Shown here in pieces: positions 1 to 64,000 of a DNA stretch of 64,000 nt (within the stretch, counting starts at the first letter, position 1; each line of letters starts with the position of its first letter). The notes beneath the pieces were generated by a model. That model did no database searches and had not been told where the DNA came from. It saw only the letters and a list, made by a program, of their open reading frames with translations. Location of the stretch: positions 2,095 to 66,094 of the forward strand of contig NZ_JASGED010000070.1 in NCBI RefSeq assembly GCF_047606765.1, read 5' to 3'. The position numbers and the translations under genes were made by a program. Source of the stretch: Thermomonas sp. GTDB lineage: Bacteria > Pseudomonadota > Gammaproteobacteria > Xanthomonadales > Xanthomonadaceae.

Positions 1-73
1 GCGAGGGAACCAAGCATTATACACCGGAGCGCCGCCTCCTTGCCGGGCGATGCCGTCGGGAAGCGGGGCGACC

Positions 74-514
74 TCAGGCCTTCAGCAGGAAGGTCACCGG
101 CCCGTCATTGACCAGGCTGACGACCATATGGGCACCGAAACGCCCGGTTTCCACCCCCGGCGGGTGCAGGTCCCGACAAATGGCGGCCAGCCGGTCGAAG
201 CCGCGTTCAGCCTCGGCGGGCGGGGCGGCGGTGGTGAAGCTGGGGCGCATGCCGCTGCGGGTGTCTGCGGCCAGCGTGAACTGGCTGACCAGCAGCAATC
301 CGCCGCCGATCTCCGCCAAAGAGCGGTTCATCTTGCCGGCATCGTCGCCGAAAATGCGATAGCCCAGCAGGCGCTGCGCGATCCGCTGGAACTGCGGTTC
401 GGCATCGCCCGGCTCCACCGCCACCAGCGCCAGCAGGCCGGGGCCGATGGCACCGGTCACGGCATCATCGACGGTGACTTTCGCTTCGGAAACGCGCTGG
501 ATCAGGGCAAGCAT
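74..514 (-). CDS. dtd: D-aminoacyl-tRNA deacylase
   Basis: ORF 74..571(-). From the internal Met ([17 protein letters not shown]...[13 protein letters not shown]...[13 protein letters not shown]) it reads as a full-length Dtd. CAT at 512..514 confirms the start. The 19 upstream codons are probably read-through. Confidence 0.9.
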
Positions 515-560
515 GCCGCATTGTAGATGCCGAGCTTGCCCGGCATGGTCCGGGCGACCT

Positions 561-585
561 GAGCGGAGCAAGCTCCGCTCCTACA
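561..585. repeat. REP family 2 unit (GAGCGGAGCAAGCTCCGCTCCTACA palindrome)
   Basis: Perfect GGAGCAAGCTCC-centred palindrome followed by CCTAC. It lies between the divergent dtd and acyltransferase starts. Related copies occur at 31687..31758 and 37611..37670. Confidence 0.7.
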
Positions 586-593
586 ATGGCGGG

Positions 594-1514
594 ATGACCG
601 AAATCGTCGCCGCCCTGCTTTACGCCCTTGCCTGGGCCATTGGTCGCCTGCCCTGGCCGCTGCTGCGCGCACTGGCGGACGGCATGGCACGGCTGTGGAT
701 CACGCTGGATGCGCGCGAGGCCAAGGTGGTCCGGCGCAATCTGGCGCTGGTGCGGCCCGAAATGGACATCGCCGCGCGCGAGGCGCTGCTGGCGGACATC
801 CTGCGCACCACCACGCGGCAGGCGTTCGAGACGCTGCGGCTATGGACGCGCCCTGCCTCGCGCAATCTTGCGAGCATCACCGAAATCCACGGCGAGGCCT
901 TGTTCGATGCCGCGCTGAACGATGCACGCGGCTTGATCGTGGCCGCGCCGCACATGGGCAACTGGGAACTGCTGAACCAGTGGCTGGCGAAAAAAACGCC
1001 ACTGGCAATTCTCTATCGCCCGCCGGAATCCGCCATCGGCGAAGCCTTCCTGCGCCGCGTGCGTGCCAATGCCGGCGGCGACGTGGAGCAGGTACGCGCC
1101 GAAGCCGCAGGCGTTCGCACCCTGCTGAAGCGCCTGCAGAAAGGCGGCGTGGTCGGCATCCTGCCCGACCAGCAACCGAAGGTTGGCGAAGGCGAGTTCG
1201 CGCCATTCTTCGGCGTGCAGGCGCTGACCATGACCCTGCTGGGCCGGCTGGCGAACCGCAGCGGTGCGCAGGTGCTGCTGTGCTGGTGCCAGCGCATTCC
1301 CGGCAGCTCGCCGCCGCGCTTCGCCCTGCACATCGAGGCCGCGCCGGAAGGCATCGCCGATGCCGATCCGCAATGCGGCGTGGCGGCGCTGAATGCCGGT
1401 GTCGAGGCCGTGGCCAGCCGCGACTTCGCCCAGTATCAATGGACGTACAAACGCTACGGCGCGCGGCCACCGGAAAGCGGTGAACTCAGCCCCTATCACG
1501 ACATGTATCGCTGA
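594..1514 (+). CDS. Lipid A late (lauroyl/myristoyl) acyltransferase, LpxL/HtrB family
   Basis: ORF 447..1514(+). ATG at 594 (MTEIVAALLYALAW...). The sequence AAPHMGNWELL fits the HX4(D/E) acyltransferase motif, and length and hydrophobic N-terminus are typical of LpxL/LpxM. Confidence 0.8.
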   Translation: MTEIVAALLYALAWAIGRLPWPLLRALADGMARLWITLDAREAKVVRRNLALVRPEMDIAAREALLADILRTTTRQAFETLRLWTRPASRNLASITEIHGEALFDAALNDARGLIVAAPHMGNWELLNQWLAKKTPLAILYRPPESAIGEAFLRRVRANAGGDVEQVRAEAAGVRTLLKRLQKGGVVGILPDQQPKVGEGEFAPFFGVQALTMTLLGRLANRSGAQVLLCWCQRIPGSSPPRFALHIEAAPEGIADADPQCGVAALNAGVEAVASRDFAQYQWTYKRYGARPPESGELSPYHDMYR

Positions 1515-1543
1515 TACGCAGCAGCGAACTCAGCCCTGGCCGG

Positions 1544-2683
1544 CTATCCCGCAAGCTCCAGGAACAACGCCTCGTAACGGCGATTCATCAACTCGCGTCC
1601 ATGCCGTTCCAATGCGGCCTTGCGTGCGTTCGCGGCCATGCGTGCGGCATCTTCCGGATTGCGCAACAGGCGCTCCAGCGCATCGGCCAATGCAGCCGGA
1701 TCTGCTTGCGCCACCAGCAGGCCATCCACTTCGTTTTCCAGCACTTCGCGCACACCGGGCACGGCACTGCCGACCACCACGCAACCGGCGGCCATGCCTT
1801 CCAGCAGCGCCAGCGGCATGCCTTCGTAATGCGTGCTCAACACGCAGACCTGATGCGTCATCAACCGCTGCGGCACATCGCGCACCACGCCAAGGAACTG
1901 CACCTGTTCGGCGATGCCAAGTTCCGCCGCCAGTTTTTCCAGCGGCCTGCGATGCAAGGCCTTGCCACCACCGGCGAACTGCAGCGGCGGATGCAGGCCG
2001 CGTTCGCGCAGCAGCGCCACTGCGCGCAACAAGCTGGCGTGGTCTTTCTGCTTGGAGAAACGCGCCACCATCACGATGCCGGGAATGCGCGCCGCAAATG
2101 GCTGCGCATCGGCATCGGCAAAAGGCTCCAGCCGGATGCCGTTGGGAATGGCGATGGTGCGCTCCGCCGGCATTCCCATCGCCAGCAGCGCATGACGCAC
2201 GCCCTCCGAACAACCCACGATGCGATCCGTGCGCTTCGCCAGCCAGCGCGCCTGCGCCAACCGCCAGCGGGTATAGCGCTCGCGGGTGTTGTGTTCGACG
2301 TGGACCAGATGCGGCACCTTCGCCAGCAGCCCGGCGTAGCGGCCCCACAGGTGTTCGGAAAAACCGTGTGCGACCAGCACGTCGGGCTGGAACTCGCGGC
2401 AGATTTTCACCAGCGCAATGATGCTGGCCGCATGCGACCAGCCCGGCACCACCCGCAGCGGCACGCCGGCCTGTTCCAGTTCGGCGATGCGCCCCGGCGG
2501 CGTGCGGCGCTTGTGGCGCAGCACCAGCAACGGTTCGATGGTGGCACTGTCGCGCGCGGCATTCACTAGCTGCACCGCCACCTGCGTCGCGCCGCCGGAG
2601 AAACCGCCGGTGACGAAATGCAGGACGCGCACGGGGCGTGCAGGAAAGGGGTGGCTGGACGGCGTTTCCGAAACAGGAGGCAT
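1544..2683 (-). CDS. Glycosyltransferase family 4 (GT-B, group 1)
   Basis: 379 aa ORF. N-terminus VRVLHFVTGGFSGGATQVAV; C-terminal half has the EGMPLALLEGMAAG (E-x7-E type) motif typical of GT4 enzymes. Confidence 0.85.
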   Translation of the reverse strand: MPPVSETPSSHPFPARPVRVLHFVTGGFSGGATQVAVQLVNAARDSATIEPLLVLRHKRRTPPGRIAELEQAGVPLRVVPGWSHAASIIALVKICREFQPDVLVAHGFSEHLWGRYAGLLAKVPHLVHVEHNTRERYTRWRLAQARWLAKRTDRIVGCSEGVRHALLAMGMPAERTIAIPNGIRLEPFADADAQPFAARIPGIVMVARFSKQKDHASLLRAVALLRERGLHPPLQFAGGGKALHRRPLEKLAAELGIAEQVQFLGVVRDVPQRLMTHQVCVLSTHYEGMPLALLEGMAAGCVVVGSAVPGVREVLENEVDGLLVAQADPAALADALERLLRNPEDAARMAANARKAALERHGRELMNRRYEALFLELAG

Positions 2684-2752
2684 GAGCCATTATGGCCGCA
2701 CGCGCCTTCAGGCCGATCCTCCCTCGCCGCAACGTCCACGCACCAGCACACC

Positions 2753-3562
2753 ATGACCGCATCGGCACCGACCGCGATCGTCGCAATTCCCATCCACACC
2801 ACCTGCCTGTCGGCGGATGGCCGGATGGCATTGATGCGCGCCGTGCGCGTGCTGGGCCGGCACCCGATGGCGATCCTGTGCCCGGAAGGTCTTGATCTTG
2901 CCCCGCTGCAACCGTTGTTTGGTGCCATCCAGCCACGGGTGGAACGCTTCGACCCGGCGTTCTTTGACGGCATCGCCGGCTATAACCGGTTGATGCTGTC
3001 GGAAGTGCTCTACGAACGCTTCATCCACTACGACTATCTGCTGGTCTGCCAGACGGATGCCTACGTGTTTTCCGACCAGTTGCAGGCATGGTGCGCGCGT
3101 GGCTACGACTGGATCGGTGCGCCCTGGATCGGCTCGCCCCGCAATGTCTGGTCACGGGCACAACTACGCATCAGGAACCTGTTCCGGCGCAGGAAGAAAT
3201 ACGACGACTATCTGTTCAAGGTTGGCAATGGCGGATTCTCGCTGCGCCGCGTCGCCACTTTCCTGCGGATCGTGCGCGAACAACGCGATGACATCGCCCA
3301 TCGTCTGGCGCATCCCGATGACCGCGATCTGCATGTGGAAGACCGATACTTTTCGCAGATCGCCCCGGCCCTGTATCCGGACATGCGCATCCCGTCCTAC
3401 GAGGAGGCCGTGGCGTTTTGCATGGATCGGCGTCCGCACCTGGCCATGGCCATGAACGGCGGACGCCTGCCCTTCGCCTGCCATGGATTCGACAAGCGCA
3501 ATGTTCGCGCATTCTGGGAGCCGATCCTGCAACGCAGCCAGCAGGAACCTGCCGCCGCCTGA
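2753..3562 (+). CDS. Hypothetical protein, DUF5672-like (putative LPS-related transferase)
   Basis: ORF 2618..3562(+). ATG at 2753. The YDYLLVCQTDAYVF...YDWIGAPW segment resembles what I recall of DUF5672 proteins found in LPS core clusters. Family assignment is from memory only. Confidence 0.55.
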   Translation: MTASAPTAIVAIPIHTTCLSADGRMALMRAVRVLGRHPMAILCPEGLDLAPLQPLFGAIQPRVERFDPAFFDGIAGYNRLMLSEVLYERFIHYDYLLVCQTDAYVFSDQLQAWCARGYDWIGAPWIGSPRNVWSRAQLRIRNLFRRRKKYDDYLFKVGNGGFSLRRVATFLRIVREQRDDIAHRLAHPDDRDLHVEDRYFSQIAPALYPDMRIPSYEEAVAFCMDRRPHLAMAMNGGRLPFACHGFDKRNVRAFWEPILQRSQQEPAAA

Positions 3563-3571
3563 AGCGGTGTT

Positions 3572-4861
3572 TCACGGCCGCGAAGCTTTCCTCAGCTTCG
3601 CGCAGAAAAACCCATCCATCCCACCTTCACCCGGCAGGCGCTGGTAACCGAAGCCGGCATTGATGCCGAAGCTGTCGCCCAACGGTTCCAGCGTTGCATC
3701 CGCAGTGCGGGCAAGGAAGGCTGCAACCTGCGCTGCATTTTCCGCATGCAGGATCGAGCAGGTGGCATAGACCAGCGTGCCGCCGGGCGTGAGCAGCGGC
3801 CACAGCGCGTCGAGCAGCTTTGACTGGGTGGCGATGAGGGCATCGATATCGGCCTGCCGCCTGTGCAGCAGCACGTCGGGCTGGCGGCGCACGATGCCGG
3901 TGGCGCTGCACGGGGCGTCGATCAGGATCGCATCAAACGGCGTGCCGTCCCACCACATCGCCGGTTGCGCGGCATCGGCAGCGCGTGTGTCGATGCTCAA
4001 CTGCAATCGTGCGAAAGCATCCTGCATGCGGCGCACGCGGCGTGCATCCACATCCAGCGCGAGGATGCGCAGCGCCGGATCGCGTTCGGCCAGATGCGCG
4101 GCCTTGCCGCCAGGGGCGGCGCAGGCGTCGAGGACGCGAGCCTGCGACGATGGCGAAAGCGCATCGGCCACCGCCTGCGCGGCGCCGTCCTGCACCGAGA
4201 CCGCACCGGCATCGAAACCCGGCAACTGCTGCACCGGCAGCGTAGATTGCAGCCGAATCGCATCGGGCAGGGTTTCGTCGGCAGTGGCGTTGATGCCGGC
4301 ATCGCGCAGCAGCGCCAGATACGCATCACGCGGCTGCACGCGGCGATTCACCCGCAGCCACATCGGCGCTTCCTGCGCACTGGCAGCAAAAATGGCATCG
4401 GCCTGCTGCGGCCAGTCGGCACGCACCTGCGCGGCCAGCCATGCGGGCCAGCCGGCATCAAACTGCGCTTCGGGCAAGCCTTCGCGCTGCGCGCGGCGCA
4501 ACAGCGCATTCACCAGTCCGGCCTGATGCGCGCGGCCCATGGCACGCGCCGCTTCCACGGTGGCGTCCAGTGCGGCGTGCGCGGGCAGGCCCATCTCCAG
4601 TTGCGCGAAGCCGGCCAGCAGCAACGCACGCAATTCGCGGTCACGCGCGACCAGCGGCTTCTGCAGCCATGCGGCCAGCGCGGCGTCGAAGCGGGCGTGC
4701 TGACGCAGCGCGGTCATCGCCACTGCTTCCGCCAGCGCGCGGTCGCGCACATCCGGCAATGTCGGCAAGGCCTGCGCCAGCGCCGCCTTCAGCGAACGGC
4801 CGCGATGCAGTACATCGTCAAGAACATGCGTGGCAGCGATCCGCGCGGCGACGCCGGGCAT
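3572..4861 (-). CDS. rsmB: 16S rRNA (cytosine967-C5)-methyltransferase
   Basis: ORF 3572..4930(-). It has a NusB-like N-terminal half and a C-terminal SAM methyltransferase with DACAAPGGK and [11 protein letters not shown] motifs. Start placed at [14 protein letters not shown] (CAT 4859..4861) because the upstream 23 codons are encoded by a REP element. Confidence 0.9.
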
Positions 4862-4884
4862 TGCGTTCACCGCCAACTCCCAAC

Positions 4885-4986
4885 CATCATCCCGGCGGAA
4901 GCCGGGATCCAGTTCTTGTTTTTCCGACAAACCGTAAGGCCGAGAGCCGTTGCAAAGGCTGGATCCCGGCTTTCGCCGGGATGACG
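4885..4986. repeat. REP family 1 element, copy a (nested inverted repeat, MITE-like)
   Basis: Left arm CATCATCCCGGCGGAAGCCGGGATCCAG (4885..4912) and right arm CTGGATCCCGGCTTTCGCCGGGATGACG (4959..4986) are reverse complements. Each arm is itself a hairpin. Spacer about 46 bp. Confidence 0.85.
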
Positions 4987-5029
4987 AGCAAAAGCGAGAT
5001 GACGCACAAAGGAAAGGGTAGGCACCCGG

Positions 5030-5950
5030 CTATGCCCCCAACAAATCACGCCGCGCGTTGAGGTAATCCTGCGCGCTGACCGGCTTGCCGCCTTCGCGCT
5101 GCAGGCTGCGGATGCGCAGCGCGCCGATGCCGCAGGCGATGTCGATGCCTTCGCGGGATGCCCGCAGCACGCTGCCGGGCGCGGCGGTGTGTGCCTCGTC
5201 CAGCGCGCTGGCGGCGTGGATGCGCACGCGCTCGCCGGCCAGTTGTGCTTCCGCCACCGGCCACGGGTTGAACGCGCGCACCTTGTTGACAAGCCGCGTG
5301 GCCGGCTGCGACCAGTCCAGCTTGGCCTCGGCCTTGTCCAGCTTGTGCGCGTAGGTCACGCCATCAACCGCTTGCGGCTGTGCCGGCAACTGGATCGTCG
5401 CGCGCAGCAGGCCCAGCGCATCGCCCAGCACCTGCGCGCCCAGTTCGGCCAGTCGATCATGCAACTGACCGCCGGTTTCCTCCGCGCCGATGTCGATGGC
5501 CTGCGCCAGCAGCACCGGGCCGGTGTCCAGCCCCTTCTCCATCTGCATCAAGCAGACGCCGGTCTGGGTGTCACCCGCTTCGATGGCGCGCTGGATCGGC
5601 GCGGCGCCGCGCCAGCGCGGCAGCAGCGAGGCGTGCACGTTCCAGCAGCCGTGTTCGGGAATGTCCAGCACCGACTGCGGCAGGATCAGGCCGTAGGCCA
5701 CCACCACCATCAGGTCGGGTTCCAGCGCGCGCAGGGTGGCTCTGGATTCCGCCGAGCGGAAACTCTCCGGCTGATGGACCGGGATGCCGCGCTTGACCGC
5801 CTCCAGCTTTACCGGCGAAGGCGTCAGCCCGCGTCCGCGCCCGGCGGGGCGATCCGGCTGGGTGTAGACGGCCACGACGTCGGCCTTGTTGGCGGCGGCG
5901 CGCAGGCAGGGCACGGCGAACTCCGGCGTGCCGGCAAAGACGATACGCAT
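5030..5950 (-). CDS. fmt: Methionyl-tRNA formyltransferase
   Basis: 306 aa, [16 protein letters not shown]...[18 protein letters not shown]. Classic Fmt motifs, immediately downstream of def. Confidence 0.95.
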
Positions 5951-5954
5951 GCGG

Positions 5955-6467
5955 TCAGGCTGCGTGCTTGCGCGCCTTCGCCAGCTTCTTGCGCACCATC
6001 TCCCGCTTCAGCGGGCTGAGGTAGTCAACAAACAGCTTGCCGATCAGATGATCCATCTCGTGCTGAATGCAGACCGCCAGCAGGCCGTCGGTGGTCAGCT
6101 CCTGCGGCTGGCCCTGGCGGTCGAGGAAGCGCACGGTGATGGTGTCGGCGCGGGTCACGTCGGCGTAGATGCCGGGCACCGACAGGCAGCCTTCCTGATA
6201 GACCTGCCCGCCCTCGCTGGACACGATCTGCGGGTTCACGAACACCATGGGCCGGCTGCGATCCTCGCTGACGTCGATGACCATGAAGCGCTTGTGCATG
6301 TCCACCTGACTGGCCGCAAGGCCGATGCCGGGGGCTTCGTACATGGTCTGGAACATGTCGTCCAGCAGGGTCTGGAAGGCCGGCGTGGACAATTCCGCAG
6401 GATCGACATCGACCGCCTTGGTACGCAGGCGCGGATCGGGGAATTCGAGGATCGGGAGCAGGGCCAT
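5955..6467 (-). CDS. def: Peptide deformylase
   Basis: The C-terminal 170 codons of ORF 5955..8510(-) read [15 protein letters not shown]...GIGLAASQV...EGCLSVPG...HEMDHL, which are the three PDF motifs. CAT at 6465..6467. The rest of the 851-aa ORF is antisense read-through. Confidence 0.95.
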
Positions 6468-6623
6468 GGGGCAAATCCGGGCTTCTGTGGAAGCAATGTC
6501 GGGAAACAGGTCGCATTCTAGCGCTCCCAACCCCAACAACCGCTTGCCAGATGCCTTGGATTGTGGGCTATAGTGATCCGGTTCCAGGGGGTTTTTTGCA
6601 ACGGCAGCGGGGAGATAGCCGCC

Positions 6624-7796
6624 ATGTTTGATCGCAATTCTGAAACCAGGCCGCGTGGGCTGCGCACCATGCTTGCAGCCGCACTGCTGACGGTCGCGAC
6701 CTATGCCGCCGCCGTCGAGCTGCGCAGCGACCATCCCGATACCTATGTGGTGAAGCGTGGCGACACCCTGTGGGACATCTCCGCGCGCTTCCTGAAGAAG
6801 CCGTGGCTGTGGCCGGAAATCTGGCAAGCCAACCCGCAGGTCAAGAACCCGCACCTGATCTATCCAGGCGACGTGCTCAGCCTGGCCTACCTCAACCGCG
6901 TCACCGTGCAGCCCGGTGCGCGCGTGGAAAGCCCGCTGACCGGCGTGCCGCTGTCCGAGGTCGAGCCCTTCCTCAAGGATTTGCGCGTCACCGACAGCAT
7001 CGACCAGCTGCCCTACGTGGTTGGCCTTGAAGACAACCGCCTGCGCGGCACGCGCGGGCAGGTGGCCTATGTGCGCGGGCTGGACGGCATTCCCGCCGGC
7101 CAGCGCTACCTGATCGTGCGCCCGGAGAAGCGCTATCGCTTCATCGAACGCGCCGGCCTGTGCTGTGACCTGTTCCAGTCCCGCCACCTGGACGCGCGTG
7201 GTCGCCCGCGCCTGGACACCACTTCGCCCTGGACCACCGTGGTGTTCCCCAGCAAGCACACCGAGTTCCTCGGCTACGAGCTGATGACCCAGTCCACCGG
7301 CACCGTGACCCGTGGCGAAGTGGGCGGCATTCAGGCGTCCACCGTGCTGATCGACGAGGAAGGCCGTGAGGTGCGCGTGGGCGACCGCCTGATCCCGGTC
7401 GAAGCGCAGCCCTACGACCTGCAGTTCTTCCCGCATCCGCCCAAGCAGCAGCAGGACTACGGTCGCCTGACCGTGCTGTCGGTGGCCGATGGCTACCGGT
7501 CGGGCGGCAGCCGTGACGTGATCGCCATTTCCGGCGGCGCGCGCGAGGGCATCGACAACGGCACCGTGTTCTCGCTGTGGCGTCGTGGCGATTCCGTCAC
7601 CGACAAGGTCAAGAGCGGGCTGGATCGCGATGAAGAGCTGACCCTGTTCGAGAACAAGGTACGCCTGCCTGACGAGTTCGCCGGCCATGCCATGGTCTTC
7701 CGCACCTTCAACAACGTCAGCTACGCGCTGGTGATGAGCAGCGTGAAGCCAACCCAGGTCGGCTACGAACTGAAGCACCCGGACGCCCCGTACTGA
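6624..7796 (+). CDS. LysM peptidoglycan-binding domain protein (secreted)
   Basis: ORF 6561..7796(+). ATG at 6624 preceded by GGGGAG. Signal-like [18 protein letters not shown], then Lys[32 protein letters not shown]...IYPGDVLSL. Confidence 0.85.
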
Positions 7797-7877
7797 CACC
7801 GCAACGCGGGGTTTTCCTACCAGACATGACAACGGCGCCCGAGGGTGCCGTTGTCGTTTGTGGACGATGCTGGCGGC

Positions 7878-9008
7878 ATGCCTGCCCATGCCGAATCCGA
7901 AGCCCTGCTGCGCCTGCTGCAAAGTGGCGCGCCCGCGTCCGCCCTGCGCCGCCTGCTGGACAGCCATGGCACTGCCTGTGCTGCACTCGCCGCCGGCAGC
8001 CGCGACTGGGCCAGCCACGGGCTGCGAGCCACCTGCCACGCCGCCATCCGCAACCCCGAGCCACAGCAGCTGGCGCACGCCATGCGCTGGCTGGACGATC
8101 CCGCCCACCACCTGCTGGGCTGGCGCGATGCGGCCTATCCGCCGTTGCTGCAACGGATCCCTACGCCCCCGGCGATGCTGTTCGTGGCCGGTGACCCGGC
8201 CCTGCTCTGGTTGCCGGCCGTGGCGATTGTCGGCAGCCGCGCCGCAACCGCCGGCGGCTGCGCCAATGCCGCGCAGTTTGCGACCGCACTGGCGAAAGCC
8301 AACCTGTGCATCACCAGCGGGATGGCTGCCGGCATCGACGCCGCTGCCCACACCGCCGCACTGGACGCAGGCGGCGTCACCGTGGCCGTACTCGGCACCG
8401 GCCCGGACATCGCCTACCCGTCTCGCCATCGCCCATTGCGGGATCGCATTGCAGCCCATGGTGCGGTCGTCAGCGAGCATCCGCCCGGCACCGGCCCGCT
8501 GCGCCAGCACTTCCCCAGCCGCAACCGCATCCTGGCCGGCTTGAGCCTGGGCACGGTGGTGATCGAGGCAGCCGAGCAGTCAGGCGCGCTCATCAGCGCG
8601 CGGCTGGCCGCCGAAGCCGGGCGCGAGGTATTCGCCCTGCCCGGCTCGATCCACAACCCGATGGCGCGCGGCTGCCATCGGCTGATCCGCGAAGGCGCGC
8701 AATTGGTCGCCTCGCCCGATGAAGTGCTGGAGGTGCTGGCCCCTCTCGCTGCCGATCTTGCGCACGCCCTGCGCGGCAGTCTTGAGGCCTCCTGCGGGGC
8801 CGCTCAAACCACCCTGCCGGAGCCTTCACTGGGTGATGCCGCCTACAACCTGTTGTGGCAGGCACTGGGCCACGACCCAACCGGTATGGATGCACTGGTC
8901 GAGCGCACCGGATTGACGACCGCCGAGGTGTCCTCCATGCTGCTGGCGCTGGAACTCAATGGGCGGATCGCGGCGGAACATGGCCGCTATGCCCGGATCG
9001 GGCGCTGA
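7878..9008 (+). CDS. dprA: DNA-processing protein A (Smf)
   Basis: ORF 7845..9008(+), whose 7845 start is GTG. Core AIVGSR...[14 protein letters not shown]...[12 protein letters not shown]...[16 protein letters not shown] matches DprA. ATG at 7878 chosen; 7845 is also possible. Confidence 0.9.
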
Positions 9009-9046
9009 GCGCCATCCATCGCGCCGCCGGGCGCAGGCAGGGGGAC

Positions 9047-9535
9047 ATGAAAGAAAGCATTTTGGACGTCCTGCTGTACCTGTTCGAGCACTACTTCACC
9101 AACGACGCCATCGTCTCCGGCGACGACCTCATCGCGCACGACGGCCCGTTGATGGGCGAACTGGTCGAAGCCGGGTTCACCCCCGCCGAGATCCGGCGCG
9201 CCTTCGACTGGCTGGACACCCTGGCCCGGCTGCGTCCCAGCCCCGGCCAGCCGCGCGCAAACGGCCCCACCCGGGTCTTCCACGGGGCCGAGCTGGACAA
9301 GCTGGATACCGAATCGCGCGGCTTTTTGCTGTTCCTGGAACAGCACGGCATCCTCGACGCCGACCAGCGCGAGCTGGTGCTGGACCGGGCGATGGCGCTG
9401 GATCAGGACGAACTGGAACTGGACGACCTGAAATGGGTGGTGCTGATGGTGCTGTTCAACCAGCCCGGGGCAGAAGCCGCCTACGCCTGGATGGAAACCC
9501 AGATGTTCCTGGACGAGCCGGAACCGGTGCATTGA
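9047..9535 (+). CDS. smg: Smg protein (DUF494)
   Basis: ATG at 9047 in the frame of ORF 8855..9535. [17 protein letters not shown]...; conserved dprA-smg-topA order. Confidence 0.85.
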
Positions 9536-9678
9536 GGTCCACTTCCGGGCGATTTTGCTTGACAGCCAGCCCCTGCCCGTGATTCCACTATAAAAAGACG
9601 CCCGGGGCAGCCGCTCCGGGCGTTGGCTTCTGCGGCGTCCCCGCAACGCCGCCCCGCCGCCCACCGGAATCGCGCCAC

Positions 9679-12234
9679 ATGGCCAAGAACCTGCTCGTCG
9701 TCGAATCGCCCGCCAAGGCCAAGACGATCAACAAATACCTCGGCAAGGACTTCACCGTCCTCGCCAGCTACGGCCATGTGCGTGATCTGGTGCCGAAGGA
9801 AGGCGCGGTCGATCCCGAACACGGCTTCGCCATGCGCTACGACCTGATCGACAAGAACGAGAAGCATGTCGATGCCATCGCCAAGGCCGCAAAGTCTGCG
9901 GACGGCATCTTCCTCGCCACCGACCCGGACCGCGAAGGCGAGGCGATCAGCTGGCACATCGCCGAAATCCTGAAAGAGCGCGGCCTGCTGGACGGCAAGC
10001 AGTTGCAGCGGGTGGTGTTCACCGAGATCACCCCGCGCGCCATCAAGGAAGCCATGCAGCAGCCGCGCAGCATCGCCGGCGACCTGGTCGATGCCCAGCA
10101 GGCACGGCGCGCGCTGGACTATCTGGTCGGCTTCAACCTGTCGCCGGTGCTGTGGCGCAAGGTGCAGCGCGGCCTGTCCGCAGGGCGCGTGCAAAGCCCT
10201 GCGCTGCGCATGATCGTGGAGCGCGAGGAAGAAATCGAAGCCTTCAAGGCACGCGAATACTGGACGGTCGAAGCCGAAGTCGCGCATCCCTCGCAGGCCT
10301 TCACCGCCAAGTTGTCCAAGCTGGACGGCAACAAGGCCGAGCAGTTCACCATCACCAATGCCGAGGATGCCGAAGCCGCGCGCGAACGCATCCAGAAAGC
10401 CGCAGGCGGGCAGTTGCACGTCACCGACGTTGCCAGCAAGGAGCGCAAGCGCCGCCCCGCGCCGCCGTTCACCACCTCCACCCTGCAGCAGGAAGCCGCG
10501 CGCAAGCTGGGCTTCACCACCCGCAAGACCATGCAGGTGGCGCAGAAGCTGTACGAAGGCGTGGCGATCGGCGAGGAAGGCACGGTTGGCCTGATTTCCT
10601 ACATGCGTACCGACTCGGTGAACCTGTCCGCCGAAGCACTGGCCGAAATCCGCGACGTGATCGCGCGCGACTTCGGCACCGCCTCGCTGCCGGACAAGCC
10701 GAACACCTACCAGACCAAGTCGAAGAACGCGCAGGAAGCGCACGAAGCCGTGCGCCCGACCTCCGCGCTGCGCACGCCATCACAGGTGGCGCGCTTTTTG
10801 ACCGATGACGAGCGCAAGCTGTACGAGCTGATCTGGAAGCGCGCGGTCGCCTGCCAGATGATCCCGGCCACGCTCAACACCGTCACCGTGGAACTGGCCG
10901 CAGGCAGCGAACACAGCTTCCGCGCCAGCGGTACGACCGTGGTGGTACCCGGTTTCCTCGCCGTGTATGAGGAAGGCAAGGATCAGAAGAACGCCGAGGA
11001 CGAGGACGAAGGCCGCAAGCTGCCGCTGATGAAGCCCGGCCAGAACGTGCCGCTGGATCGCATCCACGCCGACCAGCATTTCACCCAGCCGCCCCCGCGC
11101 TTCACCGAAGCGGCGCTGGTCAAGGCGTTGGAGGAATACGGCATCGGCCGCCCATCGACCTACGCATCCATCATCCAGACCCTGCTGTTCCGCAAGTACG
11201 CGGAGATGGAAGGCCGCAGCTTCCGTCCCACCGACGTGGGCCGCGCGGTGTCCAACTTCCTCAGCTCACACTTCACCCAGTACGTTGACTACGACTTCAC
11301 CGCCAGGCTCGAAGACGAACTCGACGCGGTTGCCGCCGGCGAGGAGGAATGGGTGCCGCTGATGGAGAAGTTCTGGGGCCCGTTCAAGCAACTGGTCGAG
11401 GAAAAATCCGAATCGGTGGATCGTACGCAGGCCACCGGTGCGCGCGAACTCGGCCTTGACCCCAAATCCGGCAAACCGGTCAGCGTGCGGCTGGGCCGTT
11501 ATGGGCCGTATGCGCAGATCGGCGACAAGGACACCGACGAGAAGCTGGAGTTCGCAAGCCTGCGCCCCGGCCAGTCGATGCACACGATCACGCTTGAGGA
11601 TGCGCTGGAACTGTTCAAGCTGCCGCGCAAGCTGGGCCTGTCGAACGATGAAGAAGTCAGCGTGGGCATTGGCCGCTTCGGGCCGTTCGCCAAGCGTGGC
11701 AGCACCTATGCCTCGCTGAAGAAGGAAGACGACCCCTACACCATCGACCTTGACCGCGCGGTGTTCCTGATCGAGGAGAAGGAAGAAATCGCGCGCAACC
11801 GCATCATCAAGGAATGGGATGGGCATGAGGTGCAGGTGCTCAATGGCCGCTTCGGCCCGTACATCAGCGACGGCAAGCTCAACGGCAAGATTCCGAAGGA
11901 TCGCGAGCCGGCTTCGCTGACGCTGGAGGAAACACTGCAACTGCTGGCCGAAACCGGCAAGCCGGTACGGCGCGGCTTCGGCGCGAAGAAGGCTGTGGCG
12001 AAGAAGGTAGCCGCCGAAAAGCCGGCAAAGAAAGCGGTGAAGAAAACCGCCACGAAGAAAACGACCGCCAGGAAAGCCACGAAGACGACGGCAGCAAGTC
12101 GTGCCGTTGCGAAGAAGGCCTTCAAGTCGATCTCCGGCGTCGAACCGGCACAGTCGGTGATGACCGCCAAGCCGGTCGAACCGGGCAAGAAGCGCATCGT
12201 CAAGAAAGCCTCACGCGACGAAGCGCCATTCTGA
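9679..12234 (+). CDS. topA: DNA topoisomerase I
   Basis: 851 aa. Toprim start LLVVESPAKAKTINKYLG, EGEAISWH, active-site region SYMRTDS, and a lysine/alanine-rich C-terminal tail. Confidence 0.97.
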   Translation: MAKNLLVVESPAKAKTINKYLGKDFTVLASYGHVRDLVPKEGAVDPEHGFAMRYDLIDKNEKHVDAIAKAAKSADGIFLATDPDREGEAISWHIAEILKERGLLDGKQLQRVVFTEITPRAIKEAMQQPRSIAGDLVDAQQARRALDYLVGFNLSPVLWRKVQRGLSAGRVQSPALRMIVEREEEIEAFKAREYWTVEAEVAHPSQAFTAKLSKLDGNKAEQFTITNAEDAEAARERIQKAAGGQLHVTDVASKERKRRPAPPFTTSTLQQEAARKLGFTTRKTMQVAQKLYEGVAIGEEGTVGLISYMRTDSVNLSAEALAEIRDVIARDFGTASLPDKPNTYQTKSKNAQEAHEAVRPTSALRTPSQVARFLTDDERKLYELIWKRAVACQMIPATLNTVTVELAAGSEHSFRASGTTVVVPGFLAVYEEGKDQKNAEDEDEGRKLPLMKPGQNVPLDRIHADQHFTQPPPRFTEAALVKALEEYGIGRPSTYASIIQTLLFRKYAEMEGRSFRPTDVGRAVSNFLSSHFTQYVDYDFTARLEDELDAVAAGEEEWVPLMEKFWGPFKQLVEEKSESVDRTQATGARELGLDPKSGKPVSVRLGRYGPYAQIGDKDTDEKLEFASLRPGQSMHTITLEDALELFKLPRKLGLSNDEEVSVGIGRFGPFAKRGSTYASLKKEDDPYTIDLDRAVFLIEEKEEIARNRIIKEWDGHEVQVLNGRFGPYISDGKLNGKIPKDREPASLTLEETLQLLAETGKPVRRGFGAKKAVAKKVAAEKPAKKAVKKTATKKTTARKATKTTAASRAVAKKAFKSISGVEPAQSVMTAKPVEPGKKRIVKKASRDEAPF

Positions 12235-12244
12235 TTTCTTCACC

Positions 12245-12344
12245 GTCATTCCGGCGCAAGCCGGAATCCAGCTTTGGTTTGTTCCTGCGGACTCAGCAAC
12301 CAGATCAAGAGCCAGAACTGGATTCCGGCTTTCGCTGGAATGAC
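12245..12344. repeat. REP family 1 element, copy b
   Basis: Arms GTCATTCCGGCGCAAGCCGGAATCCAG (12245..12271) and CTGGATTCCGGCTTTCGCTGGAATGAC (12318..12344). Spacer about 46 bp. Lies between topA and tsaC. Confidence 0.85.
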
Positions 12345-12365
12345 GAATCGGGAAACTGATTCGAC

Positions 12366-12926
12366 ATGACAGAGACCTCTTCCATCGAAACCTGCATCAC
12401 CACCCTCCGCAACGGCGGCGTCATCGCCTATCCCACCGAAGGCGTCTGGGGTCTGGGCTGCGACCCGCGTGATGAAAAGGCCGTGCTGCGCCTGCTTGCG
12501 CTGAAACAGCGCGATGTCGCCAAGGGCCTGATCCTGATCGCCGCCAGCGAAGCGCAACTTGCGGACTGCATCGACCTGTCCACGCTTGATGCCGACCGTA
12601 TCGCCGCCATCCGCGCAAGCTGGCCCGGCCCGAATACCTGGATCGTGCCGGCATCGAAACATGCACCGCGCTGGATAACCGGATCGCATGAGGGCATTGC
12701 CGTTCGCGTCACTGCGCATCCTGTGGTGATCGCACTGTGCGAGCAGTTCGGCCACGCGCTGGTGTCCACCAGCGCCAACATCGCAAGCCAGCCGGCACCA
12801 CGCAGCCGCGCCGAACTTGACCCGCGCCTCCTTGCAGGCGTTGACGCGCTGGCCGATGGCGAAACCACTGGACTGGCGCAGCCCACCACCATCCGCGACG
12901 CACGCACGGGCCAGACCCTGCGCTGA
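12366..12926 (+). CDS. tsaC: L-threonylcarbamoyladenylate synthase (YrdC/RimN type)
   Basis: 186 aa. GGVIAYPTEGVWGLGCDP...ALKQR...GLILI...STSAN, which are YrdC-domain motifs. Confidence 0.9.
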   Translation: MTETSSIETCITTLRNGGVIAYPTEGVWGLGCDPRDEKAVLRLLALKQRDVAKGLILIAASEAQLADCIDLSTLDADRIAAIRASWPGPNTWIVPASKHAPRWITGSHEGIAVRVTAHPVVIALCEQFGHALVSTSANIASQPAPRSRAELDPRLLAGVDALADGETTGLAQPTTIRDARTGQTLR

Positions 12927-13091
12927 AAGGGGCCTGCGCCAACGCGCGCAAAGGTTTCTTTCGCAACGAAATATTCTTCTGCGATGCGGTTGTCGCAACG
13001 CACAAAATGTGTTCTATTCGGATGAAGCGATAGGTTCTGCGGCGGACGCCACGCCACGGAGCCGCCCCTTCCTCCAACGACGAACACGACG

Positions 13092-16000
13092 ATGCGGCAT
13101 AGCCCGGATCGGGGCCTTTACGACCCCGCCAGCGAACATGACAGCTGTGGTTTTGGACTGATCGCCCAGGTCAAGGGCGAAGGTTCACGCATGATCGTGG
13201 ATGCCGCACTGGATGCACTCTCACGCATGGCGCATCGCGGCGGCGTGGCGGCGGACGGGCTTTCCGGCGATGGTTGTGGCGTGTTGATGCACGGTGCCGA
13301 AGGCTTCGTGCGCACGCTGGCTACCGAAGCCGGTTTCCCGCTGCACGCAGGTGCCGTGGCGGCGGGCAATGTGTTCCTGCCGCGCGATGCCGAAGCCGCG
13401 GCGCGATGTCGCAACACCCTGCAAGACGAGCTCACGCGCATCGACGTGCGCGTGCGCGGCTGGCGCGAGGTGCCGGTGGATCCTTCGGCCTGCGGCAAGC
13501 TGGCGCAAGGTTCACTGCCACGCATCGAACAGGTGTTCGTGGAAAGCGATGCAACCGACATCGATGCGCTGGAACGCGCGCTGTTCCTCGCACGCAGGCG
13601 CAGCGAGGAAGCGCTGCACGATGTCACCGACTTCCATGTCGTTGGCCTGTCGCCGCGCCTGCTGGGCTACAAGGGCATGGTGCTGCCTTCGCATTTGCGG
13701 CAGTTGTTCCCCGACCTGTCGCGCCCGGAGCTGGCTGCGCGCGCGGTGGTGTTCCACCAGCGTTTCTCCACCAACACGCTGCCGCGCTGGCCGCTGGCGC
13801 ATCCGTTCCGCCGGCTTGCCCACAATGGCGAGATCAACAGCATCGAAGGCAACCGCCGCTGGGCGCAGGCGCGCAAGGACGTGTGGCGTTCGCCGCTGCT
13901 GAACGTGGATGAGTTCAAAGCCGTAGTCACCCAGCACGGCTCGGATTCGCAGAGCCTCGACAACATGCTGGAGTGGCTGCTGCTGGGCGGCATGGACTTG
14001 CCAAAGGCGATGCGCATCCTGATGCCGCCTGCCACGCAGTCGCTGGAATACAAGGACGCCGACCTTGCCGCGTTCTACGAGTACTACGCGATCAATTCCG
14101 AGCCGTGGGACGGCCCGGCGGGCGTGGTGACCTGCGATGGCAAGTACGCCGCCTGCGCGCTGGATCGCAACGGCCTGCGCCCGGCGCGCTGGACGCTGAC
14201 CGATGACGATGTGTTCGTGATCGCATCGGAAACCGGCGTGCTGGATGTCGCGCCGGAGCGCGTCATCGCCAAGGGCAAGCTGGGGCCGGGCGAAATGATC
14301 GCGGTGGATCTGGTCGAAGGCCGGCTGCTGGACAACGACGCCATCGATGCGCTCAACCGCGCGCGCGCGCCGTACAAGCAGTGGCTTAAGCAGGGCATGA
14401 CCTACCTGCACACCGAGCTGATCGACCCGGCGCTGACCGATGCGCCGTTCGACGACGCCACCCTGCTCGGCTTCCAGAAACTGTTCCACCTCACCCGCGA
14501 GGAACAGGAAGGCGTGCTGCGCCCGCTGGCGGAAACCGAGCAGGAAGCCATCGGTTCGATGGGTGACGACATCCCGATGGCGGCCATCAGCCAGCGCGTG
14601 CGCCCGCTGTATGACTGCTTCCGGCAGGCCTTTGCACAGGTGACAAATCCGCCCATCGACCCGCTGCGCGAGGAGTGCGTGATGACGCTCTCCACCCAGA
14701 TCGGGCGCGAGGGCAACCTGTTCCACGATGGCCCGGAGAACGTACACCACGTGCTGCTGAACTCGCCGGTGCTGTCGCAGCGCAAGCTGCACCAGTTGCT
14801 GGCGCTGCCGCGCTTCGCCGACGCCTACCGCTACATCGACCTGTATTTCGATGACGGCACCTCGCTTGCAGATGCACTCGACCGCATCTGCGCACAAGCC
14901 GAAGACGCCGCACGCACGGGCGCGGAAATCCTGATCCTCAGCGACCGTCGCCCGCGTCGCGGCACGGCGGCGGTGCATGCACTGCTGGCAACCGGCGCGG
15001 TCAACCAGCATCTGGTGCGCACCGGGCTGCGCTGCGCGGTGAATGTGATCGTGGAAACCGGCACCGCGCGCGACCCGCATCACTTCGCCTGCCTGATTGG
15101 CTTTGGCGCAACCGCCGTGTATCCGTACCTGGCCTACCAGACGCTGCATGCGCTGGGCCGGCGCGGCATTCTCGGCGGCAAGACCAGCGGCGAACCGTTG
15201 CAGATCGGCCGCAGCTACCGGCGCGGCGTGAAGAAGGGTCTGCTGAAGATTTTGTCGAAGATGGGCATCGGCAGCATCGCCAGCTATCGCGGCGCGCAGT
15301 TGTTCGAAATCGTGGGCCTGGCCGATGAAGTGGTCGAACGCTGCTTCGCGGAAACGCCTTCGCGCATCGGCGGTGCCGGCTTTGCACGCTTGGAAGCCGA
15401 CGCGCGCCATCTTGCCGCGCACGGCTGGGACGACGACGCATTGCCGGAAATCGGCGGCTTGATGCGTTACGTCCACGGCGGCGAATACCACCAGTACAAC
15501 CCGGATGTGGTGCAGTCGCTGCAACGCGCCGTGCGCAGTGGCGAGCGCGACGACTGGAAGGTGTATGCCGACCATGTGAACCATCGTCCGCCTGCGGCGC
15601 TGCGCGACCTGCTGCGATTGAAGCTGGCGGACACGCCGCTTCCGCTTTCGGAAGTGGAACCGGTGGAAAGCATCGTGCGCCGCTTCGACAGCGCAGCAAT
15701 GAGTTTGGGTGCGTTGTCGCCGGAAGCACACGAAGCGCTTGCCATCGCCATGAATCGCCTCGGCGGGCGCAGCAATTCCGGCGAAGGTGGCGAAGACCCG
15801 GCGCGCTACGGCACCGACAGGCGCAGCAAGATCAAGCAGGTAGCATCGGGCCGTTTTGGCGTGACGCCGGAATACCTCATCAACGCCGAAGTGCTGCAGA
15901 TCAAGGTGGCGCAGGGCGCGAAGCCCGGCGAAGGCGGGCAGCTGCCGGGCAGCAAGGTCAATCCGCTGATCGCGCGGCTGCGCTACGCCAAGCCCGGCAT

Positions 16001-17549
16001 CGGCCTGATCTCGCCGCCGCCGCACCATGACATCTATTCCATCGAAGACCTCGCGCAACTGATCTTCGACCTGCGGCAGGTGAATCCGCAGGCGCTGATC
16101 TCGGTGAAGCTGGTCTCGCACGCGGGCGTGGGCACGATTGCAGCAGGCGTTGCCAAGGCCGGCGCCGACCTCATCACGATTGCGGGCCACGACGGTGGCA
16201 CCGGTGCAAGCCCGGTCGGCTCCGTGCGCTATGCCGGCGTGCCGTGGGAACTGGGACTGTCCGAAGCGCGGCAGGCGCTGCAACACAACGAACTGCGCGA
16301 GCGCGTGCTGCTGCAAACCGATGGTGGCCTGAAGACCGGTCTTGATGTCATCAAGGCTGCGTTGCTGGGCGCGGACAGCTTCGGCTTCGGCACCGGGCCG
16401 ATGATCGCGCTGGGCTGCAAATACCTGCGCATCTGCCATCTCAACAACTGCGCCACCGGCGTTGCCACGCAGGATGACCGCTTGCGCCGCGACCACTACA
16501 ACGGCCCGCCGGAACGCGCCGAAGCGTTCTTCCGCAACATCGCCGAAGACGTGCGGCAGTGGTTAGCGCTGCTGGGCCTGCGCACGCTGGACGAAGCGAT
16601 TGGCCGCACCGATCTGCTCGAACAGCATCTGCGCGCCACCCGCGAAGACGTCGATGTTGACCTGTCAAGGCTGCTGGCGCGTGACCCGACGCAGGCCACC
16701 GCGTACTGCGGCTCGCCCGCGCTGCAGGCACCGCCGCATGGCCTGGCGGCACGGCTGGATGCGGCACTGGCCGAGGTCATTGCCAGGGGCAACGGCGGCG
16801 CACACAGCGACACCATCGAAAACACCGACCGCAGCATCGGCACGCGCCTGTCCGGATTGATCGCACGCCACCACGGCAATACCGGCATGGCCGAACGCCC
16901 CATCGAACTGCGCCTGACCGGCAGCGCCGGGCAAAGTTTTGGCGCGTTCAATGCCGGTGGCCTGCATCTGCATCTTGAGGGCGAAGCCAACGACTACGTC
17001 GGCAAGGGCATGGCCGGTGGCCGCATCGTGCTGCAACCGCCGCGCGGCAGCCGCTTTGCATCGCAGGATGCGCCGATCCTCGGCAACACCTGCCTGTACG
17101 GCGCAACCGGCGGCGAGGTGTATGCCGCAGGCCGCGCGGGCGAGCGCTTCGCCGTGCGCAACTCCGGCGCGACCGCCGTGATCGAAGGCGCGGGCGACCA
17201 CTGCTGCGAATACATGACCGGCGGCGCAGTGGCGGTGCTGGGCCGCACCGGCCTCAACTTCGGCGCGGGCTTCACCGGCGGGCTTGCCTATGTGCTCGAC
17301 CTCGACCGCGATTTCGTGGACCGCTACAACCACGAGTTGATCGACATCGTGCGCATCTCGCCTGAAGGCCTGGACAACTACCGCCAGCACCTCACCGACC
17401 TGCTGGAAGCGCATGTGCGCCTGACCGGCAGCGCGTGGAGCGCACGCATCCTCGACGAGTTCCGCGACTTCCTCGGCAAGTTCTGGCTGGTCAAGCCGAA
17501 GGCGGCGAGCCTTGAAGCACTGGCGCACGAATTGAGGAGAGCCGCATGA
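13092..17549 (+). CDS. gltB: Glutamate synthase (NADPH) large subunit
   Basis: 1485 aa. The N-terminal amidotransferase begins ...EHDSCGFGLIAQ. FMN and GXGXG domains are recognisable (GEGGEDP, ISPPPHHDIYSIEDL, GTGASP). Confidence 0.97.
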   Translation: MRHSPDRGLYDPASEHDSCGFGLIAQVKGEGSRMIVDAALDALSRMAHRGGVAADGLSGDGCGVLMHGAEGFVRTLATEAGFPLHAGAVAAGNVFLPRDAEAAARCRNTLQDELTRIDVRVRGWREVPVDPSACGKLAQGSLPRIEQVFVESDATDIDALERALFLARRRSEEALHDVTDFHVVGLSPRLLGYKGMVLPSHLRQLFPDLSRPELAARAVVFHQRFSTNTLPRWPLAHPFRRLAHNGEINSIEGNRRWAQARKDVWRSPLLNVDEFKAVVTQHGSDSQSLDNMLEWLLLGGMDLPKAMRILMPPATQSLEYKDADLAAFYEYYAINSEPWDGPAGVVTCDGKYAACALDRNGLRPARWTLTDDDVFVIASETGVLDVAPERVIAKGKLGPGEMIAVDLVEGRLLDNDAIDALNRARAPYKQWLKQGMTYLHTELIDPALTDAPFDDATLLGFQKLFHLTREEQEGVLRPLAETEQEAIGSMGDDIPMAAISQRVRPLYDCFRQAFAQVTNPPIDPLREECVMTLSTQIGREGNLFHDGPENVHHVLLNSPVLSQRKLHQLLALPRFADAYRYIDLYFDDGTSLADALDRICAQAEDAARTGAEILILSDRRPRRGTAAVHALLATGAVNQHLVRTGLRCAVNVIVETGTARDPHHFACLIGFGATAVYPYLAYQTLHALGRRGILGGKTSGEPLQIGRSYRRGVKKGLLKILSKMGIGSIASYRGAQLFEIVGLADEVVERCFAETPSRIGGAGFARLEADARHLAAHGWDDDALPEIGGLMRYVHGGEYHQYNPDVVQSLQRAVRSGERDDWKVYADHVNHRPPAALRDLLRLKLADTPLPLSEVEPVESIVRRFDSAAMSLGALSPEAHEALAIAMNRLGGRSNSGEGGEDPARYGTDRRSKIKQVASGRFGVTPEYLINAEVLQIKVAQGAKPGEGGQLPGSKVNPLIARLRYAKPGIGLISPPPHHDIYSIEDLAQLIFDLRQVNPQALISVKLVSHAGVGTIAAGVAKAGADLITIAGHDGGTGASPVGSVRYAGVPWELGLSEARQALQHNELRERVLLQTDGGLKTGLDVIKAALLGADSFGFGTGPMIALGCKYLRICHLNNCATGVATQDDRLRRDHYNGPPERAEAFFRNIAEDVRQWLALLGLRTLDEAIGRTDLLEQHLRATREDVDVDLSRLLARDPTQATAYCGSPALQAPPHGLAARLDAALAEVIARGNGGAHSDTIENTDRSIGTRLSGLIARHHGNTGMAERPIELRLTGSAGQSFGAFNAGGLHLHLEGEANDYVGKGMAGGRIVLQPPRGSRFASQDAPILGNTCLYGATGGEVYAAGRAGERFAVRNSGATAVIEGAGDHCCEYMTGGAVAVLGRTGLNFGAGFTGGLAYVLDLDRDFVDRYNHELIDIVRISPEGLDNYRQHLTDLLEAHVRLTGSAWSARILDEFRDFLGKFWLVKPKAASLEALAHELRRAA

Positions 17550-17561
17550 ATCATTCGTGCC

Positions 17562-19170
<1,609 letters not shown>

Positions 19171-19230
19171 GCTGAACGGCGGCGGCTGACGGGCTTTCCC
19201 CGCGCCGCCCACACGCGCCAAGATAGGCGC

Positions 19231-19905
19231 ATGCTGCGCCTCGCCTTGCTGCCGATGCTTGCCCTCCTGCTGCTGCCCGCCACCGTGCAGGCGCAGGCCG
19301 GTGGCGGTGTCACCGTGTATCGCTGCCTTGATGCCAGCGGCAAGCAGGCGCTGCGCGACACGCCCTGTCCAAAGGGCCAGAAGCAGCAGGCGCGCGACAT
19401 GTTGCGTCCGGTGGATGCACCCGCAAAGCCGGCGCAACCGGCATCCACGGCATCGACACCCACGCCACCGCCCGCACAGCACACCACCGTCTATCTGGTG
19501 CCGCCGCGCGCGATGTACGAATGCACCACGCCGGAAGGCCAGCGCTATACCAGTGACGATGACGCCGGCAATCCGCGCTGGGTGCCGTTGTGGACGCTGG
19601 GCTATCCGGTGGTGCGATCGCAGACATCGCTGGGCAACAACATCGGTGGCCCGCCGCCACACCCGGACAGGCCAATGCGTCCGCCGCCGCACCGGATCAA
19701 CTGGCCGGTCGCCACCGGCGGCGGCACATGGATACGCGACACCTGCGTGATCCTGCCGCCGAGTGAAACCTGCTCGCGCCTGCGTGATCGCCGCGATGCC
19801 ATCCGCACCCGTTTCTTCAACGCGCAGGAGAAGGAACGCGATGCCCTGCGCATCGAGGAACGCGGCATCAACGCGCGCCTTGCCAACGACTGCGGAGACC
19901 GCTGA
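19231..19905 (+). CDS. Secreted DUF4124-like protein, paralogue 1
   Basis: Signal peptide MLRLALLPMLALLLLPATVQAQA followed by VYRCLDASGKQALRDTPCP (DUF4124-like N-terminal motif). Proline-rich linker, Cys-containing C-terminal half. Confidence 0.7.
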   Translation: MLRLALLPMLALLLLPATVQAQAGGGVTVYRCLDASGKQALRDTPCPKGQKQQARDMLRPVDAPAKPAQPASTASTPTPPPAQHTTVYLVPPRAMYECTTPEGQRYTSDDDAGNPRWVPLWTLGYPVVRSQTSLGNNIGGPPPHPDRPMRPPPHRINWPVATGGGTWIRDTCVILPPSETCSRLRDRRDAIRTRFFNAQEKERDALRIEERGINARLANDCGDR

Positions 19906-19906
19906 C

Positions 19907-20548
19907 ATGCGCCGGATCGCCATCGCCCTGCTGCTCCTGTGCGCGCCGCTGGCACTGCACGCGCAGGAGACCGTGCTCTACAAATGCACCGATGCCAAGG
20001 GCGCGGTGACGATGCAGAACGGCGTGCCCTGCGCGCCCGGCATGAAACAGGACGTGCGCCGCATCGGCGAGGTGAAGACGGTGCCTGTACCGGTGCAGAA
20101 GCCGAAGGTCGATGAACCGCCGGATGCGCCGGTGTATGGCGAGTTCATCCAGGTCGGTGGTCCGCGCACGCAGCGCACACCCGCGCCGGAAGCCGCCGGC
20201 CTGCCCGCGCCGCCCGCGCTGTTCCAGTGCACCACATGGAAGGGCGAAACCTATCTGGGCGAAACTGCCACGCCCGAACCAAAATGCGCGCCGCTGGCGA
20301 TCACCGGCATCGACGGCAACTCCGCCTTCCAGATGGGCAGCGCCTGCGAAGTGAAATACGACGAGTGCAGCGCGATTCCGGCCGAGCAGTTGTGCGATGC
20401 CTGGTATCGGCGGCTGGACGATGCCGACTTCAAGCGCCGTTACACCAATGGCGATACCGAACGCGAACGTCAGGCCGCTTACGAATCCATCGAGGCCAAG
20501 ATCAAGGCCAGCAACTGCTCGACGGTCGCGCCGACGCCCGCACCCTGA
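19907..20548 (+). CDS. Secreted DUF4124-like protein, paralogue 2
   Basis: ATG at 19907 in the frame of ORF 19763..20548, 1 nt after the stop of paralogue 1. Signal MRRIAIALLLLCAPLALHAQ, then VLYKCTDAKGAVTMQNGVPCAPG. Architecture is parallel to paralogue 1. Confidence 0.7.
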   Translation: MRRIAIALLLLCAPLALHAQETVLYKCTDAKGAVTMQNGVPCAPGMKQDVRRIGEVKTVPVPVQKPKVDEPPDAPVYGEFIQVGGPRTQRTPAPEAAGLPAPPALFQCTTWKGETYLGETATPEPKCAPLAITGIDGNSAFQMGSACEVKYDECSAIPAEQLCDAWYRRLDDADFKRRYTNGDTERERQAAYESIEAKIKASNCSTVAPTPAP

Positions 20549-20554
20549 TCCGGT

Positions 20555-23350
20555 TCACGGCACAGCTTCCACATCGAAACGCAAACCCTGCGCGCACACT
20601 GCTTCGCGGATCGCGTCACGTGCCGCATCGATGCGCGCATCCGCCGGCACCCGGCGCGGACGCCGATCCAGCGTGCAGCGCAGGCCAGCATCCAGCAACA
20701 CCGCATGCGCGGCCTGCAGCGCGGCATGCGTGGCCTGATCCAGCAAGCCTGCTGCGTGTGCTGCATCCAGCAATGCAGGCGTGGCGCGCGCTGCGCGCAA
20801 CGCCGGATGCGCCGCGCCATCGCGCAGCACAAGGAACTGCAGCAGGAACTCCAGATCGACCAAGCCGCCATCGCCCTGCTTGATGTCGAACAGCGCGGCA
20901 TCGCTGCGGTCCAGCTCCGCACGCATGCGTCGCCGCATCGCCGAGACTTCATCGCACAATGCGTCGGCTGCACGCGGGCGGGCCAGCACATCGTCGCGCA
21001 ATGCCTGAAACGCCTGCAACAGCGACGCATCGCCGGCCACGCCGCGCGCACGCGCCAGCGCCTGATGCTCCCATGTCCATGCACGCTCGCGCTGGTACTC
21101 GGCGAAGCTGGCAAGACTGGACACCAGCAAGCCCTTGGCACCGTCCGGGCGCAGGCGCATGTCCACCTCGAACAAGCGGCCCGCGCCGGTGCGGGTTTCC
21201 AACAGGGCGACCACTTTCTGCCCGAGCCGCGCACTCCAGCGGCTGGCATCCAGCGCGCGCGCGCCGTCCGATACCGCATCCGCTGGCGCATCAAACAGGA
21301 AGACGAGATCGAGGTCGGAACCGAAGCCGAGTTCCTCGCCGCCCAGGCTGCCGTAGCCCAGCACGGCGAAGTGCGCGCCCTTGATGTCACCATGCGCGGC
21401 CTGCATGTCGGCGCGCGCCAGTTGCAGCACGCAGGCGACCACCGCGTCGGCCAGTGCGGCCAGCCGCCGCGCGCAATCCTGCGCGTCGATGCGTTCATCC
21501 AGCAGCGCCAGCGCGATGCGGAAACTCAACGCCTGCCGGACTTCGTTCAATGCATCCAGTGCGGCTTCGGTATCCAGCCCGTTGATCGCCGCCGCGCATT
21601 CGGCCTGCATCGCGGCCTGCCCCGGCAATTCGCCAGCGATGCGCACGTCCAGCAATTCGTCCAGCAGCAGCGGATGCGCGGCCAGCCGTTCGCCCAGCAG
21701 CGCGCTGCGCGCCAGCGCACCCACCAGACGCCCCAGCGCGGCGGGTTGTTCGTCCAGCAGGGCCAGATAGCTGGCACGGCGCAGCACCGTATGCAGCAGC
21801 GGCAGCACGCGCCGCAGCACGGCATCGGGCTGGGCGGAGGCGGACGCCGCCTGCAACAGCGCCGGCAATACCCGGTCAAGCCGGGCACGCGCGGCATCGG
21901 ACAAATCGCGCACGCCGGGCGCACGGGCGAAATCGCGCAGGCTGGCGTGCAGGCCGTCTGCATCCTCGAAGCCCGCAGCCTGCAACGCAGCAGCTTCGCT
22001 GGCATCCGGCAAGCCGCGCCAATAACCCGCGAGGTCACTGTCACCCGTCGTCTGCCTGCTGCGCTGTGCAAGCAATGCGCCGAACTCCTCCGCCACCCGT
22101 TCGCGCTGCGCCTGCACGTCCTGCATCAATGCATCCCAGTCCGCATGCCCCAATCCAACAGCGATGCGTACACGCGCCAGCAATGACTGCGGCAATGCGT
22201 GCGTCTGCGCATCGCCCAGCATCTGCAAACGGTTCTCCAGCCTGCGCAGGAAGCGATACGCCGCCGCCAGCATGTCGCCGGCAGCGGCATCGACATGCCC
22301 GGCATCCACCAGCGCACGCAATGCCGGCAGCAGGCGGCGTTCGCGCAATGCAGGTTCACGCCCACCACGGATGAGTTGCAAAGCCTGCACGAGGAACTCG
22401 ATCTCGCGGATGCCGCCCGGCCCGCGCTTGATGTCGTCGGCCATGTCCTTGCGCGCCACCTCGGCGGCGATCATCGCCTTCATCGCGCGCAGGCCATCCA
22501 GCGCGCCGTAATCCAGATAGCGGCGATAGACGAAGGGACGCAGCGCCTGCAACAGGCGTTCACCGGCTGCGATGTCGCCGGCCACCGGGCGCGCCTTCTG
22601 CCACGCATAGCGCTCCCAGTCGCGGCCCTCGTTCTGGAAGTACTGCTCCATCGCCGTGAACGACAGCGCCACCCGCCCGGCGTTGCCGAACGGGCGCAGG
22701 CGCAGGTCAACGCGATGGCAGAAACCGTCCGCCGTCACTTCGTCCAGCAGCTTTGCCAGTTGCTGGCCCAGCCGCGCGAAGTAGTCCTGCGCCGCCAATG
22801 CGCGCGCGCCGTCGGACTCGCCTTCGTGCTCATAGGCATAGACCAGATCAACGTCCGAACTGAAGTTCAATTCGCCGCCGCCCAGCTTGCCCAGCGCGAA
22901 CACCACCAGCCGCTGCGGCTGTCCATTGGCATCGCGAATCATGCCGTGGCGCTGCGCGAACTCCTCCTCCAGCGCAGACAGCGCACGTTGCAGGCAGGCA
23001 TCGGCCAGCGCGGTGCTGCCGGCGAGGATTTCATCGACCGGCGCGTCCTCGATCACGTCACGCCACACCAGCCGGGTGGATTCCGCCTGCCGGAAGCGCC
23101 GCAGCAGGCGCGGCCAGTCGGCGCGGTTGTCGGCATCCAGCAAAGGCGGCGAAAGCGATGTGGCAGCATCTTCGCGCAGACGCGCCAGCAACTCCGGCTG
23201 CGTCGCCAGCGTGTTGATGGCGAAATCGCTGGCCACCGCCAACCTGCCGAGTGCGTCCTCGCTGCCGTCGATGCCGCAGCCGGCGGCACGCAGCCGCTGC
23301 AGTGCGCGCTCACGGATGCCGGCCAGTGCCTGCGTGCTGTCTTCGTCCAT
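20555..23350 (-). CDS. glnE: Bifunctional glutamine synthetase adenylyltransferase/adenylyl-removing enzyme
   Basis: ORF 20555..23644(-). Start at [11 protein letters not shown] (CAT 23348..23350). Two nucleotidyltransferase repeats ([17 protein letters not shown] and [19 protein letters not shown]). Confidence 0.93.
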
Positions 23351-23393
23351 GCGTGGATTGTGGCATCGCAGGGCTGCCGCTATCGTGCCCGCC

Positions 23394-24878
23394 ATGAGCG
23401 AATTGCAGGATCTGGTCGCGCTGATCCGCGCGGAAACCCCATTGCTGGTGATCGAAACCCCGGACGAGGCGCGGGTGGTCGATCTGTTCCGGCAATCCCT
23501 GATGCACGCATGGCGCGCGCTGTACCGCTGGACGGTGACCGAAGGCCTGCGCCGGATGGACATGGATCGCGAGGACGAAAGCCACATCGCGCCCGATCTC
23601 AGCGCCACCTTGCAGGACATCCGCAACGCCAACCAGCGCGGCATCTACCTGCTGCTGGATGCGCATCCCTATCTTGGCTATGCCAGCTACCAGCGCGCGC
23701 TACGCGACCTGATCCAGCGCCGTGGCAGCCAGCCGCATGTGATCGCGCTGATCGGCACCAAGGTGGAATTGCCGGAAGCACTGGAACCCTTCGCCACCCG
23801 TTTCTCGCTGCGCCTGCCGGACGCCAACGCGCTGCTCAAGATGGTGAAGGACGAAGCCCGCGACTACGCCACGCAGAACGGCGGCAGGCGGGTGGAAGCC
23901 AATCCCGATGCCGTGCGCCAGATCGTGCGCAACCTGCACGGACTGACCCTGACCGATGCGCGCCGCATCGCCCGCCACCTGATCTATCGCGACGGCGCAC
24001 TGGATTTCGACGACCTGCCGGAACTGGCACGGCTGAAGTTCGAGCTGCTCAACAAGAGCGGCCATCTGCATTACGAATACGACACCGCGCGCTTCACCGA
24101 TGTCGGTGGTGCCACGCGCCTGAAACGCTGGGTGGAGCAACGCCGCGCGCCGTTGCTGCAGGATCCGCCGCCACCCGGCCTGCCTCCGCCGAAGGGCATG
24201 TTGCTGCTGGGCGTGCAGGGCTGCGGCAAGTCGCTGCTGGCGAAGGCGGTGGCGGGCGGCTTCGGCGTGCCACTGGTGCGGCTGGATTTCGGCACTCTGT
24301 ACGACAAGTACCACGGTGAAACCGAGAAGAACCTGCGCACCGCGCTGGCATCGACCGAACAACTCGCACCCTGCGTGCTGTGGATAGACGAGATAGAGAA
24401 AGGGCTGGCCGCTGGCAGCGGCGAGAGCGATGGCCTGTCACGGCGCGTGCTGGGCTACCTGCTGACGTGGATGGCCGAACGCACATCGCGCGTGTTCCTT
24501 GTCGCCACCGCCAACCAGGTACATGACCTGCCTGCGGAACTGCTGCGCAAGGGCCGCTTCGACGAAATCTTCTTCGTTGATCTGCCAGGCCCGCAAACCC
24601 GCGCCGACATCTTCGCGTTGCATCTGGACAGCCGGAAGCTGCCGCACGAGCACATCGACCTGTCCGCGCTGGCAGCTGCCGCTGATGGTTTCTCCGGTGC
24701 GGAGATCGAACAGGCCATCGTCAGCGCGCTGTATGCCGCGCATTCCGAACAGGCGGGACTGGATACGCAATCGCTGATGCAGGCCATCCGCGACACTCGC
24801 CCACTGTCCGTGCTGATGGCCGAGCAGGTGCAGTCGCTGCGCGAATGGGCGCTGCCGCGCACGGTGCCGGCGGATTGA
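23394..24878 (+). CDS. AAA+ family ATPase, Ycf46-like
   Basis: ATG at 23394 in the frame of ORF 22887..24878. About 230 aa N-terminal domain of unknown function, then Walker A GVQGCGKS, Walker [10 protein letters not shown], second region of homology [23 protein letters not shown]. Confidence 0.85.
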
Positions 24879-24901
24879 GGCAGGCCCGCCAAGCGACGGG
24901 C

Positions 24902-24938
24902 GTAAAAAAGCCCGCTCAGACTTGAAGTCTCAGCGGGC
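24902..24938 (-). terminator. Rho-independent terminator (minus-strand oriented, possibly bidirectional)
   Basis: 12-bp stem GCCCGCTCAGACT/AGTCTCAGCGGGC with one mismatch (24910..24938). On the minus strand it is followed by TTTTTTA (complement of 24902..24909). About 100 nt downstream of the 25040 stop. Confidence 0.6.
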
Positions 24939-25039
24939 CTGCTCCCTCCCCCACGTCGGGACGCGGGGCAATCGTGAAGGAAGCGTTAGTGCCTTTGCAC
25001 GCTGCAGCGCAAAAATGCACTCGATGGTTCATAAATGAA

Positions 25040-26659
25040 TCAGTCGGGGCGCGGTTTCCTGCCCAGATCACGCAGGATTTCGCGCGCCGCATTGCGCCCC
25101 GGCAAGCCAGTGACGCCGCCACCGGGATGGCTGCCGGAGCCGCACAGGTACAGGCCCTTGAACGCGCCACGATAGTTGCCCTGCCCCAGCAGCGGGCGGG
25201 CGCTGAACATCTGATCCAGGCCCAGCGCGCCGTGGAAGATGTCGCCACCGACCAGGCCGATACGGCGTTCCAGATCAAGCGGGCTCAATGCCTCGTAAGC
25301 CAGCACGCTGCGCGCGAAGTTCGGCGCGTATTCGTTGACGGTATCGATCATCAGCTTCGCCACGGTGTCACGGTGCGCATCCCAGCCGCCGTCAACCTCG
25401 GGATTCACCTGCTGGCAGAACAGGCTGGCGACATGCTGGCCTTGCGGCGAAAGCGTGTCGTCCAGCGTCGAGGAAATTACGACTTCGACAATCGGCTTGC
25501 GCGCCCAGCCGGCGCTGTGCGCCTTCGACTTCGCATCGAAATACGCCTGCTCGAAATACTTGAGCGACGGCCCGATCAGGATGCCGCTCTGGTGATGCGG
25601 TTGCAGATGCGTGCCCGGCATCGCGATGAAATCCGGCAACTCACTCAGCGCCACGTTCATGCGGAACGTGCCGGAGCCGCAGCGATAGCGGCTGATGCGC
25701 TGCGCGGTGTCATCGTCGAGCTGCCCCGGTTCCACCAGTTTGGTATAGAGCAGCTTCGGATTGAGGTTGCTGGCAATCGTCGATGCGCGCAGTTCGCGGC
25801 CATCGGCCAACACCACACCTACGGCGTTTTCGTTTTCGATGATGAGCCGCGCGACTTCCGCATCCGTTTCGATGGCGACGCCGCGCGCTTCGCACTCCTT
25901 GCGCATCGCCTGCGTGATCGCGCCCATCCCGCCGATGGCATGACCCCATGCGCCGACCTTGCCATTCACCTCGCCAAACAGATGGTGCAGCAGCACGTAG
26001 GCGCTGCCCGGCGTGTAGGGGCTGGCGAAATTGCCGACCACCGAATCCCAACCCAGCACCGCCTTCAGCGGTTCGCCCTCGAACCAACTATCCAGCAACT
26101 CGCCAGCGGACTTGGTGAACAGGTCGAGCAGATCGCGGCGAGCGCGCATGTCCAGCGACTTCAATTGCTTCGCGGCGGATGCCGATGCAATCCAGTCGGC
26201 CAGCACGAAGCGATCACTCACGTTCGGCGGCGTGCGCCGCATCAGCTCACGCAGCACGACGACGATGCGGTCGAGCATCGCGTAATACGCCGGCAGCCGC
26301 TGCGCATCGCGCGCCGACCACTTCGCCACTTCCGAATGCGTGTGCTCGCCGCCGAGCCGGAAGCAGCGCCCATCCGGCAGCGGCAGGAAATTGGCGTAGG
26401 GCCGCTCGACCACACGCAGCCCGTGCTGATGCAGGCGCAGGTCGTGGATCACCGCCGGGTTGAGCAGGCTGACCGTGTAGCTGGCAACGGAATTGCGAAA
26501 GCCGGGATGGAACTCTTCGGTCACCGCCGCACCGCCAACGATATGGCGACGCTCCAGCACCCGCACCTTCAGCCCGGCACCAGCCAGGTAAGCCGCGCAC
26601 ACGAGGCCGTTGTGGCCTCCACCGATGATGAGGACGTCGTCGTGCTGATGAGCATGCAT
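25040..26659 (-). CDS. FAD-dependent oxidoreductase, phytoene desaturase (CrtI)-related family
   Basis: ORF 25040..26686(-), whose 26686 start is GTG. ATG at 26659 (MHAHQHDDVLIIGGGHNGLVCAAYLAGAGLKVRVLERR), a Rossmann GxGxxG dinucleotide fold. Length about 540 aa, typical of COG1233 proteins. Confidence 0.85.
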   Translation of the reverse strand: MHAHQHDDVLIIGGGHNGLVCAAYLAGAGLKVRVLERRHIVGGAAVTEEFHPGFRNSVASYTVSLLNPAVIHDLRLHQHGLRVVERPYANFLPLPDGRCFRLGGEHTHSEVAKWSARDAQRLPAYYAMLDRIVVVLRELMRRTPPNVSDRFVLADWIASASAAKQLKSLDMRARRDLLDLFTKSAGELLDSWFEGEPLKAVLGWDSVVGNFASPYTPGSAYVLLHHLFGEVNGKVGAWGHAIGGMGAITQAMRKECEARGVAIETDAEVARLIIENENAVGVVLADGRELRASTIASNLNPKLLYTKLVEPGQLDDDTAQRISRYRCGSGTFRMNVALSELPDFIAMPGTHLQPHHQSGILIGPSLKYFEQAYFDAKSKAHSAGWARKPIVEVVISSTLDDTLSPQGQHVASLFCQQVNPEVDGGWDAHRDTVAKLMIDTVNEYAPNFARSVLAYEALSPLDLERRIGLVGGDIFHGALGLDQMFSARPLLGQGNYRGAFKGLYLCGSGSHPGGGVTGLPGRNAAREILRDLGRKPRPD

Positions 26660-26782
26660 AGAGTTTCTACCAACCTGATTTTCCACAAACTTCCGGGTGA
26701 AGCCGGAGCCTTAAATCGGGTCAGCGGGCAAGCAAGCCACCGTGCCGCGAAGCAAGTGAAACCGCCGCACCATTGCCGCCCA

Positions 26783-27754
26783 TCAGATGTCCTGGTAGTT
26801 GCCCAGCGCGAGTTGCAGATGCGCGCGTGCCTGCTCGCGCAGCGATTTCGGCTCCATGATTTCGGCATCCGCACCGTAGTGCAGCACGTCCATCAGCAGT
26901 TCGCGCGGCACCGAATACGGCAGCTTCAATTCATAGCGACCATCGGGCAGGAAACGCCCTTGCTGCTGCGAATGCCAATGTTCGTCGGCCACCCAGCGCG
27001 CGGCCTTGGCGCTGAACAGGATCGTTGCCCAACCCTTGGGCGCGCCGGAAAAGATGCCGTAGCTGCCGGCGAGATGCGCGTTCAATTCGTCTTCGGCCAC
27101 GTCGCGCGCCTTGCCGTCGGCAAAACGTGCGCCGCTGATGCGGTCGATGGAGAAGCTGCGCAAACCCTGCTTGTCCTCGTCCCACGCATCCAGGTACCAA
27201 TTGTCGCGATAGTGCGTGAGCCGCTGCGGCGAAACCGTCCGCCGGGTCTTTTCATCGGTGGAACGCGCGCGATAGTCGAAGGCCAGCTTGCGCCGCTCCA
27301 GCACGCTGGACGCGACGATGCGGAAGGCGTGTTCGTCCATCCTGCGGATGCGATGCGGAATGACGCGCACCCGCTCCACCGGCCATCTCTTGCCGCCGGA
27401 ATGCGCGTCCAGCAGCTTTTCGACGCGCTGCTGCAACGGTGCCAGCGCCGAGGACAACATGCCGCCACTGCTGCGCGCCAGCAGTTGCTGCGCGGCGAGC
27501 AGTGCGTGCAATTCCTCGGAGTTCAGCCACAGGCCGGGCAGTTCGAAACGCTCGGCCTCGGTCTTGTCGTAACTGAAACCGGTTTCGCCATCGCCGGTCA
27601 CCGGTGCCATCAGGCCATCGCGCAGGAAGGCGATGTCGCGATAGACGGTGGCGCGCGAGCAACCCAGTTCCTCCTGCAACCTGGCCACGGTGACGGGGCG
27701 GCGCGCGGCCTGCAATTTGTTGTGCAGGGCGATGATGCGTTCGTAGCGATCCAT
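26783..27754 (-). CDS. HTH + WYL domain transcriptional regulator (YafY-like)
   Basis: 323 aa. N-terminal wHTH RPVTVARLQEELGCSRATVYRDIAFLRD. The central region YRDNWYLDAWDEDKQGLRSFSIDRI is the WYL-domain signature. Confidence 0.85.
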   Translation of the reverse strand: MDRYERIIALHNKLQAARRPVTVARLQEELGCSRATVYRDIAFLRDGLMAPVTGDGETGFSYDKTEAERFELPGLWLNSEELHALLAAQQLLARSSGGMLSSALAPLQQRVEKLLDAHSGGKRWPVERVRVIPHRIRRMDEHAFRIVASSVLERRKLAFDYRARSTDEKTRRTVSPQRLTHYRDNWYLDAWDEDKQGLRSFSIDRISGARFADGKARDVAEDELNAHLAGSYGIFSGAPKGWATILFSAKAARWVADEHWHSQQQGRFLPDGRYELKLPYSVPRELLMDVLHYGADAEIMEPKSLREQARAHLQLALGNYQDI

Positions 27755-27802
27755 GCCGGCGATTATGCCGCCGAATGCGCCGTCAGGATGCCCCAGCCTG
27801 CG

Positions 27803-28714
27803 TTACGCGCACTGGTCGATCAGCGCGCGCGCACCCTGCGCCAGCAACTGCTTGGCCACGTCCACGCCCAGCGCATCCGGCGCGTCGCCCTCGCCCTGCG
27901 CACGCACCACGCGGCCATCGGCGGCAGAGCCCACAAGACCGGCCAGCCGCAACCGTTCGCCATCGCGCTGCGCCAGCGCCGCCACCGGCACATGGCAACT
28001 GCCGTGCAGGGCGCGGTTCATCGCCCGCTCTGCCGAAACGCAGGCACGGGTATCGGCATCATCCAGCGCTGCACACAGCGCCTGCACATGCGGATCATCA
28101 CTGCGGCATTCGATGGCAATGGCCCCCTGCGCAGGCGCGGGCAGCCACGCGGGCGCGTCCAGCCGCGCGCGGATGCGTGCATCGAAACCAAGCCGCTGCA
28201 AACCGGCGCAGGCCAGCACGATGGCGTCATAGTCACCGGCGTCCAGCTTCGCCAGCCGCGTGTTGACGTTGCCGCGCAGGTCGAGCAGTTGCAGGTCGGG
28301 ACACAACGCACGTAACTGCGCCTGCCTGCGCAGCGAGGATGTGCCCACGCGCGCGCCCTGTGGCAGCGCGTCGATGTTGTCGAAGCGATTGCTGACGAAG
28401 GCGTCGGCATGATCGGCGCGGGTCAGGATCGCCGGCAGCGCGAAGCCCGGCTCCAGTTCCATCGGCACGTCCTTCAGCGAATGCACGGCGCAATCGGCTT
28501 CACCGCGCTGCATCGCGATTTCCAGTTCCTTGAGGAACAGGCCCTTGCCGCCGATGGCCGCCAGCGAGCGATCCAGTATTTCATCGCCGCGCGTGCTCAG
28601 CGGCACCAGCTCAACCACGAGACCGGGATGCGCGACGCGCAGGCGGTCGGCGACGTGCTCGGTCTGCCACAGGGCGAGCGGGCTTTTGCGGGTGGCGATG
28701 CGCAGGATGGTCAT
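27803..28714 (-). CDS. hemC: Hydroxymethylbilane synthase (porphobilinogen deaminase)
   Basis: ORF 27803..28780(-). Start [17 protein letters not shown] (CAT 28712..28714). Also ...[10 protein letters not shown]...GAIAIE... and the C-terminal cofactor-binding Cys region GSCHVPVAA. Confidence 0.95.
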
Positions 28715-28775
28715 GTGGGCATTATCGCCCGCCGTCGCGGAAGTGGGGTGTGGCATCACGGATGGCCTGACGAAC

Positions 28776-28852
28776 GTCATCCCGGCGAAAGCCGGGATCC
28801 AGCTCTTGAATGCAAACTAAAAAATCTGGATTCCGGCTTTCGCCGGAATGAC
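28776..28852. repeat. REP family 1 element, copy d
   Basis: Arms GTCATCCCGGCGAAAGCCGGGATCCAG (28776..28802) and CTGGATTCCGGCTTTCGCCGGAATGAC (28826..28852). Short AT-rich spacer of about 23 bp. Lies between the response regulator and hemC. Confidence 0.9.
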
Positions 28853-28907
28853 GGAGAAACGCAACACCAGACAAACTCGCCCCTCGGGCACTCCATCCGC
28901 GCCGCAA

Positions 28908-29642
28908 TCAGAGATGCCGCAAGGTGTCCCGCAACTGCGCCAGACAGCGCCGGCTGATTTCCAGCGGTTGCCCGCCATTGCGCAGCACGGCCTGCGTGTG
29001 GCCATCGGCGGTGCGACGCAGTTCGACGATCTCGCCGCGCGCCACCAGGCAATTGCGATGGATGCGCACGAAGCGTTCGGCGAATTCGGCTTCCAGCGAC
29101 TTCAGCGATTCCTCGATCAAGTCCTCGCCGCGGGCATGATGGACGACCACGTATTTCTCTTCCGCCTGCAGATAGCGGATGTCGTCGATGGGGATCAGCC
29201 GCAGGCTGCCGCGCAGGCGCGCACACAGATGCGTGCGCTGCTGCCCTGCCTGTTCATCGCGCGTGGCATGCAGCCCGCGACCGGCGGCGAACGTGCGCAC
29301 CCGCGCCAGCGCGGCGGACAGGCGCTCGGGCCGCACCGGCTTGACCAGATAGTCGATGGCATCGGCTTCGAACGCGGACAGCGCATGCTGGTCGTACGCA
29401 GTGCAGAACACCACCGCAGGGCGTGGATCAAACTCGCGCAGGTGGCGCGCGGCTTCCATGCCGTCGATACCCGGCATCGAAATATCCAGCAACACCATGT
29501 CGGGATGATGCTCGGCACAGGCATGCAGCGCGGCGTGGCCGTCGCCGGCCTCGGCCACCACTTCCACGCCCGGCTGTGCGGCCAGCAGCGCGCGCAGGCG
29601 CTCGCGCGCCAGTGGCTCGTCATCGGCGATGACCACTTTCAT
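28908..29642 (-). CDS. LytTR-family response regulator (AlgR-like)
   Basis: 244 aa. Receiver MKVVIADDEPLARERL...DMVLLDISMPGIDG, then a C-terminal LytTR DNA-binding domain (YLQAEEKYVVVHH...FVRIHRNCLVA). Confidence 0.9.
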   Translation of the reverse strand: MKVVIADDEPLARERLRALLAAQPGVEVVAEAGDGHAALHACAEHHPDMVLLDISMPGIDGMEAARHLREFDPRPAVVFCTAYDQHALSAFEADAIDYLVKPVRPERLSAALARVRTFAAGRGLHATRDEQAGQQRTHLCARLRGSLRLIPIDDIRYLQAEEKYVVVHHARGEDLIEESLKSLEAEFAERFVRIHRNCLVARGEIVELRRTADGHTQAVLRNGGQPLEISRRCLAQLRDTLRHL

Positions 29643-29687
29643 CGCAACCCCCGCCGTGTCCCGGTTGCCGGCATCGTCGCGCAGGTT

Positions 29688-30371
29688 TCAGCCGGCTGCA
29701 AACCGCGCCGCCATCCAGTCGCCGAGATTGTGGATTTCCTCGGGGCAGACCGCGTGCTGCATCGGGTAGCGCCGCCACTGCACATCGAAGCCCAGTTCGC
29801 GCATCGCCTTCGCACTGGCCTCGCCCGCTGCCGCCGGCACCACCGGGTCGAACACACCGTGCGCCATGAACATCGGCTGCGCATTTGCACCCGGTTGCAA
29901 CGCGGCGCGCGCTTGCTCGATGCCCATCGGCAGATAGGTCGAAAGCGCCATCAACCCGGCCAACGGCGTCTTGCGGGCAATGCCGGCAGCCAGCGTGATT
30001 GCGCCGCCCTGCGAGAAACCGGCCAGCAGCAAACGTTCCGGTGGAATACCGCGCTCGCCCTCGCGCGCGATCAGCGCTTCCACCTGCGCCACCGACTCCG
30101 CCACGCCTGCATGATCGGCGCGGTTGGCATCGCCAAAATCGAAGGACGTGATGTCGTACCACGCCCGCATGCGCGCGCCACCGTTGATCGTCACCGCACG
30201 CACCGGCGCGTGCGGAAACACGAAGCGCAGCGCCGGCCAGTCCTTGCGCACCAGCTCCGGCACGATGGGCGCGAAGTCGTTGCCGTCCGCGCCCAGCCCA
30301 TGCAGCCACAGCACGGCCCAGCCGGGGTTCGGCCCGGTTTCGTGTTCGACGGTTTCCAGCAGTTCGGCCAT
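29688..30371 (-). CDS. Alpha/beta hydrolase, phospholipase/carboxylesterase family
   Basis: 227 aa. VLWLHGLGADGNDF, nucleophile elbow GFSQGG, C-terminal HG...D and H residues as in carboxylesterase II-type enzymes. Confidence 0.85.
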   Translation of the reverse strand: MAELLETVEHETGPNPGWAVLWLHGLGADGNDFAPIVPELVRKDWPALRFVFPHAPVRAVTINGGARMRAWYDITSFDFGDANRADHAGVAESVAQVEALIAREGERGIPPERLLLAGFSQGGAITLAAGIARKTPLAGLMALSTYLPMGIEQARAALQPGANAQPMFMAHGVFDPVVPAAAGEASAKAMRELGFDVQWRRYPMQHAVCPEEIHNLGDWMAARFAAG

Positions 30372-30448
30372 GAGTTTCCCGTTTCGATGCGTGTTCCCTG
30401 CGCCAGTCTATCCCGACACCCGCCGCGCGTTCGGGCATCATCACCCGC

Positions 30449-31738
30449 ATGACGGCAACACTCCCGGACAATGTGCAGGTCTATCTGGTCGGCGGCGCGG
30501 TGCGCGATGCGCTGCTCGGCCTGCCTGCGGGCGACCGCGACTACGTTGTCGTTGGCGCAACGACGCAACAGATGCTGGATGCCGGCTACAAGCAAGTGGG
30601 CCGTGACTTCCCGGTATTCCTGCACCCGCTCACGGGCGAGGAACACGCGCTGGCGCGTACCGAGCGCAAGTCCGGGCGTGGCTATACCGGCTTCGTGGTG
30701 CATGCAGACCCGTCGGTGACGCTGGAGGACGACCTGCGCCGCCGCGACTTCACCATCAATGCGATTGCACAGGCGGCGGACGGCACGCTGGCCGATCCGT
30801 TTGGCGGTGCGCGTGATCTTGAAGCGCGCGTGCTGCGCCACGTCGGCGACGCCTTCGTGGAAGATCCGCTGCGGGTGCTGCGCGCGGCGCGCTTCATGGC
30901 CCGCTTTGCCTACTTCGGCTTCACCGTTGCACCGGAAACGCTGGCACTGATGCGCGGCATGGCGCAAAGCGGCGAGCTGGCCGAGCTGGTGCCGGAGCGG
31001 GTCTGGCAGGAATTGGCGAAGGCACTGCGCAGCGCCACGCCATCGGCCTTCCTGCGCACCCTGCGTGAGGCCGATGCCCTGCGCGCGGTGCTGCCGGAAG
31101 TCGATGCGCTGTACGGCGTGCCGCAGCGCGCGGAGTTCCACCCCGAGGTCGATACCGGCATCCACTGCGAACTGGTTTGCGACATGGCGGCGAGGCTGGC
31201 ACCGGGCGATGACCTGATCGGTTACGCCGCGCTCTGCCATGATCTTGGCAAGGCGCTCACGCCCATCGATGTGCTGCCACGCCACCTGATGCACGAGCAG
31301 CTCGGCGTTGCGCCCGTCATCGCAATGAGCGAGCGCTTGAAGGTGCCGTCGGAACACCGCGAACTTGCGGTGCTGTGCTGCCGCGAGCATCTCAACGTGC
31401 ATCGCATCGACGAACTGAAAGCCGCAACCGTTCACGACCTGATCGCCCGCTGCGACGGCTTCCGCAAACCGCAGCGCATCGGCCAGCTAGCAACCGTGTG
31501 CGAAGCCGACAAGCGCGGCCGCGCCGGCATGGCCGATACCGACTACCCGCAGGGCGACACCGTGCGCCGCCTGCATGCAGCGGCAATGGCAGTGCGCAGT
31601 GATGCCATCGCCGCGCAGGGCATCACCGGCCCGGCGTTTGGCGAGGCCTTGCGCAAGGCGAGGATTGCTGCGATTTCAGAGGCGGCGCGTGGAGCAAGCT
31701 CCACGCCTACGAATGACGCGAGTCCCAATGCCCTATAG
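30449..31738 (+). CDS. cca: Multifunctional CCA-adding tRNA nucleotidyltransferase / phosphohydrolase
   Basis: 429 aa. [33 protein letters not shown], and an HD domain (LCHDLGK). The last roughly 17 codons run into a REP family 2 copy. Confidence 0.93.
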
Positions 31739-31758
31739 GAACGGAGCTTGCTCCGTTC
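31687..31758. repeat. REP family 2, inverted pair
   Basis: GCGTGGAGCAAGCTCCACGCCTAC (31687..31710) and ATAGGAACGGAGCTTGCTCCGTTC (31735..31758) are in opposite orientation. The pair spans the cca stop codon. Confidence 0.75.
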
Positions 31759-31776
31759 AAGCCGATGCAACACTGA

Positions 31777-32823
31777 CTAGATCGTCACCCGCCAGCCTTT
31801 CTTCTCCATCCCCCACATCAGCAGCCACCACAGCGCCACGAAGGCGATGGCGAATGCGAGCGATGTAGCTTCCTCACCAAACCGTGTACCGATGCTCGGC
31901 AGAAACACGCCGCGATACAGCGCACCAAACAGGCCGAAACGCTCCATCAGGCAGGCCATTACCCACGAGCCGGCATAGGCGGTGATCGCATTGATGCCCA
32001 TGCTGCGTCCAAACGCGCGCAGGCCGCGCACGTCGAACAGCCAATGGCACAGCGCCAGCAGCAGCATCGACCACCCTGCCGCCCACAGCACATAGGACGA
32101 TGTCCACAGGTTCTTGTTGAGCGGCACCGCCTGCGACCACAGCCAGCCAATCGCCAGCACGGCAAGGCCAGCCAGCAGCAGTCGGCTCGCGCCATGCGTG
32201 CGCAACCACGCGCCGGCACGCACGCCGATCAATGTGGTGGCGATGGCCGGCAAGGTACTGAGCAAGCCTTCCGGCTCATGGCCCAGGCCGGTTGCGGCAT
32301 CGAACTGGTAGGCATGCGCGCCCAGCATCCACGCATCCAGCCTGCTTGCGATGTTGACCTGCGGCGCGTAGCCACCGGTGGCGGCAAGCAATGCCCAATA
32401 GCCCAGCAGGATGGCGACGATGACAGCCCATTGCCCGCGCGGCCGCAGCGTCAGCGCCAGCGTGACGGCCACGCCGTAGCAGAGGCCGATGCGTTGCAGC
32501 ACGCCCCACGGGCGGAAGTCGGCCTTGCCGTAGGCCCACATCGCAAGCGCGTGCAGCAGCAACCCGACCAGCACCAGTCGCAGTGCGCGCAACCAGATCT
32601 TCGACAGCGGCGCGCCTGGACGCAGCCCCAATGAAATCGACACACCGACCACGAACAGGAAGGTCGGGAAGATCAGGTCCGTGGGCGTGAAGCCGTTCCA
32701 CTCCGCGTGCAGCAGCAGCGGATACACATGCCCCCAGTCGCCGGGATAGTTGACCAGCAGCATTGCCGCCACCGCCCATCCGCGCAGCACATCGACCGAA
32801 GAAAAGCGGCGCGGCGCGTTCAC
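31777..32823 (-). CDS. Acyltransferase-family membrane protein (HGSNAT/DUF1624/DUF5009-like)
   Basis: 348 aa, polytopic. N-terminus RFSSVDVLRGWAVAAMLLVNYPGDW...FTPTDLIFPTFLFVVGVS is typical of heparan-alpha-glucosaminide N-acetyltransferase-like proteins. Confidence 0.75.
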   Translation of the reverse strand: MNAPRRFSSVDVLRGWAVAAMLLVNYPGDWGHVYPLLLHAEWNGFTPTDLIFPTFLFVVGVSISLGLRPGAPLSKIWLRALRLVLVGLLLHALAMWAYGKADFRPWGVLQRIGLCYGVAVTLALTLRPRGQWAVIVAILLGYWALLAATGGYAPQVNIASRLDAWMLGAHAYQFDAATGLGHEPEGLLSTLPAIATTLIGVRAGAWLRTHGASRLLLAGLAVLAIGWLWSQAVPLNKNLWTSSYVLWAAGWSMLLLALCHWLFDVRGLRAFGRSMGINAITAYAGSWVMACLMERFGLFGALYRGVFLPSIGTRFGEEATSLAFAIAFVALWWLLMWGMEKKGWRVTI

Positions 32824-33233
32824 AGGCGACGATCAAAATGCAGCAGCGCATCGCGCAATGGCGTGAACGCGGTGGCAAGCCCGATCAAGACACCGATGGT
32901 GTTTGCCAGTGCGTCATTGCGATCCAGCATCCGCCCCACCGCCATCTGCGCCTGCATGTATTCCAGCCCGATGCCCAGCAGTACCAGCAGCACGCAGACG
33001 AAGCCCCACGACAATCTCCGCACGAACAATTGCACAGCGCCTGCTGACAGCACGGCATAGGCCGCGAAGTGCTGGAGCTTGTCGCTCACATTCACCGAGG
33101 GCAGCGCCTTCGCGGGCATCAGTGAACCCGCCACGACGATCGCAATCGCCAGCATCCACAGCCCGGCCCACAGCCACGGGCGCTTGAACGGTTTCAGTGA
33201 ACGGCCCACGCGCGGGCGCTTCGATGCACTCAT
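32820..33233 (-). CDS. VanZ-like family membrane protein
   Basis: 137 aa with four predicted TM segments. SDKLQHFAAYAVLS is a VanZ-like motif. Its stop overlaps the downstream gene start by 4 nt. Confidence 0.65.
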   Translation of the reverse strand: MSASKRPRVGRSLKPFKRPWLWAGLWMLAIAIVVAGSLMPAKALPSVNVSDKLQHFAAYAVLSAGAVQLFVRRLSWGFVCVLLVLLGIGLEYMQAQMAVGRMLDRNDALANTIGVLIGLATAFTPLRDALLHFDRRL

Positions 33234-33243
33234 CGACGATGCC

Positions 33244-34449
33244 TCACAAACGATGACTCAAATCGCCAAGCAGGAAGGCCGCGCCCAGTTCAACACCGCG
33301 CTGGAAGCCCATCGCCTGGAAGCGCTCGCCCATTTCACTCGGCAGGGTCAGCAGCTTGGCCTGCTGGCGCAGGTTGTGGCGGGCCACGTCATCGGCAGCG
33401 CGCGATTCGGCCAGCGCAAGGTTCTGTTCCAGCCGGTTGCCGATCAGGAAGCTGGCCTGCGAGCAGTAGCCGGCAAGATCGAAACCCGCGCCTACGCCCG
33501 CCTCTGCCAGCGCGGTGAAATCGACGGACGCGGTGATGTCCTGCAAGCCGGGCCATGCGAACACGTCATCAACGACATGATGCTGGCGAAATGCCCGCAC
33601 GGTGCCGTCATCGCGCTCCGGCAGGTAGTACTCGGCGCGCGCGTAGCCGTAGTCGATGAACAGCATCGCGCCATCGCCCATGCCACCCACGATGGCCTGT
33701 ATCCAATACGGTAACTGCGCCAGCGCCTCGCTGCGGTAGCCATCGGCAAACGGCTGCGGCAATTGCCGTTCGACGTTGCGCACGGCTGCAGCCAGCATGG
33801 GGTCGGCGGGACGTTCTGCACGGACGAAGTGGAAGCTGTCATCGTGCAGGCGACCCGCCACTTCGACGTGTTCTTCCATGACTTCACCATCGCGGATCAC
33901 GAAACGCGGCGCGGGCAGCGCGTCGATCACTTCATTGGCGAACAGCACACCGTTCCATGTGTCCTGAATCGGCCCGTCCAACCATTCCACCAGTTGGAAC
34001 AACAGCGGCGGCAGGCGTTCCTGCAAGCGCTGCCGCTGGCGCTGGCGCAGGTCGGCGCTGGGTTCGAGGATGGCGTAGCGTGCAGGCAGCGCATCGTTCG
34101 CAAGCAGTTTCGAAAGCGCGGTTTCGGCAAACGCACCACTGCCGCCACCGACTTCCATGAACACCGCTTCGGATCCGATTTGTCGCAGCACGGGCGTCAA
34201 GGCATCGGCCACGCAGGCGGCAAACAGCGGCGACAGTTCCGGCGCGGTGGTGAAGTCGCCGCCCGGCCCGAACTTGTGCGCGCCCGCGCTGTAATAACCC
34301 AGCCCCGGCGCGTACAGCGCCAGTTCCATGAACTTCCAGAACGGCAGGCTGCCGCCAGCAGCGATGATCTGCTCGGCAATCAGGTCGCGAAGCTGCGCGC
34401 TATGCGCCTGCGCATCCGCACCCGGCATTGGCAAGGTGTGCGCGGCCAT
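33244..34449 (-). CDS. Class I SAM-dependent methyltransferase, DUF185 (MidA/NDUFAF7-like)
   Basis: 401 aa. FMELALYAPGLGYYS...GDFTTAPE...FMEVGGGSGAFAE, as I recall the DUF185 family signature. Confidence 0.75.
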   Translation of the reverse strand: MAAHTLPMPGADAQAHSAQLRDLIAEQIIAAGGSLPFWKFMELALYAPGLGYYSAGAHKFGPGGDFTTAPELSPLFAACVADALTPVLRQIGSEAVFMEVGGGSGAFAETALSKLLANDALPARYAILEPSADLRQRQRQRLQERLPPLLFQLVEWLDGPIQDTWNGVLFANEVIDALPAPRFVIRDGEVMEEHVEVAGRLHDDSFHFVRAERPADPMLAAAVRNVERQLPQPFADGYRSEALAQLPYWIQAIVGGMGDGAMLFIDYGYARAEYYLPERDDGTVRAFRQHHVVDDVFAWPGLQDITASVDFTALAEAGVGAGFDLAGYCSQASFLIGNRLEQNLALAESRAADDVARHNLRQQAKLLTLPSEMGERFQAMGFQRGVELGAAFLLGDLSHRL

Positions 34450-34940
34450 CAGTCAAAGCGCATCTTGCGGCCCGCGCTCTGGCCGGGGCCGGAGAACACG
34501 CGCACTTCGATGGCATCGATGCGGTGCGCACGCAGGGCTTCGCTGTCTTCACCCAGCCGCGCGAGGAACCACGCCGCGAACTCTTCCAGCGTGGCGTTTT
34601 CGATCGGCAGCAGCAGCACGTCGGCGCGCAGGAATGGAATGCGCTGGTTGTCGAACAATGCAAACACCTGCTCGCCATCCTCTTCGATACGCAGATGCTG
34701 CGAGCGCGTCGGCAGGATCGTCCATTCGTTGAGTTCACGACACAAGGCGACGATGCGATCCTTGTAGATGCCGTAGTCGAAGCACATGCCATTGCCCAGC
34801 ATGCGTGCCTCGATATCGACTTCGACGCGGAAGTTGTGGCCGTGCAGGCGTTCGCGCTCGCTGGCGTTGAAGATGGTGAAGTGGGCTGCGGAGAACTTCA
34901 TGTTCTCCTTCGCAAGACGAATGGTCACGGATTCGCTCAT
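34449..34940 (-). CDS. 6-pyruvoyl-tetrahydropterin synthase (COG0720) family protein, atypical
   Basis: ORF 34449..35030(-). ATG at 34940 (MSESVTIRLAKENMKFSAAHF...RLHGHNFRVEV). The Zn-ligand His pattern AAH...HGH is present, but no Cys lies between them. Confidence 0.75.
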   Translation of the reverse strand: MSESVTIRLAKENMKFSAAHFTIFNASERERLHGHNFRVEVDIEARMLGNGMCFDYGIYKDRIVALCRELNEWTILPTRSQHLRIEEDGEQVFALFDNQRIPFLRADVLLLPIENATLEEFAAWFLARLGEDSEALRAHRIDAIEVRVFSGPGQSAGRKMRFD

Positions 34941-35632
34941 GCAAAGTCGGCCTCGCCGATATCGCCAAGCTGCGGACGCATCACGATGTCCTCCACCACG
35001 GTGCGCGCGGACAGCGACCACGCCGTCCACGCCATCTCCGCCACGTCTTCCACCGGCATGAGCCGCTCAGGTGGTAGCGGCACGCCATCCCATGACGAGG
35101 TAAGCGTCGCGCCCGGCAACAGTGCCGCCACGCGCACGCCATGCGGCTTCATTTCCTCGCGCAGGTTGCGCGAGAAACCGTGCAGCGCATGCTTGGCGAT
35201 GCTGTAGGAACCGCCGTTCGGATAGGCGGCGATGGACGCGGTGCTGCACACGTTCAGCACCATGCCGCTGCGGCGTTCGATCATCTGCGGCAGCAAGCGT
35301 TTGGTCAGCCGGTACGCGCCGAACAGGTTGGCCTGCAGCATGTCCAGCAGCGCATCATCGTCTTCGGAATGGATCGCGCCGGGGCGGTAGGCACCGGCAT
35401 TGTTGACCAGCAGATCAACGGCGCCGTGCTTCGCCAGCACATCGCGCGCCAGCGCATCCACCGCGTCGTCATCGCGCATGTCGCAGGTGATGGTGTCGAT
35501 GGCAGGATCAAGCCCGGCAAATCCCGCCTTGCCGCGTGCGCAGGCAATGACCGTGCAACCACCACGCGCAAACCGCTCGGCGATCGCACGCCCGATCCCG
35601 CGCGACGCGCCCGTGACCAGCACAACACTCAT
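34937..35632 (-). CDS. Short-chain dehydrogenase/reductase (classical SDR)
   Basis: 231 aa. VLVTGASRGIGRAIA, NNAG, and catalytic S...YSIAKHA (YxxxK). Confidence 0.9.
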   Translation of the reverse strand: MSVVLVTGASRGIGRAIAERFARGGCTVIACARGKAGFAGLDPAIDTITCDMRDDDAVDALARDVLAKHGAVDLLVNNAGAYRPGAIHSEDDDALLDMLQANLFGAYRLTKRLLPQMIERRSGMVLNVCSTASIAAYPNGGSYSIAKHALHGFSRNLREEMKPHGVRVAALLPGATLTSSWDGVPLPPERLMPVEDVAEMAWTAWSLSARTVVEDIVMRPQLGDIGEADFA

Positions 35633-35991
35633 GATGCAAAGCTCCCGCGTTCAATCACCACGCCCACCGTGTCCGCCGCTTCGAACGCACCCGGCTTGCT
35701 CAGCTTCAGGCGCACGCCAGCCGCACCGAACTCGCCAAGAATCAACGCGGCGCATTGCTCCGCCAGCGTTTCCACCAGATTGAAACGGGTCTGGCCGACG
35801 AACTCGACCAGCCGCATCGACACCGCGTGGTAGTCCAGCGCATCCGCCAGCGCATCACTGAGCGCGGGAATGCGGTTGTCGAAGCGCATCTGGATGTCGA
35901 ATACCAGCGGGCGCAGGGCGTGGCGTTCGTGCGCATGCACCCCGATCAGGGCGTCGATGCGCAGGCCTTCGATGAAAACTGTGTCCTGCAT
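35629..35991 (-). CDS. folB: Dihydroneopterin aldolase
   Basis: ATG at 35991 in ORF 35629..36255(-), preceded by GAGGAAGGGA. MQDTVFIEGLRIDALIGVHAHER...LDYHAV...ETLAEQ is FolB-like. About 120 aa. Confidence 0.85.
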   Translation of the reverse strand: MQDTVFIEGLRIDALIGVHAHERHALRPLVFDIQMRFDNRIPALSDALADALDYHAVSMRLVEFVGQTRFNLVETLAEQCAALILGEFGAAGVRLKLSKPGAFEAADTVGVVIERGSFAS

Positions 35992-36160
35992 TCGTCCCTT
36001 CCTCTTCGGTTGAATGCGGGCGGCGCCTACCGCCGGGTGTTCGCTTCGCGGCTCGAAATGCCGCTGCGCGATCCACCCGACGGTCTCGCCGCATCGCACC
36101 GTCGGCACTACGGTTTTCCGGATATTTCCACGGCATCCACGGCCTGCCCGCAGATGCCGC

Positions 36161-37186
36161 TCATATTGCCGACAACGATGCCATTTCCCAACGCGGCACG
36201 GCCCGGATCGCGGCATCGTCATGCTGCCCGGCAGCCAGTCGCAGCGCACCGGCAAAGGCGATCATCGCGCCGTTGTCCGTACACAGCGCCGGGCGCGGGA
36301 AGCAGGCGCGGCCGCCGCGCGCTTCGCACATCGCCGCCAGCTTCGCCCGCAAGCGCTTGTTGGCACCCACGCCACCGGCCACGATCAGGGTGTCGCAGCC
36401 GGCTTCGTCCAGCGCGCGTTCGCACTTGATCGCCAGCGTGTCCACCACCGCATCCTCGAAACCGCGCGCAATGTCGGCGCGGGTCTGCTCCGACTGGTCG
36501 CAATCGCGCCACGCCAGCAATACCTGCGTCTTCAGGCCGCTGAAACTGAAGTCCAGACCGGGCCGGTCGGTCATCGGGCGCGAGAACCGGAACCGCCCCG
36601 GCACGCCCTGCTCCGCAAGCGCAGCCAACTGCGGCCCGCCCGGATACGGCAGTCCCATCAGCTTGGCGGTCTTGTCGAAGGCCTCGCCGGCGGCATCGTC
36701 CAGCGTTTCGCCCAGCAGCCGGTAACGGCCGATGGCCTCCACCGCCACCAACTGGGTATGACCGCCGGACACCAGCAGGGCCACGAACGGCGGCTGCGGC
36801 GCGTCGTCCTCGATCAGCGGGGCCAGCAGGTGGCCTTCCATGTGATGCACGCCGATGGCGGGCACCTCCAGCGCCCACGCCAGCGCGCGCGCCACCCCCG
36901 CACCGACCAGCAGCGCGCCGACCAGACCCGGACCTGCGGTATAGGCCACGCCATCGATGTCGGCGGTGGTCATGCCGGCCTCGGCCAGGGTCTGGCGGAT
37001 CAGCGGCAGCAGCTTGCGGACGTGGTCGCGGCTGGCCAGCTCCGGCACCACCCCACCGTATTCGGCATGCAGGGCGATCTGGCTGTAGACCGCATGGGCA
37101 CGCAGACCCGCCGCGCCGCCGATGGCGGTGTCGTACACCGCCACGCCGGTTTCGTCACAGGAGGACTCAATGCCGAGGACTTTCAT
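36161..37186 (-). CDS. tsaD: tRNA N6-adenosine threonylcarbamoyltransferase
   Basis: ORF 36161..37240(-). Start [19 protein letters not shown]; [10 protein letters not shown] metal site; GGVGAN. Classic divergent arrangement with rpsU. Confidence 0.95.
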
Positions 37187-37320
37187 CCCCCTATCTTGCA
37201 CCGGCTTGGCCGGCGCTGCTATCATGCGCGGCTCGCCCAAGCGCCTTGGGCGGCGTATGCGGATCCCTCCGCAACAACCCGGCCATCCTTGGCCGGACTT
37301 TTCAATTACGAGATTCCACG

Positions 37321-37536
37321 ATGCCCAGCGTCAAAGTCCGCGAAAACGAACCGTTTGAGTTTGCCCTGCGCCGCTTCAAGCGCACCTGCGAAAAGGCCGG
37401 CGTGCTGGCCGAAACCCGCAAGCGCGAGTTCTACGAGAAGCCCACGCAGGAACGCAAGCGCAAGGCCGCAGCCGCGGTGAAGCGTCAGGCGCGCCGCGCC
37501 GGTCGCGACGTCACCAAGCGCCAGCGCCTGTACTGA
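37321..37536 (+). CDS. rpsU: 30S ribosomal protein S21
   Basis: ATG at 37321 in ORF 37246..37536. [31 protein letters not shown]...KRQRLY, 71 aa. Confidence 0.97.
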
Positions 37537-37556
37537 GCGCGCGTTTGTTGCGCCCG

Positions 37557-37590
37557 AAGCCGGCCGCGTGCATGCGCTGCCGGCTTTTTG
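37557..37590 (+). terminator. Rho-independent terminator after rpsU
   Basis: Stem AGCCGGC (37558..37564) / GCCGGCT (37579..37585), followed by TTTTGCGTTT. Confidence 0.65.
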
Positions 37591-37610
37591 CGTTTCTGGG
37601 CATCGCATCC

Positions 37611-37670
37611 ATGTAGGTGCGGGGCTTGCCCCGCACATTTCCATCCATGCGGAGCAAGCTCCGCATCTAC
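37611..37670. repeat. REP family 2, two tandem palindromic units
   Basis: ATGTAGGTGCGGGGCTTGCCCCGCACAT (37611..37638) and ATGCGGAGCAAGCTCCGCATCTAC (37647..37670), between the rpsU terminator and yqeY. Confidence 0.7.
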
Positions 37671-37701
37671 GCCTCGCACCACACATCATCGGGAGCACCC
37701 C

Positions 37702-38145
37702 ATGAGCCTCAAGCAACAACTCACCGACGACATGAAGACCGCGATGAAGGCCGGCGAGAAGGAACGCCTTGCCGTCATCCGCCTCATCAATGCCGCCATC
37801 AAGCAGAAGGAAGTGGATGAGCGCGTCGAGATGACCGATGCGCTGGTGCTGGCCGTGCTGGAAAAGATGGTCAAGCAGCGCAAGGACTCCATCACCCAGT
37901 TTGAGGCCGCCGCGCGCGACGACCTGGCCGCGCAGGAGCGCTACGAGCTGGGCGTGATCGAGGCTTACCTGCCCGCCAAGATGGGCGAAGCCGACATCCT
38001 GGCCGAGATCGACAAGGCCATCGCTGCCACTGGCGCGGCGTCTGCCGCCGACATGGGCAAGTTGATGGGCGTGCTGAAGCCCGCACTGGCTGGCAAGGCC
38101 GACATGGGGCTGGTCAGCAAGCTGGTGAAGCAGAAGCTGGGCTGA
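37702..38145 (+). CDS. yqeY: GatB/YqeY domain protein
   Basis: ATG at 37702 in ORF 37588..38145. MSLKQQLTDDMKTAMKAGEKERLAVIRLINAAIKQKEVD...; 147 aa. Confidence 0.9.
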   Translation: MSLKQQLTDDMKTAMKAGEKERLAVIRLINAAIKQKEVDERVEMTDALVLAVLEKMVKQRKDSITQFEAAARDDLAAQERYELGVIEAYLPAKMGEADILAEIDKAIAATGAASAADMGKLMGVLKPALAGKADMGLVSKLVKQKLG

Positions 38146-38217
38146 GCCGGGGCATGTGGAACGCCCGATGCGGCAATCGCCAATCCTTTGATTGGTTTGG
38201 CCTTTCAGGCAAGTAAC

Positions 38218-38236
38218 GATAATCGTTTTCATTTAG
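38218..38236 (+). promoter_or_regulatory. Candidate Fur box in an AT-rich promoter region
   Basis: GATAATCGTTTTCATTTAG matches about 12 of 19 positions of the GATAATGATAATCATTATC consensus by my hand alignment. It sits about 50-65 nt upstream of the TonB-dependent receptor start, in the only strongly AT-rich patch nearby. Confidence 0.4.
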
Positions 38237-38284
38237 AATACTCCGGTCGAGCGCTCGCTCATCGCCTCTCCCCGGAGCATTCCC

Positions 38285-40468
38285 GTGTCGCATTTGCCCC
38301 ACTTCCCTGTCGTCTCTCCGCGCCTGTCCCTGCTTGCTGTCGCTCTGCTTGCCAGCCTGCAGGCCAACGCGCAGTCCTCGTCTGACACCAACACCGATTC
38401 CACGCCCACCGACCTGGACAAGGTGCTGGTGGTTGCCCAGCGCGCCGAGCGCGTCAGCAAGGGCGCCACCGGCCTGGATCTGGACATCAAGGACACACCG
38501 CAATCGATCAGCCTTGTCAGCGCCGGGCAGATGCGCGATTTCGGCGCGGACAACATCGACGATGCGCTGCGGCTGGCCACCGGCATCAACGTCGAGGAAT
38601 GGGAAACCAACCGCACCAACTACACCGCGCGCGGCTTCGATATCGTCAACACGCAGGTGGATGGCGTGGGCATGCCCAACGACTGGGGCATCGTCACCGG
38701 TGCCTTCGATGCCTTCGGCTACGAGAAGATCGAGGTGATCCGCGGCGCCAACGGCCAGCTCACCGGCGTCGGCAATGCGTCCGGCACGATCAACTACGTG
38801 CGCAAGCGGCCCACCAACGAGCGCCAGGGCGAGTTCAACGTGAAACTCGGCTCGTGGGGCAACACGCGCGCAGAGCTCGACTATTCCACCCCGCTCACGG
38901 GCGACGAACGCTGGGCGGGCCGCGTGGTCGCCGCGTGGGAAGACGGAGATTCGTATCTGGATTTGCTGCACGAGGATCGTGCATTCCTGTACGGCGTCGT
39001 TGACGGCCAACTGGGTGAAAACGCCACGCTCACGCTGGGCTACTCGCATCAGAAGGCCAATGCCGACAGCCCCACGTGGGGCGGTTTGCCCTTTGCCTAC
39101 AGCGACGGCACGCAGGCGGAATGGCCGCGCAACACCACCATCTCGCAGGACTGGGCGTACTGGAACACGGTCAACCAGACCGCCTTCGCCGAACTGACCT
39201 ATGCCTTGCCCAACGACTGGCAACTGAAGGGCACTTACAACTTCCGCAAGTCAACCGAAGACGAAAGCCTGTTCTACGCATGGGCGGGTGCAGGCCTCGA
39301 TCCGGTCACGCACGAAGGCATCCAGGCCTATCCGGGCTGGTATGCCGCCAATGGCAGTGGACACTTTGGCGAAGTATCCGTGTCTGGCCACTTCACCGCC
39401 TTCGGTCGCGAGCACGAGGCGGTGCTGGGTTATGCCCAGTCCTACGGATCGTTGCGGTACAGCACCCGCGACCCGGTCAACGATGTCGAGGCGGGCGATC
39501 CCGATCCCTACATGTTCATGCCGCCCTTCCCGTATGCGGGCAACGCCATGCCGGAACCGATCTGGGGCACATCGTATGAATACCAGCGCGGCAGCCAATG
39601 GTTGCGCCGCGCCTATGGTGCCGTGCGCCTGGGTCTGACCGACCGGGTGAAGGCCATCGTCGGCTTCAACCACACCTACTTCCACCGCAAGGGCGAGGAC
39701 ATCTACGGTGGCCCCTACGACCAGTCGCAGGGCAAGCTCTCGCCCTATGCCGGCCTGACCGTCGATGTCACCGACAACGCACTGCTGTACGCCAGCTATT
39801 CGGACATCTACCAGCCGCAGGACCAGCAAGACATCAATCACCAGTACCTCGACCCGACCAAGGGCGTGAACTACGAGGTGGGCGCGAAGGCCGAATGGTT
39901 CGGTCGCCGCCTGCTGACCACGCTGGCGTGGTTCTCCGCCAGGCAGGAAAACCTGGCCACGGAATCCGACACGCCGGCCTTCATCGACACCGACGGCGAT
40001 GGCGTCGATGATGATTTCTTCTGGTATTACTACGGTGCCAGCGTGAACTCGAAGGGTTGGGAGTTCGAGGCCACCGGCAAGCTGAACGACCATGTCGAGG
40101 TGGTATTCGGCTACACCGCGCTGAAGCTGACTTCACCGCAAGGCGACGACGTGTACCCGTGGGTTCCGCGCCACACCGCGAACCTGGCCGTCAGCGCCGC
40201 GTTGCCATCGTTGCCGCAACTGCGCTTCGGCGTGAGCGGGCGCTGGCAAAGCGAAGTCTGGAATTACGATGACGCGCTGGTCGCGGAAATCCACCAGCGT
40301 CCGTATGCCGTGCTCAACGCCTTCGGCGAATGGAACTTCAACAACCGCGTTTCCCTGCGCGCCAACGTCAACAACATCACCGACAGGACATACATCAGCA
40401 GCGTGTACTGGGTCGGCTACTACGGCGCGCCGCGCAACTACTCGCTGAGCCTGAACTGGAAACTCTGA
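38285..40468 (+). CDS. TonB-dependent siderophore receptor
   Basis: 727 aa. Signal peptide, TonB-box-like DLDKVLVVAQR, plug domain (DTPQSISLVSAGQMRD...ALRLATGINV), and a long beta-barrel ending YSLSLNWKL. Confidence 0.9.
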   Translation: MSHLPHFPVVSPRLSLLAVALLASLQANAQSSSDTNTDSTPTDLDKVLVVAQRAERVSKGATGLDLDIKDTPQSISLVSAGQMRDFGADNIDDALRLATGINVEEWETNRTNYTARGFDIVNTQVDGVGMPNDWGIVTGAFDAFGYEKIEVIRGANGQLTGVGNASGTINYVRKRPTNERQGEFNVKLGSWGNTRAELDYSTPLTGDERWAGRVVAAWEDGDSYLDLLHEDRAFLYGVVDGQLGENATLTLGYSHQKANADSPTWGGLPFAYSDGTQAEWPRNTTISQDWAYWNTVNQTAFAELTYALPNDWQLKGTYNFRKSTEDESLFYAWAGAGLDPVTHEGIQAYPGWYAANGSGHFGEVSVSGHFTAFGREHEAVLGYAQSYGSLRYSTRDPVNDVEAGDPDPYMFMPPFPYAGNAMPEPIWGTSYEYQRGSQWLRRAYGAVRLGLTDRVKAIVGFNHTYFHRKGEDIYGGPYDQSQGKLSPYAGLTVDVTDNALLYASYSDIYQPQDQQDINHQYLDPTKGVNYEVGAKAEWFGRRLLTTLAWFSARQENLATESDTPAFIDTDGDGVDDDFFWYYYGASVNSKGWEFEATGKLNDHVEVVFGYTALKLTSPQGDDVYPWVPRHTANLAVSAALPSLPQLRFGVSGRWQSEVWNYDDALVAEIHQRPYAVLNAFGEWNFNNRVSLRANVNNITDRTYISSVYWVGYYGAPRNYSLSLNWKL

Positions 40469-40506
40469 GCCAGCACGGCTTGCGCGCACAGGACACAGCC
40501 ATCGCC

Positions 40507-40821
40507 ATGTCCCATCCCTCGACACCCGCCCCGGCAGGCCACCGACGCGCGCAGATCGCCGCGCGCGTCGGCGCGGCCACGCTTGGCGGCTATGCCTTCG
40601 CCTGGGGCTTCATCGCCACGTGCATGAGCCTGCTGTTCGCCGCCGGCATGGCGTTCCACGACGCCGAGTTCCTCGCCATGCTGCTCGGCGTGCTGGCGTT
40701 CCTCGCCGCGTTCCTGTGGGCATTCGCAGTACGGAGGCTGTGGATGGCGTGGGCACTGCTGCTCGGCGGCGGCGCATTGCTGGCGACCATCGGCACGCTG
40801 GTGCAGACAACCCAGGCCTGA
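40507..40821 (+). CDS. DUF3649-like small membrane protein (iron-uptake cassette)
   Basis: ATG at 40507 in ORF 40330..40821. 104 aa with three hydrophobic segments. The position between a TonB receptor and a PepSY-TM protein is the typical DUF3649 context. Family is from recollection. Confidence 0.6.
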   Translation: MSHPSTPAPAGHRRAQIAARVGAATLGGYAFAWGFIATCMSLLFAAGMAFHDAEFLAMLLGVLAFLAAFLWAFAVRRLWMAWALLLGGGALLATIGTLVQTTQA

Positions 40822-40832
40822 GGAGATCGAAC

Positions 40833-42500
40833 ATGTTCCAGAGCTTCCGGCAGGCGATGGCATGGGTACACACCTGGTTCGGGCTGGTGCTTGGCTTCGT
40901 GCTGATGGCGGCGTTCTTCTTCGGCGCGCTGTCGGTATTCGACCGCGAGATCGATCGCTGGGCGATTCCGGAAAGCCGCTTCGCGCCGCAGCCCATGCCC
41001 TCGTTCGAGAAGGTGTTGCGGCCGGCGTTTGAACGCATGCAGCCAACGCCGCAGGCCATCGATGCGATGCGCCCGCGCGTGGATGGGCCGATGCCCGAAC
41101 GCTACGACACCGTGGCCGAATGGAGCGCCTACACCACGCATCGCGACCCGGTGCAGGAACTGTATGCCGGCTTCGACGTGCCCAAGGCGCGCGACCCGGA
41201 GGAGCTGATCTGGGCCGATGCCACCATCGATCCGCGCGATGGCTGGCTGCTGCCGCATGACCGGCTGAAGATCGGCAGCGGTTTCTTCTATCCGCTGCAC
41301 TACGGCCTGACCCTGGACTGGAAGAGCCTGGGCATCCGCATCGTCGGTTTCTCCGCACTCATCATGCTGGTCGCGCTGGTCAGCGGCGTGGTCATGCATC
41401 GCAAGCTGTTCCGCGAGTTCTTCACCTTCCGCCCCGGCAAGGCGCGCCTGCGCAGCGTGCTGGACCTGCACAACCTCACCGGCGTGGTGGCACTGCCATT
41501 CCACTTCTTCTTCGCCCTGACCGGCCTTCTGATCTTCGCCAGCACGTATTACTTCCCGCTTGGTGAAACCCAGTTGCACCGCCTGCACGAATTGCACGAA
41601 CAGGCAGAGGCACAGGAAACCGGCCTGCCGCACGAGCGCGCCGGCGTGCCTGCAGGGCTGGCCGATGTCGATGCGATGGTGGCCGCGGCGCAACGCCGCT
41701 GGCAGGCGCAGGGCAAGGCGGGCGAGGTCGGTTACCTCGGATTGACCCATGTGGGCGATGCCAACGGCTATGTCAGCGTCTATCGCGCCGGCACCGACCG
41801 CATCGCCTTGATTGGCGACGGCATCCACTTCAAGGCATCCACTGGCAAGCTGATCCGCGAAGACCCGCCGGCAACGCCGGTCGCGCGCATCAACGAGTTC
41901 CTCACCGGCCTGCACCTGCAGCATTTCCGCCACTGGCTGCTGCGCTGGCTGTACGTGCTGGGCGGGCTGGCGGGCGCGGTCTGCATCGCCACCGGCTTCA
42001 TCTTCTTTGTCGAAAAACGCAAGCGCCAGCATGCAAGGCAAGGCAGCCAGGGCGCGCGCGTGGTCGATGCGCTGGCGGTGACCACGATCACCGGCATGCT
42101 GCTGGCGACGCTGGGCATCCTGATTGCCAACAAGCTGCTGCCCGGTGACCTGCCCGCGCGCGGCGACTGGGAACGCTGTGCCTTCTGGGGAACGTGGTTG
42201 CTTGCGTTGCTGCATGCCGCATGGCGCAGCGCAGCGGTTGCACGCGGCCTGCCAAACCCGGCCTGGCGCGAGCAGTGCTGGGCAATCGCGGCATTGGCAT
42301 TGGCTGCCGTGCTGCTGAACTGGATCGTCACCGGCGACCATCTGCTGCGCACGCTCGGTGCGCATTACTGGCCGGTGGCCGGCTTCGACCTCGCGCTGCT
42401 GGCAACGGCCGCAACCGCCTGCTTCGCCGCGCGCAGGCTGCAACATCGCACCGTCATCGAGGATGACCCGATGATGGACGCGGAGACGACCCATGCCTGA
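40833..42500 (+). CDS. PepSY-associated TM helix protein (PiuB/FoxB-like)
   Basis: ATG at 40833 in ORF 40620..42500, preceded by GAGGAG. MFQSFRQAMAWVHTWFGLVLGFVLMAAFFFGALSVF and repeated HxxxG...LTGxxxxxxxxxxxLTG-type segments are typical of PepSY_TM proteins. Confidence 0.85.
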   Translation: MFQSFRQAMAWVHTWFGLVLGFVLMAAFFFGALSVFDREIDRWAIPESRFAPQPMPSFEKVLRPAFERMQPTPQAIDAMRPRVDGPMPERYDTVAEWSAYTTHRDPVQELYAGFDVPKARDPEELIWADATIDPRDGWLLPHDRLKIGSGFFYPLHYGLTLDWKSLGIRIVGFSALIMLVALVSGVVMHRKLFREFFTFRPGKARLRSVLDLHNLTGVVALPFHFFFALTGLLIFASTYYFPLGETQLHRLHELHEQAEAQETGLPHERAGVPAGLADVDAMVAAAQRRWQAQGKAGEVGYLGLTHVGDANGYVSVYRAGTDRIALIGDGIHFKASTGKLIREDPPATPVARINEFLTGLHLQHFRHWLLRWLYVLGGLAGAVCIATGFIFFVEKRKRQHARQGSQGARVVDALAVTTITGMLLATLGILIANKLLPGDLPARGDWERCAFWGTWLLALLHAAWRSAAVARGLPNPAWREQCWAIAALALAAVLLNWIVTGDHLLRTLGAHYWPVAGFDLALLATAATACFAARRLQHRTVIEDDPMMDAETTHA

Positions 42501-42834
42501 ACACACATCCGCTGGCTGGATGCTGCTGGCCGCGTTGCTTGCCAGCGTTGCCGGCATGGGCTGGTTGGCACTGTCGATGCCGGTGCATGCGGCGCAGGTC
42601 TGGGGCGCGCCACTTGCCAACGGTGCGCTGCGCCTGCTGCGCTGGTTCGGTATTGCCGGCGTGCTGGTGTCCCTGCGCCTGTGCCTGCATGCCAACCATG
42701 CCAGCATGGCCGTACTGGTCTGGGTGATGGCGCTGTCCGGCGCAGCCCTGCTGGTCGCGTTCCTGCTGGCCGCTCGCCCGCGCTGGCTGCGTCTGCTGGC
42801 ACCCTGGGCGCGGGAGCAGGCGCGCAACGCTTAA
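42493..42834 (+). CDS. DUF3325-like small membrane protein (iron-uptake cassette)
   Basis: 113 aa, hydrophobic. The start overlaps the PepSY gene stop by 8 nt. This is the typical partner of PepSY-TM proteins. Family is from recollection. Confidence 0.6.
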   Translation: MPEHTSAGWMLLAALLASVAGMGWLALSMPVHAAQVWGAPLANGALRLLRWFGIAGVLVSLRLCLHANHASMAVLVWVMALSGAALLVAFLLAARPRWLRLLAPWAREQARNA

Positions 42835-42843
42835 ACTGCCGGG

Positions 42844-44568
42844 ATGGCCCGCATCCCCGACGCCTTCATTGACGATCTGCTTGCGCGCACCGACATCGTG
42901 GAGGTGGTGGGCAGCCGCATCCCGCTGAAGCGGCAGGGCAAGGAACACGCGGCGCGCTGCCCGTTCCACGACGAGCGTTCGGCCAGCTTTACCGTCTCGC
43001 CAACCAAGCAGTTCTACCACTGCTTCGGCTGCGGCGCGCACGGCACCGCGATCAGCTTCCTGATGCATTACGACCGCCTCGAGTTTCTCGACGCGGTGGA
43101 CGAACTGGCCAAGCGCGTGGGCATGGAAGTGCCGCGCGATACCCAGCAGCGCAACGCCAATCCGGAAACGCGCGACCTCTACGGCGCGATGGAGGCGGCA
43201 TCCACCTTCTTCCGCAACCAGCTTGCACGCAGCGACAAGGCGCGTGCCTATGTTGAAACGCGCGGCATCGCGGCGGAGATCGTCGAACGCTACGCGATCG
43301 GCTATGCGCCGGATGGGTTTTCCGCACTGCGCGACGCGCTCGGCACCGACCCGCGCCGCATGCAGTTGCTGGAACGCGGCGGGCTGTTCTCGAAGAACGA
43401 CAAGGGCAACATCTACGACAAGTTCCGCGACCGGCTGATGTTCCCGATCCATGACCGACGCGGGCGCACGATTGCGTTTGGCGGGCGCGTGATCGATCCC
43501 GAGGATTCGCCGAAATACCTCAACTCGCCGGAAACCGCGCTGTTCCACAAGGGCCGCGAGCTGTACGGCCTGTGGCAGGCGAAACAGGCCAACGCGAAGC
43601 TGGAACGGCTGATCGTGGTCGAAGGCTACATGGACGTGGTGGCGCTGGCGCAGTACGGCGTTTCGCAGGCGGTGGCGACGCTGGGCACCGCGACCACGCC
43701 CGACCACGCCGAGCTGCTGTTCCGCAACGCGCCGGACGTGTATTTCTGTTTCGATGGCGACCGCGCCGGGCGCAGCGCGGCATGGAAGGCGTTGGAATCG
43801 GTATTGCCGCGCATGAAGGACGGGCGGCAGGCGTTCTTCCTGTTTTTGCCCGATGGCGAAGACCCGGATTCGCTGGTGCGTCAGGAAGGTGTCGATGGCT
43901 TCGACGCACGCTTGCGCGCGGCCACGCCGCTGTCGGCGTTTTTCTACACATCACTGTCTGCCGACGTGAACCTGTCCAGCCTGGACGGCAAGGCGCGGCT
44001 GGCCGAACGCTGCAAGCCGCTGCTGGCGCAGATTCCCGATGGCGCCTTCGGCGACCTGATGCGCCAGCGCCTGACCGAACTCACCGGCGTCGGCGCGCGC
44101 ACAAGTACACCACAGACGCATGTGCCCGTGCTGCGCGCGTCACGCAACAGCCCTGCGCAGAAACCCAGCCTGGTGCGCGGCGCGATCACACACTTGCTGC
44201 ATCGCCCCGGCTTCGCACTCGACCTGCAGCCGCCCTATCGCTTTGCCGCGCTGCGCCAACCCGGCATTGATCTGTTGTCGGAACTGGTGTTGCTGGTGCG
44301 CGAGCGCCCGGACATCACCACCGGCGCGCTGCTGGAACATTTCCAAGGGCGCGAGGAACTGGCCGCGCTGCAGAAACTTGCCACGCAGGAACTGCCCGGT
44401 GAGCAAGCCGACCTGCGCACCGAGTTCCTCGATGCCATCGCGCAACTGGAAAAGCAGGTGCTGCAGCAGCGCATCGAGGAGTTGCAACAACAGCAGCGCG
44501 ACGGTGGTCTGGGTGATGTGGAAAAGCAGGAACTGCGCGAATTGCTGCAGGCGCGGATGCAGCGCTGA
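42844..44568 (+). CDS. dnaG: DNA primase
   Basis: 574 aa. Zn finger CPFHDERSASFTVSPTKQFYHCFGCGAHG, Toprim EGYMDVVAL...DGDRAG. Confidence 0.97.
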   Translation: MARIPDAFIDDLLARTDIVEVVGSRIPLKRQGKEHAARCPFHDERSASFTVSPTKQFYHCFGCGAHGTAISFLMHYDRLEFLDAVDELAKRVGMEVPRDTQQRNANPETRDLYGAMEAASTFFRNQLARSDKARAYVETRGIAAEIVERYAIGYAPDGFSALRDALGTDPRRMQLLERGGLFSKNDKGNIYDKFRDRLMFPIHDRRGRTIAFGGRVIDPEDSPKYLNSPETALFHKGRELYGLWQAKQANAKLERLIVVEGYMDVVALAQYGVSQAVATLGTATTPDHAELLFRNAPDVYFCFDGDRAGRSAAWKALESVLPRMKDGRQAFFLFLPDGEDPDSLVRQEGVDGFDARLRAATPLSAFFYTSLSADVNLSSLDGKARLAERCKPLLAQIPDGAFGDLMRQRLTELTGVGARTSTPQTHVPVLRASRNSPAQKPSLVRGAITHLLHRPGFALDLQPPYRFAALRQPGIDLLSELVLLVRERPDITTGALLEHFQGREELAALQKLATQELPGEQADLRTEFLDAIAQLEKQVLQQRIEELQQQQRDGGLGDVEKQELRELLQARMQR

Positions 44569-44577
44569 CCGGCGCGA

Positions 44578-45879
44578 TCAGGTACACAGTTCAAGCAGCC
44601 GCTCGATGTCATCCATCTGGTTGTGGAACGATGGCGAGATGCGGATGCGGTCCTGATACAAGGTGGCTTCCATGCCTGCCGCTGTGAAGCGTTCCTGCAA
44701 TCGCTTGCCCACGCCGCGCGCGGCGAAGGTGACGATGGGTGAACGCGAATCCGCTGGCGTCATCGGCAGGTAGCCCAGCGCCGGCATCGCCTGTTGCAGG
44801 CGCGCCAGCAACGGCTGCCGCCACGCGCTGATGCGTTCCACACCCAGTTCCAGCAGCAACTCCAGCGATGCCCGCAACATCGCAACGCCGGCATAGCCCA
44901 GCGTGCCCACTTCGATGCGGCCCGGCGTGTCACTGCGCGCCACGCTCTCGAACGGCGCGCTGCCGGGTGGATCGAACGGGTACAGATGGGTGGTGAAAGA
45001 CTGTTCCTGTCGGTACCCCCACTGCGAGCGCCGCAACGCCGGCAGGCTGCTGGCACGCACGTACATCAGGCCGATGCCGAAATCGCCCATCAGCCATTTG
45101 TAGGTCGAGCACGCTGCAAAATCGACGCCGCAAGCATGCAAATCGACCGGCACGGTGCCGGCCGCCTGGATGATGTCCGCATAGACCAGCGCACCGCGCG
45201 CATGCGCCACGTCGCACAGCGCCTTCAGGTCGTGCTCGAAGCCGTTGAGGCTGGAGACCTGCGAGACCGCGACCAGCCGCGTGCCGGGCGTGATCGCGCG
45301 CGCCATGTCCTCGATGTGGATGCGGTTGTCGCGTGGGCGCACGACGTGCAGATCCAGCCCTTGCTTGGCAAGCTCGCTGTACATGAACAGCGAGCCGCTG
45401 AAGTGGTAGGCATCGGTCACCACCCGTGCGCGCGTTCCCGGCAGGCCCAGCCCCGACACCACATGGTTCTCGCCGACCATCGTGCTGGGCACCCAGGCCA
45501 GTTCGGCGACGTCGGCATTCACCAGCCGCGCGAACAGCCGCATCGCCTGCTCGCGTTCGGCCATGAGATCCACCGACCGGCCATCCCGGTTCATCAGACG
45601 GCCATCGAGGTAATGGCGCAGGCTGCTTGCAGCCCCGCGCGCCACCGGATGCGTGTAGGCACCATTCAGATGCGTGCCTGCGTATTCGAAGCGCGCACGC
45701 GCGCCATCCAGCCCGCCGTGCCGCAATGCCGCACGCACCGGCGATGGCGTGCGTGCCTGCGCCGGCAGCGCCGGCAACACCGCCAGCGCGGGCAGTGCGC
45801 CAAGGCCGCGCAGCCAGCGTCGGCGTGCCGGATCGATGGCATCGTCGCGGTGCGGCAACTGCGTTGCGTCCGTCGTCAT
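44578..45879 (-). CDS. Class V aminotransferase-fold PLP-dependent enzyme with twin-arginine signal
   Basis: ORF 44578..45933(-). ATG at 45879 overlaps the upstream stop (ATGA). N-terminus DPARRRWLRGLGALPALAVLPALPAQA is Tat-like. CSTYKWLMG is a candidate PLP-lysine motif. Confidence 0.8.
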   Translation of the reverse strand: MTTDATQLPHRDDAIDPARRRWLRGLGALPALAVLPALPAQARTPSPVRAALRHGGLDGARARFEYAGTHLNGAYTHPVARGAASSLRHYLDGRLMNRDGRSVDLMAEREQAMRLFARLVNADVAELAWVPSTMVGENHVVSGLGLPGTRARVVTDAYHFSGSLFMYSELAKQGLDLHVVRPRDNRIHIEDMARAITPGTRLVAVSQVSSLNGFEHDLKALCDVAHARGALVYADIIQAAGTVPVDLHACGVDFAACSTYKWLMGDFGIGLMYVRASSLPALRRSQWGYRQEQSFTTHLYPFDPPGSAPFESVARSDTPGRIEVGTLGYAGVAMLRASLELLLELGVERISAWRQPLLARLQQAMPALGYLPMTPADSRSPIVTFAARGVGKRLQERFTAAGMEATLYQDRIRISPSFHNQMDDIERLLELCT

Positions 45880-47591
45880 GGGGCGTGCCCTGCATGGCAG
45901 GCGGCGTTGCCGGGCGCGTCGGCCAGCACCCACTGATAGCCGGGGAATGGCGCGCCAGCGGGGACGAACGACACCTCGAACCTGCGGCCTTCGCGTTCAA
46001 CGTGCAGCACGATGGCGTCACCGGGCCGCGACTGCTGGGCATCCAGCCCCACCGAGCGCGTCACCGCATCGCCATTGCGCAGGCCGGCGCGTGCTGCCGG
46101 GGAATCGGCCACCAGCCCGCGGATCACGCGCGGCACCTGCATCAGGCTGGCGATGTCAAAGCCCAGTTCGAACAGCGGCATCGCCACCTGTTCACGGCGA
46201 AAGCACGGGCCGAAGGCGTCTTCGGGCAGCACCAGCAGGCCACCGTCGCGCAAGGCGGCGTAGTCCGCATGCGCCTGCGGGCCGATGTCGCGCTCCAGCA
46301 TCGCCAGCCATGCCGCCACGTCCACGGCCTGTCCGGCCCGGCGACGCGCGAGGAACGCGCGGATCGCATCGTCCAGCGAACGCCTGCCGCCACTTGCCGC
46401 CTGCAAGCGCGCATTGACCAGCAGGAAATACACGCCGCCGCGCGAATAGGGCTGCATGCGCGCGCGCGCGTCAGTCCAGAACGCGGCTTCGGCCTGTGCC
46501 ATCGGCATGTCCTTGCGCACGTTGCTGTAGTAGGTGCGCAGGGTGTCGTTGATGCCGTCGATGTAGCGCTGACGCGAGAACAGCCCCAGCCGGTACGGCG
46601 CGCGCACTTCATAGGCCACGGCTAGGCCTTCCTGGAACCAGCTCTGTTCCTCCAGCCCGTCCAGGAACACATGCACCATTTCGTGTACCAGCAACTGCTC
46701 AAGCTCATCGCGCGGCAGGTCTGGTGCCATCGTGCTCATCAATGCACCCGGCATGGCCGTACCGCTCATCGCGGTGAGCGGGTTGGTGCGGAACAAGGTG
46801 GTGAACGGCGGCAATTCGGCTTCGCCGAAGAAACCGCTCAGCTTGCGGTAGGCCTGCTGCGACCACGCCAGCAGATCGTCCTGGCTGTAACCCGGGGTAT
46901 CGGCGGTGGATGCCGCGCGGAACGGGCCGCTGGCCGTGGCCAAGCGGGCCGGAAGGGCATGCAGGTCGCCGGCCATCAGATAGGCGTTGCGCAGCGCATC
47001 CAGCAGCACCGGCTGGCCACCATTGCGCGCCGCTGCAGGCAGGCTGTCCAGCGCCTGCGCGCCCTGCGGATAGGCGGACAGATCCCATTCGACGACGATG
47101 CGGTACGCGCGCGGGTCGTCGGGCAGCAACAGGAAGGTGCGGCCTGCGCCGCTGATGCCGCGTGGCTCCGAGCGCAGTTCCCAGATCGGGCCGGGCACGC
47201 TTTCGGTGGACACGGCAACCCGGTAATCCAGCACAACCTCGCCACGGGTGGCGCGTGCGGGCAGCCAGCGGCGAGTACGGCTTCCCAGCATGCCATCCGC
47301 CGCGCCGTCCTCGATCCGCCACGCAAGCGCGCCAGCGGCATCGCGCAGGCGCACGTCGCTGACGCGGTCTGCGATGCCTTGCAACGGCCCCAGCGAAACC
47401 GGCAGCCCCAGCGCGCGCACGCCGCGCGTGCCCGGCGTGATGCTCATGCGCACCTGCATGCCGGGCGCCGGCGTGCCGGCCAGTGGCGTCAGCCGCAGAC
47501 GCAGCACCGGCACGTCGCCTGCCATCGCCTGCGACATCGACAGCCACATGCAAAGCGCAGCCAGCAGGCGGCGCAATCCGGTCATGTGCAT
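45876..47591 (-). CDS. M61-like zinc metallopeptidase with C-terminal PDZ domain (secreted)
   Basis: 571 aa. Signal MHMTGLRRLLAALCMWLSMSQAMA, HEMVHVF...WFQEGLAVAYE (HExxH plus downstream E), C-terminal PDZ-like IRGLVADSPAARAGLRNGDAV. Confidence 0.75.
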   Translation of the reverse strand: MHMTGLRRLLAALCMWLSMSQAMAGDVPVLRLRLTPLAGTPAPGMQVRMSITPGTRGVRALGLPVSLGPLQGIADRVSDVRLRDAAGALAWRIEDGAADGMLGSRTRRWLPARATRGEVVLDYRVAVSTESVPGPIWELRSEPRGISGAGRTFLLLPDDPRAYRIVVEWDLSAYPQGAQALDSLPAAARNGGQPVLLDALRNAYLMAGDLHALPARLATASGPFRAASTADTPGYSQDDLLAWSQQAYRKLSGFFGEAELPPFTTLFRTNPLTAMSGTAMPGALMSTMAPDLPRDELEQLLVHEMVHVFLDGLEEQSWFQEGLAVAYEVRAPYRLGLFSRQRYIDGINDTLRTYYSNVRKDMPMAQAEAAFWTDARARMQPYSRGGVYFLLVNARLQAASGGRRSLDDAIRAFLARRRAGQAVDVAAWLAMLERDIGPQAHADYAALRDGGLLVLPEDAFGPCFRREQVAMPLFELGFDIASLMQVPRVIRGLVADSPAARAGLRNGDAVTRSVGLDAQQSRPGDAIVLHVEREGRRFEVSFVPAGAPFPGYQWVLADAPGNAACHAGHAP

Positions 47592-47655
47592 GGGTTCTCC
47601 CTGTCCTGCACAACACGACCGGGCCGGCGGCGATGCCGGCCCGGAATCGGCAGCG

Positions 47656-49878
47656 TCAGAAGTTCCAGCTTACCGAAACGCCCACGGTGCGCGGGCGGAT
47701 CACGGTGACACCATATTCGCCGCCGCTGCGCGAGATCGCGGTCAGGAAGCTGTAGGCATCGGTGGCGTTGCGCAGGTAGGCGGTGACGTTCCACTGGTCG
47801 CCTTCGATGCCGGCGCGCAGGTCGGCGGTGGTGTAGGCCGGCATGTCGAAGCGTGCAACGGCGGCGCTGCTGCTGAAGCCGGACAGGCGACTGCCGACAT
47901 GGGTCAGGCTGCCGCCGACGAAGGCGTACAGCGACCCCACCGGCACCGAGTAGTCGGCGGTCAGGCTGCCGCTGAAGCGCGGCGAATACGGCAGCCGGTC
48001 ACCGGCCTTGCCCACCGTGCCGGCAGGCAGGTCCTGCTCCAGTTTCGCATCCGAGTAGGCACCATTCAGGCCAAGCCGCAGTTTGTCGGTGACGCGCCAT
48101 TGCGCCGTCCACTCCAGCCCCGTGCTGGAGGCCTTGCCGCCATTGGTGTAATAGGTTTGCTCCGAAGCCGCATCGAGGATGCTGAGCTGGATGTCGGTCC
48201 AGTCGATGTAATAGGCCGCCACTTCCACCGTCACCCGTCCGTCGGCGCTGCTGGCCTTGTAGCCGGCCTCGTAGCTGACCAGATTGTCGGAGTCGTAGCT
48301 CTCCTGATACGTGGTGCCCGGCATCGGGTTGTTGTGGCCACCTGCCCGGTAGCCCGATGCGACGCGCCCGTAGAACATGCTGTTTTCGCCCAGCTTGAAG
48401 CGCGGCGAAATCAGGAAGGTGAATTTCTTCTCGCTTGCGTCGGGATCCACCTCGGTTGATGCGCCGCCGTTCATCGGCCCGTCGTAATCGGTGAAGGACG
48501 ACTGGCCGATCACGCTGTAGCGCCCGCCAAGCTGCAGGTCGAAACGCGGGCTGAAGTGGTAGTCGATGTCGCCATAGACCGCCCTTTCGTTGAAATTGGA
48601 CGGCGCGGTTGCGGTGTAGGCCGGCGGGAAGCCGAGATCGACGCCGGTGACGGCATCGACCGCGCGCAGCGCCTGGTAGCCCTCGGTCTGCTCGCGCGTC
48701 CAGTAGCCGCCAAGCTGCCAATCCAGCGTGCGCGCGCCCTGCGAGGAAAACCGGAACTCCTGCGACCACTTTTCGGTGCCGCGGCGGTTGTCGATGATGA
48801 CGCCGGGGCGCGGGCTGATGCCGTAGATCATGCCCAGCAGGCCACCGAAGATGTTGCTCACGTCCTGCGGGCCGTCATGCTCGTACTCGCCGAAAGCGGT
48901 GATCGAGTCGAACGCCATGCTGCCAAGATCGGCGTTGACCTTGAGGTTGTACAGGCGCACCTTGCCGTCGTAGATGTCGGTCATGCCCAGCCGGCGGCGG
49001 GTGTACTTGCCATACACCGGATCGCCGTTGAGATACACGCCAACGGCAGGCGTGCCCTGGCTTTCGGCATCCTGCGCCAACGCGCCCAGGTCGATGGTGA
49101 TGTTCTCCGCAGGCAGCCAGCGGGCGGCGACGCGCGCGCCTTTCACGCGGCCCTCGTTGACTTCCTCCTTGTCCTGCTGCTGGTCATAGATGTAGCCGGC
49201 ATCGGTGCGGTCGAACGCGCTCACGCGCAATGCGAAGGACTCGCCCGCCGGGACATTGATCGCGGCGCGCACGCCGTGGCCGATGCCGCCATGCGCGGTG
49301 CTGGACACGTCCGCCTGCACCCGGCCACTGAAGCCGGCCTGCGGGTCTGGCTGCACGGTCACGTATTTCAGCAGGCCACCCAGGCTGCTGGCACCGTACA
49401 GCGTGCCCTGCGGCCCGCGCAGGGCTTCGATCGCGGTCAGTTCGGACGGGTCGAGGTCAGGCGCCTGGATGTCGGTGGTGGACGAACCAAACGGCACGTC
49501 ATCGATCACCACGCCCACCGTCGGGCTCTGCTCGGTGGCAGTGGCGATGCCGCGCATCACCAACTGGGTGCGGCCGGAGCCACGCGCGTTCAGGCTCAGG
49601 CCGGGCACCTGCGCGAAGTAATCGGTCAGCTGCACCGCGCCCTGGTCGGCCATCTGCCGCGCATCCACCACGCTGACCGACATCGCCACGTCCTGCAGGC
49701 GCTCCACGCGCTTCTGCGCGGTCACCGTGATGGCGTCCAGCTCGGTGGGTTGGTGCGGCGGTGTGTCCTTGGCTTCCTGCGCACTGGCGGCGACACAGGC
49801 GGACGACAGTGCCACGGCGATCGCGGCTGCGATCAGGTTGCGGGTGCAGGGCTTGCGATGGTGGGGGCGGATCGACAT
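47656..49878 (-). CDS. TonB-dependent receptor
   Basis: ORF 47656..49959(-). ATG at 49878 preceded by AAGGA. Signal peptide, TonB box ELDAITVTA, plug (LQDVAMSVSVVD...VPGLSL...VMRGI), barrel ending VSVSWNF. Confidence 0.9.
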   Translation of the reverse strand: MSIRPHHRKPCTRNLIAAAIAVALSSACVAASAQEAKDTPPHQPTELDAITVTAQKRVERLQDVAMSVSVVDARQMADQGAVQLTDYFAQVPGLSLNARGSGRTQLVMRGIATATEQSPTVGVVIDDVPFGSSTTDIQAPDLDPSELTAIEALRGPQGTLYGASSLGGLLKYVTVQPDPQAGFSGRVQADVSSTAHGGIGHGVRAAINVPAGESFALRVSAFDRTDAGYIYDQQQDKEEVNEGRVKGARVAARWLPAENITIDLGALAQDAESQGTPAVGVYLNGDPVYGKYTRRRLGMTDIYDGKVRLYNLKVNADLGSMAFDSITAFGEYEHDGPQDVSNIFGGLLGMIYGISPRPGVIIDNRRGTEKWSQEFRFSSQGARTLDWQLGGYWTREQTEGYQALRAVDAVTGVDLGFPPAYTATAPSNFNERAVYGDIDYHFSPRFDLQLGGRYSVIGQSSFTDYDGPMNGGASTEVDPDASEKKFTFLISPRFKLGENSMFYGRVASGYRAGGHNNPMPGTTYQESYDSDNLVSYEAGYKASSADGRVTVEVAAYYIDWTDIQLSILDAASEQTYYTNGGKASSTGLEWTAQWRVTDKLRLGLNGAYSDAKLEQDLPAGTVGKAGDRLPYSPRFSGSLTADYSVPVGSLYAFVGGSLTHVGSRLSGFSSSAAVARFDMPAYTTADLRAGIEGDQWNVTAYLRNATDAYSFLTAISRSGGEYGVTVIRPRTVGVSVSWNF

Positions 49879-50007
49879 GGCGATTCCTTGTGCGAAGGTT
49901 GGAATCACCTTATCCGCGAGCCGCCGCAATGGGTGCGCATCCTTGGCGGCAACAGCCACGTCCCGTGCAAAAAATTACCCGATTTCACGCATGCATGCAC
50001 AAAATCA

Positions 50008-50478
50008 TCAGGGCATGCCCTGCGTGCCTTGCTGCGGATAGTGCGCGATGCACTCCACTTCCAGTGCCGCGCCCAGCGCCAGCCCGCTGGACCCGAACGC
50101 GCTGCGCGCGGGCAGGCGCGCGCGATCCGGGAAATAGTCCAGATACACCCGGTTGAACTCCGGCCAGCGCGCCATGTCCTCGATCATCACCACGCACTTC
50201 ACCACGTGCTGCATGCCCAGGCCGGCCATGCTCAGGGCCGCGACCAGATTGTCCATTGCCTGCCGCGCCTGCGCCTCGAAATCCGCCGGCAGCTTGCCCT
50301 GCGCATCCACCCCGATCTGGCCCGACAGGTACAGCGTGTCGCCCGCGCGCACGGCCGCCGAGAACGGATACGGGCTGGCCGGGTCGCGGAAATGCTGCAG
50401 CGGCGAGGCGGGCTCGCCGGCGGACGCGACGCCCGCGATGGACAACAGGATGGCGGCAAGGAATCGGGACATGGGCAT
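50008..50478 (-). CDS. RidA (YjgF/UK114) family protein with signal peptide
   Basis: 156 aa within ORF 50008..50769(-). MPMSRFLAAILLSIAGVASA signal; YLSGQIG...; C-terminal PARSAFG...LEVECIA matches the family signature, including the conserved Arg. The ATG shares 1 nt with the upstream stop (TGATG). Confidence 0.8.
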   Translation of the reverse strand: MPMSRFLAAILLSIAGVASAGEPASPLQHFRDPASPYPFSAAVRAGDTLYLSGQIGVDAQGKLPADFEAQARQAMDNLVAALSMAGLGMQHVVKCVVMIEDMARWPEFNRVYLDYFPDRARLPARSAFGSSGLALGAALEVECIAHYPQQGTQGMP

Positions 50479-52151
50479 CACCGGTGCGGGGAAGAAAACA
50501 GAGGTTGCGGGCGCGGCATCGGCGCATCCCGCTGCGCGGCATCGAGCGCCAGCAGCGCCTGCACGGTGGCGATGCGGGTCAGGCCATCGAAGTCGAGGCG
50601 CTCGTATGCATCCACGCTGGTATGGCGGGCGCGGGTCATGTAGTCGGTCGGATCCTGCAGGAACAGCAGCGCGGGCAGGCCGGCATCGGTATAGCTGGAC
50701 TGATCCGCAGGCCAGCCGGGGCCGTCCAGCACGAACTCCACGCCAAGCGATGCCAGCCGTGGCTGCCACTGGCGCAGCAAAGCTGCCATCGCCGGGTCGG
50801 CACCGGCGTAGATGCCGCGAATCGGGCCGCTGCCCATGTCCACCAGCATCGCCAGTGACAACGCCGCATGCGCGGCGCGCGGCACCGGCGCACCGGTGAC
50901 CAGACCGCTGGCAGGGTCACGCGGCACCTGCGCGTAATGCGCATCCACGTAGGCGCGCGAACCCAGCACGCCTTGCTCTTCGCCGGTGAACAGCACCATG
51001 CGGATCGTGCGGCGCGGCGCGATGGCAGAGGCACGGATGATGCGCATCGCCTCCAGCGCGCCGATCACGCCGGCACCGTCGTCCACCGCGCCGGTGGCAC
51101 CGGCCCAGCTGTCGAGGTGGGCCACGATCTCGACGGCCTCGCCACGCAGGCATGGGTCGGTGCCGGGGATCTCCGCGATCAGGTTGGCGGCGCGCACCGG
51201 TGCAGGCGTGGTGGTGGTGGCGACTTCGTATTCCACCTGCACCTGCACGCCCGAGCGCAGCAGGCGCGCAACCCGCCCGAACCCTTCGTTGCCGGCCACC
51301 AGCACCGGGAAGGCCGGTGCCCGCCCGGTTTGCCAGGGCCGGGCCACCAGCAGCGCGCTGTCATCCAGCAGCAGGCGCGCAGTGCCGGAGCCGGCGGCGG
51401 ACGGATCCCCCGCCAGCACCACCGCCTGCACGCCCTCGTCCATCAGGAACCGCGCCAGCCTGTCACGGAAGGCCCCACGATCAAGGCGGGCGGGAATGCG
51501 CGCGGCACGCCCGGCGAAATAACGCCGCACGCTGTCCAGTTCACGGCCTGCGCTGGCCGCATCGAAACGCGGCGATGGCGATGGCTGCGCCGCCAGTGCA
51601 TCCTGCGGCGGCAACGCGCCCAGGAACAGCACCTTGCCGCGCAGCCGGCCACGCCAGGCATCCAGCGCGGCGGCATCGTCCAGCTCGGCCCATGCGGCAT
51701 CGCCCTGCACCACGCCCGCACTGGCGACCGACCACGGCGCGGCCTGCGCCACGAACATCATCGGCACCGGTGCCTGCATGCGCATCCACGCACGCTGCTG
51801 GGTCCAGCCGTGGCCGAACACGCCCCAGTCCTCGAGACGCACGCGGGCCAGCCCGATCGCCCGCGCCTGGTCACTGGCCCAGACCAGCGCCGCGTCCAGG
51901 CCAGGCGAGCCGGTCAGGCGCGGCCCGATGCGATCCAGCAGGCCATGCGCCAGCGCCGGTGCGCGCGATGCCCCCAGCCCCAGCGCCTGCACATGTTCGC
52001 GCTGCGCGGCATCCAGTCCCTCGATGCCGCGCGCCGGGCAGCTTCCTGCGGATACCGGTGCCGGCCGCGCCAGCAGCGCCAGCCCCAGCAGCGCCGCAAC
52101 CTGCCATCCGGCGTGCCCGTGCCTGTTGCGGTTGCGTGCGCGTGTCTGCAT
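50478..52151 (-). CDS. M28 family metallopeptidase (PA-domain aminopeptidase-like, secreted)
   Basis: The C-terminal 557 codons of ORF 50478..53801(-). Start MQTRARNRNRHGHAGWQVAALLGLALLA is signal-like. IVAHLDSWAGATGAVDDGAGV...VLFTGEEQGVLGSRAY are M28 metal-ligand motifs. An alternative ATG at 52241 would overlap the MFS stop by 1 nt. Confidence 0.8.
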   Translation of the reverse strand: MQTRARNRNRHGHAGWQVAALLGLALLARPAPVSAGSCPARGIEGLDAAQREHVQALGLGASRAPALAHGLLDRIGPRLTGSPGLDAALVWASDQARAIGLARVRLEDWGVFGHGWTQQRAWMRMQAPVPMMFVAQAAPWSVASAGVVQGDAAWAELDDAAALDAWRGRLRGKVLFLGALPPQDALAAQPSPSPRFDAASAGRELDSVRRYFAGRAARIPARLDRGAFRDRLARFLMDEGVQAVVLAGDPSAAGSGTARLLLDDSALLVARPWQTGRAPAFPVLVAGNEGFGRVARLLRSGVQVQVEYEVATTTTPAPVRAANLIAEIPGTDPCLRGEAVEIVAHLDSWAGATGAVDDGAGVIGALEAMRIIRASAIAPRRTIRMVLFTGEEQGVLGSRAYVDAHYAQVPRDPASGLVTGAPVPRAAHAALSLAMLVDMGSGPIRGIYAGADPAMAALLRQWQPRLASLGVEFVLDGPGWPADQSSYTDAGLPALLFLQDPTDYMTRARHTSVDAYERLDFDGLTRIATVQALLALDAAQRDAPMPRPQPLFSSPHR

Positions 52152-52240
52152 TGCCGGATCATAGCCACGCCGCGCCGCACGGAATGTGCGAACGGGCACC
52201 GGTTCAGCACCGCAATCGCGCAAAACGTGCATCGCGCGCA

Positions 52241-53692
52241 TCACTTCACCGAACCTGCGGCATGCCGCGCCAATTGCTGGCGCATGGCCTCGAAGGTGGT
52301 GGCATCGATCGGGTAATGGCGCACGATCCATGCCGCCACCAGCACCAGCAAGGCGGGCAGCAGCGCAATCCCGATACGCAGGCCATCGCGCACGCCGGCA
52401 TCGGCAGCATCCACGCCATGGAAACCCACCACGGCAAGCAGCAGGCTGACCAGCACGCCCCCCAGCACCATGCCGCTTTGCTGGATCACCACCCACAGGC
52501 CATAGATCGCACCTTCGCGACGCCCGCCGCCCTGCAAGGCGTCGTACTCCACCGTGTCCGGCACCATCGCGTTGGGCAGCAGTTCCGCGCCTGCATTGAA
52601 CACGCCGAACACCAGCATCATCGCCACCAGTGCAGCCACTGTGCCGCCTGGCAGCCACAGGCTGCCTGCCCAGCAAACCACCAGCCCCAGATAGGCGGCG
52701 ATGCAGGCCTCGCGCTTGCCGATGCGCGCCGCCAGCCATGCCCATAACGGCGTGCTGGCAAGGCTGGCCAGCGACCCCGCCGGAAACAGCAGGCCCATCA
52801 GCGTGGCCGGCTGCCCATGCACCACGGTGACGGCATAGATCAGCGCACCACTGAAACAGACATTGGCCATGTTGGCGACCAGATAGCCCGCGCCCAGCAC
52901 GGCCAGCGGGCGGTTGCGGCGCAATGCCCGCCACTGCATGCGCAGGCCGTCCTGCGCCGGCGGCACGCGCACATCTGCGGCCTGCGGCGCGCGCGCAGTG
53001 GCGAAGAACACCAGCAGGCCACTGGCCAGGATCACGCCGCCGAACACCAGCCCGGCATTGCGATACCCCTGCAACGGCGTTGCCGCGCGCTCGACGATCC
53101 ACGGCAGCACCGAAATCGCCAGCAACACCGCCAGCCGCGATGCCATTTCCTTGTAGCCGATCAGGCCAAGGCGCTGCGCATAGTCCGGCACCATTTCCGG
53201 TGCCATCGCCGAGTACGGCACGTGGTAGAGGCTGACGCCGGTATTCACCAGCAGGTAGAGCAGCAGGAACATCACCGCCAGCAGTGGCGCGCCAGCCCCT
53301 GCCGGCAGCCAGAACATCGCCGCAAACGCCGGTGCCCAGAGCAAGGTTCCTGCCAGCACCCAGGGCCGTCGTCGTCCCCAGCGCGAGCGTGTGCGATCGG
53401 ACAGCACGCCTGCCAGCGGATCGGTGACGATGTTCCAGACACGCGGCACCACGGTGACCAGCCCGGCCAGCAAGACCGGCACCTGCAGCACCTCGGTCAG
53501 GTAATAAAGCAGGTAGATGCTGACGATGGCCATGTGGCTGGCAATCGCGAACTGCCCCGCTGCCCAGCCCAGGCGAACGGCAAGCGGAAGCGGCGTGGCG
53601 GGCGTTTGCACGGGCGGATCCTGCGAGGGTTGTGGGCAAGGCCACAGGGCCAAGGCGTCCCGGCACGATCCTAGTCCACGCCACCACTGCAT
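52241..53692 (-). CDS. MFS transporter, glycoside-pentoside-hexuronide (GPH):cation symporter family
   Basis: ORF 52241..53788(-). Loop motif DPLAGVLSDRTRSRWGRRRPW is the GPH signature, with about 12 TM segments. Start is uncertain: ATG at 53692, or GTG at 53611, which has AGGA 8 nt upstream. Confidence 0.8.
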   Translation of the reverse strand: MQWWRGLGSCRDALALWPCPQPSQDPPVQTPATPLPLAVRLGWAAGQFAIASHMAIVSIYLLYYLTEVLQVPVLLAGLVTVVPRVWNIVTDPLAGVLSDRTRSRWGRRRPWVLAGTLLWAPAFAAMFWLPAGAGAPLLAVMFLLLYLLVNTGVSLYHVPYSAMAPEMVPDYAQRLGLIGYKEMASRLAVLLAISVLPWIVERAATPLQGYRNAGLVFGGVILASGLLVFFATARAPQAADVRVPPAQDGLRMQWRALRRNRPLAVLGAGYLVANMANVCFSGALIYAVTVVHGQPATLMGLLFPAGSLASLASTPLWAWLAARIGKREACIAAYLGLVVCWAGSLWLPGGTVAALVAMMLVFGVFNAGAELLPNAMVPDTVEYDALQGGGRREGAIYGLWVVIQQSGMVLGGVLVSLLLAVVGFHGVDAADAGVRDGLRIGIALLPALLVLVAAWIVRHYPIDATTFEAMRQQLARHAAGSVK

Positions 53693-53812
53693 GCACAGGT
53701 TTTCCGCAGAACCACGCGCGGCCATGCAAAAATCCGCTTGCAGGCTGTCTGTCACGCACGTTATCGACGGCCAGAACGGCACAGCCACTCAAATCAGGCA
53801 CGGGAGCATGCG

Positions 53813-54289
53813 ATGACCGCCCTCGACAGTTACGACATCCGCATCCTGGAAGCCTTGCAGGTGCAGGGCGACATGACCATGTCCGACCTGTCCGAGCGCG
53901 TGCATCTTTCGCATTCGCAGTGCTCCCGGCGCGTCAAGCACCTGCGCGAGACCGGCCTGATCCGGGGCTTTGCCGCGATCCTCGACCCCGCCAAGCTGGG
54001 CCTGCAACTGAAGGCCTACATCACCGTCACCCTGAAGCTCAATTCGCAGGCCGCCACCGAGTTCCGCGCGCTGATCCGCGACACCGCCGAAATCCTGGAA
54101 TGCACGATGGTCACCGGCGATGGCGATTTCCTGCTGAAGGTGCATACCCGCGACCTGCCGCATTTCCGTGACCTGCTTTCGCAACTGGCGCAGGTGGACG
54201 TGGTGGCCAGCATGCGTTCCGTGATCGTGATCGACGACCTCAAGAACACCTCCGCGTTGCCGGTCTATCCGCAACCCGTGGCGCGTTGA
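53813..54289 (+). CDS. Lrp/AsnC family transcriptional regulator
   Basis: ATG at 53813 in ORF 53738..54289, with GGGAG 8 nt upstream. LDSYDIRILEALQVQGDMTMSDLSERVHLSHSQCSRRVKHLRETGLI, plus a C-terminal RAM/AsnC_trans_reg domain. Confidence 0.9.
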   Translation: MTALDSYDIRILEALQVQGDMTMSDLSERVHLSHSQCSRRVKHLRETGLIRGFAAILDPAKLGLQLKAYITVTLKLNSQAATEFRALIRDTAEILECTMVTGDGDFLLKVHTRDLPHFRDLLSQLAQVDVVASMRSVIVIDDLKNTSALPVYPQPVAR

Positions 54290-54390
54290 GCAATAACGAA
54301 GCACGCGCGGCGGCATTCGTGACTTCTGATCGAGGCATCCTGCAGCCTGCGCACTAAGCTCGCATTTCCATCCGGGCCCGGGACGCCACG

Positions 54391-56364
<1,974 letters not shown>

Positions 56365-56369
56365 CGTTT

Positions 56370-56489
56370 CCTTCTCCCCGCGTGCGGGGAGAAGGTGCCC
56401 GAAGGGCGGATGAGGGGCATCGGCAGGCCGCGCGAAAAGCCCCCTCACCCGCCTTCGGCACCCTCTCCCCGTCTGCGACGGGGAGAGGG
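56370..56489. repeat. REP family 3, inverted pair
   Basis: CCTTCTCCCCGCGTGCGGGGAGAAGGTGCCCGAAGGGCGGATGAGGGG (56370..56417) and its approximate inverse CCCCCTCACCCGCCTTCGGCACCCTCTCCCCGTCTGCGACGGGGAGAGGG (56440..56489). A related copy lies at 61913..62026. Confidence 0.8.
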
Positions 56490-57341
56490 AAGCGATCTCG
56501 TCTCGCGCAGCAATAGCGCACGCTTGCGTTCCACGCCCCAGCGATAGCCGGACACGCTGCCGTCGCTGCGCACCACGCGATGGCAGGGAATCGCCACCGC
56601 CAGCGTGTTGGATGCACACGCATGCGCCACCGCGCGCACGGATTTCGGGCTGCCGATGCGCTGTGCGATCTGCGCATAGCTTGCGGTTTCACCTGAAGGT
56701 ATTGCGCGCAGCGCTTCCCACACGCGCTGCTGGAAGGCGGTGCCGCGAATATCCAGTGGCAGGTCCAGGCCAAGTTGCGGTGCTTCGATCAAGCCAACCA
56801 CCTGTGCCACCAGGCGCTCGAATGCCACATCGCCGCCGATCAGTTCCGCACGTGGAAAGCGATCCTGCAATTCGCGCAGCAGGGCATCGGCATCGTCACC
56901 CAATGAAATCGCGCACACGCCGCACTGGCTGCGGGCGACCAGGATCGCACCCAGCGAACACTGGCCGATGGCGAATGCGATGCGCGTATCCGCGCCGCCA
57001 TCGCGGTACTGCGCCGGCTTCATCCCCAGCATGGCCTCGGCGCTGTCGTAGAACCGGCTGCTGGCGTTGAAGCCGGCATCGAACGCGGCATCGGTCACCT
57101 TCGCGCCGCGTTTGGACAAGGCATCGCGCAGTGCCTTGCCGCGATGCGCCTGCGCATAGGCTTTCGGCGTAACCCCGGCCACCGCCTTGAACAGGCGGTG
57201 GAAGTGATGCGGACTAAGCCCGGCCTCGTGCGCCAGTGCATCCAGCGTAGGTGCCTGCTGCGCCGTTTCGATGTGGCGGCATGCGGCAGCGACCAGCGCG
57301 GCATCGCGGCGGGATTTGGCGAGGGCTGATTTCGCATGCAT
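56445..57341 (-). CDS. AraC-type HTH fused to methylated-DNA-protein-cysteine methyltransferase (Ada-like, lacking the N-terminal Zn domain)
   Basis: 298 aa. LSPHHFHRLFKAVAGVTPKAY is an AraC HTH. The C-terminal MGMT domain has TAFQQRVWEAL...IPCHRVV (PCHR active site). No Cys4 methylphosphotriester domain is visible. Confidence 0.85.
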   Translation of the reverse strand: MHAKSALAKSRRDAALVAAACRHIETAQQAPTLDALAHEAGLSPHHFHRLFKAVAGVTPKAYAQAHRGKALRDALSKRGAKVTDAAFDAGFNASSRFYDSAEAMLGMKPAQYRDGGADTRIAFAIGQCSLGAILVARSQCGVCAISLGDDADALLRELQDRFPRAELIGGDVAFERLVAQVVGLIEAPQLGLDLPLDIRGTAFQQRVWEALRAIPSGETASYAQIAQRIGSPKSVRAVAHACASNTLAVAIPCHRVVRSDGSVSGYRWGVERKRALLLRETRSLPSPRRRRGEGAEGG

Positions 57342-57402
57342 GGCATCACTCTAGCCCTGCCCGGCGCATCGGGCATCCCGTTTCTTGCGATCGGAAATGG
57401 CT

Positions 57403-57485
57403 GTCATCCCCGCGAAGGCGGGGATCCATGGACGTTAACTTTTTGAACAACAAAGTCCATGGATTCCCGCCTTCGCGGGAATGAC
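57403..57485. repeat. REP family 1 element, variant copy e
   Basis: Arms GTCATCCCCGCGAAGGCGGGGATCCATGG (57403..57431) and CCATGGATTCCCGCCTTCGCGGGAATGAC (57457..57485). AT-rich spacer of about 25 bp. Confidence 0.85.
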
Positions 57486-57503
57486 GAGCAAAAAACAGCT
57501 TCG

Positions 57504-58148
57504 CTATTTCACCTTGCGGAAGGTCAGGTTGAAGCGTGCCTCGCCGGTGCGCGGGTGCAGGCCCGGCTTCACCGGCAGCACGCCGTGGAAGCGCATGCGA
57601 TCCGCGCCGCCCCAGACCACCACGTCGCCATGCGCCAGCGGCACGCGCACGCATGCATCGCCGCGCGCAAAACCGCCGAGCAGGAACGTTGCCGGCAAGC
57701 CCAGCGACACCGACACGATGGGCGCAACGCGGTCGTCCTCGTCGCGATCCTGATGCAGGCTCAAGCGCGTGCCCGGTGCATAGCGGTTGATGAGGCAGGC
57801 GTCCGGCAGATAGCCATCAAAACCGGCTTCGGCGGCGGCATCACGGGCAAGGCGCAGGAACGCATCCGGCAGCACCGGCCACGGCTTGCCGGTTTGCGGA
57901 TCGCTGCGGTCATAGCGATAGCCGCGCCGGTCGCTGCACCAGCCAAACCTGCCGCTGTTGGTCATCGCCACCTGCATCGCGTGCCCGCCGGGCGTGACCA
58001 GATGGCGGAAAGGCGCGGCATCGGCAATCGTGGCGATGCCGGCCAGCAGCGCATCCTCGAACGGCAACGCAAAGCCGTGCAGCACGCAGGCCTGCACAGA
58101 CAGCTGCGTGCGGGTTCCCGATTGCAGCGCGGCGAACAGGTCGTTCAC
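57504..58148 (-). CDS. alkB: Alpha-ketoglutarate/Fe(II)-dependent DNA/RNA dealkylating dioxygenase
   Basis: The C-terminal 214 codons of ORF 57504..58757(-). (V)NDLFAALQS aligns with E. coli AlkB MLDLFADAEP. Also [21 protein letters not shown]...IVSVSLG...[11 protein letters not shown]...RFNLTFR. The start is inferred as the GTG at 58148 in the ORF-track frame; the only upstream in-frame ATG is at 58310. Confidence 0.85.
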
Positions 58149-59086
58149 GCCTGCCGCGAAAGCTCCATCACGGGCAACGCTTGCGGTTGCAGCAGCGGTT
58201 GCAGCCAGTGATCCGCCAGCAGCAAGGCAAACAGCGCCATCAGATAGACGATGGAGTACTTGAACGCGCGCATCGCGAAGAACTCGTCCGGCGGATCCAG
58301 CAGCTTCCATGCGTACCAGAGGAACACCGCGCCCAGCACCAGCGCGCCGCACAGGTAGAACAGCCCGCTCATGTGCGTGGCCCACGGCAGGATGGTGGCG
58401 ACCACCAGCAACACGGTGTACAGCAGGATCTGCCAGCGCGTGTATGCGACGCCGTGGGTGACCGGCAGCATCGGCACCAGCGCGCGCGCGTAGTCCTCGC
58501 GGCGGAAGATCGCCAGCGCCCAGAAGTGCGGCGGCGTCCACACGAAAATGATCAGCACCAGCAGCAGCGCATGCGCCCAGTCCCACTGGCCCTGCATGCC
58601 GGTCACGGCAGCCCAGCCCAGCAGCGGCGGCGCGGCACCGGCGATGCCGCCAATCACGATGTTCTGCGGCGTGGCGCGCTTCAGCCAGCCGGTATAGACG
58701 ATGGCATAGCCGATCAATGAAGCGAAGGTGAGCGCCGCGCAGATCGCGTTCACCCACAGCAGCAGGATCGCCATCGAAGCCACGCCCAACACGATGGCGA
58801 ACGCCAGCACCTGCGCCGGTCGCAGCGCGCCGGTCGCCAGCGGGCGGTCGGCGGTGCGCACCATCACCTTGTCAATGCGCTGATCCAGCAGATGGTTGAT
58901 CGCCGCCGCGCTGGCCGCCGCCAGCCAGATGCCAATACTGCCGGCGATGAGCCGCAGCCACGGCCAGTCATCGCCCGGCTGGATGGCAAGCAGCATGCCG
59001 ATGATCGCGGTGAACACGATCAGCGCGACCACGCGCGGCTTTGTCAGCACCCAGTACTGCGATGCGATGGAAGACGTGGCGCTCAT
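58145..59086 (-). CDS. ctaB: Protoheme IX farnesyltransferase (heme O synthase)
   Basis: ORF 58145..59404(-), whose 59404 start is GTG. ATG at 59086 ([20 protein letters not shown]...). UbiA-family motifs [19 protein letters not shown] and [10 protein letters not shown]. Confidence 0.93.
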
Positions 59087-60225
59087 GCGTCCGGCGCACG
59101 CACCCGCGCCAGCAAAGTGACCAGCACGAACAGCAGCGCGGCGGCGCCGGCGTTGTGCAGCACTGCAATCTTCAACGGCAGCGACAGCATCACGTTGGCG
59201 ATGCCAAGGCCGACCTGCGTCAGCAGCAGCACGGCCAGCAGCGCGCCCCAGCCACGCAGGCCGGGGTTGCGCAGCAGGCGCACCGCGACCGCCATCAGGT
59301 GACCGAACACCAGCAGCGCCATGATCCGGTGCGCAAGCTGGATGGCGACGCGCGCAGCGTTGTCGAGGACGCCGCCTTCGTAATCGACACCGATCCCGCG
59401 CCACAGCACGAAGCCTTCGGCGAAATCATGCTGCGGCCACCACTGCCCCGCGCACTTCGGGAAATCCGTGCCACAGGCCAGCGCGGCGTAATTGGCGCTG
59501 GTCCAGCCACCCAGCGCAATCTGCACGGCCAGCAATACAAGGCCCACTACCAACAAGCGGCGCAGGCGCGCGGCATCGCCACTGATGATGAAGATGCCGG
59601 TGGACTTCCACGCCATCCAGACCAGCAATGCAAAGGTCAGCATGCCGCCCAGCAAGTGCCCCGTCACCACGATGGGTTTGAGCAGCCAGGTCACCGTCCA
59701 CATGCCGAGCAAGGCCTGGAAGATGATGACTGCGAGCGTCAGCGTGGCAGTGCGCGCCAGATCCATGTTCGACCATCGCAACGCGCCGATCAGCAGCAAG
59801 GCTTCGCCGAACACGGCAAGCGCGGACGCCGCCACATGCTGCCCGCGCATGTACAGCGGGATGGCGATGGCAACCGCCACCGAAGCGCCGATCACATGCA
59901 GCCAACCTTGCGGGCGCTTGCGCGTGGCAAGCAGCGCAAGTGCCAGCACCAGCACGCCCAGCAGGCCGGCGATCATGCGATGGAACTGTTCGCGCCACGC
60001 CTTCTCCGGCACCACCGGGCGGATCGCGGTGGCGGCGTGATCGCCGATCTGGTCGGCGTGCGTGGGCCATGCAGCCTTGCCGTAGCAGGTCGGCCAGTCC
60101 GGGCAGCTGAGGCCCGCGTCGGACAGGCGCACGAACGCACCGAACACGATCACGCAGGCGGCAAGCAGCACCGCAAACCATGCGATGCGGTGGAAATGGC
60201 GATACAGGGGCGTGCTCGGGTTCAT
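59083..60225 (-). CDS. ctaA: Heme A synthase (COX15/CtaA)
   Basis: 380 aa, polytopic. [10 protein letters not shown] motif with conserved His-containing helices (HRMIAG, HLLGG, AHRIMA). Its stop overlaps the ctaB start (ATGA). Confidence 0.9.
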
Positions 60226-60229
60226 GCGC

Positions 60230-60814
60230 TCAATTGATTTTCAGCAGGCGGGCAAGATCGGTGCGCAGGTCACCCGGATCGAAGCCGGGAGCGTAGCGCA
60301 GGATGACGAAGCCGTTGGGATCGATCAGCCAGACTGGATCACCGGCTGCATCGTCCCAACGCGCCAGTCCCGCGCGCAGGCCTTCATCCGCATGCACGAC
60401 ATGCGCCGTGCGCGGCAGGCTGGCATCCGCAGGAACGGCACCAGCCCACAGCACATGCACGCGGTCAGCATCCTTGCCCATCAACTTCCAGACCTTGTCC
60501 ACGTCCTGCAACAAGCGTGTGCATGCCGCCGCGCGCGCGCTGTCGCAATCGCGCGGCATCGCCACGATGCGCCAGATGCGTGGCTCGTCCTTCCAGCCAT
60601 AGCGCGCGCCGTCCGCCAGCGTCGGCGCGTATTCGCGCAGGTCGCCATAGGGTTGCAGCATCTCGCCCTTGTTCTTCATGCCTTCCGGCCGCCAGCCCGA
60701 GAAGCGCAGCAGGCCGGCGATCAGCATGCCACCGAAGAACAAGGCAAACAGGATCAGCAGCATGCTGCGGTTGCGGCGGCGATTGGCCACCTGCGTGGGC
60801 GTCATCGGGTCCAT
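60230..60814 (-). CDS. Membrane-anchored hypothetical protein of the oxidase assembly cluster (possible SCO/thioredoxin-like fold)
   Basis: ATG at 60814 in ORF 60230..60877(-). One N-terminal TM segment (MLLILFALFFGGMLIAGLL). Periplasmic part has RDCDSARAAAC and the C-terminal WLIDPNGFVILRY...DLARLL. Confidence 0.55.
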   Translation of the reverse strand: MDPMTPTQVANRRRNRSMLLILFALFFGGMLIAGLLRFSGWRPEGMKNKGEMLQPYGDLREYAPTLADGARYGWKDEPRIWRIVAMPRDCDSARAAACTRLLQDVDKVWKLMGKDADRVHVLWAGAVPADASLPRTAHVVHADEGLRAGLARWDDAAGDPVWLIDPNGFVILRYAPGFDPGDLRTDLARLLKIN

Positions 60815-61563
60815 GTTTTCTTCCTGAAAGTCAGTACCAGCGCGGTGACCAGCACTGCCAGCGCAAGCCCGAACCATTGCACTGCATAACCCAGATGCCG
60901 CTGCGGCGTGAGCGTGTTGGGCAGGATGTCCAGGTCACGTTCGCCCGGTGCCAGCATCACGCCTGCATCATTTTCCTTGCGCTGCGGATCAAGCCGCAGC
61001 ACGCGCGGCGCAATGCCGGTGGACAGGCCCAACGCCTTGGCGATGTCCGCAAGCGTCATGCGCGATGCCAGCCAGCGTGCGTCGCCCGTTTCGGCCAGTG
61101 CCGCGCCATGCGCGATGCCCACCGAGGGCGGTGCTGCCAACAGGCCACGCACCATCTGCGCATCACGCGCCGGGCAGCCGAACACCGGCAACGCGCGCGT
61201 GCCATCCAGCGGCCACCAGCCTGCATCCACAAGCAGCGCCTGCACGCCATCGTCCGGCAGCAGCACGCAATACATGCGCACGCCCGCACGCCCTTCGCGC
61301 TGCTGGTTGTCCAGCCACAGGGTGACATTGGCGATGCGCCCGCTGCCTTCCGCCCAGTCATAGGCATCGACACGTTTCGGGTCGGAGGCCAGCAGCAAGG
61401 GCTGCGGATGCGTGCGATCCGTGACCGCGCCGGATGCAGCTTCAAGCATCGCTTCCTTCTCGTGCATGCGCCCGAGCTGCCAGCGCCCAAGCGAAGCGAA
61501 CGCCGCCATCGCCACCACCGCCAGCAGCCAGCCCCAGATCAGGTTGCGCGTGCGCGTACTCAC
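60802..61563 (-). CDS. SURF1 family cytochrome oxidase assembly protein
   Basis: 253 aa. N-terminal TM segment followed by LGRWQLGRMHEKEAML (SURF1 RWQ motif), plus a C-terminal TM segment. Confidence 0.85.
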   Translation of the reverse strand: MSTRTRNLIWGWLLAVVAMAAFASLGRWQLGRMHEKEAMLEAASGAVTDRTHPQPLLLASDPKRVDAYDWAEGSGRIANVTLWLDNQQREGRAGVRMYCVLLPDDGVQALLVDAGWWPLDGTRALPVFGCPARDAQMVRGLLAAPPSVGIAHGAALAETGDARWLASRMTLADIAKALGLSTGIAPRVLRLDPQRKENDAGVMLAPGERDLDILPNTLTPQRHLGYAVQWFGLALAVLVTALVLTFRKKTWTR

Positions 61564-61629
61564 CGCGCTGCACTCCGGTGCTGCGATAATGCCGGCACCC
61601 TGCGGACGGCCCGCATCGTGGAGACGAAC

Positions 61630-61857
61630 ATGAGCGATTCGCTGAAGACCCTGCTCATCGTCGGTGTGCTGATCCTCATCCTGTGGAACCTCGGCGCCGG
61701 CCTGTACTACATGCTGGTGGACAAGGGCACCACCAAGCGCACCGTCAACTCATTGACCAAACGCATCGCCCTGAGCGTGGCCCTGATCCTGTTCGTGATC
61801 CTTGCCATCTACATGGGCTGGATCACCCCGCACGGCGTGGGCAGCAATCCGGGCTGA
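61630..61857 (+). CDS. Twin transmembrane helix small protein (DUF2909-like)
   Basis: ATG at 61630 in ORF 60517..61857. 75 aa with two TM helices (LLIVGVLILILWNLGAGLYYML, IALSVALILFVILAIYMGW). Typical oppositely oriented small gene inside proteobacterial cox clusters. Confidence 0.65.
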   Translation: MSDSLKTLLIVGVLILILWNLGAGLYYMLVDKGTTKRTVNSLTKRIALSVALILFVILAIYMGWITPHGVGSNPG

Positions 61858-61879
61858 ATTATCGCCCTTTCGATAGCGC

Positions 61880-61906
61880 AAAGGCCGGCAATGCCGGCCT
61901 TTTTGC
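61880..61906. terminator. Rho-independent terminator, probably bidirectional
   Basis: AGGCCGGC AAT GCCGGCCT stem-loop (61882..61900), followed by TTTTT on the plus strand and by TTTGCG on the minus strand. Confidence 0.65.
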
Positions 61907-61912
61907 TTCAAG

Positions 61913-62026
61913 CCCCTCTCCCGGCGGGAGAGGGGTTGGGGAGAGGGTACGGAAGCACGATGCTGCCGCATCGATGACCGAACCCTCATCCGCCCTTCGG
62001 GCACCTTCTCCCGGAGGGAGAAGGGG
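61913..62026. repeat. REP family 3 copy
   Basis: CCCCTCTCCCGGCGGGAGAGGGG hairpin (61913..61935) and CCCTCATCCGCCCTTCGGGCACCTTCTCCCGGAGGGAGAAGGGG (61983..62026). The module GCACC(T/C)TCTCCC...GGGAGA(A/G)GG plus CGAAGGGCGGATGAGGG is shared with 56370..56489. Confidence 0.75.
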
Positions 62027-62030
62027 AACA

Positions 62031-62921
62031 TCAAAGCACGTACACGAACAGGAAAAGTCCCAGCCACACAACATCCACGAAGTGCCAATACCACGCCACC
62101 GCCTCGAAGGCGAAATGGTCATTCGGCGTGAAGTGGCCTTTCAGGCAACGCAGCCAGATGATCGCCAGCATCAGCGTGCCCAGCGTCACATGCGCGCCGT
62201 GGAAGCCGGTCAGCATGAAGAAGGTGGAGCCGTAGATGCCCGAACCCAGGGTCAGGTTCAGCGCGTGATAGGCATGGATGTATTCCTGGGCCTGGTAGAA
62301 CAGGAACAGGCAGCCCAGCGCCACGGTCAGGCCCAGGAACAGCAGCAGGATGCCGCGCTTGTTTTCCTTCAGCGCATGGTGCGCGATGGTCAGGGTCACG
62401 CCCGAGGTCAGCAGGATCAGGGTGTTGATGAGCGGCAGGCCCCAGGCCGGAATGGTCTGGTAGCTGCCGCCAACCGCCGCCGGGCCGTTGCTGGGCCAGC
62501 CGCCGGAAAAGCCCGCCCACAGCAGGCTGTGGGTGGCACCGCCGTCGCCCTCGCCGTTCAACCACGGCAGCGCGAACTGGCGGGTATAGAACAGCGCGCC
62601 GAAGAAGGCGGCGAAGAACATCACTTCGGAGAAGATGAACCACACCATGCCCATGCGGAAGGACACGTCCACCTGCTTGTTGTAATGGCCGGCCACCGAT
62701 TCGCGGATCACGTCGCCGAACCACTTGAACAGCACGGCCAGAAGACCGGCCAGGCCGATGAAGAACACCGTGCGGCCCCAGCTGACTTCGTTCAGCCAGC
62801 TGGCAAAGCCCACCATCGTGATGAACAGCGTGATCGATGCGAACAGCGGCCACTTGCTGCTGTGCGGGACAAAATAGATGTCCTTGTCGTGGCTGGCGTG
62901 ATCGGCGTGGGCATTGGCCAT
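62031..62921 (-). CDS. ctaE: Cytochrome c oxidase subunit III
   Basis: 296 aa, seven TM segments. C-terminus HFEAVAWYWHFVDVVWLGLFLFVY is the classical subunit III signature. Confidence 0.95.
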   Translation of the reverse strand: MANAHADHASHDKDIYFVPHSSKWPLFASITLFITMVGFASWLNEVSWGRTVFFIGLAGLLAVLFKWFGDVIRESVAGHYNKQVDVSFRMGMVWFIFSEVMFFAAFFGALFYTRQFALPWLNGEGDGGATHSLLWAGFSGGWPSNGPAAVGGSYQTIPAWGLPLINTLILLTSGVTLTIAHHALKENKRGILLLFLGLTVALGCLFLFYQAQEYIHAYHALNLTLGSGIYGSTFFMLTGFHGAHVTLGTLMLAIIWLRCLKGHFTPNDHFAFEAVAWYWHFVDVVWLGLFLFVYVL

Positions 62922-62950
62922 GGCGGGTCTTCCGGTTGCGTTGCGTCAGG

Positions 62951-63529
62951 TCAGGGCGCGGTATGCGCCACGTCGGCCCCGGCAGCGGCGCCAAGCGCAG
63001 CCGTCTGGGCATCGTTCTTGTAGAAGGTGTACGACAGGGTGATGGTCTTGACGCCCTCCGGCAGTGCCGGATCGACGATGAAACGCACCGGCATGTCGCG
63101 TGCTTCGCCGGCAGCCAGCGTCTGCGCGGTGAAGCAGAAGCATTCGGTCTTGCTGAAGTAGCCGGAGGCGCGCGCCGGTGCCACCGACGGCACCGCGCTG
63201 CCGACGATGCTGCGATCCGCCGTGTTGCGCGCGAAATACGTTGCCTCGTACTGCTTGCCCAGTTGCACGCGCATCGTGCGCTGCTCGGGCTGGAACTGCC
63301 ACGGCAGCCTGGAATTGACGCCGCCGTCGAACTGCACCGTCACCCAGCGCGCGCCGGCATCGGCCTGCACTTGCGACGCAGCAACCGGCCCCTGCTCCAG
63401 GCGCACGCCGAACACCTTTTCGCAGGCGATCCGGTACAGCGGCACCAGCGAGAAGGCGAAGCCAAACGCCGCCAGCGACACGCAGGCCAGCTTGAACACG
63501 CCGAAATCGCGGGCGCGGTTGTCGCTCAT
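62951..63529 (-). CDS. ctaG: Cytochrome c oxidase assembly protein CtaG/Cox11
   Basis: 192 aa. N-terminal TM segment, then [15 protein letters not shown] (Cox11 CFCF copper motif). Confidence 0.93.
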
Positions 63530-63663
63530 CGCCCCACCACGCCGGACAGGATGAAGCCGACATAGATCAGCACCGCGATCCCCGCGAACAGCAGCGCCGT
63601 GCGACGCACGCCCTTGCGGCGGGCCTCGGCGGCGGCATCGACGGTGGCGGTTTCGCGGCTCAT
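63526..63663 (-). CDS. Small single-TM protein between ctaD and ctaG (cytochrome oxidase small assembly protein-like)
   Basis: ATG at 63663 in ORF 63526..63822(-). 45 aa, [45 protein letters not shown]. Its stop overlaps the ctaG start (ATGA). Confidence 0.5.
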
Positions 63664-63682
63664 GTTGCGGTCAGCTGACGAC

Positions 63683-64000
63683 TCAGTGGCTGATGTCGCC
63701 GTGGGCCAGATCGCCGTCCTTGATGACCGGCGGGCGCTCGAAGGTGTGGTGCGGTGCCGGCGACGGCACCGTCCATTCCAGGCCCCTGGCGCCTTCCCAC
63801 GAACGCGCATCGGCCTTGGCACCGTACTTCAGCGAGTGCCACAGCACAAAGGCCATGATGAACGGCGTGGCGAACATGCCGAACGCACCGATCGAGCTGA
63901 TCATGTTCCAGTCCGCGAACACCACGTTGTAGTCCGGGATGCGGCGCGGCATGCCGGCCAGGCCCAGGAAGTGCTGCGGGAAGAACAGCAGGTTGACGAA
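63683..64000 (-). CDS. ctaD: Cytochrome c oxidase subunit I (3' part only; gene continues beyond the window)
   Basis: ORF 63683..63952(-) and the open frame up to 64000. ...MPRRIPDYNVVFADWNMISSIGAFGMF...LEWTVPSPAPHHTF is the conserved subunit I C-terminus. Confidence 0.9.
   Translation of the reverse strand, partial: FVNLLFFPQHFLGLAGMPRRIPDYNVVFADWNMISSIGAFGMFATPFIMAFVLWHSLKYGAKADARSWEGARGLEWTVPSPAPHHTFERPPVIKDGDLAHGDISH

What the first reader, a model, noticed from the sequence alone, without database searches (positions are those of the whole stretch)
44578..45879. Class-V aminotransferase-fold PLP enzyme with a textbook twin-arginine signal, implying a cofactor-loaded periplasmic enzyme
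The N-terminus reads ...DPARRRWLRGLGALPALAVLPALPAQA-RTP. It contains RRxWLR (compare the Tat consensus S/T-R-R-x-F-L-K), a hydrophobic h-region and an AxA cleavage site. The start codon overlaps the M61 peptidase stop (ATGA). The mature part has the fold-type I/class V lysine context CSTYKWLMG. Tat export fits a protein that folds around PLP in the cytoplasm. The one precedent I know for a Tat-exported class-V-fold PLP enzyme is PvdN, in periplasmic pyoverdine maturation in Pseudomonas. Such enzymes are otherwise cytoplasmic (cysteine desulfurases, epimerases, lyases). This one probably performs periplasmic chemistry on an amino-acid or peptide moiety delivered by the adjacent TonB receptor and peptidases.
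Basis: partly seen in the sequence, partly recalled or inferred. Interest (0 to 1): 0.6.

Follow-up and report, generated by a model that had tools for sequence, protein, structure and literature searches.

The report
Tat-exported periplasmic class-V PLP enzyme
This gene encodes a vitamin-B6 (PLP) enzyme with a conserved twin-arginine export signal; it belongs to a large, unstudied family found across several bacterial phyla next to exported peptidases, a TonB-dependent receptor and often an exported RidA deaminase, which points to PLP chemistry done in the periplasm during peptide breakdown.

Summary
ORF 44578-45879 (-) encodes a 433-aa class-V aminotransferase-fold protein (Pfam Aminotran_5, E 6e-35). 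Its N-terminus is A-RR-R-W-L-R, then a 16-residue uncharged h-region, then AQA|R. Its ATG overlaps the stop of the upstream M61-like peptidase gene (ATGA).

The RR motif is near-invariant in an otherwise variable N-terminus across homologues from at least 5 phyla (106 of the 120 best hits). The genome encodes tatC.

The protein is not PvdN (30.6 bits against a 650-bit cut-off; separate clade). It is not a cysteine desulfurase, because the catalytic-Cys loop is deleted. It is not kynureninase.

In about two thirds of 81 loci the gene sits beside Sec-exported S10-like or M61-like peptidases, an amidohydrolase and a TonB receptor. In 9 loci a RidA gene lies in the locus. Six pair a Tat-PLP gene with a Sec-signal RidA. 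Two pair a signal-less PLP paralogue with a signal-less RidA. One is unclear.

Best reading: a Tat-exported periplasmic lyase-type PLP enzyme that acts on products of periplasmic exopeptidases, possibly by beta-elimination as in C-DES, with RidA quenching the enamine. The substrate is unknown.

I found no published characterisation. Only PvdN and PtaA are proven PLP-containing Tat substrates. First-stage readers of this scan flagged distant Tat class-V proteins in two other genomes.

The parts
44578..45879 (-). CDS of the Tat-signal class-V PLP enzyme (433 aa precursor; predicted mature protein is residues 43-433)
   Evidence: Translation. Pfam Aminotran_5, E 5.8e-35. AF2 model with pLDDT 82.5. 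Structural matches to SufS, C-DES and kynureninase at Z 36-38.
45754..45879 (-). Predicted Tat signal peptide, residues 1-42: n-region, twin-arginine motif, h-region GLGALPALAVLPALPA, c-region AQA with cleavage before R43
   Evidence: Read directly from the sequence. The motif is conserved across the family.
45808..45825 (-). Twin-arginine core R19-R20-R21-W22-L23-R24, preceded by A18. It corresponds to the consensus S/T-R-R-x-F-L-K.
   Evidence: R19 and R20 are at least 90% conserved in alignment A1.
45097..45099 (-). Codon of Lys261, the predicted PLP Schiff-base lysine in CSTYKWLMG
   Evidence: Invariant in A1 and A2, and aligned with the catalytic lysine of the own-genome SufS and kynureninase.
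45876..47591 (-). Upstream, translationally coupled gene: Sec-signal M61-like (HExxH) metallopeptidase with a weak PDZ match
   Evidence: Translation. Weak Pfam hits: PDZ_6 E 0.003, Peptidase_M61 E 0.019. Orthologues lie near the PLP gene in 35 of 81 loci, typically adjacent.
47656..49959 (-). TonB-dependent receptor. The likely start is the ATG near 49878, giving MSIRPHH... followed by a signal peptide.
   Evidence: Pfam Plug and TonB_dep_Rec_b-barrel. N-terminus. Orthologous receptor present in 13 loci.
50008..50478 (-). Rid-family (RidA-like) protein with the Sec-type signal MSRFLAAILLSIAGVASA|GEP
   Evidence: Pfam Ribonuc_L-PSP, E 3.9e-29. TIGR00004 scores 95.5 bits against a 106-bit cut-off. 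Pairing with the PLP gene in other loci.
50478..52151 (-). M28 aminopeptidase-like protein with a Sec signal. The start was chosen at ATG 52151; the 1107-aa ORF listed for this frame is an over-extension.
   Evidence: Pfam Peptidase_M28, E 5e-25. N-terminus MQTRARNRNRHGHAGWQVAALLGLALLARPAPVSA.
52241..53692 (-). GPH/MFS_2-type inner-membrane symporter, first gene of the cluster
   Evidence: Pfam MFS_2, E 1e-83. TIGR00792 scores 228 bits, just under its cut-off.
54391..56364 (+). Divergently transcribed S9 (prolyl-oligopeptidase / Dpp5-like) peptidase with a Sec signal
   Evidence: Pfam Peptidase_S9, E 3e-38. N-terminus MLHRTLLLATLFAALPAFA.

Best explanation
The gene encodes a precursor of a fold-type I, class-V PLP enzyme with a cleavable twin-arginine signal peptide of about 42 residues.

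Proposed mechanism:
1. The protein folds and binds PLP at Lys261 in the cytoplasm (inferred by analogy with PvdN and PtaA).
2. TatABC exports it to the periplasm. This is supported by the conserved signal and the presence of tatC, but is not shown experimentally.
3. In the periplasm it works as part of a TonB-dependent peptide-uptake and exopeptidase locus. The locus contains M61-like, M28 and S9 peptidases here, and S10-like carboxypeptidases and an amidohydrolase in other genomes.
4. It lacks the catalytic-cysteine loop of cysteine desulfurases, so it cannot form a persulfide.
5. It most probably acts as a lyase on a free amino acid, or on a residue with a free alpha-amino group, released by the peptidases. 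Beta-elimination as in the cystine C-S lyase C-DES is the favoured chemistry.
6. That reaction would release a 2-aminoacrylate-type enamine, which the co-encoded exported RidA hydrolyses to a 2-oxo acid plus ammonia.

My sub-probabilities:
- Periplasmic, Tat-dependent location: about 0.85.
- Role in periplasmic peptide or amino-acid catabolism: about 0.7.
- Enamine-producing beta- or gamma-lyase chemistry: about 0.4.
- Cystine or another S-substituted amino acid as substrate: about 0.15.
For: Fold and cofactor site:
- Pfam Aminotran_5. AF2 model with pLDDT 82.5.
- Structural matches at Z 36-38 to type-II cysteine desulfurases, to C-DES (1n31, rmsd 2.4 A over 353 residues) and to kynureninase.
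- Lys261, Asp235, His159 and Arg413 are invariant within the family (A1). In the alignment with the own-genome SufS and kynureninase (A2), Lys261, Asp235 and Arg413 are invariant. His159 aligns with the first His of SufS MEHHAN but with Tyr in kynureninase.

Export:
- Motif A-RR-R-W-L-R, then a 16-residue uncharged h-region, then AQA.
- RR present in 106 of the 120 best homologues and at least 90% conserved in A1.
- RR also seen by eye in the more divergent sphingomonad, acidobacterial and gemmatimonad members.
- tatC present at 224 bits against a 133-bit cut-off.
- All other enzymes of the locus carry Sec-type signals. This fits Tat being needed only for the cofactor protein.

Context, in 81 loci from different species:
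- S10-like carboxypeptidase in 42, M61-like peptidase in 35, TonB receptor in 33, exported amidohydrolase in 20, RidA in 9.

RidA coupling:
- RidA lies directly downstream of the PLP gene in L004, L014, L015, L021, L039 and L043.
- A Tat-PLP gene is paired with a Sec-signal RidA in the window and in L002, L004, L014, L015 and L021.
- A signal-less PLP paralogue is paired with a signal-less RidA in L039 and L043, where in-frame stops lie 4-12 codons upstream.
- The genome has a separate canonical RidA scoring 157 bits.
- Published work records RidA genes clustering with genes annotated as L-cysteine desulfurase, which are 2-aminoacrylate producers (PMC4433059).

No catalytic Cys:
- The 13-residue SufS segment containing the cysteine is deleted in all family members.
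Against: - No experiment exists for any member that I could find.
- The Tat-signal HMMs gave no significant hit on the 50 N-terminal residues.
- RidA is within 7 kb of the PLP gene (the span scanned for neighbours) in only 9 of 81 loci.
- About a third of the loci show no peptidase neighbours, so the link is not universal.
- SufS, C-DES and kynureninase are structurally tied, so the reaction type cannot be read from the fold.
- The family shares some kynureninase-like motifs: Tyr before the lysine, RISPS, and the loop deletion.
- Transamination, decarboxylation as in PvdN, and epimerisation remain possible.
Confidence: 0.55

Rival explanations
1. A periplasmic tailoring enzyme of the PvdN/PtaA type. 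It would decarboxylate or transaminate the free alpha-amino acid end of a secreted peptide metabolite such as a siderophore. Its role would be biosynthetic or recycling, not catabolic.
For: PvdN and PtaA are the only proven PLP-containing Tat substrates, and both modify a peptide-bound Glu in the periplasm (PMC6206403). A TonB-dependent receptor is in the operon. A separate siderophore receptor lies 4 kb away at 38285-40468.
Against: The PvdN model scores 30.6 bits against a 650-bit cut-off. The family forms a clade separate from PvdN. In all 81 loci the recurrent neighbour families found (the gene clusters named by Pfam) were exported exopeptidases, amidohydrolases and TonB receptors, not NRPS or siderophore genes. 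The RidA partner is not explained by decarboxylation or transamination.
Confidence: 0.12
2. A periplasmic kynureninase-like hydrolase that cleaves a C-beta to C-gamma bond of a gamma-keto or aryl amino acid released from peptides.
For: The family shares several features with kynureninase: Tyr immediately before the Schiff-base Lys, deletion of the Cys loop, a C-terminal RISP(S/A)xxN motif, and part of the insertion after the lysine. Kynureninase structures match at Z 36. PDB 1qz9 matches at E 6e-15.
Against: TIGR01814 scores 44 bits against a 246-bit cut-off. The PLP-stacking residue is His, as in SufS, and not the aromatic residue aligned in kynureninase. The genome already has a bona fide kynureninase in a kynurenine-pathway cluster. 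Kynureninase chemistry yields alanine, not an enamine, so RidA would be unexplained.
Confidence: 0.1
3. A periplasmic epimerase or racemase, similar to isopenicillin-N epimerase. It would convert D or unusual residues with a free alpha-amino group so that the exopeptidases can proceed.
For: Some class-V enzymes are epimerases (from my own knowledge, not tested here). The enzyme is embedded among aminopeptidases and carboxypeptidases.
Against: No epimerase reference was among the top structural or sequence matches. That absence is inconclusive and does not exclude the idea. The RidA partner is not explained.
Confidence: 0.08
4. A cytoplasmic enzyme, either a genuine cysteine desulfurase or another class-V enzyme, whose arginine-rich N-terminus is a by-product of high GC content.
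For: The genome is GC-rich, so Arg, Ala and Leu are common. The Tat HMMs gave no hit. Public annotations call relatives 'selenocysteine lyase/cysteine desulfurase'.
Against: The RR motif is conserved in low-GC Bacteroidota homologues as well. The catalytic Cys loop is absent. All SufS, IscS and CsdA models score far below their cut-offs. The genome has its own SufS in a suf-like cluster.
Confidence: 0.04

Closest known systems
PvdN (Pseudomonas, periplasmic pyoverdine-tailoring class-V PLP enzyme; NCBIfam NF051467)
   Same: Class-V fold, an N-terminal twin-arginine signal, and presumed export with PLP already bound. PvdN export requires the PLP lysine (PMC6206403).
   Different: Only 30.6 bits on the PvdN model, whose cut-off is 650. 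Separate, strongly supported clades. The genomic context is exported peptidases, a TonB receptor and RidA, not a pyoverdine cluster. PvdN did not appear among the listed top sequence or structure matches.
PtaA (periplasmic transaminase A of Pseudomonas; Tat-exported PLP enzyme)
   Same: A Tat-exported PLP enzyme active in the periplasm, also found in species that make no pyoverdine (PMC6206403).
   Different: No reference sequence was available, so no direct comparison was made. PtaA is described as a normal transaminase. The family here groups structurally with lyases, desulfurases and kynureninase.
Cystine C-S lyase C-DES (Synechocystis; PDB 1elq, 1n31)
   Same: Class-V group-II fold with no catalytic cysteine. 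It does beta-elimination that yields an aminoacrylate. It gave the lowest rmsd among the top matches (Z 37.2, 2.4 A over 353 residues).
   Different: About 18% identity. C-DES is cytoplasmic and has no signal peptide. The Z score is tied with SufS and kynureninase, so this is a mechanistic analogy only.
Type-II cysteine desulfurases SufS / CsdA
   Same: Best sequence and structure matches: E about 1e-18 for the single sequence and 1e-29 for the family profile; Z about 37. The PLP-binding Lys, Asp and stacking His, and the carboxylate-binding Arg, are conserved.
   Different: The loop that carries the persulfide-forming Cys is deleted. There is a family-specific insertion of about 20 residues (GYRQ...H..PFD). 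The protein has a Tat signal. There are no SufE/SufU-type partners nearby.
Kynureninase (TIGR01814)
   Same: The Y-K motif, the deleted Cys loop and the RISP motif. Z 36.
   Different: Far below the family cut-off. The PLP-stacking residue differs. A true kynureninase is encoded elsewhere in the genome.

Membership tests
Fold-type I / class-V aminotransferase-fold PLP enzymes (Pfam PF00266) | Profile match above the gathering threshold | tested here: met
   121.4 bits against a 21.5-bit cut-off, residues 102-393.
Fold-type I / class-V aminotransferase-fold PLP enzymes (Pfam PF00266) | Schiff-base lysine, pyridine-N aspartate and carboxylate-binding arginine at the aligned positions | tested here: met
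   K261, D235 and R413 are invariant and aligned with the own-genome SufS and kynureninase.
Fold-type I / class-V aminotransferase-fold PLP enzymes (Pfam PF00266) | Three-dimensional fold | tested here: met
   AF2 model with pLDDT 82.5 and pTM 0.80. Z 36-38 over about 355 residues to SufS, C-DES and kynureninase.
Tat (twin-arginine) substrates | N-terminal S/T-R-R-x-F-L-K-like motif, then a moderately hydrophobic h-region and an AxA cleavage site | tested here: met
   A18-R-R-R-W-L-R24, then 16 uncharged residues with 3 Pro, then A40-Q-A42|R.
Tat (twin-arginine) substrates | Conservation of the RR motif among homologues | tested here: met
   106 of 120 homologues. R19 and R20 at least 90% conserved in A1. 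RK variants occur in a few Chitinophagaceae.
Tat (twin-arginine) substrates | Tat translocase encoded in the genome | tested here: met
   tatC (TIGR00945) scores 223.9 bits against a 132.7-bit cut-off on contig C25.
Tat (twin-arginine) substrates | Match to curated Tat-signal profiles (TIGR01409 / PF10518) | tested here: inconclusive
   No significant hit on residues 1-50. The only hit was TIGR02811 at E 0.21. These profiles are very short and insensitive.
Tat (twin-arginine) substrates | Tat-dependent export shown experimentally | not testable with these tools
   Needs a reporter fusion or fractionation in wild-type and tat-mutant backgrounds.
PvdN family (NF051467) | Equivalog model score of at least 650 bits | tested here: not met
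   30.6 bits. A true PvdN (L085) scores 796 bits.
PvdN family (NF051467) | Groups with PvdN in a phylogeny | tested here: not met
   The family (24 rows) and the PvdN clade are each supported at 100 SH-aLRT, on separate long stems. Deep nodes are unresolved (quick tree).
PvdN family (NF051467) | Location in a pyoverdine or siderophore biosynthesis cluster | tested here: not met
   The neighbours are peptidases, a TonB receptor, RidA and an MFS transporter.
Cysteine desulfurases (SufS/CsdA/IscS/NifS) | Active-site cysteine on the mobile loop (persulfide formation) | tested here: not met
   The SufS segment SGQHCAHPLLQRLGVGT has no counterpart in any family member.
Cysteine desulfurases (SufS/CsdA/IscS/NifS) | Curated family model above its cut-off | tested here: not met
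   The best is TIGR01979 at 91 bits against a 475-bit cut-off.
Kynureninase (TIGR01814) | Curated family model above its cut-off | tested here: not met
   44.4 bits against a 246.4-bit cut-off.
C-DES-type cystine beta-lyase | Class-V group-II fold without a catalytic Cys | tested here: met
   This feature is shared with kynureninase, so it is not specific.
C-DES-type cystine beta-lyase | Cystine or Cys beta-elimination activity | not testable with these tools
   Needs an enzyme assay. The only indirect support is the RidA partnership.
PtaA (periplasmic transaminase A) | Sequence relatedness to PtaA | not tested
The PtaA paper (PMC5682972) is not held.

The most novel reading that the evidence does not exclude
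Bacteria from at least five phyla may run a previously unrecognised periplasmic PLP step in peptide utilisation. A Tat-exported class-V lyase would deaminate or de-substitute an amino acid released by periplasmic exopeptidases. A dedicated Sec-exported RidA would detoxify the resulting enamine. This would extend the RidA / 2-aminoacrylate damage-control paradigm to the periplasm. It would also define a third, and by far the most widespread, family of PLP-containing Tat substrates.
Probability: 0.35. Interest if true: 0.7.

Novelty: new variant of a known kind. Interest (0 to 1): 0.55.

Why it matters
PLP enzymes are almost all cytoplasmic. A 2026 review of Tat transport still cites only PvdN and PtaA as evidence that PLP proteins use this pathway (PMC13673990).

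The family studied here is different in four ways:
- It is distinct from PvdN.
- It was found in at least 573 species-representative genomes across Pseudomonadota, Bacteroidota, Acidobacteriota and Gemmatimonadota.
- It is embedded in TonB-dependent exopeptidase loci, not in siderophore clusters.
- It is sometimes paired with an exported RidA.

If the proposed role holds, three things follow. Amino-acid catabolism would begin in the periplasm in many environmental bacteria. Enamine stress and its control would exist outside the cytoplasm. Hundreds of genes now annotated as 'cysteine desulfurase/selenocysteine lyase' would be mis-named.

The question is directly testable with a soluble enzyme and simple coupled assays.

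Tried and rejected
- Tat-signal HMMs (NCBIfam and Pfam) on residues 1-50 gave no significant hit. I treat this as uninformative, not negative.
- The promoter and terminator scan of 44000-54600 found nothing above the shuffled expectation. Only a weak hairpin lies after RidA. The number of transcription units is therefore unresolved.
- Cysteine desulfurase was rejected because the Cys loop is deleted.
- PvdN membership was rejected on model score and tree.
- Kynureninase membership was rejected on model score and because a true kynureninase is encoded elsewhere.
- The phylogeny covered 33 rows. Only the quick tree finished; the careful search timed out. Relationships among this family, PvdN, SufS, kynureninase and the other Tat lineages are unresolved, with long branches. 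I therefore cannot say whether Tat export arose once or several times.
- The PtaA paper is not held.
- Eight literature searches for a characterised member, a periplasmic cysteine desulfurase or lyase, or an exported RidA returned nothing relevant.
- Loci L087-L089 come from unpublished genomes and were not used. They appear only in the tallies.
- Loci without peptidase neighbours showed no consistent alternative context. Their neighbours included MacB/FtsX, an S8 subtilase and an esterase.
Full report
**Observation**

The minus-strand ORF 44578-45879 encodes 433 aa.
- Its N-terminus reads MTTDATQLPHRDDAIDPARRRWLRGLGALPALAVLPALPAQA|RTP.
- The ATG at 45879 overlaps the TGA of the upstream gene 45876-47591 (ATGA).
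- An in-frame GTG at 45933 could extend the ORF by 18 residues. The 76%-identical orthologue in L001 begins just before its RR motif, 10 bp after the upstream gene ends. In any case an extension would only lengthen the n-region.
- Pfam gives Aminotran_5 (E 5.8e-35).
- No NCBIfam model reaches its cut-off. SufS scores 91 of 475 bits, kynureninase 44 of 246, and PvdN 30.6 of 650.

**Is the Tat signal real?**

- In a 24-sequence alignment spanning Xanthomonadales, Alteromonas/Shewanella, Pseudomonas and several Bacteroidota (A1), R19 and R20 are at least 90% conserved. The flanking N-terminal columns are variable.
- Of the 120 best database homologues, 106 carry RR followed by hydrophobic residues in the first 60 aa. 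Most exceptions are truncated gene calls.
- More divergent members from Sphingomonadales, Acidobacteriota and Gemmatimonadota also show RR signals by eye. Four Chitinophagaceae members have RK.
- The genome encodes tatC.
- A crude Tat-pattern scan of the whole genome flags 0.6% of long ORFs. The flagged set includes this protein and an ORF whose N-terminus (GRRRFLT) resembles the Tat signal of Rieske proteins, identified by eye and not verified.
- Curated Tat-signal HMMs gave no hit on residues 1-50. I regard this as uninformative.
- Every other enzyme in the locus has a Sec-type signal. This fits the idea that only the cofactor-bearing protein needs Tat.

**What kind of class-V enzyme is it?**

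- By sequence, the nearest solved structures are SufS/CsdA-type cysteine desulfurases at about 21-25% identity, and kynureninase.
- An AF2 model (pLDDT 82.5) matches SufS, CsdA, the cystine lyase C-DES (1n31: Z 37.2, rmsd 2.4 A over 353 residues) and kynureninase. The Z scores are all essentially tied at 36-38.
- I aligned the family with this genome's own SufS (L083) and kynureninase (L084).
  - Lys261 (Schiff base), Asp235, His159 (aligned with the first His of SufS MEHHAN; kynureninase has Tyr there) and Arg413 are conserved within the family.
  - The 13-residue SufS loop with the persulfide-forming Cys is deleted, as in kynureninase.
  - The family has its own insertion of about 20 residues (GYRQ..H..PFD).
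- A maximum-likelihood tree (quick search, 33 rows) recovers the family as one clade (100 SH-aLRT, long stem). It is separate from a PvdN clade (100). Deep nodes are unresolved.
- The same search that supplied PvdN also turned up other Tat-bearing class-V lineages (L086, L090, L094). Exported class-V enzymes are therefore more diverse in genomes than the literature suggests.

**Context**

The window encodes, on the minus strand:
- a GPH/MFS symporter (52241-53692)
- an M28 peptidase (50478-52151)
- a signal-bearing RidA (50008-50478)
- a TonB-dependent receptor (47656-49959)
- an M61-like/PDZ peptidase (45876-47591)
- the PLP enzyme (44578-45879)

A divergent S9 peptidase lies at 54391-56364.

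I fetched 80 loci from different species, out of 573 confirmed, and clustered all ORFs within 7 kb of the PLP gene. Counts out of 81 loci including the window:
- exported S10-like serine carboxypeptidase: 42, often directly downstream
- M61/M1-like peptidase: 35, usually adjacent and on the same strand
- TonB-dependent receptor: 33
- exported amidohydrolase of about 690 aa: 20
- RidA: 9

Sphingomonads add a cytoplasmic class-I/II aminotransferase and an ornithine-cyclodeaminase/mu-crystallin homologue. About a third of loci, mainly Cytophagales, Acidobacteriota and Gemmatimonadota, show no consistent neighbours.

The gene is patchily distributed. I found it in 4 of 151 genomes of the window's order, and in none of 18 other genomes of its family. 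It is single-copy in this genome.

**RidA link**

- RidA lies immediately downstream of the PLP gene in L004, L014, L015, L021, L039 and L043. It lies within the operon in the window, L001 and L002.
- Where the PLP enzyme has a Tat signal, the RidA has a Sec signal. This holds for the window and for L002, L004, L014, L015 and L021. L001 is unclear.
- In the two Oxalobacteraceae loci (L039, L043) a signal-less PLP paralogue is followed by a signal-less RidA. In-frame stops lie 4 and 12 codons upstream of the two PLP genes and 11 codons upstream of the L039 RidA. For the L043 RidA the upstream frame stays open for 133 codons but holds no ATG, GTG or TTG.
- This co-variation of compartment argues that the two proteins act together.
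- The window's RidA is an extra paralogue. A canonical RidA (157 bits) is encoded elsewhere in the genome.
- The established activity of RidA is hydrolysis of enamines and imines such as 2-aminoacrylate. Published comparative genomics noted RidA clustering with genes annotated as 'L-cysteine desulfurase' (PMC4433059).

**Interpretation**

Shown by computation:
- class-V fold with an intact PLP site
- a conserved Tat-type signal and the presence of a Tat system
- absence of the desulfurase cysteine
- conserved synteny with exported exopeptidases and a TonB receptor
- compartment-matched RidA pairing

Inferred:
- cytoplasmic PLP loading and Tat export, by analogy with PvdN and PtaA (PMC6206403)
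- a role downstream of periplasmic peptide hydrolysis
- lyase chemistry that releases an enamine

Speculative: a cystine or S-substituted amino-acid substrate. This rests on the analogy with C-DES and on the oxidising nature of the periplasm.

Rivals that remain open are PvdN/PtaA-like tailoring, a kynureninase-like hydrolase and an epimerase.

**Literature**

A 2018 review and a 2026 review list only PvdN and PtaA as PLP-containing Tat substrates. A proteome-wide Tat study in P. aeruginosa validated the aminotransferase PA2531 and PvdN. I found nothing on this family, on a periplasmic class-V lyase, or on an exported RidA.

Public databases label members generically. Names include 'aminotransferase class V-fold PLP-dependent enzyme', 'selenocysteine lyase/cysteine desulfurase', and for some clusters 'twin-arginine translocation pathway signal'.

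First-stage readers of this scan flagged Tat class-V proteins in two other genomes, and flagged the whole locus and the RidA in this window.

**Verdict**

The gene is a member of a large, uncharacterised family of Tat-signal class-V PLP enzymes. The family is distinct from PvdN and tied to periplasmic peptide-degradation loci. It is a new variant of a known kind, of moderate to good interest.

Noticed in passing
window 50008-50478 (-): A Rid-family protein with a clear Sec signal (MSRFLAAILLSIAGVASA|GEP). It is one of five Rid genes in this genome, and a canonical RidA (157 bits) lies on another contig. I could find no description of an exported RidA in the literature.
   Followed up: partly
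L039:9977-11544 and L043:9977-11547: In two Oxalobacteraceae loci a signal-less paralogue of the PLP enzyme is followed directly by a signal-less RidA. In-frame stops lie just upstream of both PLP genes and of the L039 RidA. The same locus also holds a Tat-bearing paralogue, exported S10 peptidases and a TonB receptor.
   Followed up: partly
L026, L035, L040, L041 (N-termini of the PLP genes): A Bacteroidota subgroup (two Chitinophagaceae, Puia sp. and an unclassified Bacteroidetes MAG) has S/T-R-K-x-F-V instead of R-R at the twin-arginine position. This is a natural RK variant of the signal.
   Followed up: no
L094:1489-2790 (-), L090:300-1661 (-), L086:1489-2754 (-): Further class-V proteins with twin-arginine N-termini that belong neither to this family nor to PvdN proper. 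They score 107-448 bits on the PvdN model, below its cut-off. L094 comes from a genome of the same taxonomic family as the window.
   Followed up: partly
L049-L077 (sphingomonad loci), within 7 kb of the PLP gene: A highly conserved arrangement: S10, class-I/II aminotransferase, large TonB receptor, S10, Tat-PLP, S10, amidohydrolase, ornithine-cyclodeaminase/mu-crystallin. It suggests a dedicated peptide or amino-acid pathway with both periplasmic and cytoplasmic parts.
   Followed up: partly
window 50478-53801 (-): The 1107-aa ORF listed here is an over-extension through the GC-rich MFS gene, which is in a different frame. The M28 peptidase most likely starts at ATG 52151 and has its own signal peptide.
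   Followed up: yes
L084 (own genome contig C18, around 14945-18685): The genome carries a kynurenine-pathway-like cluster: kynureninase, an FAD monooxygenase and an amidohydrolase, with another Rid-family gene about 2 kb away.
   Followed up: no
window 44568-44578: dnaG (+ strand, stop at 44568) and the PLP gene (- strand, stop at 44578) converge with only 9 bp between their stop codons. The scan found no terminator-like hairpin there.
   Followed up: partly
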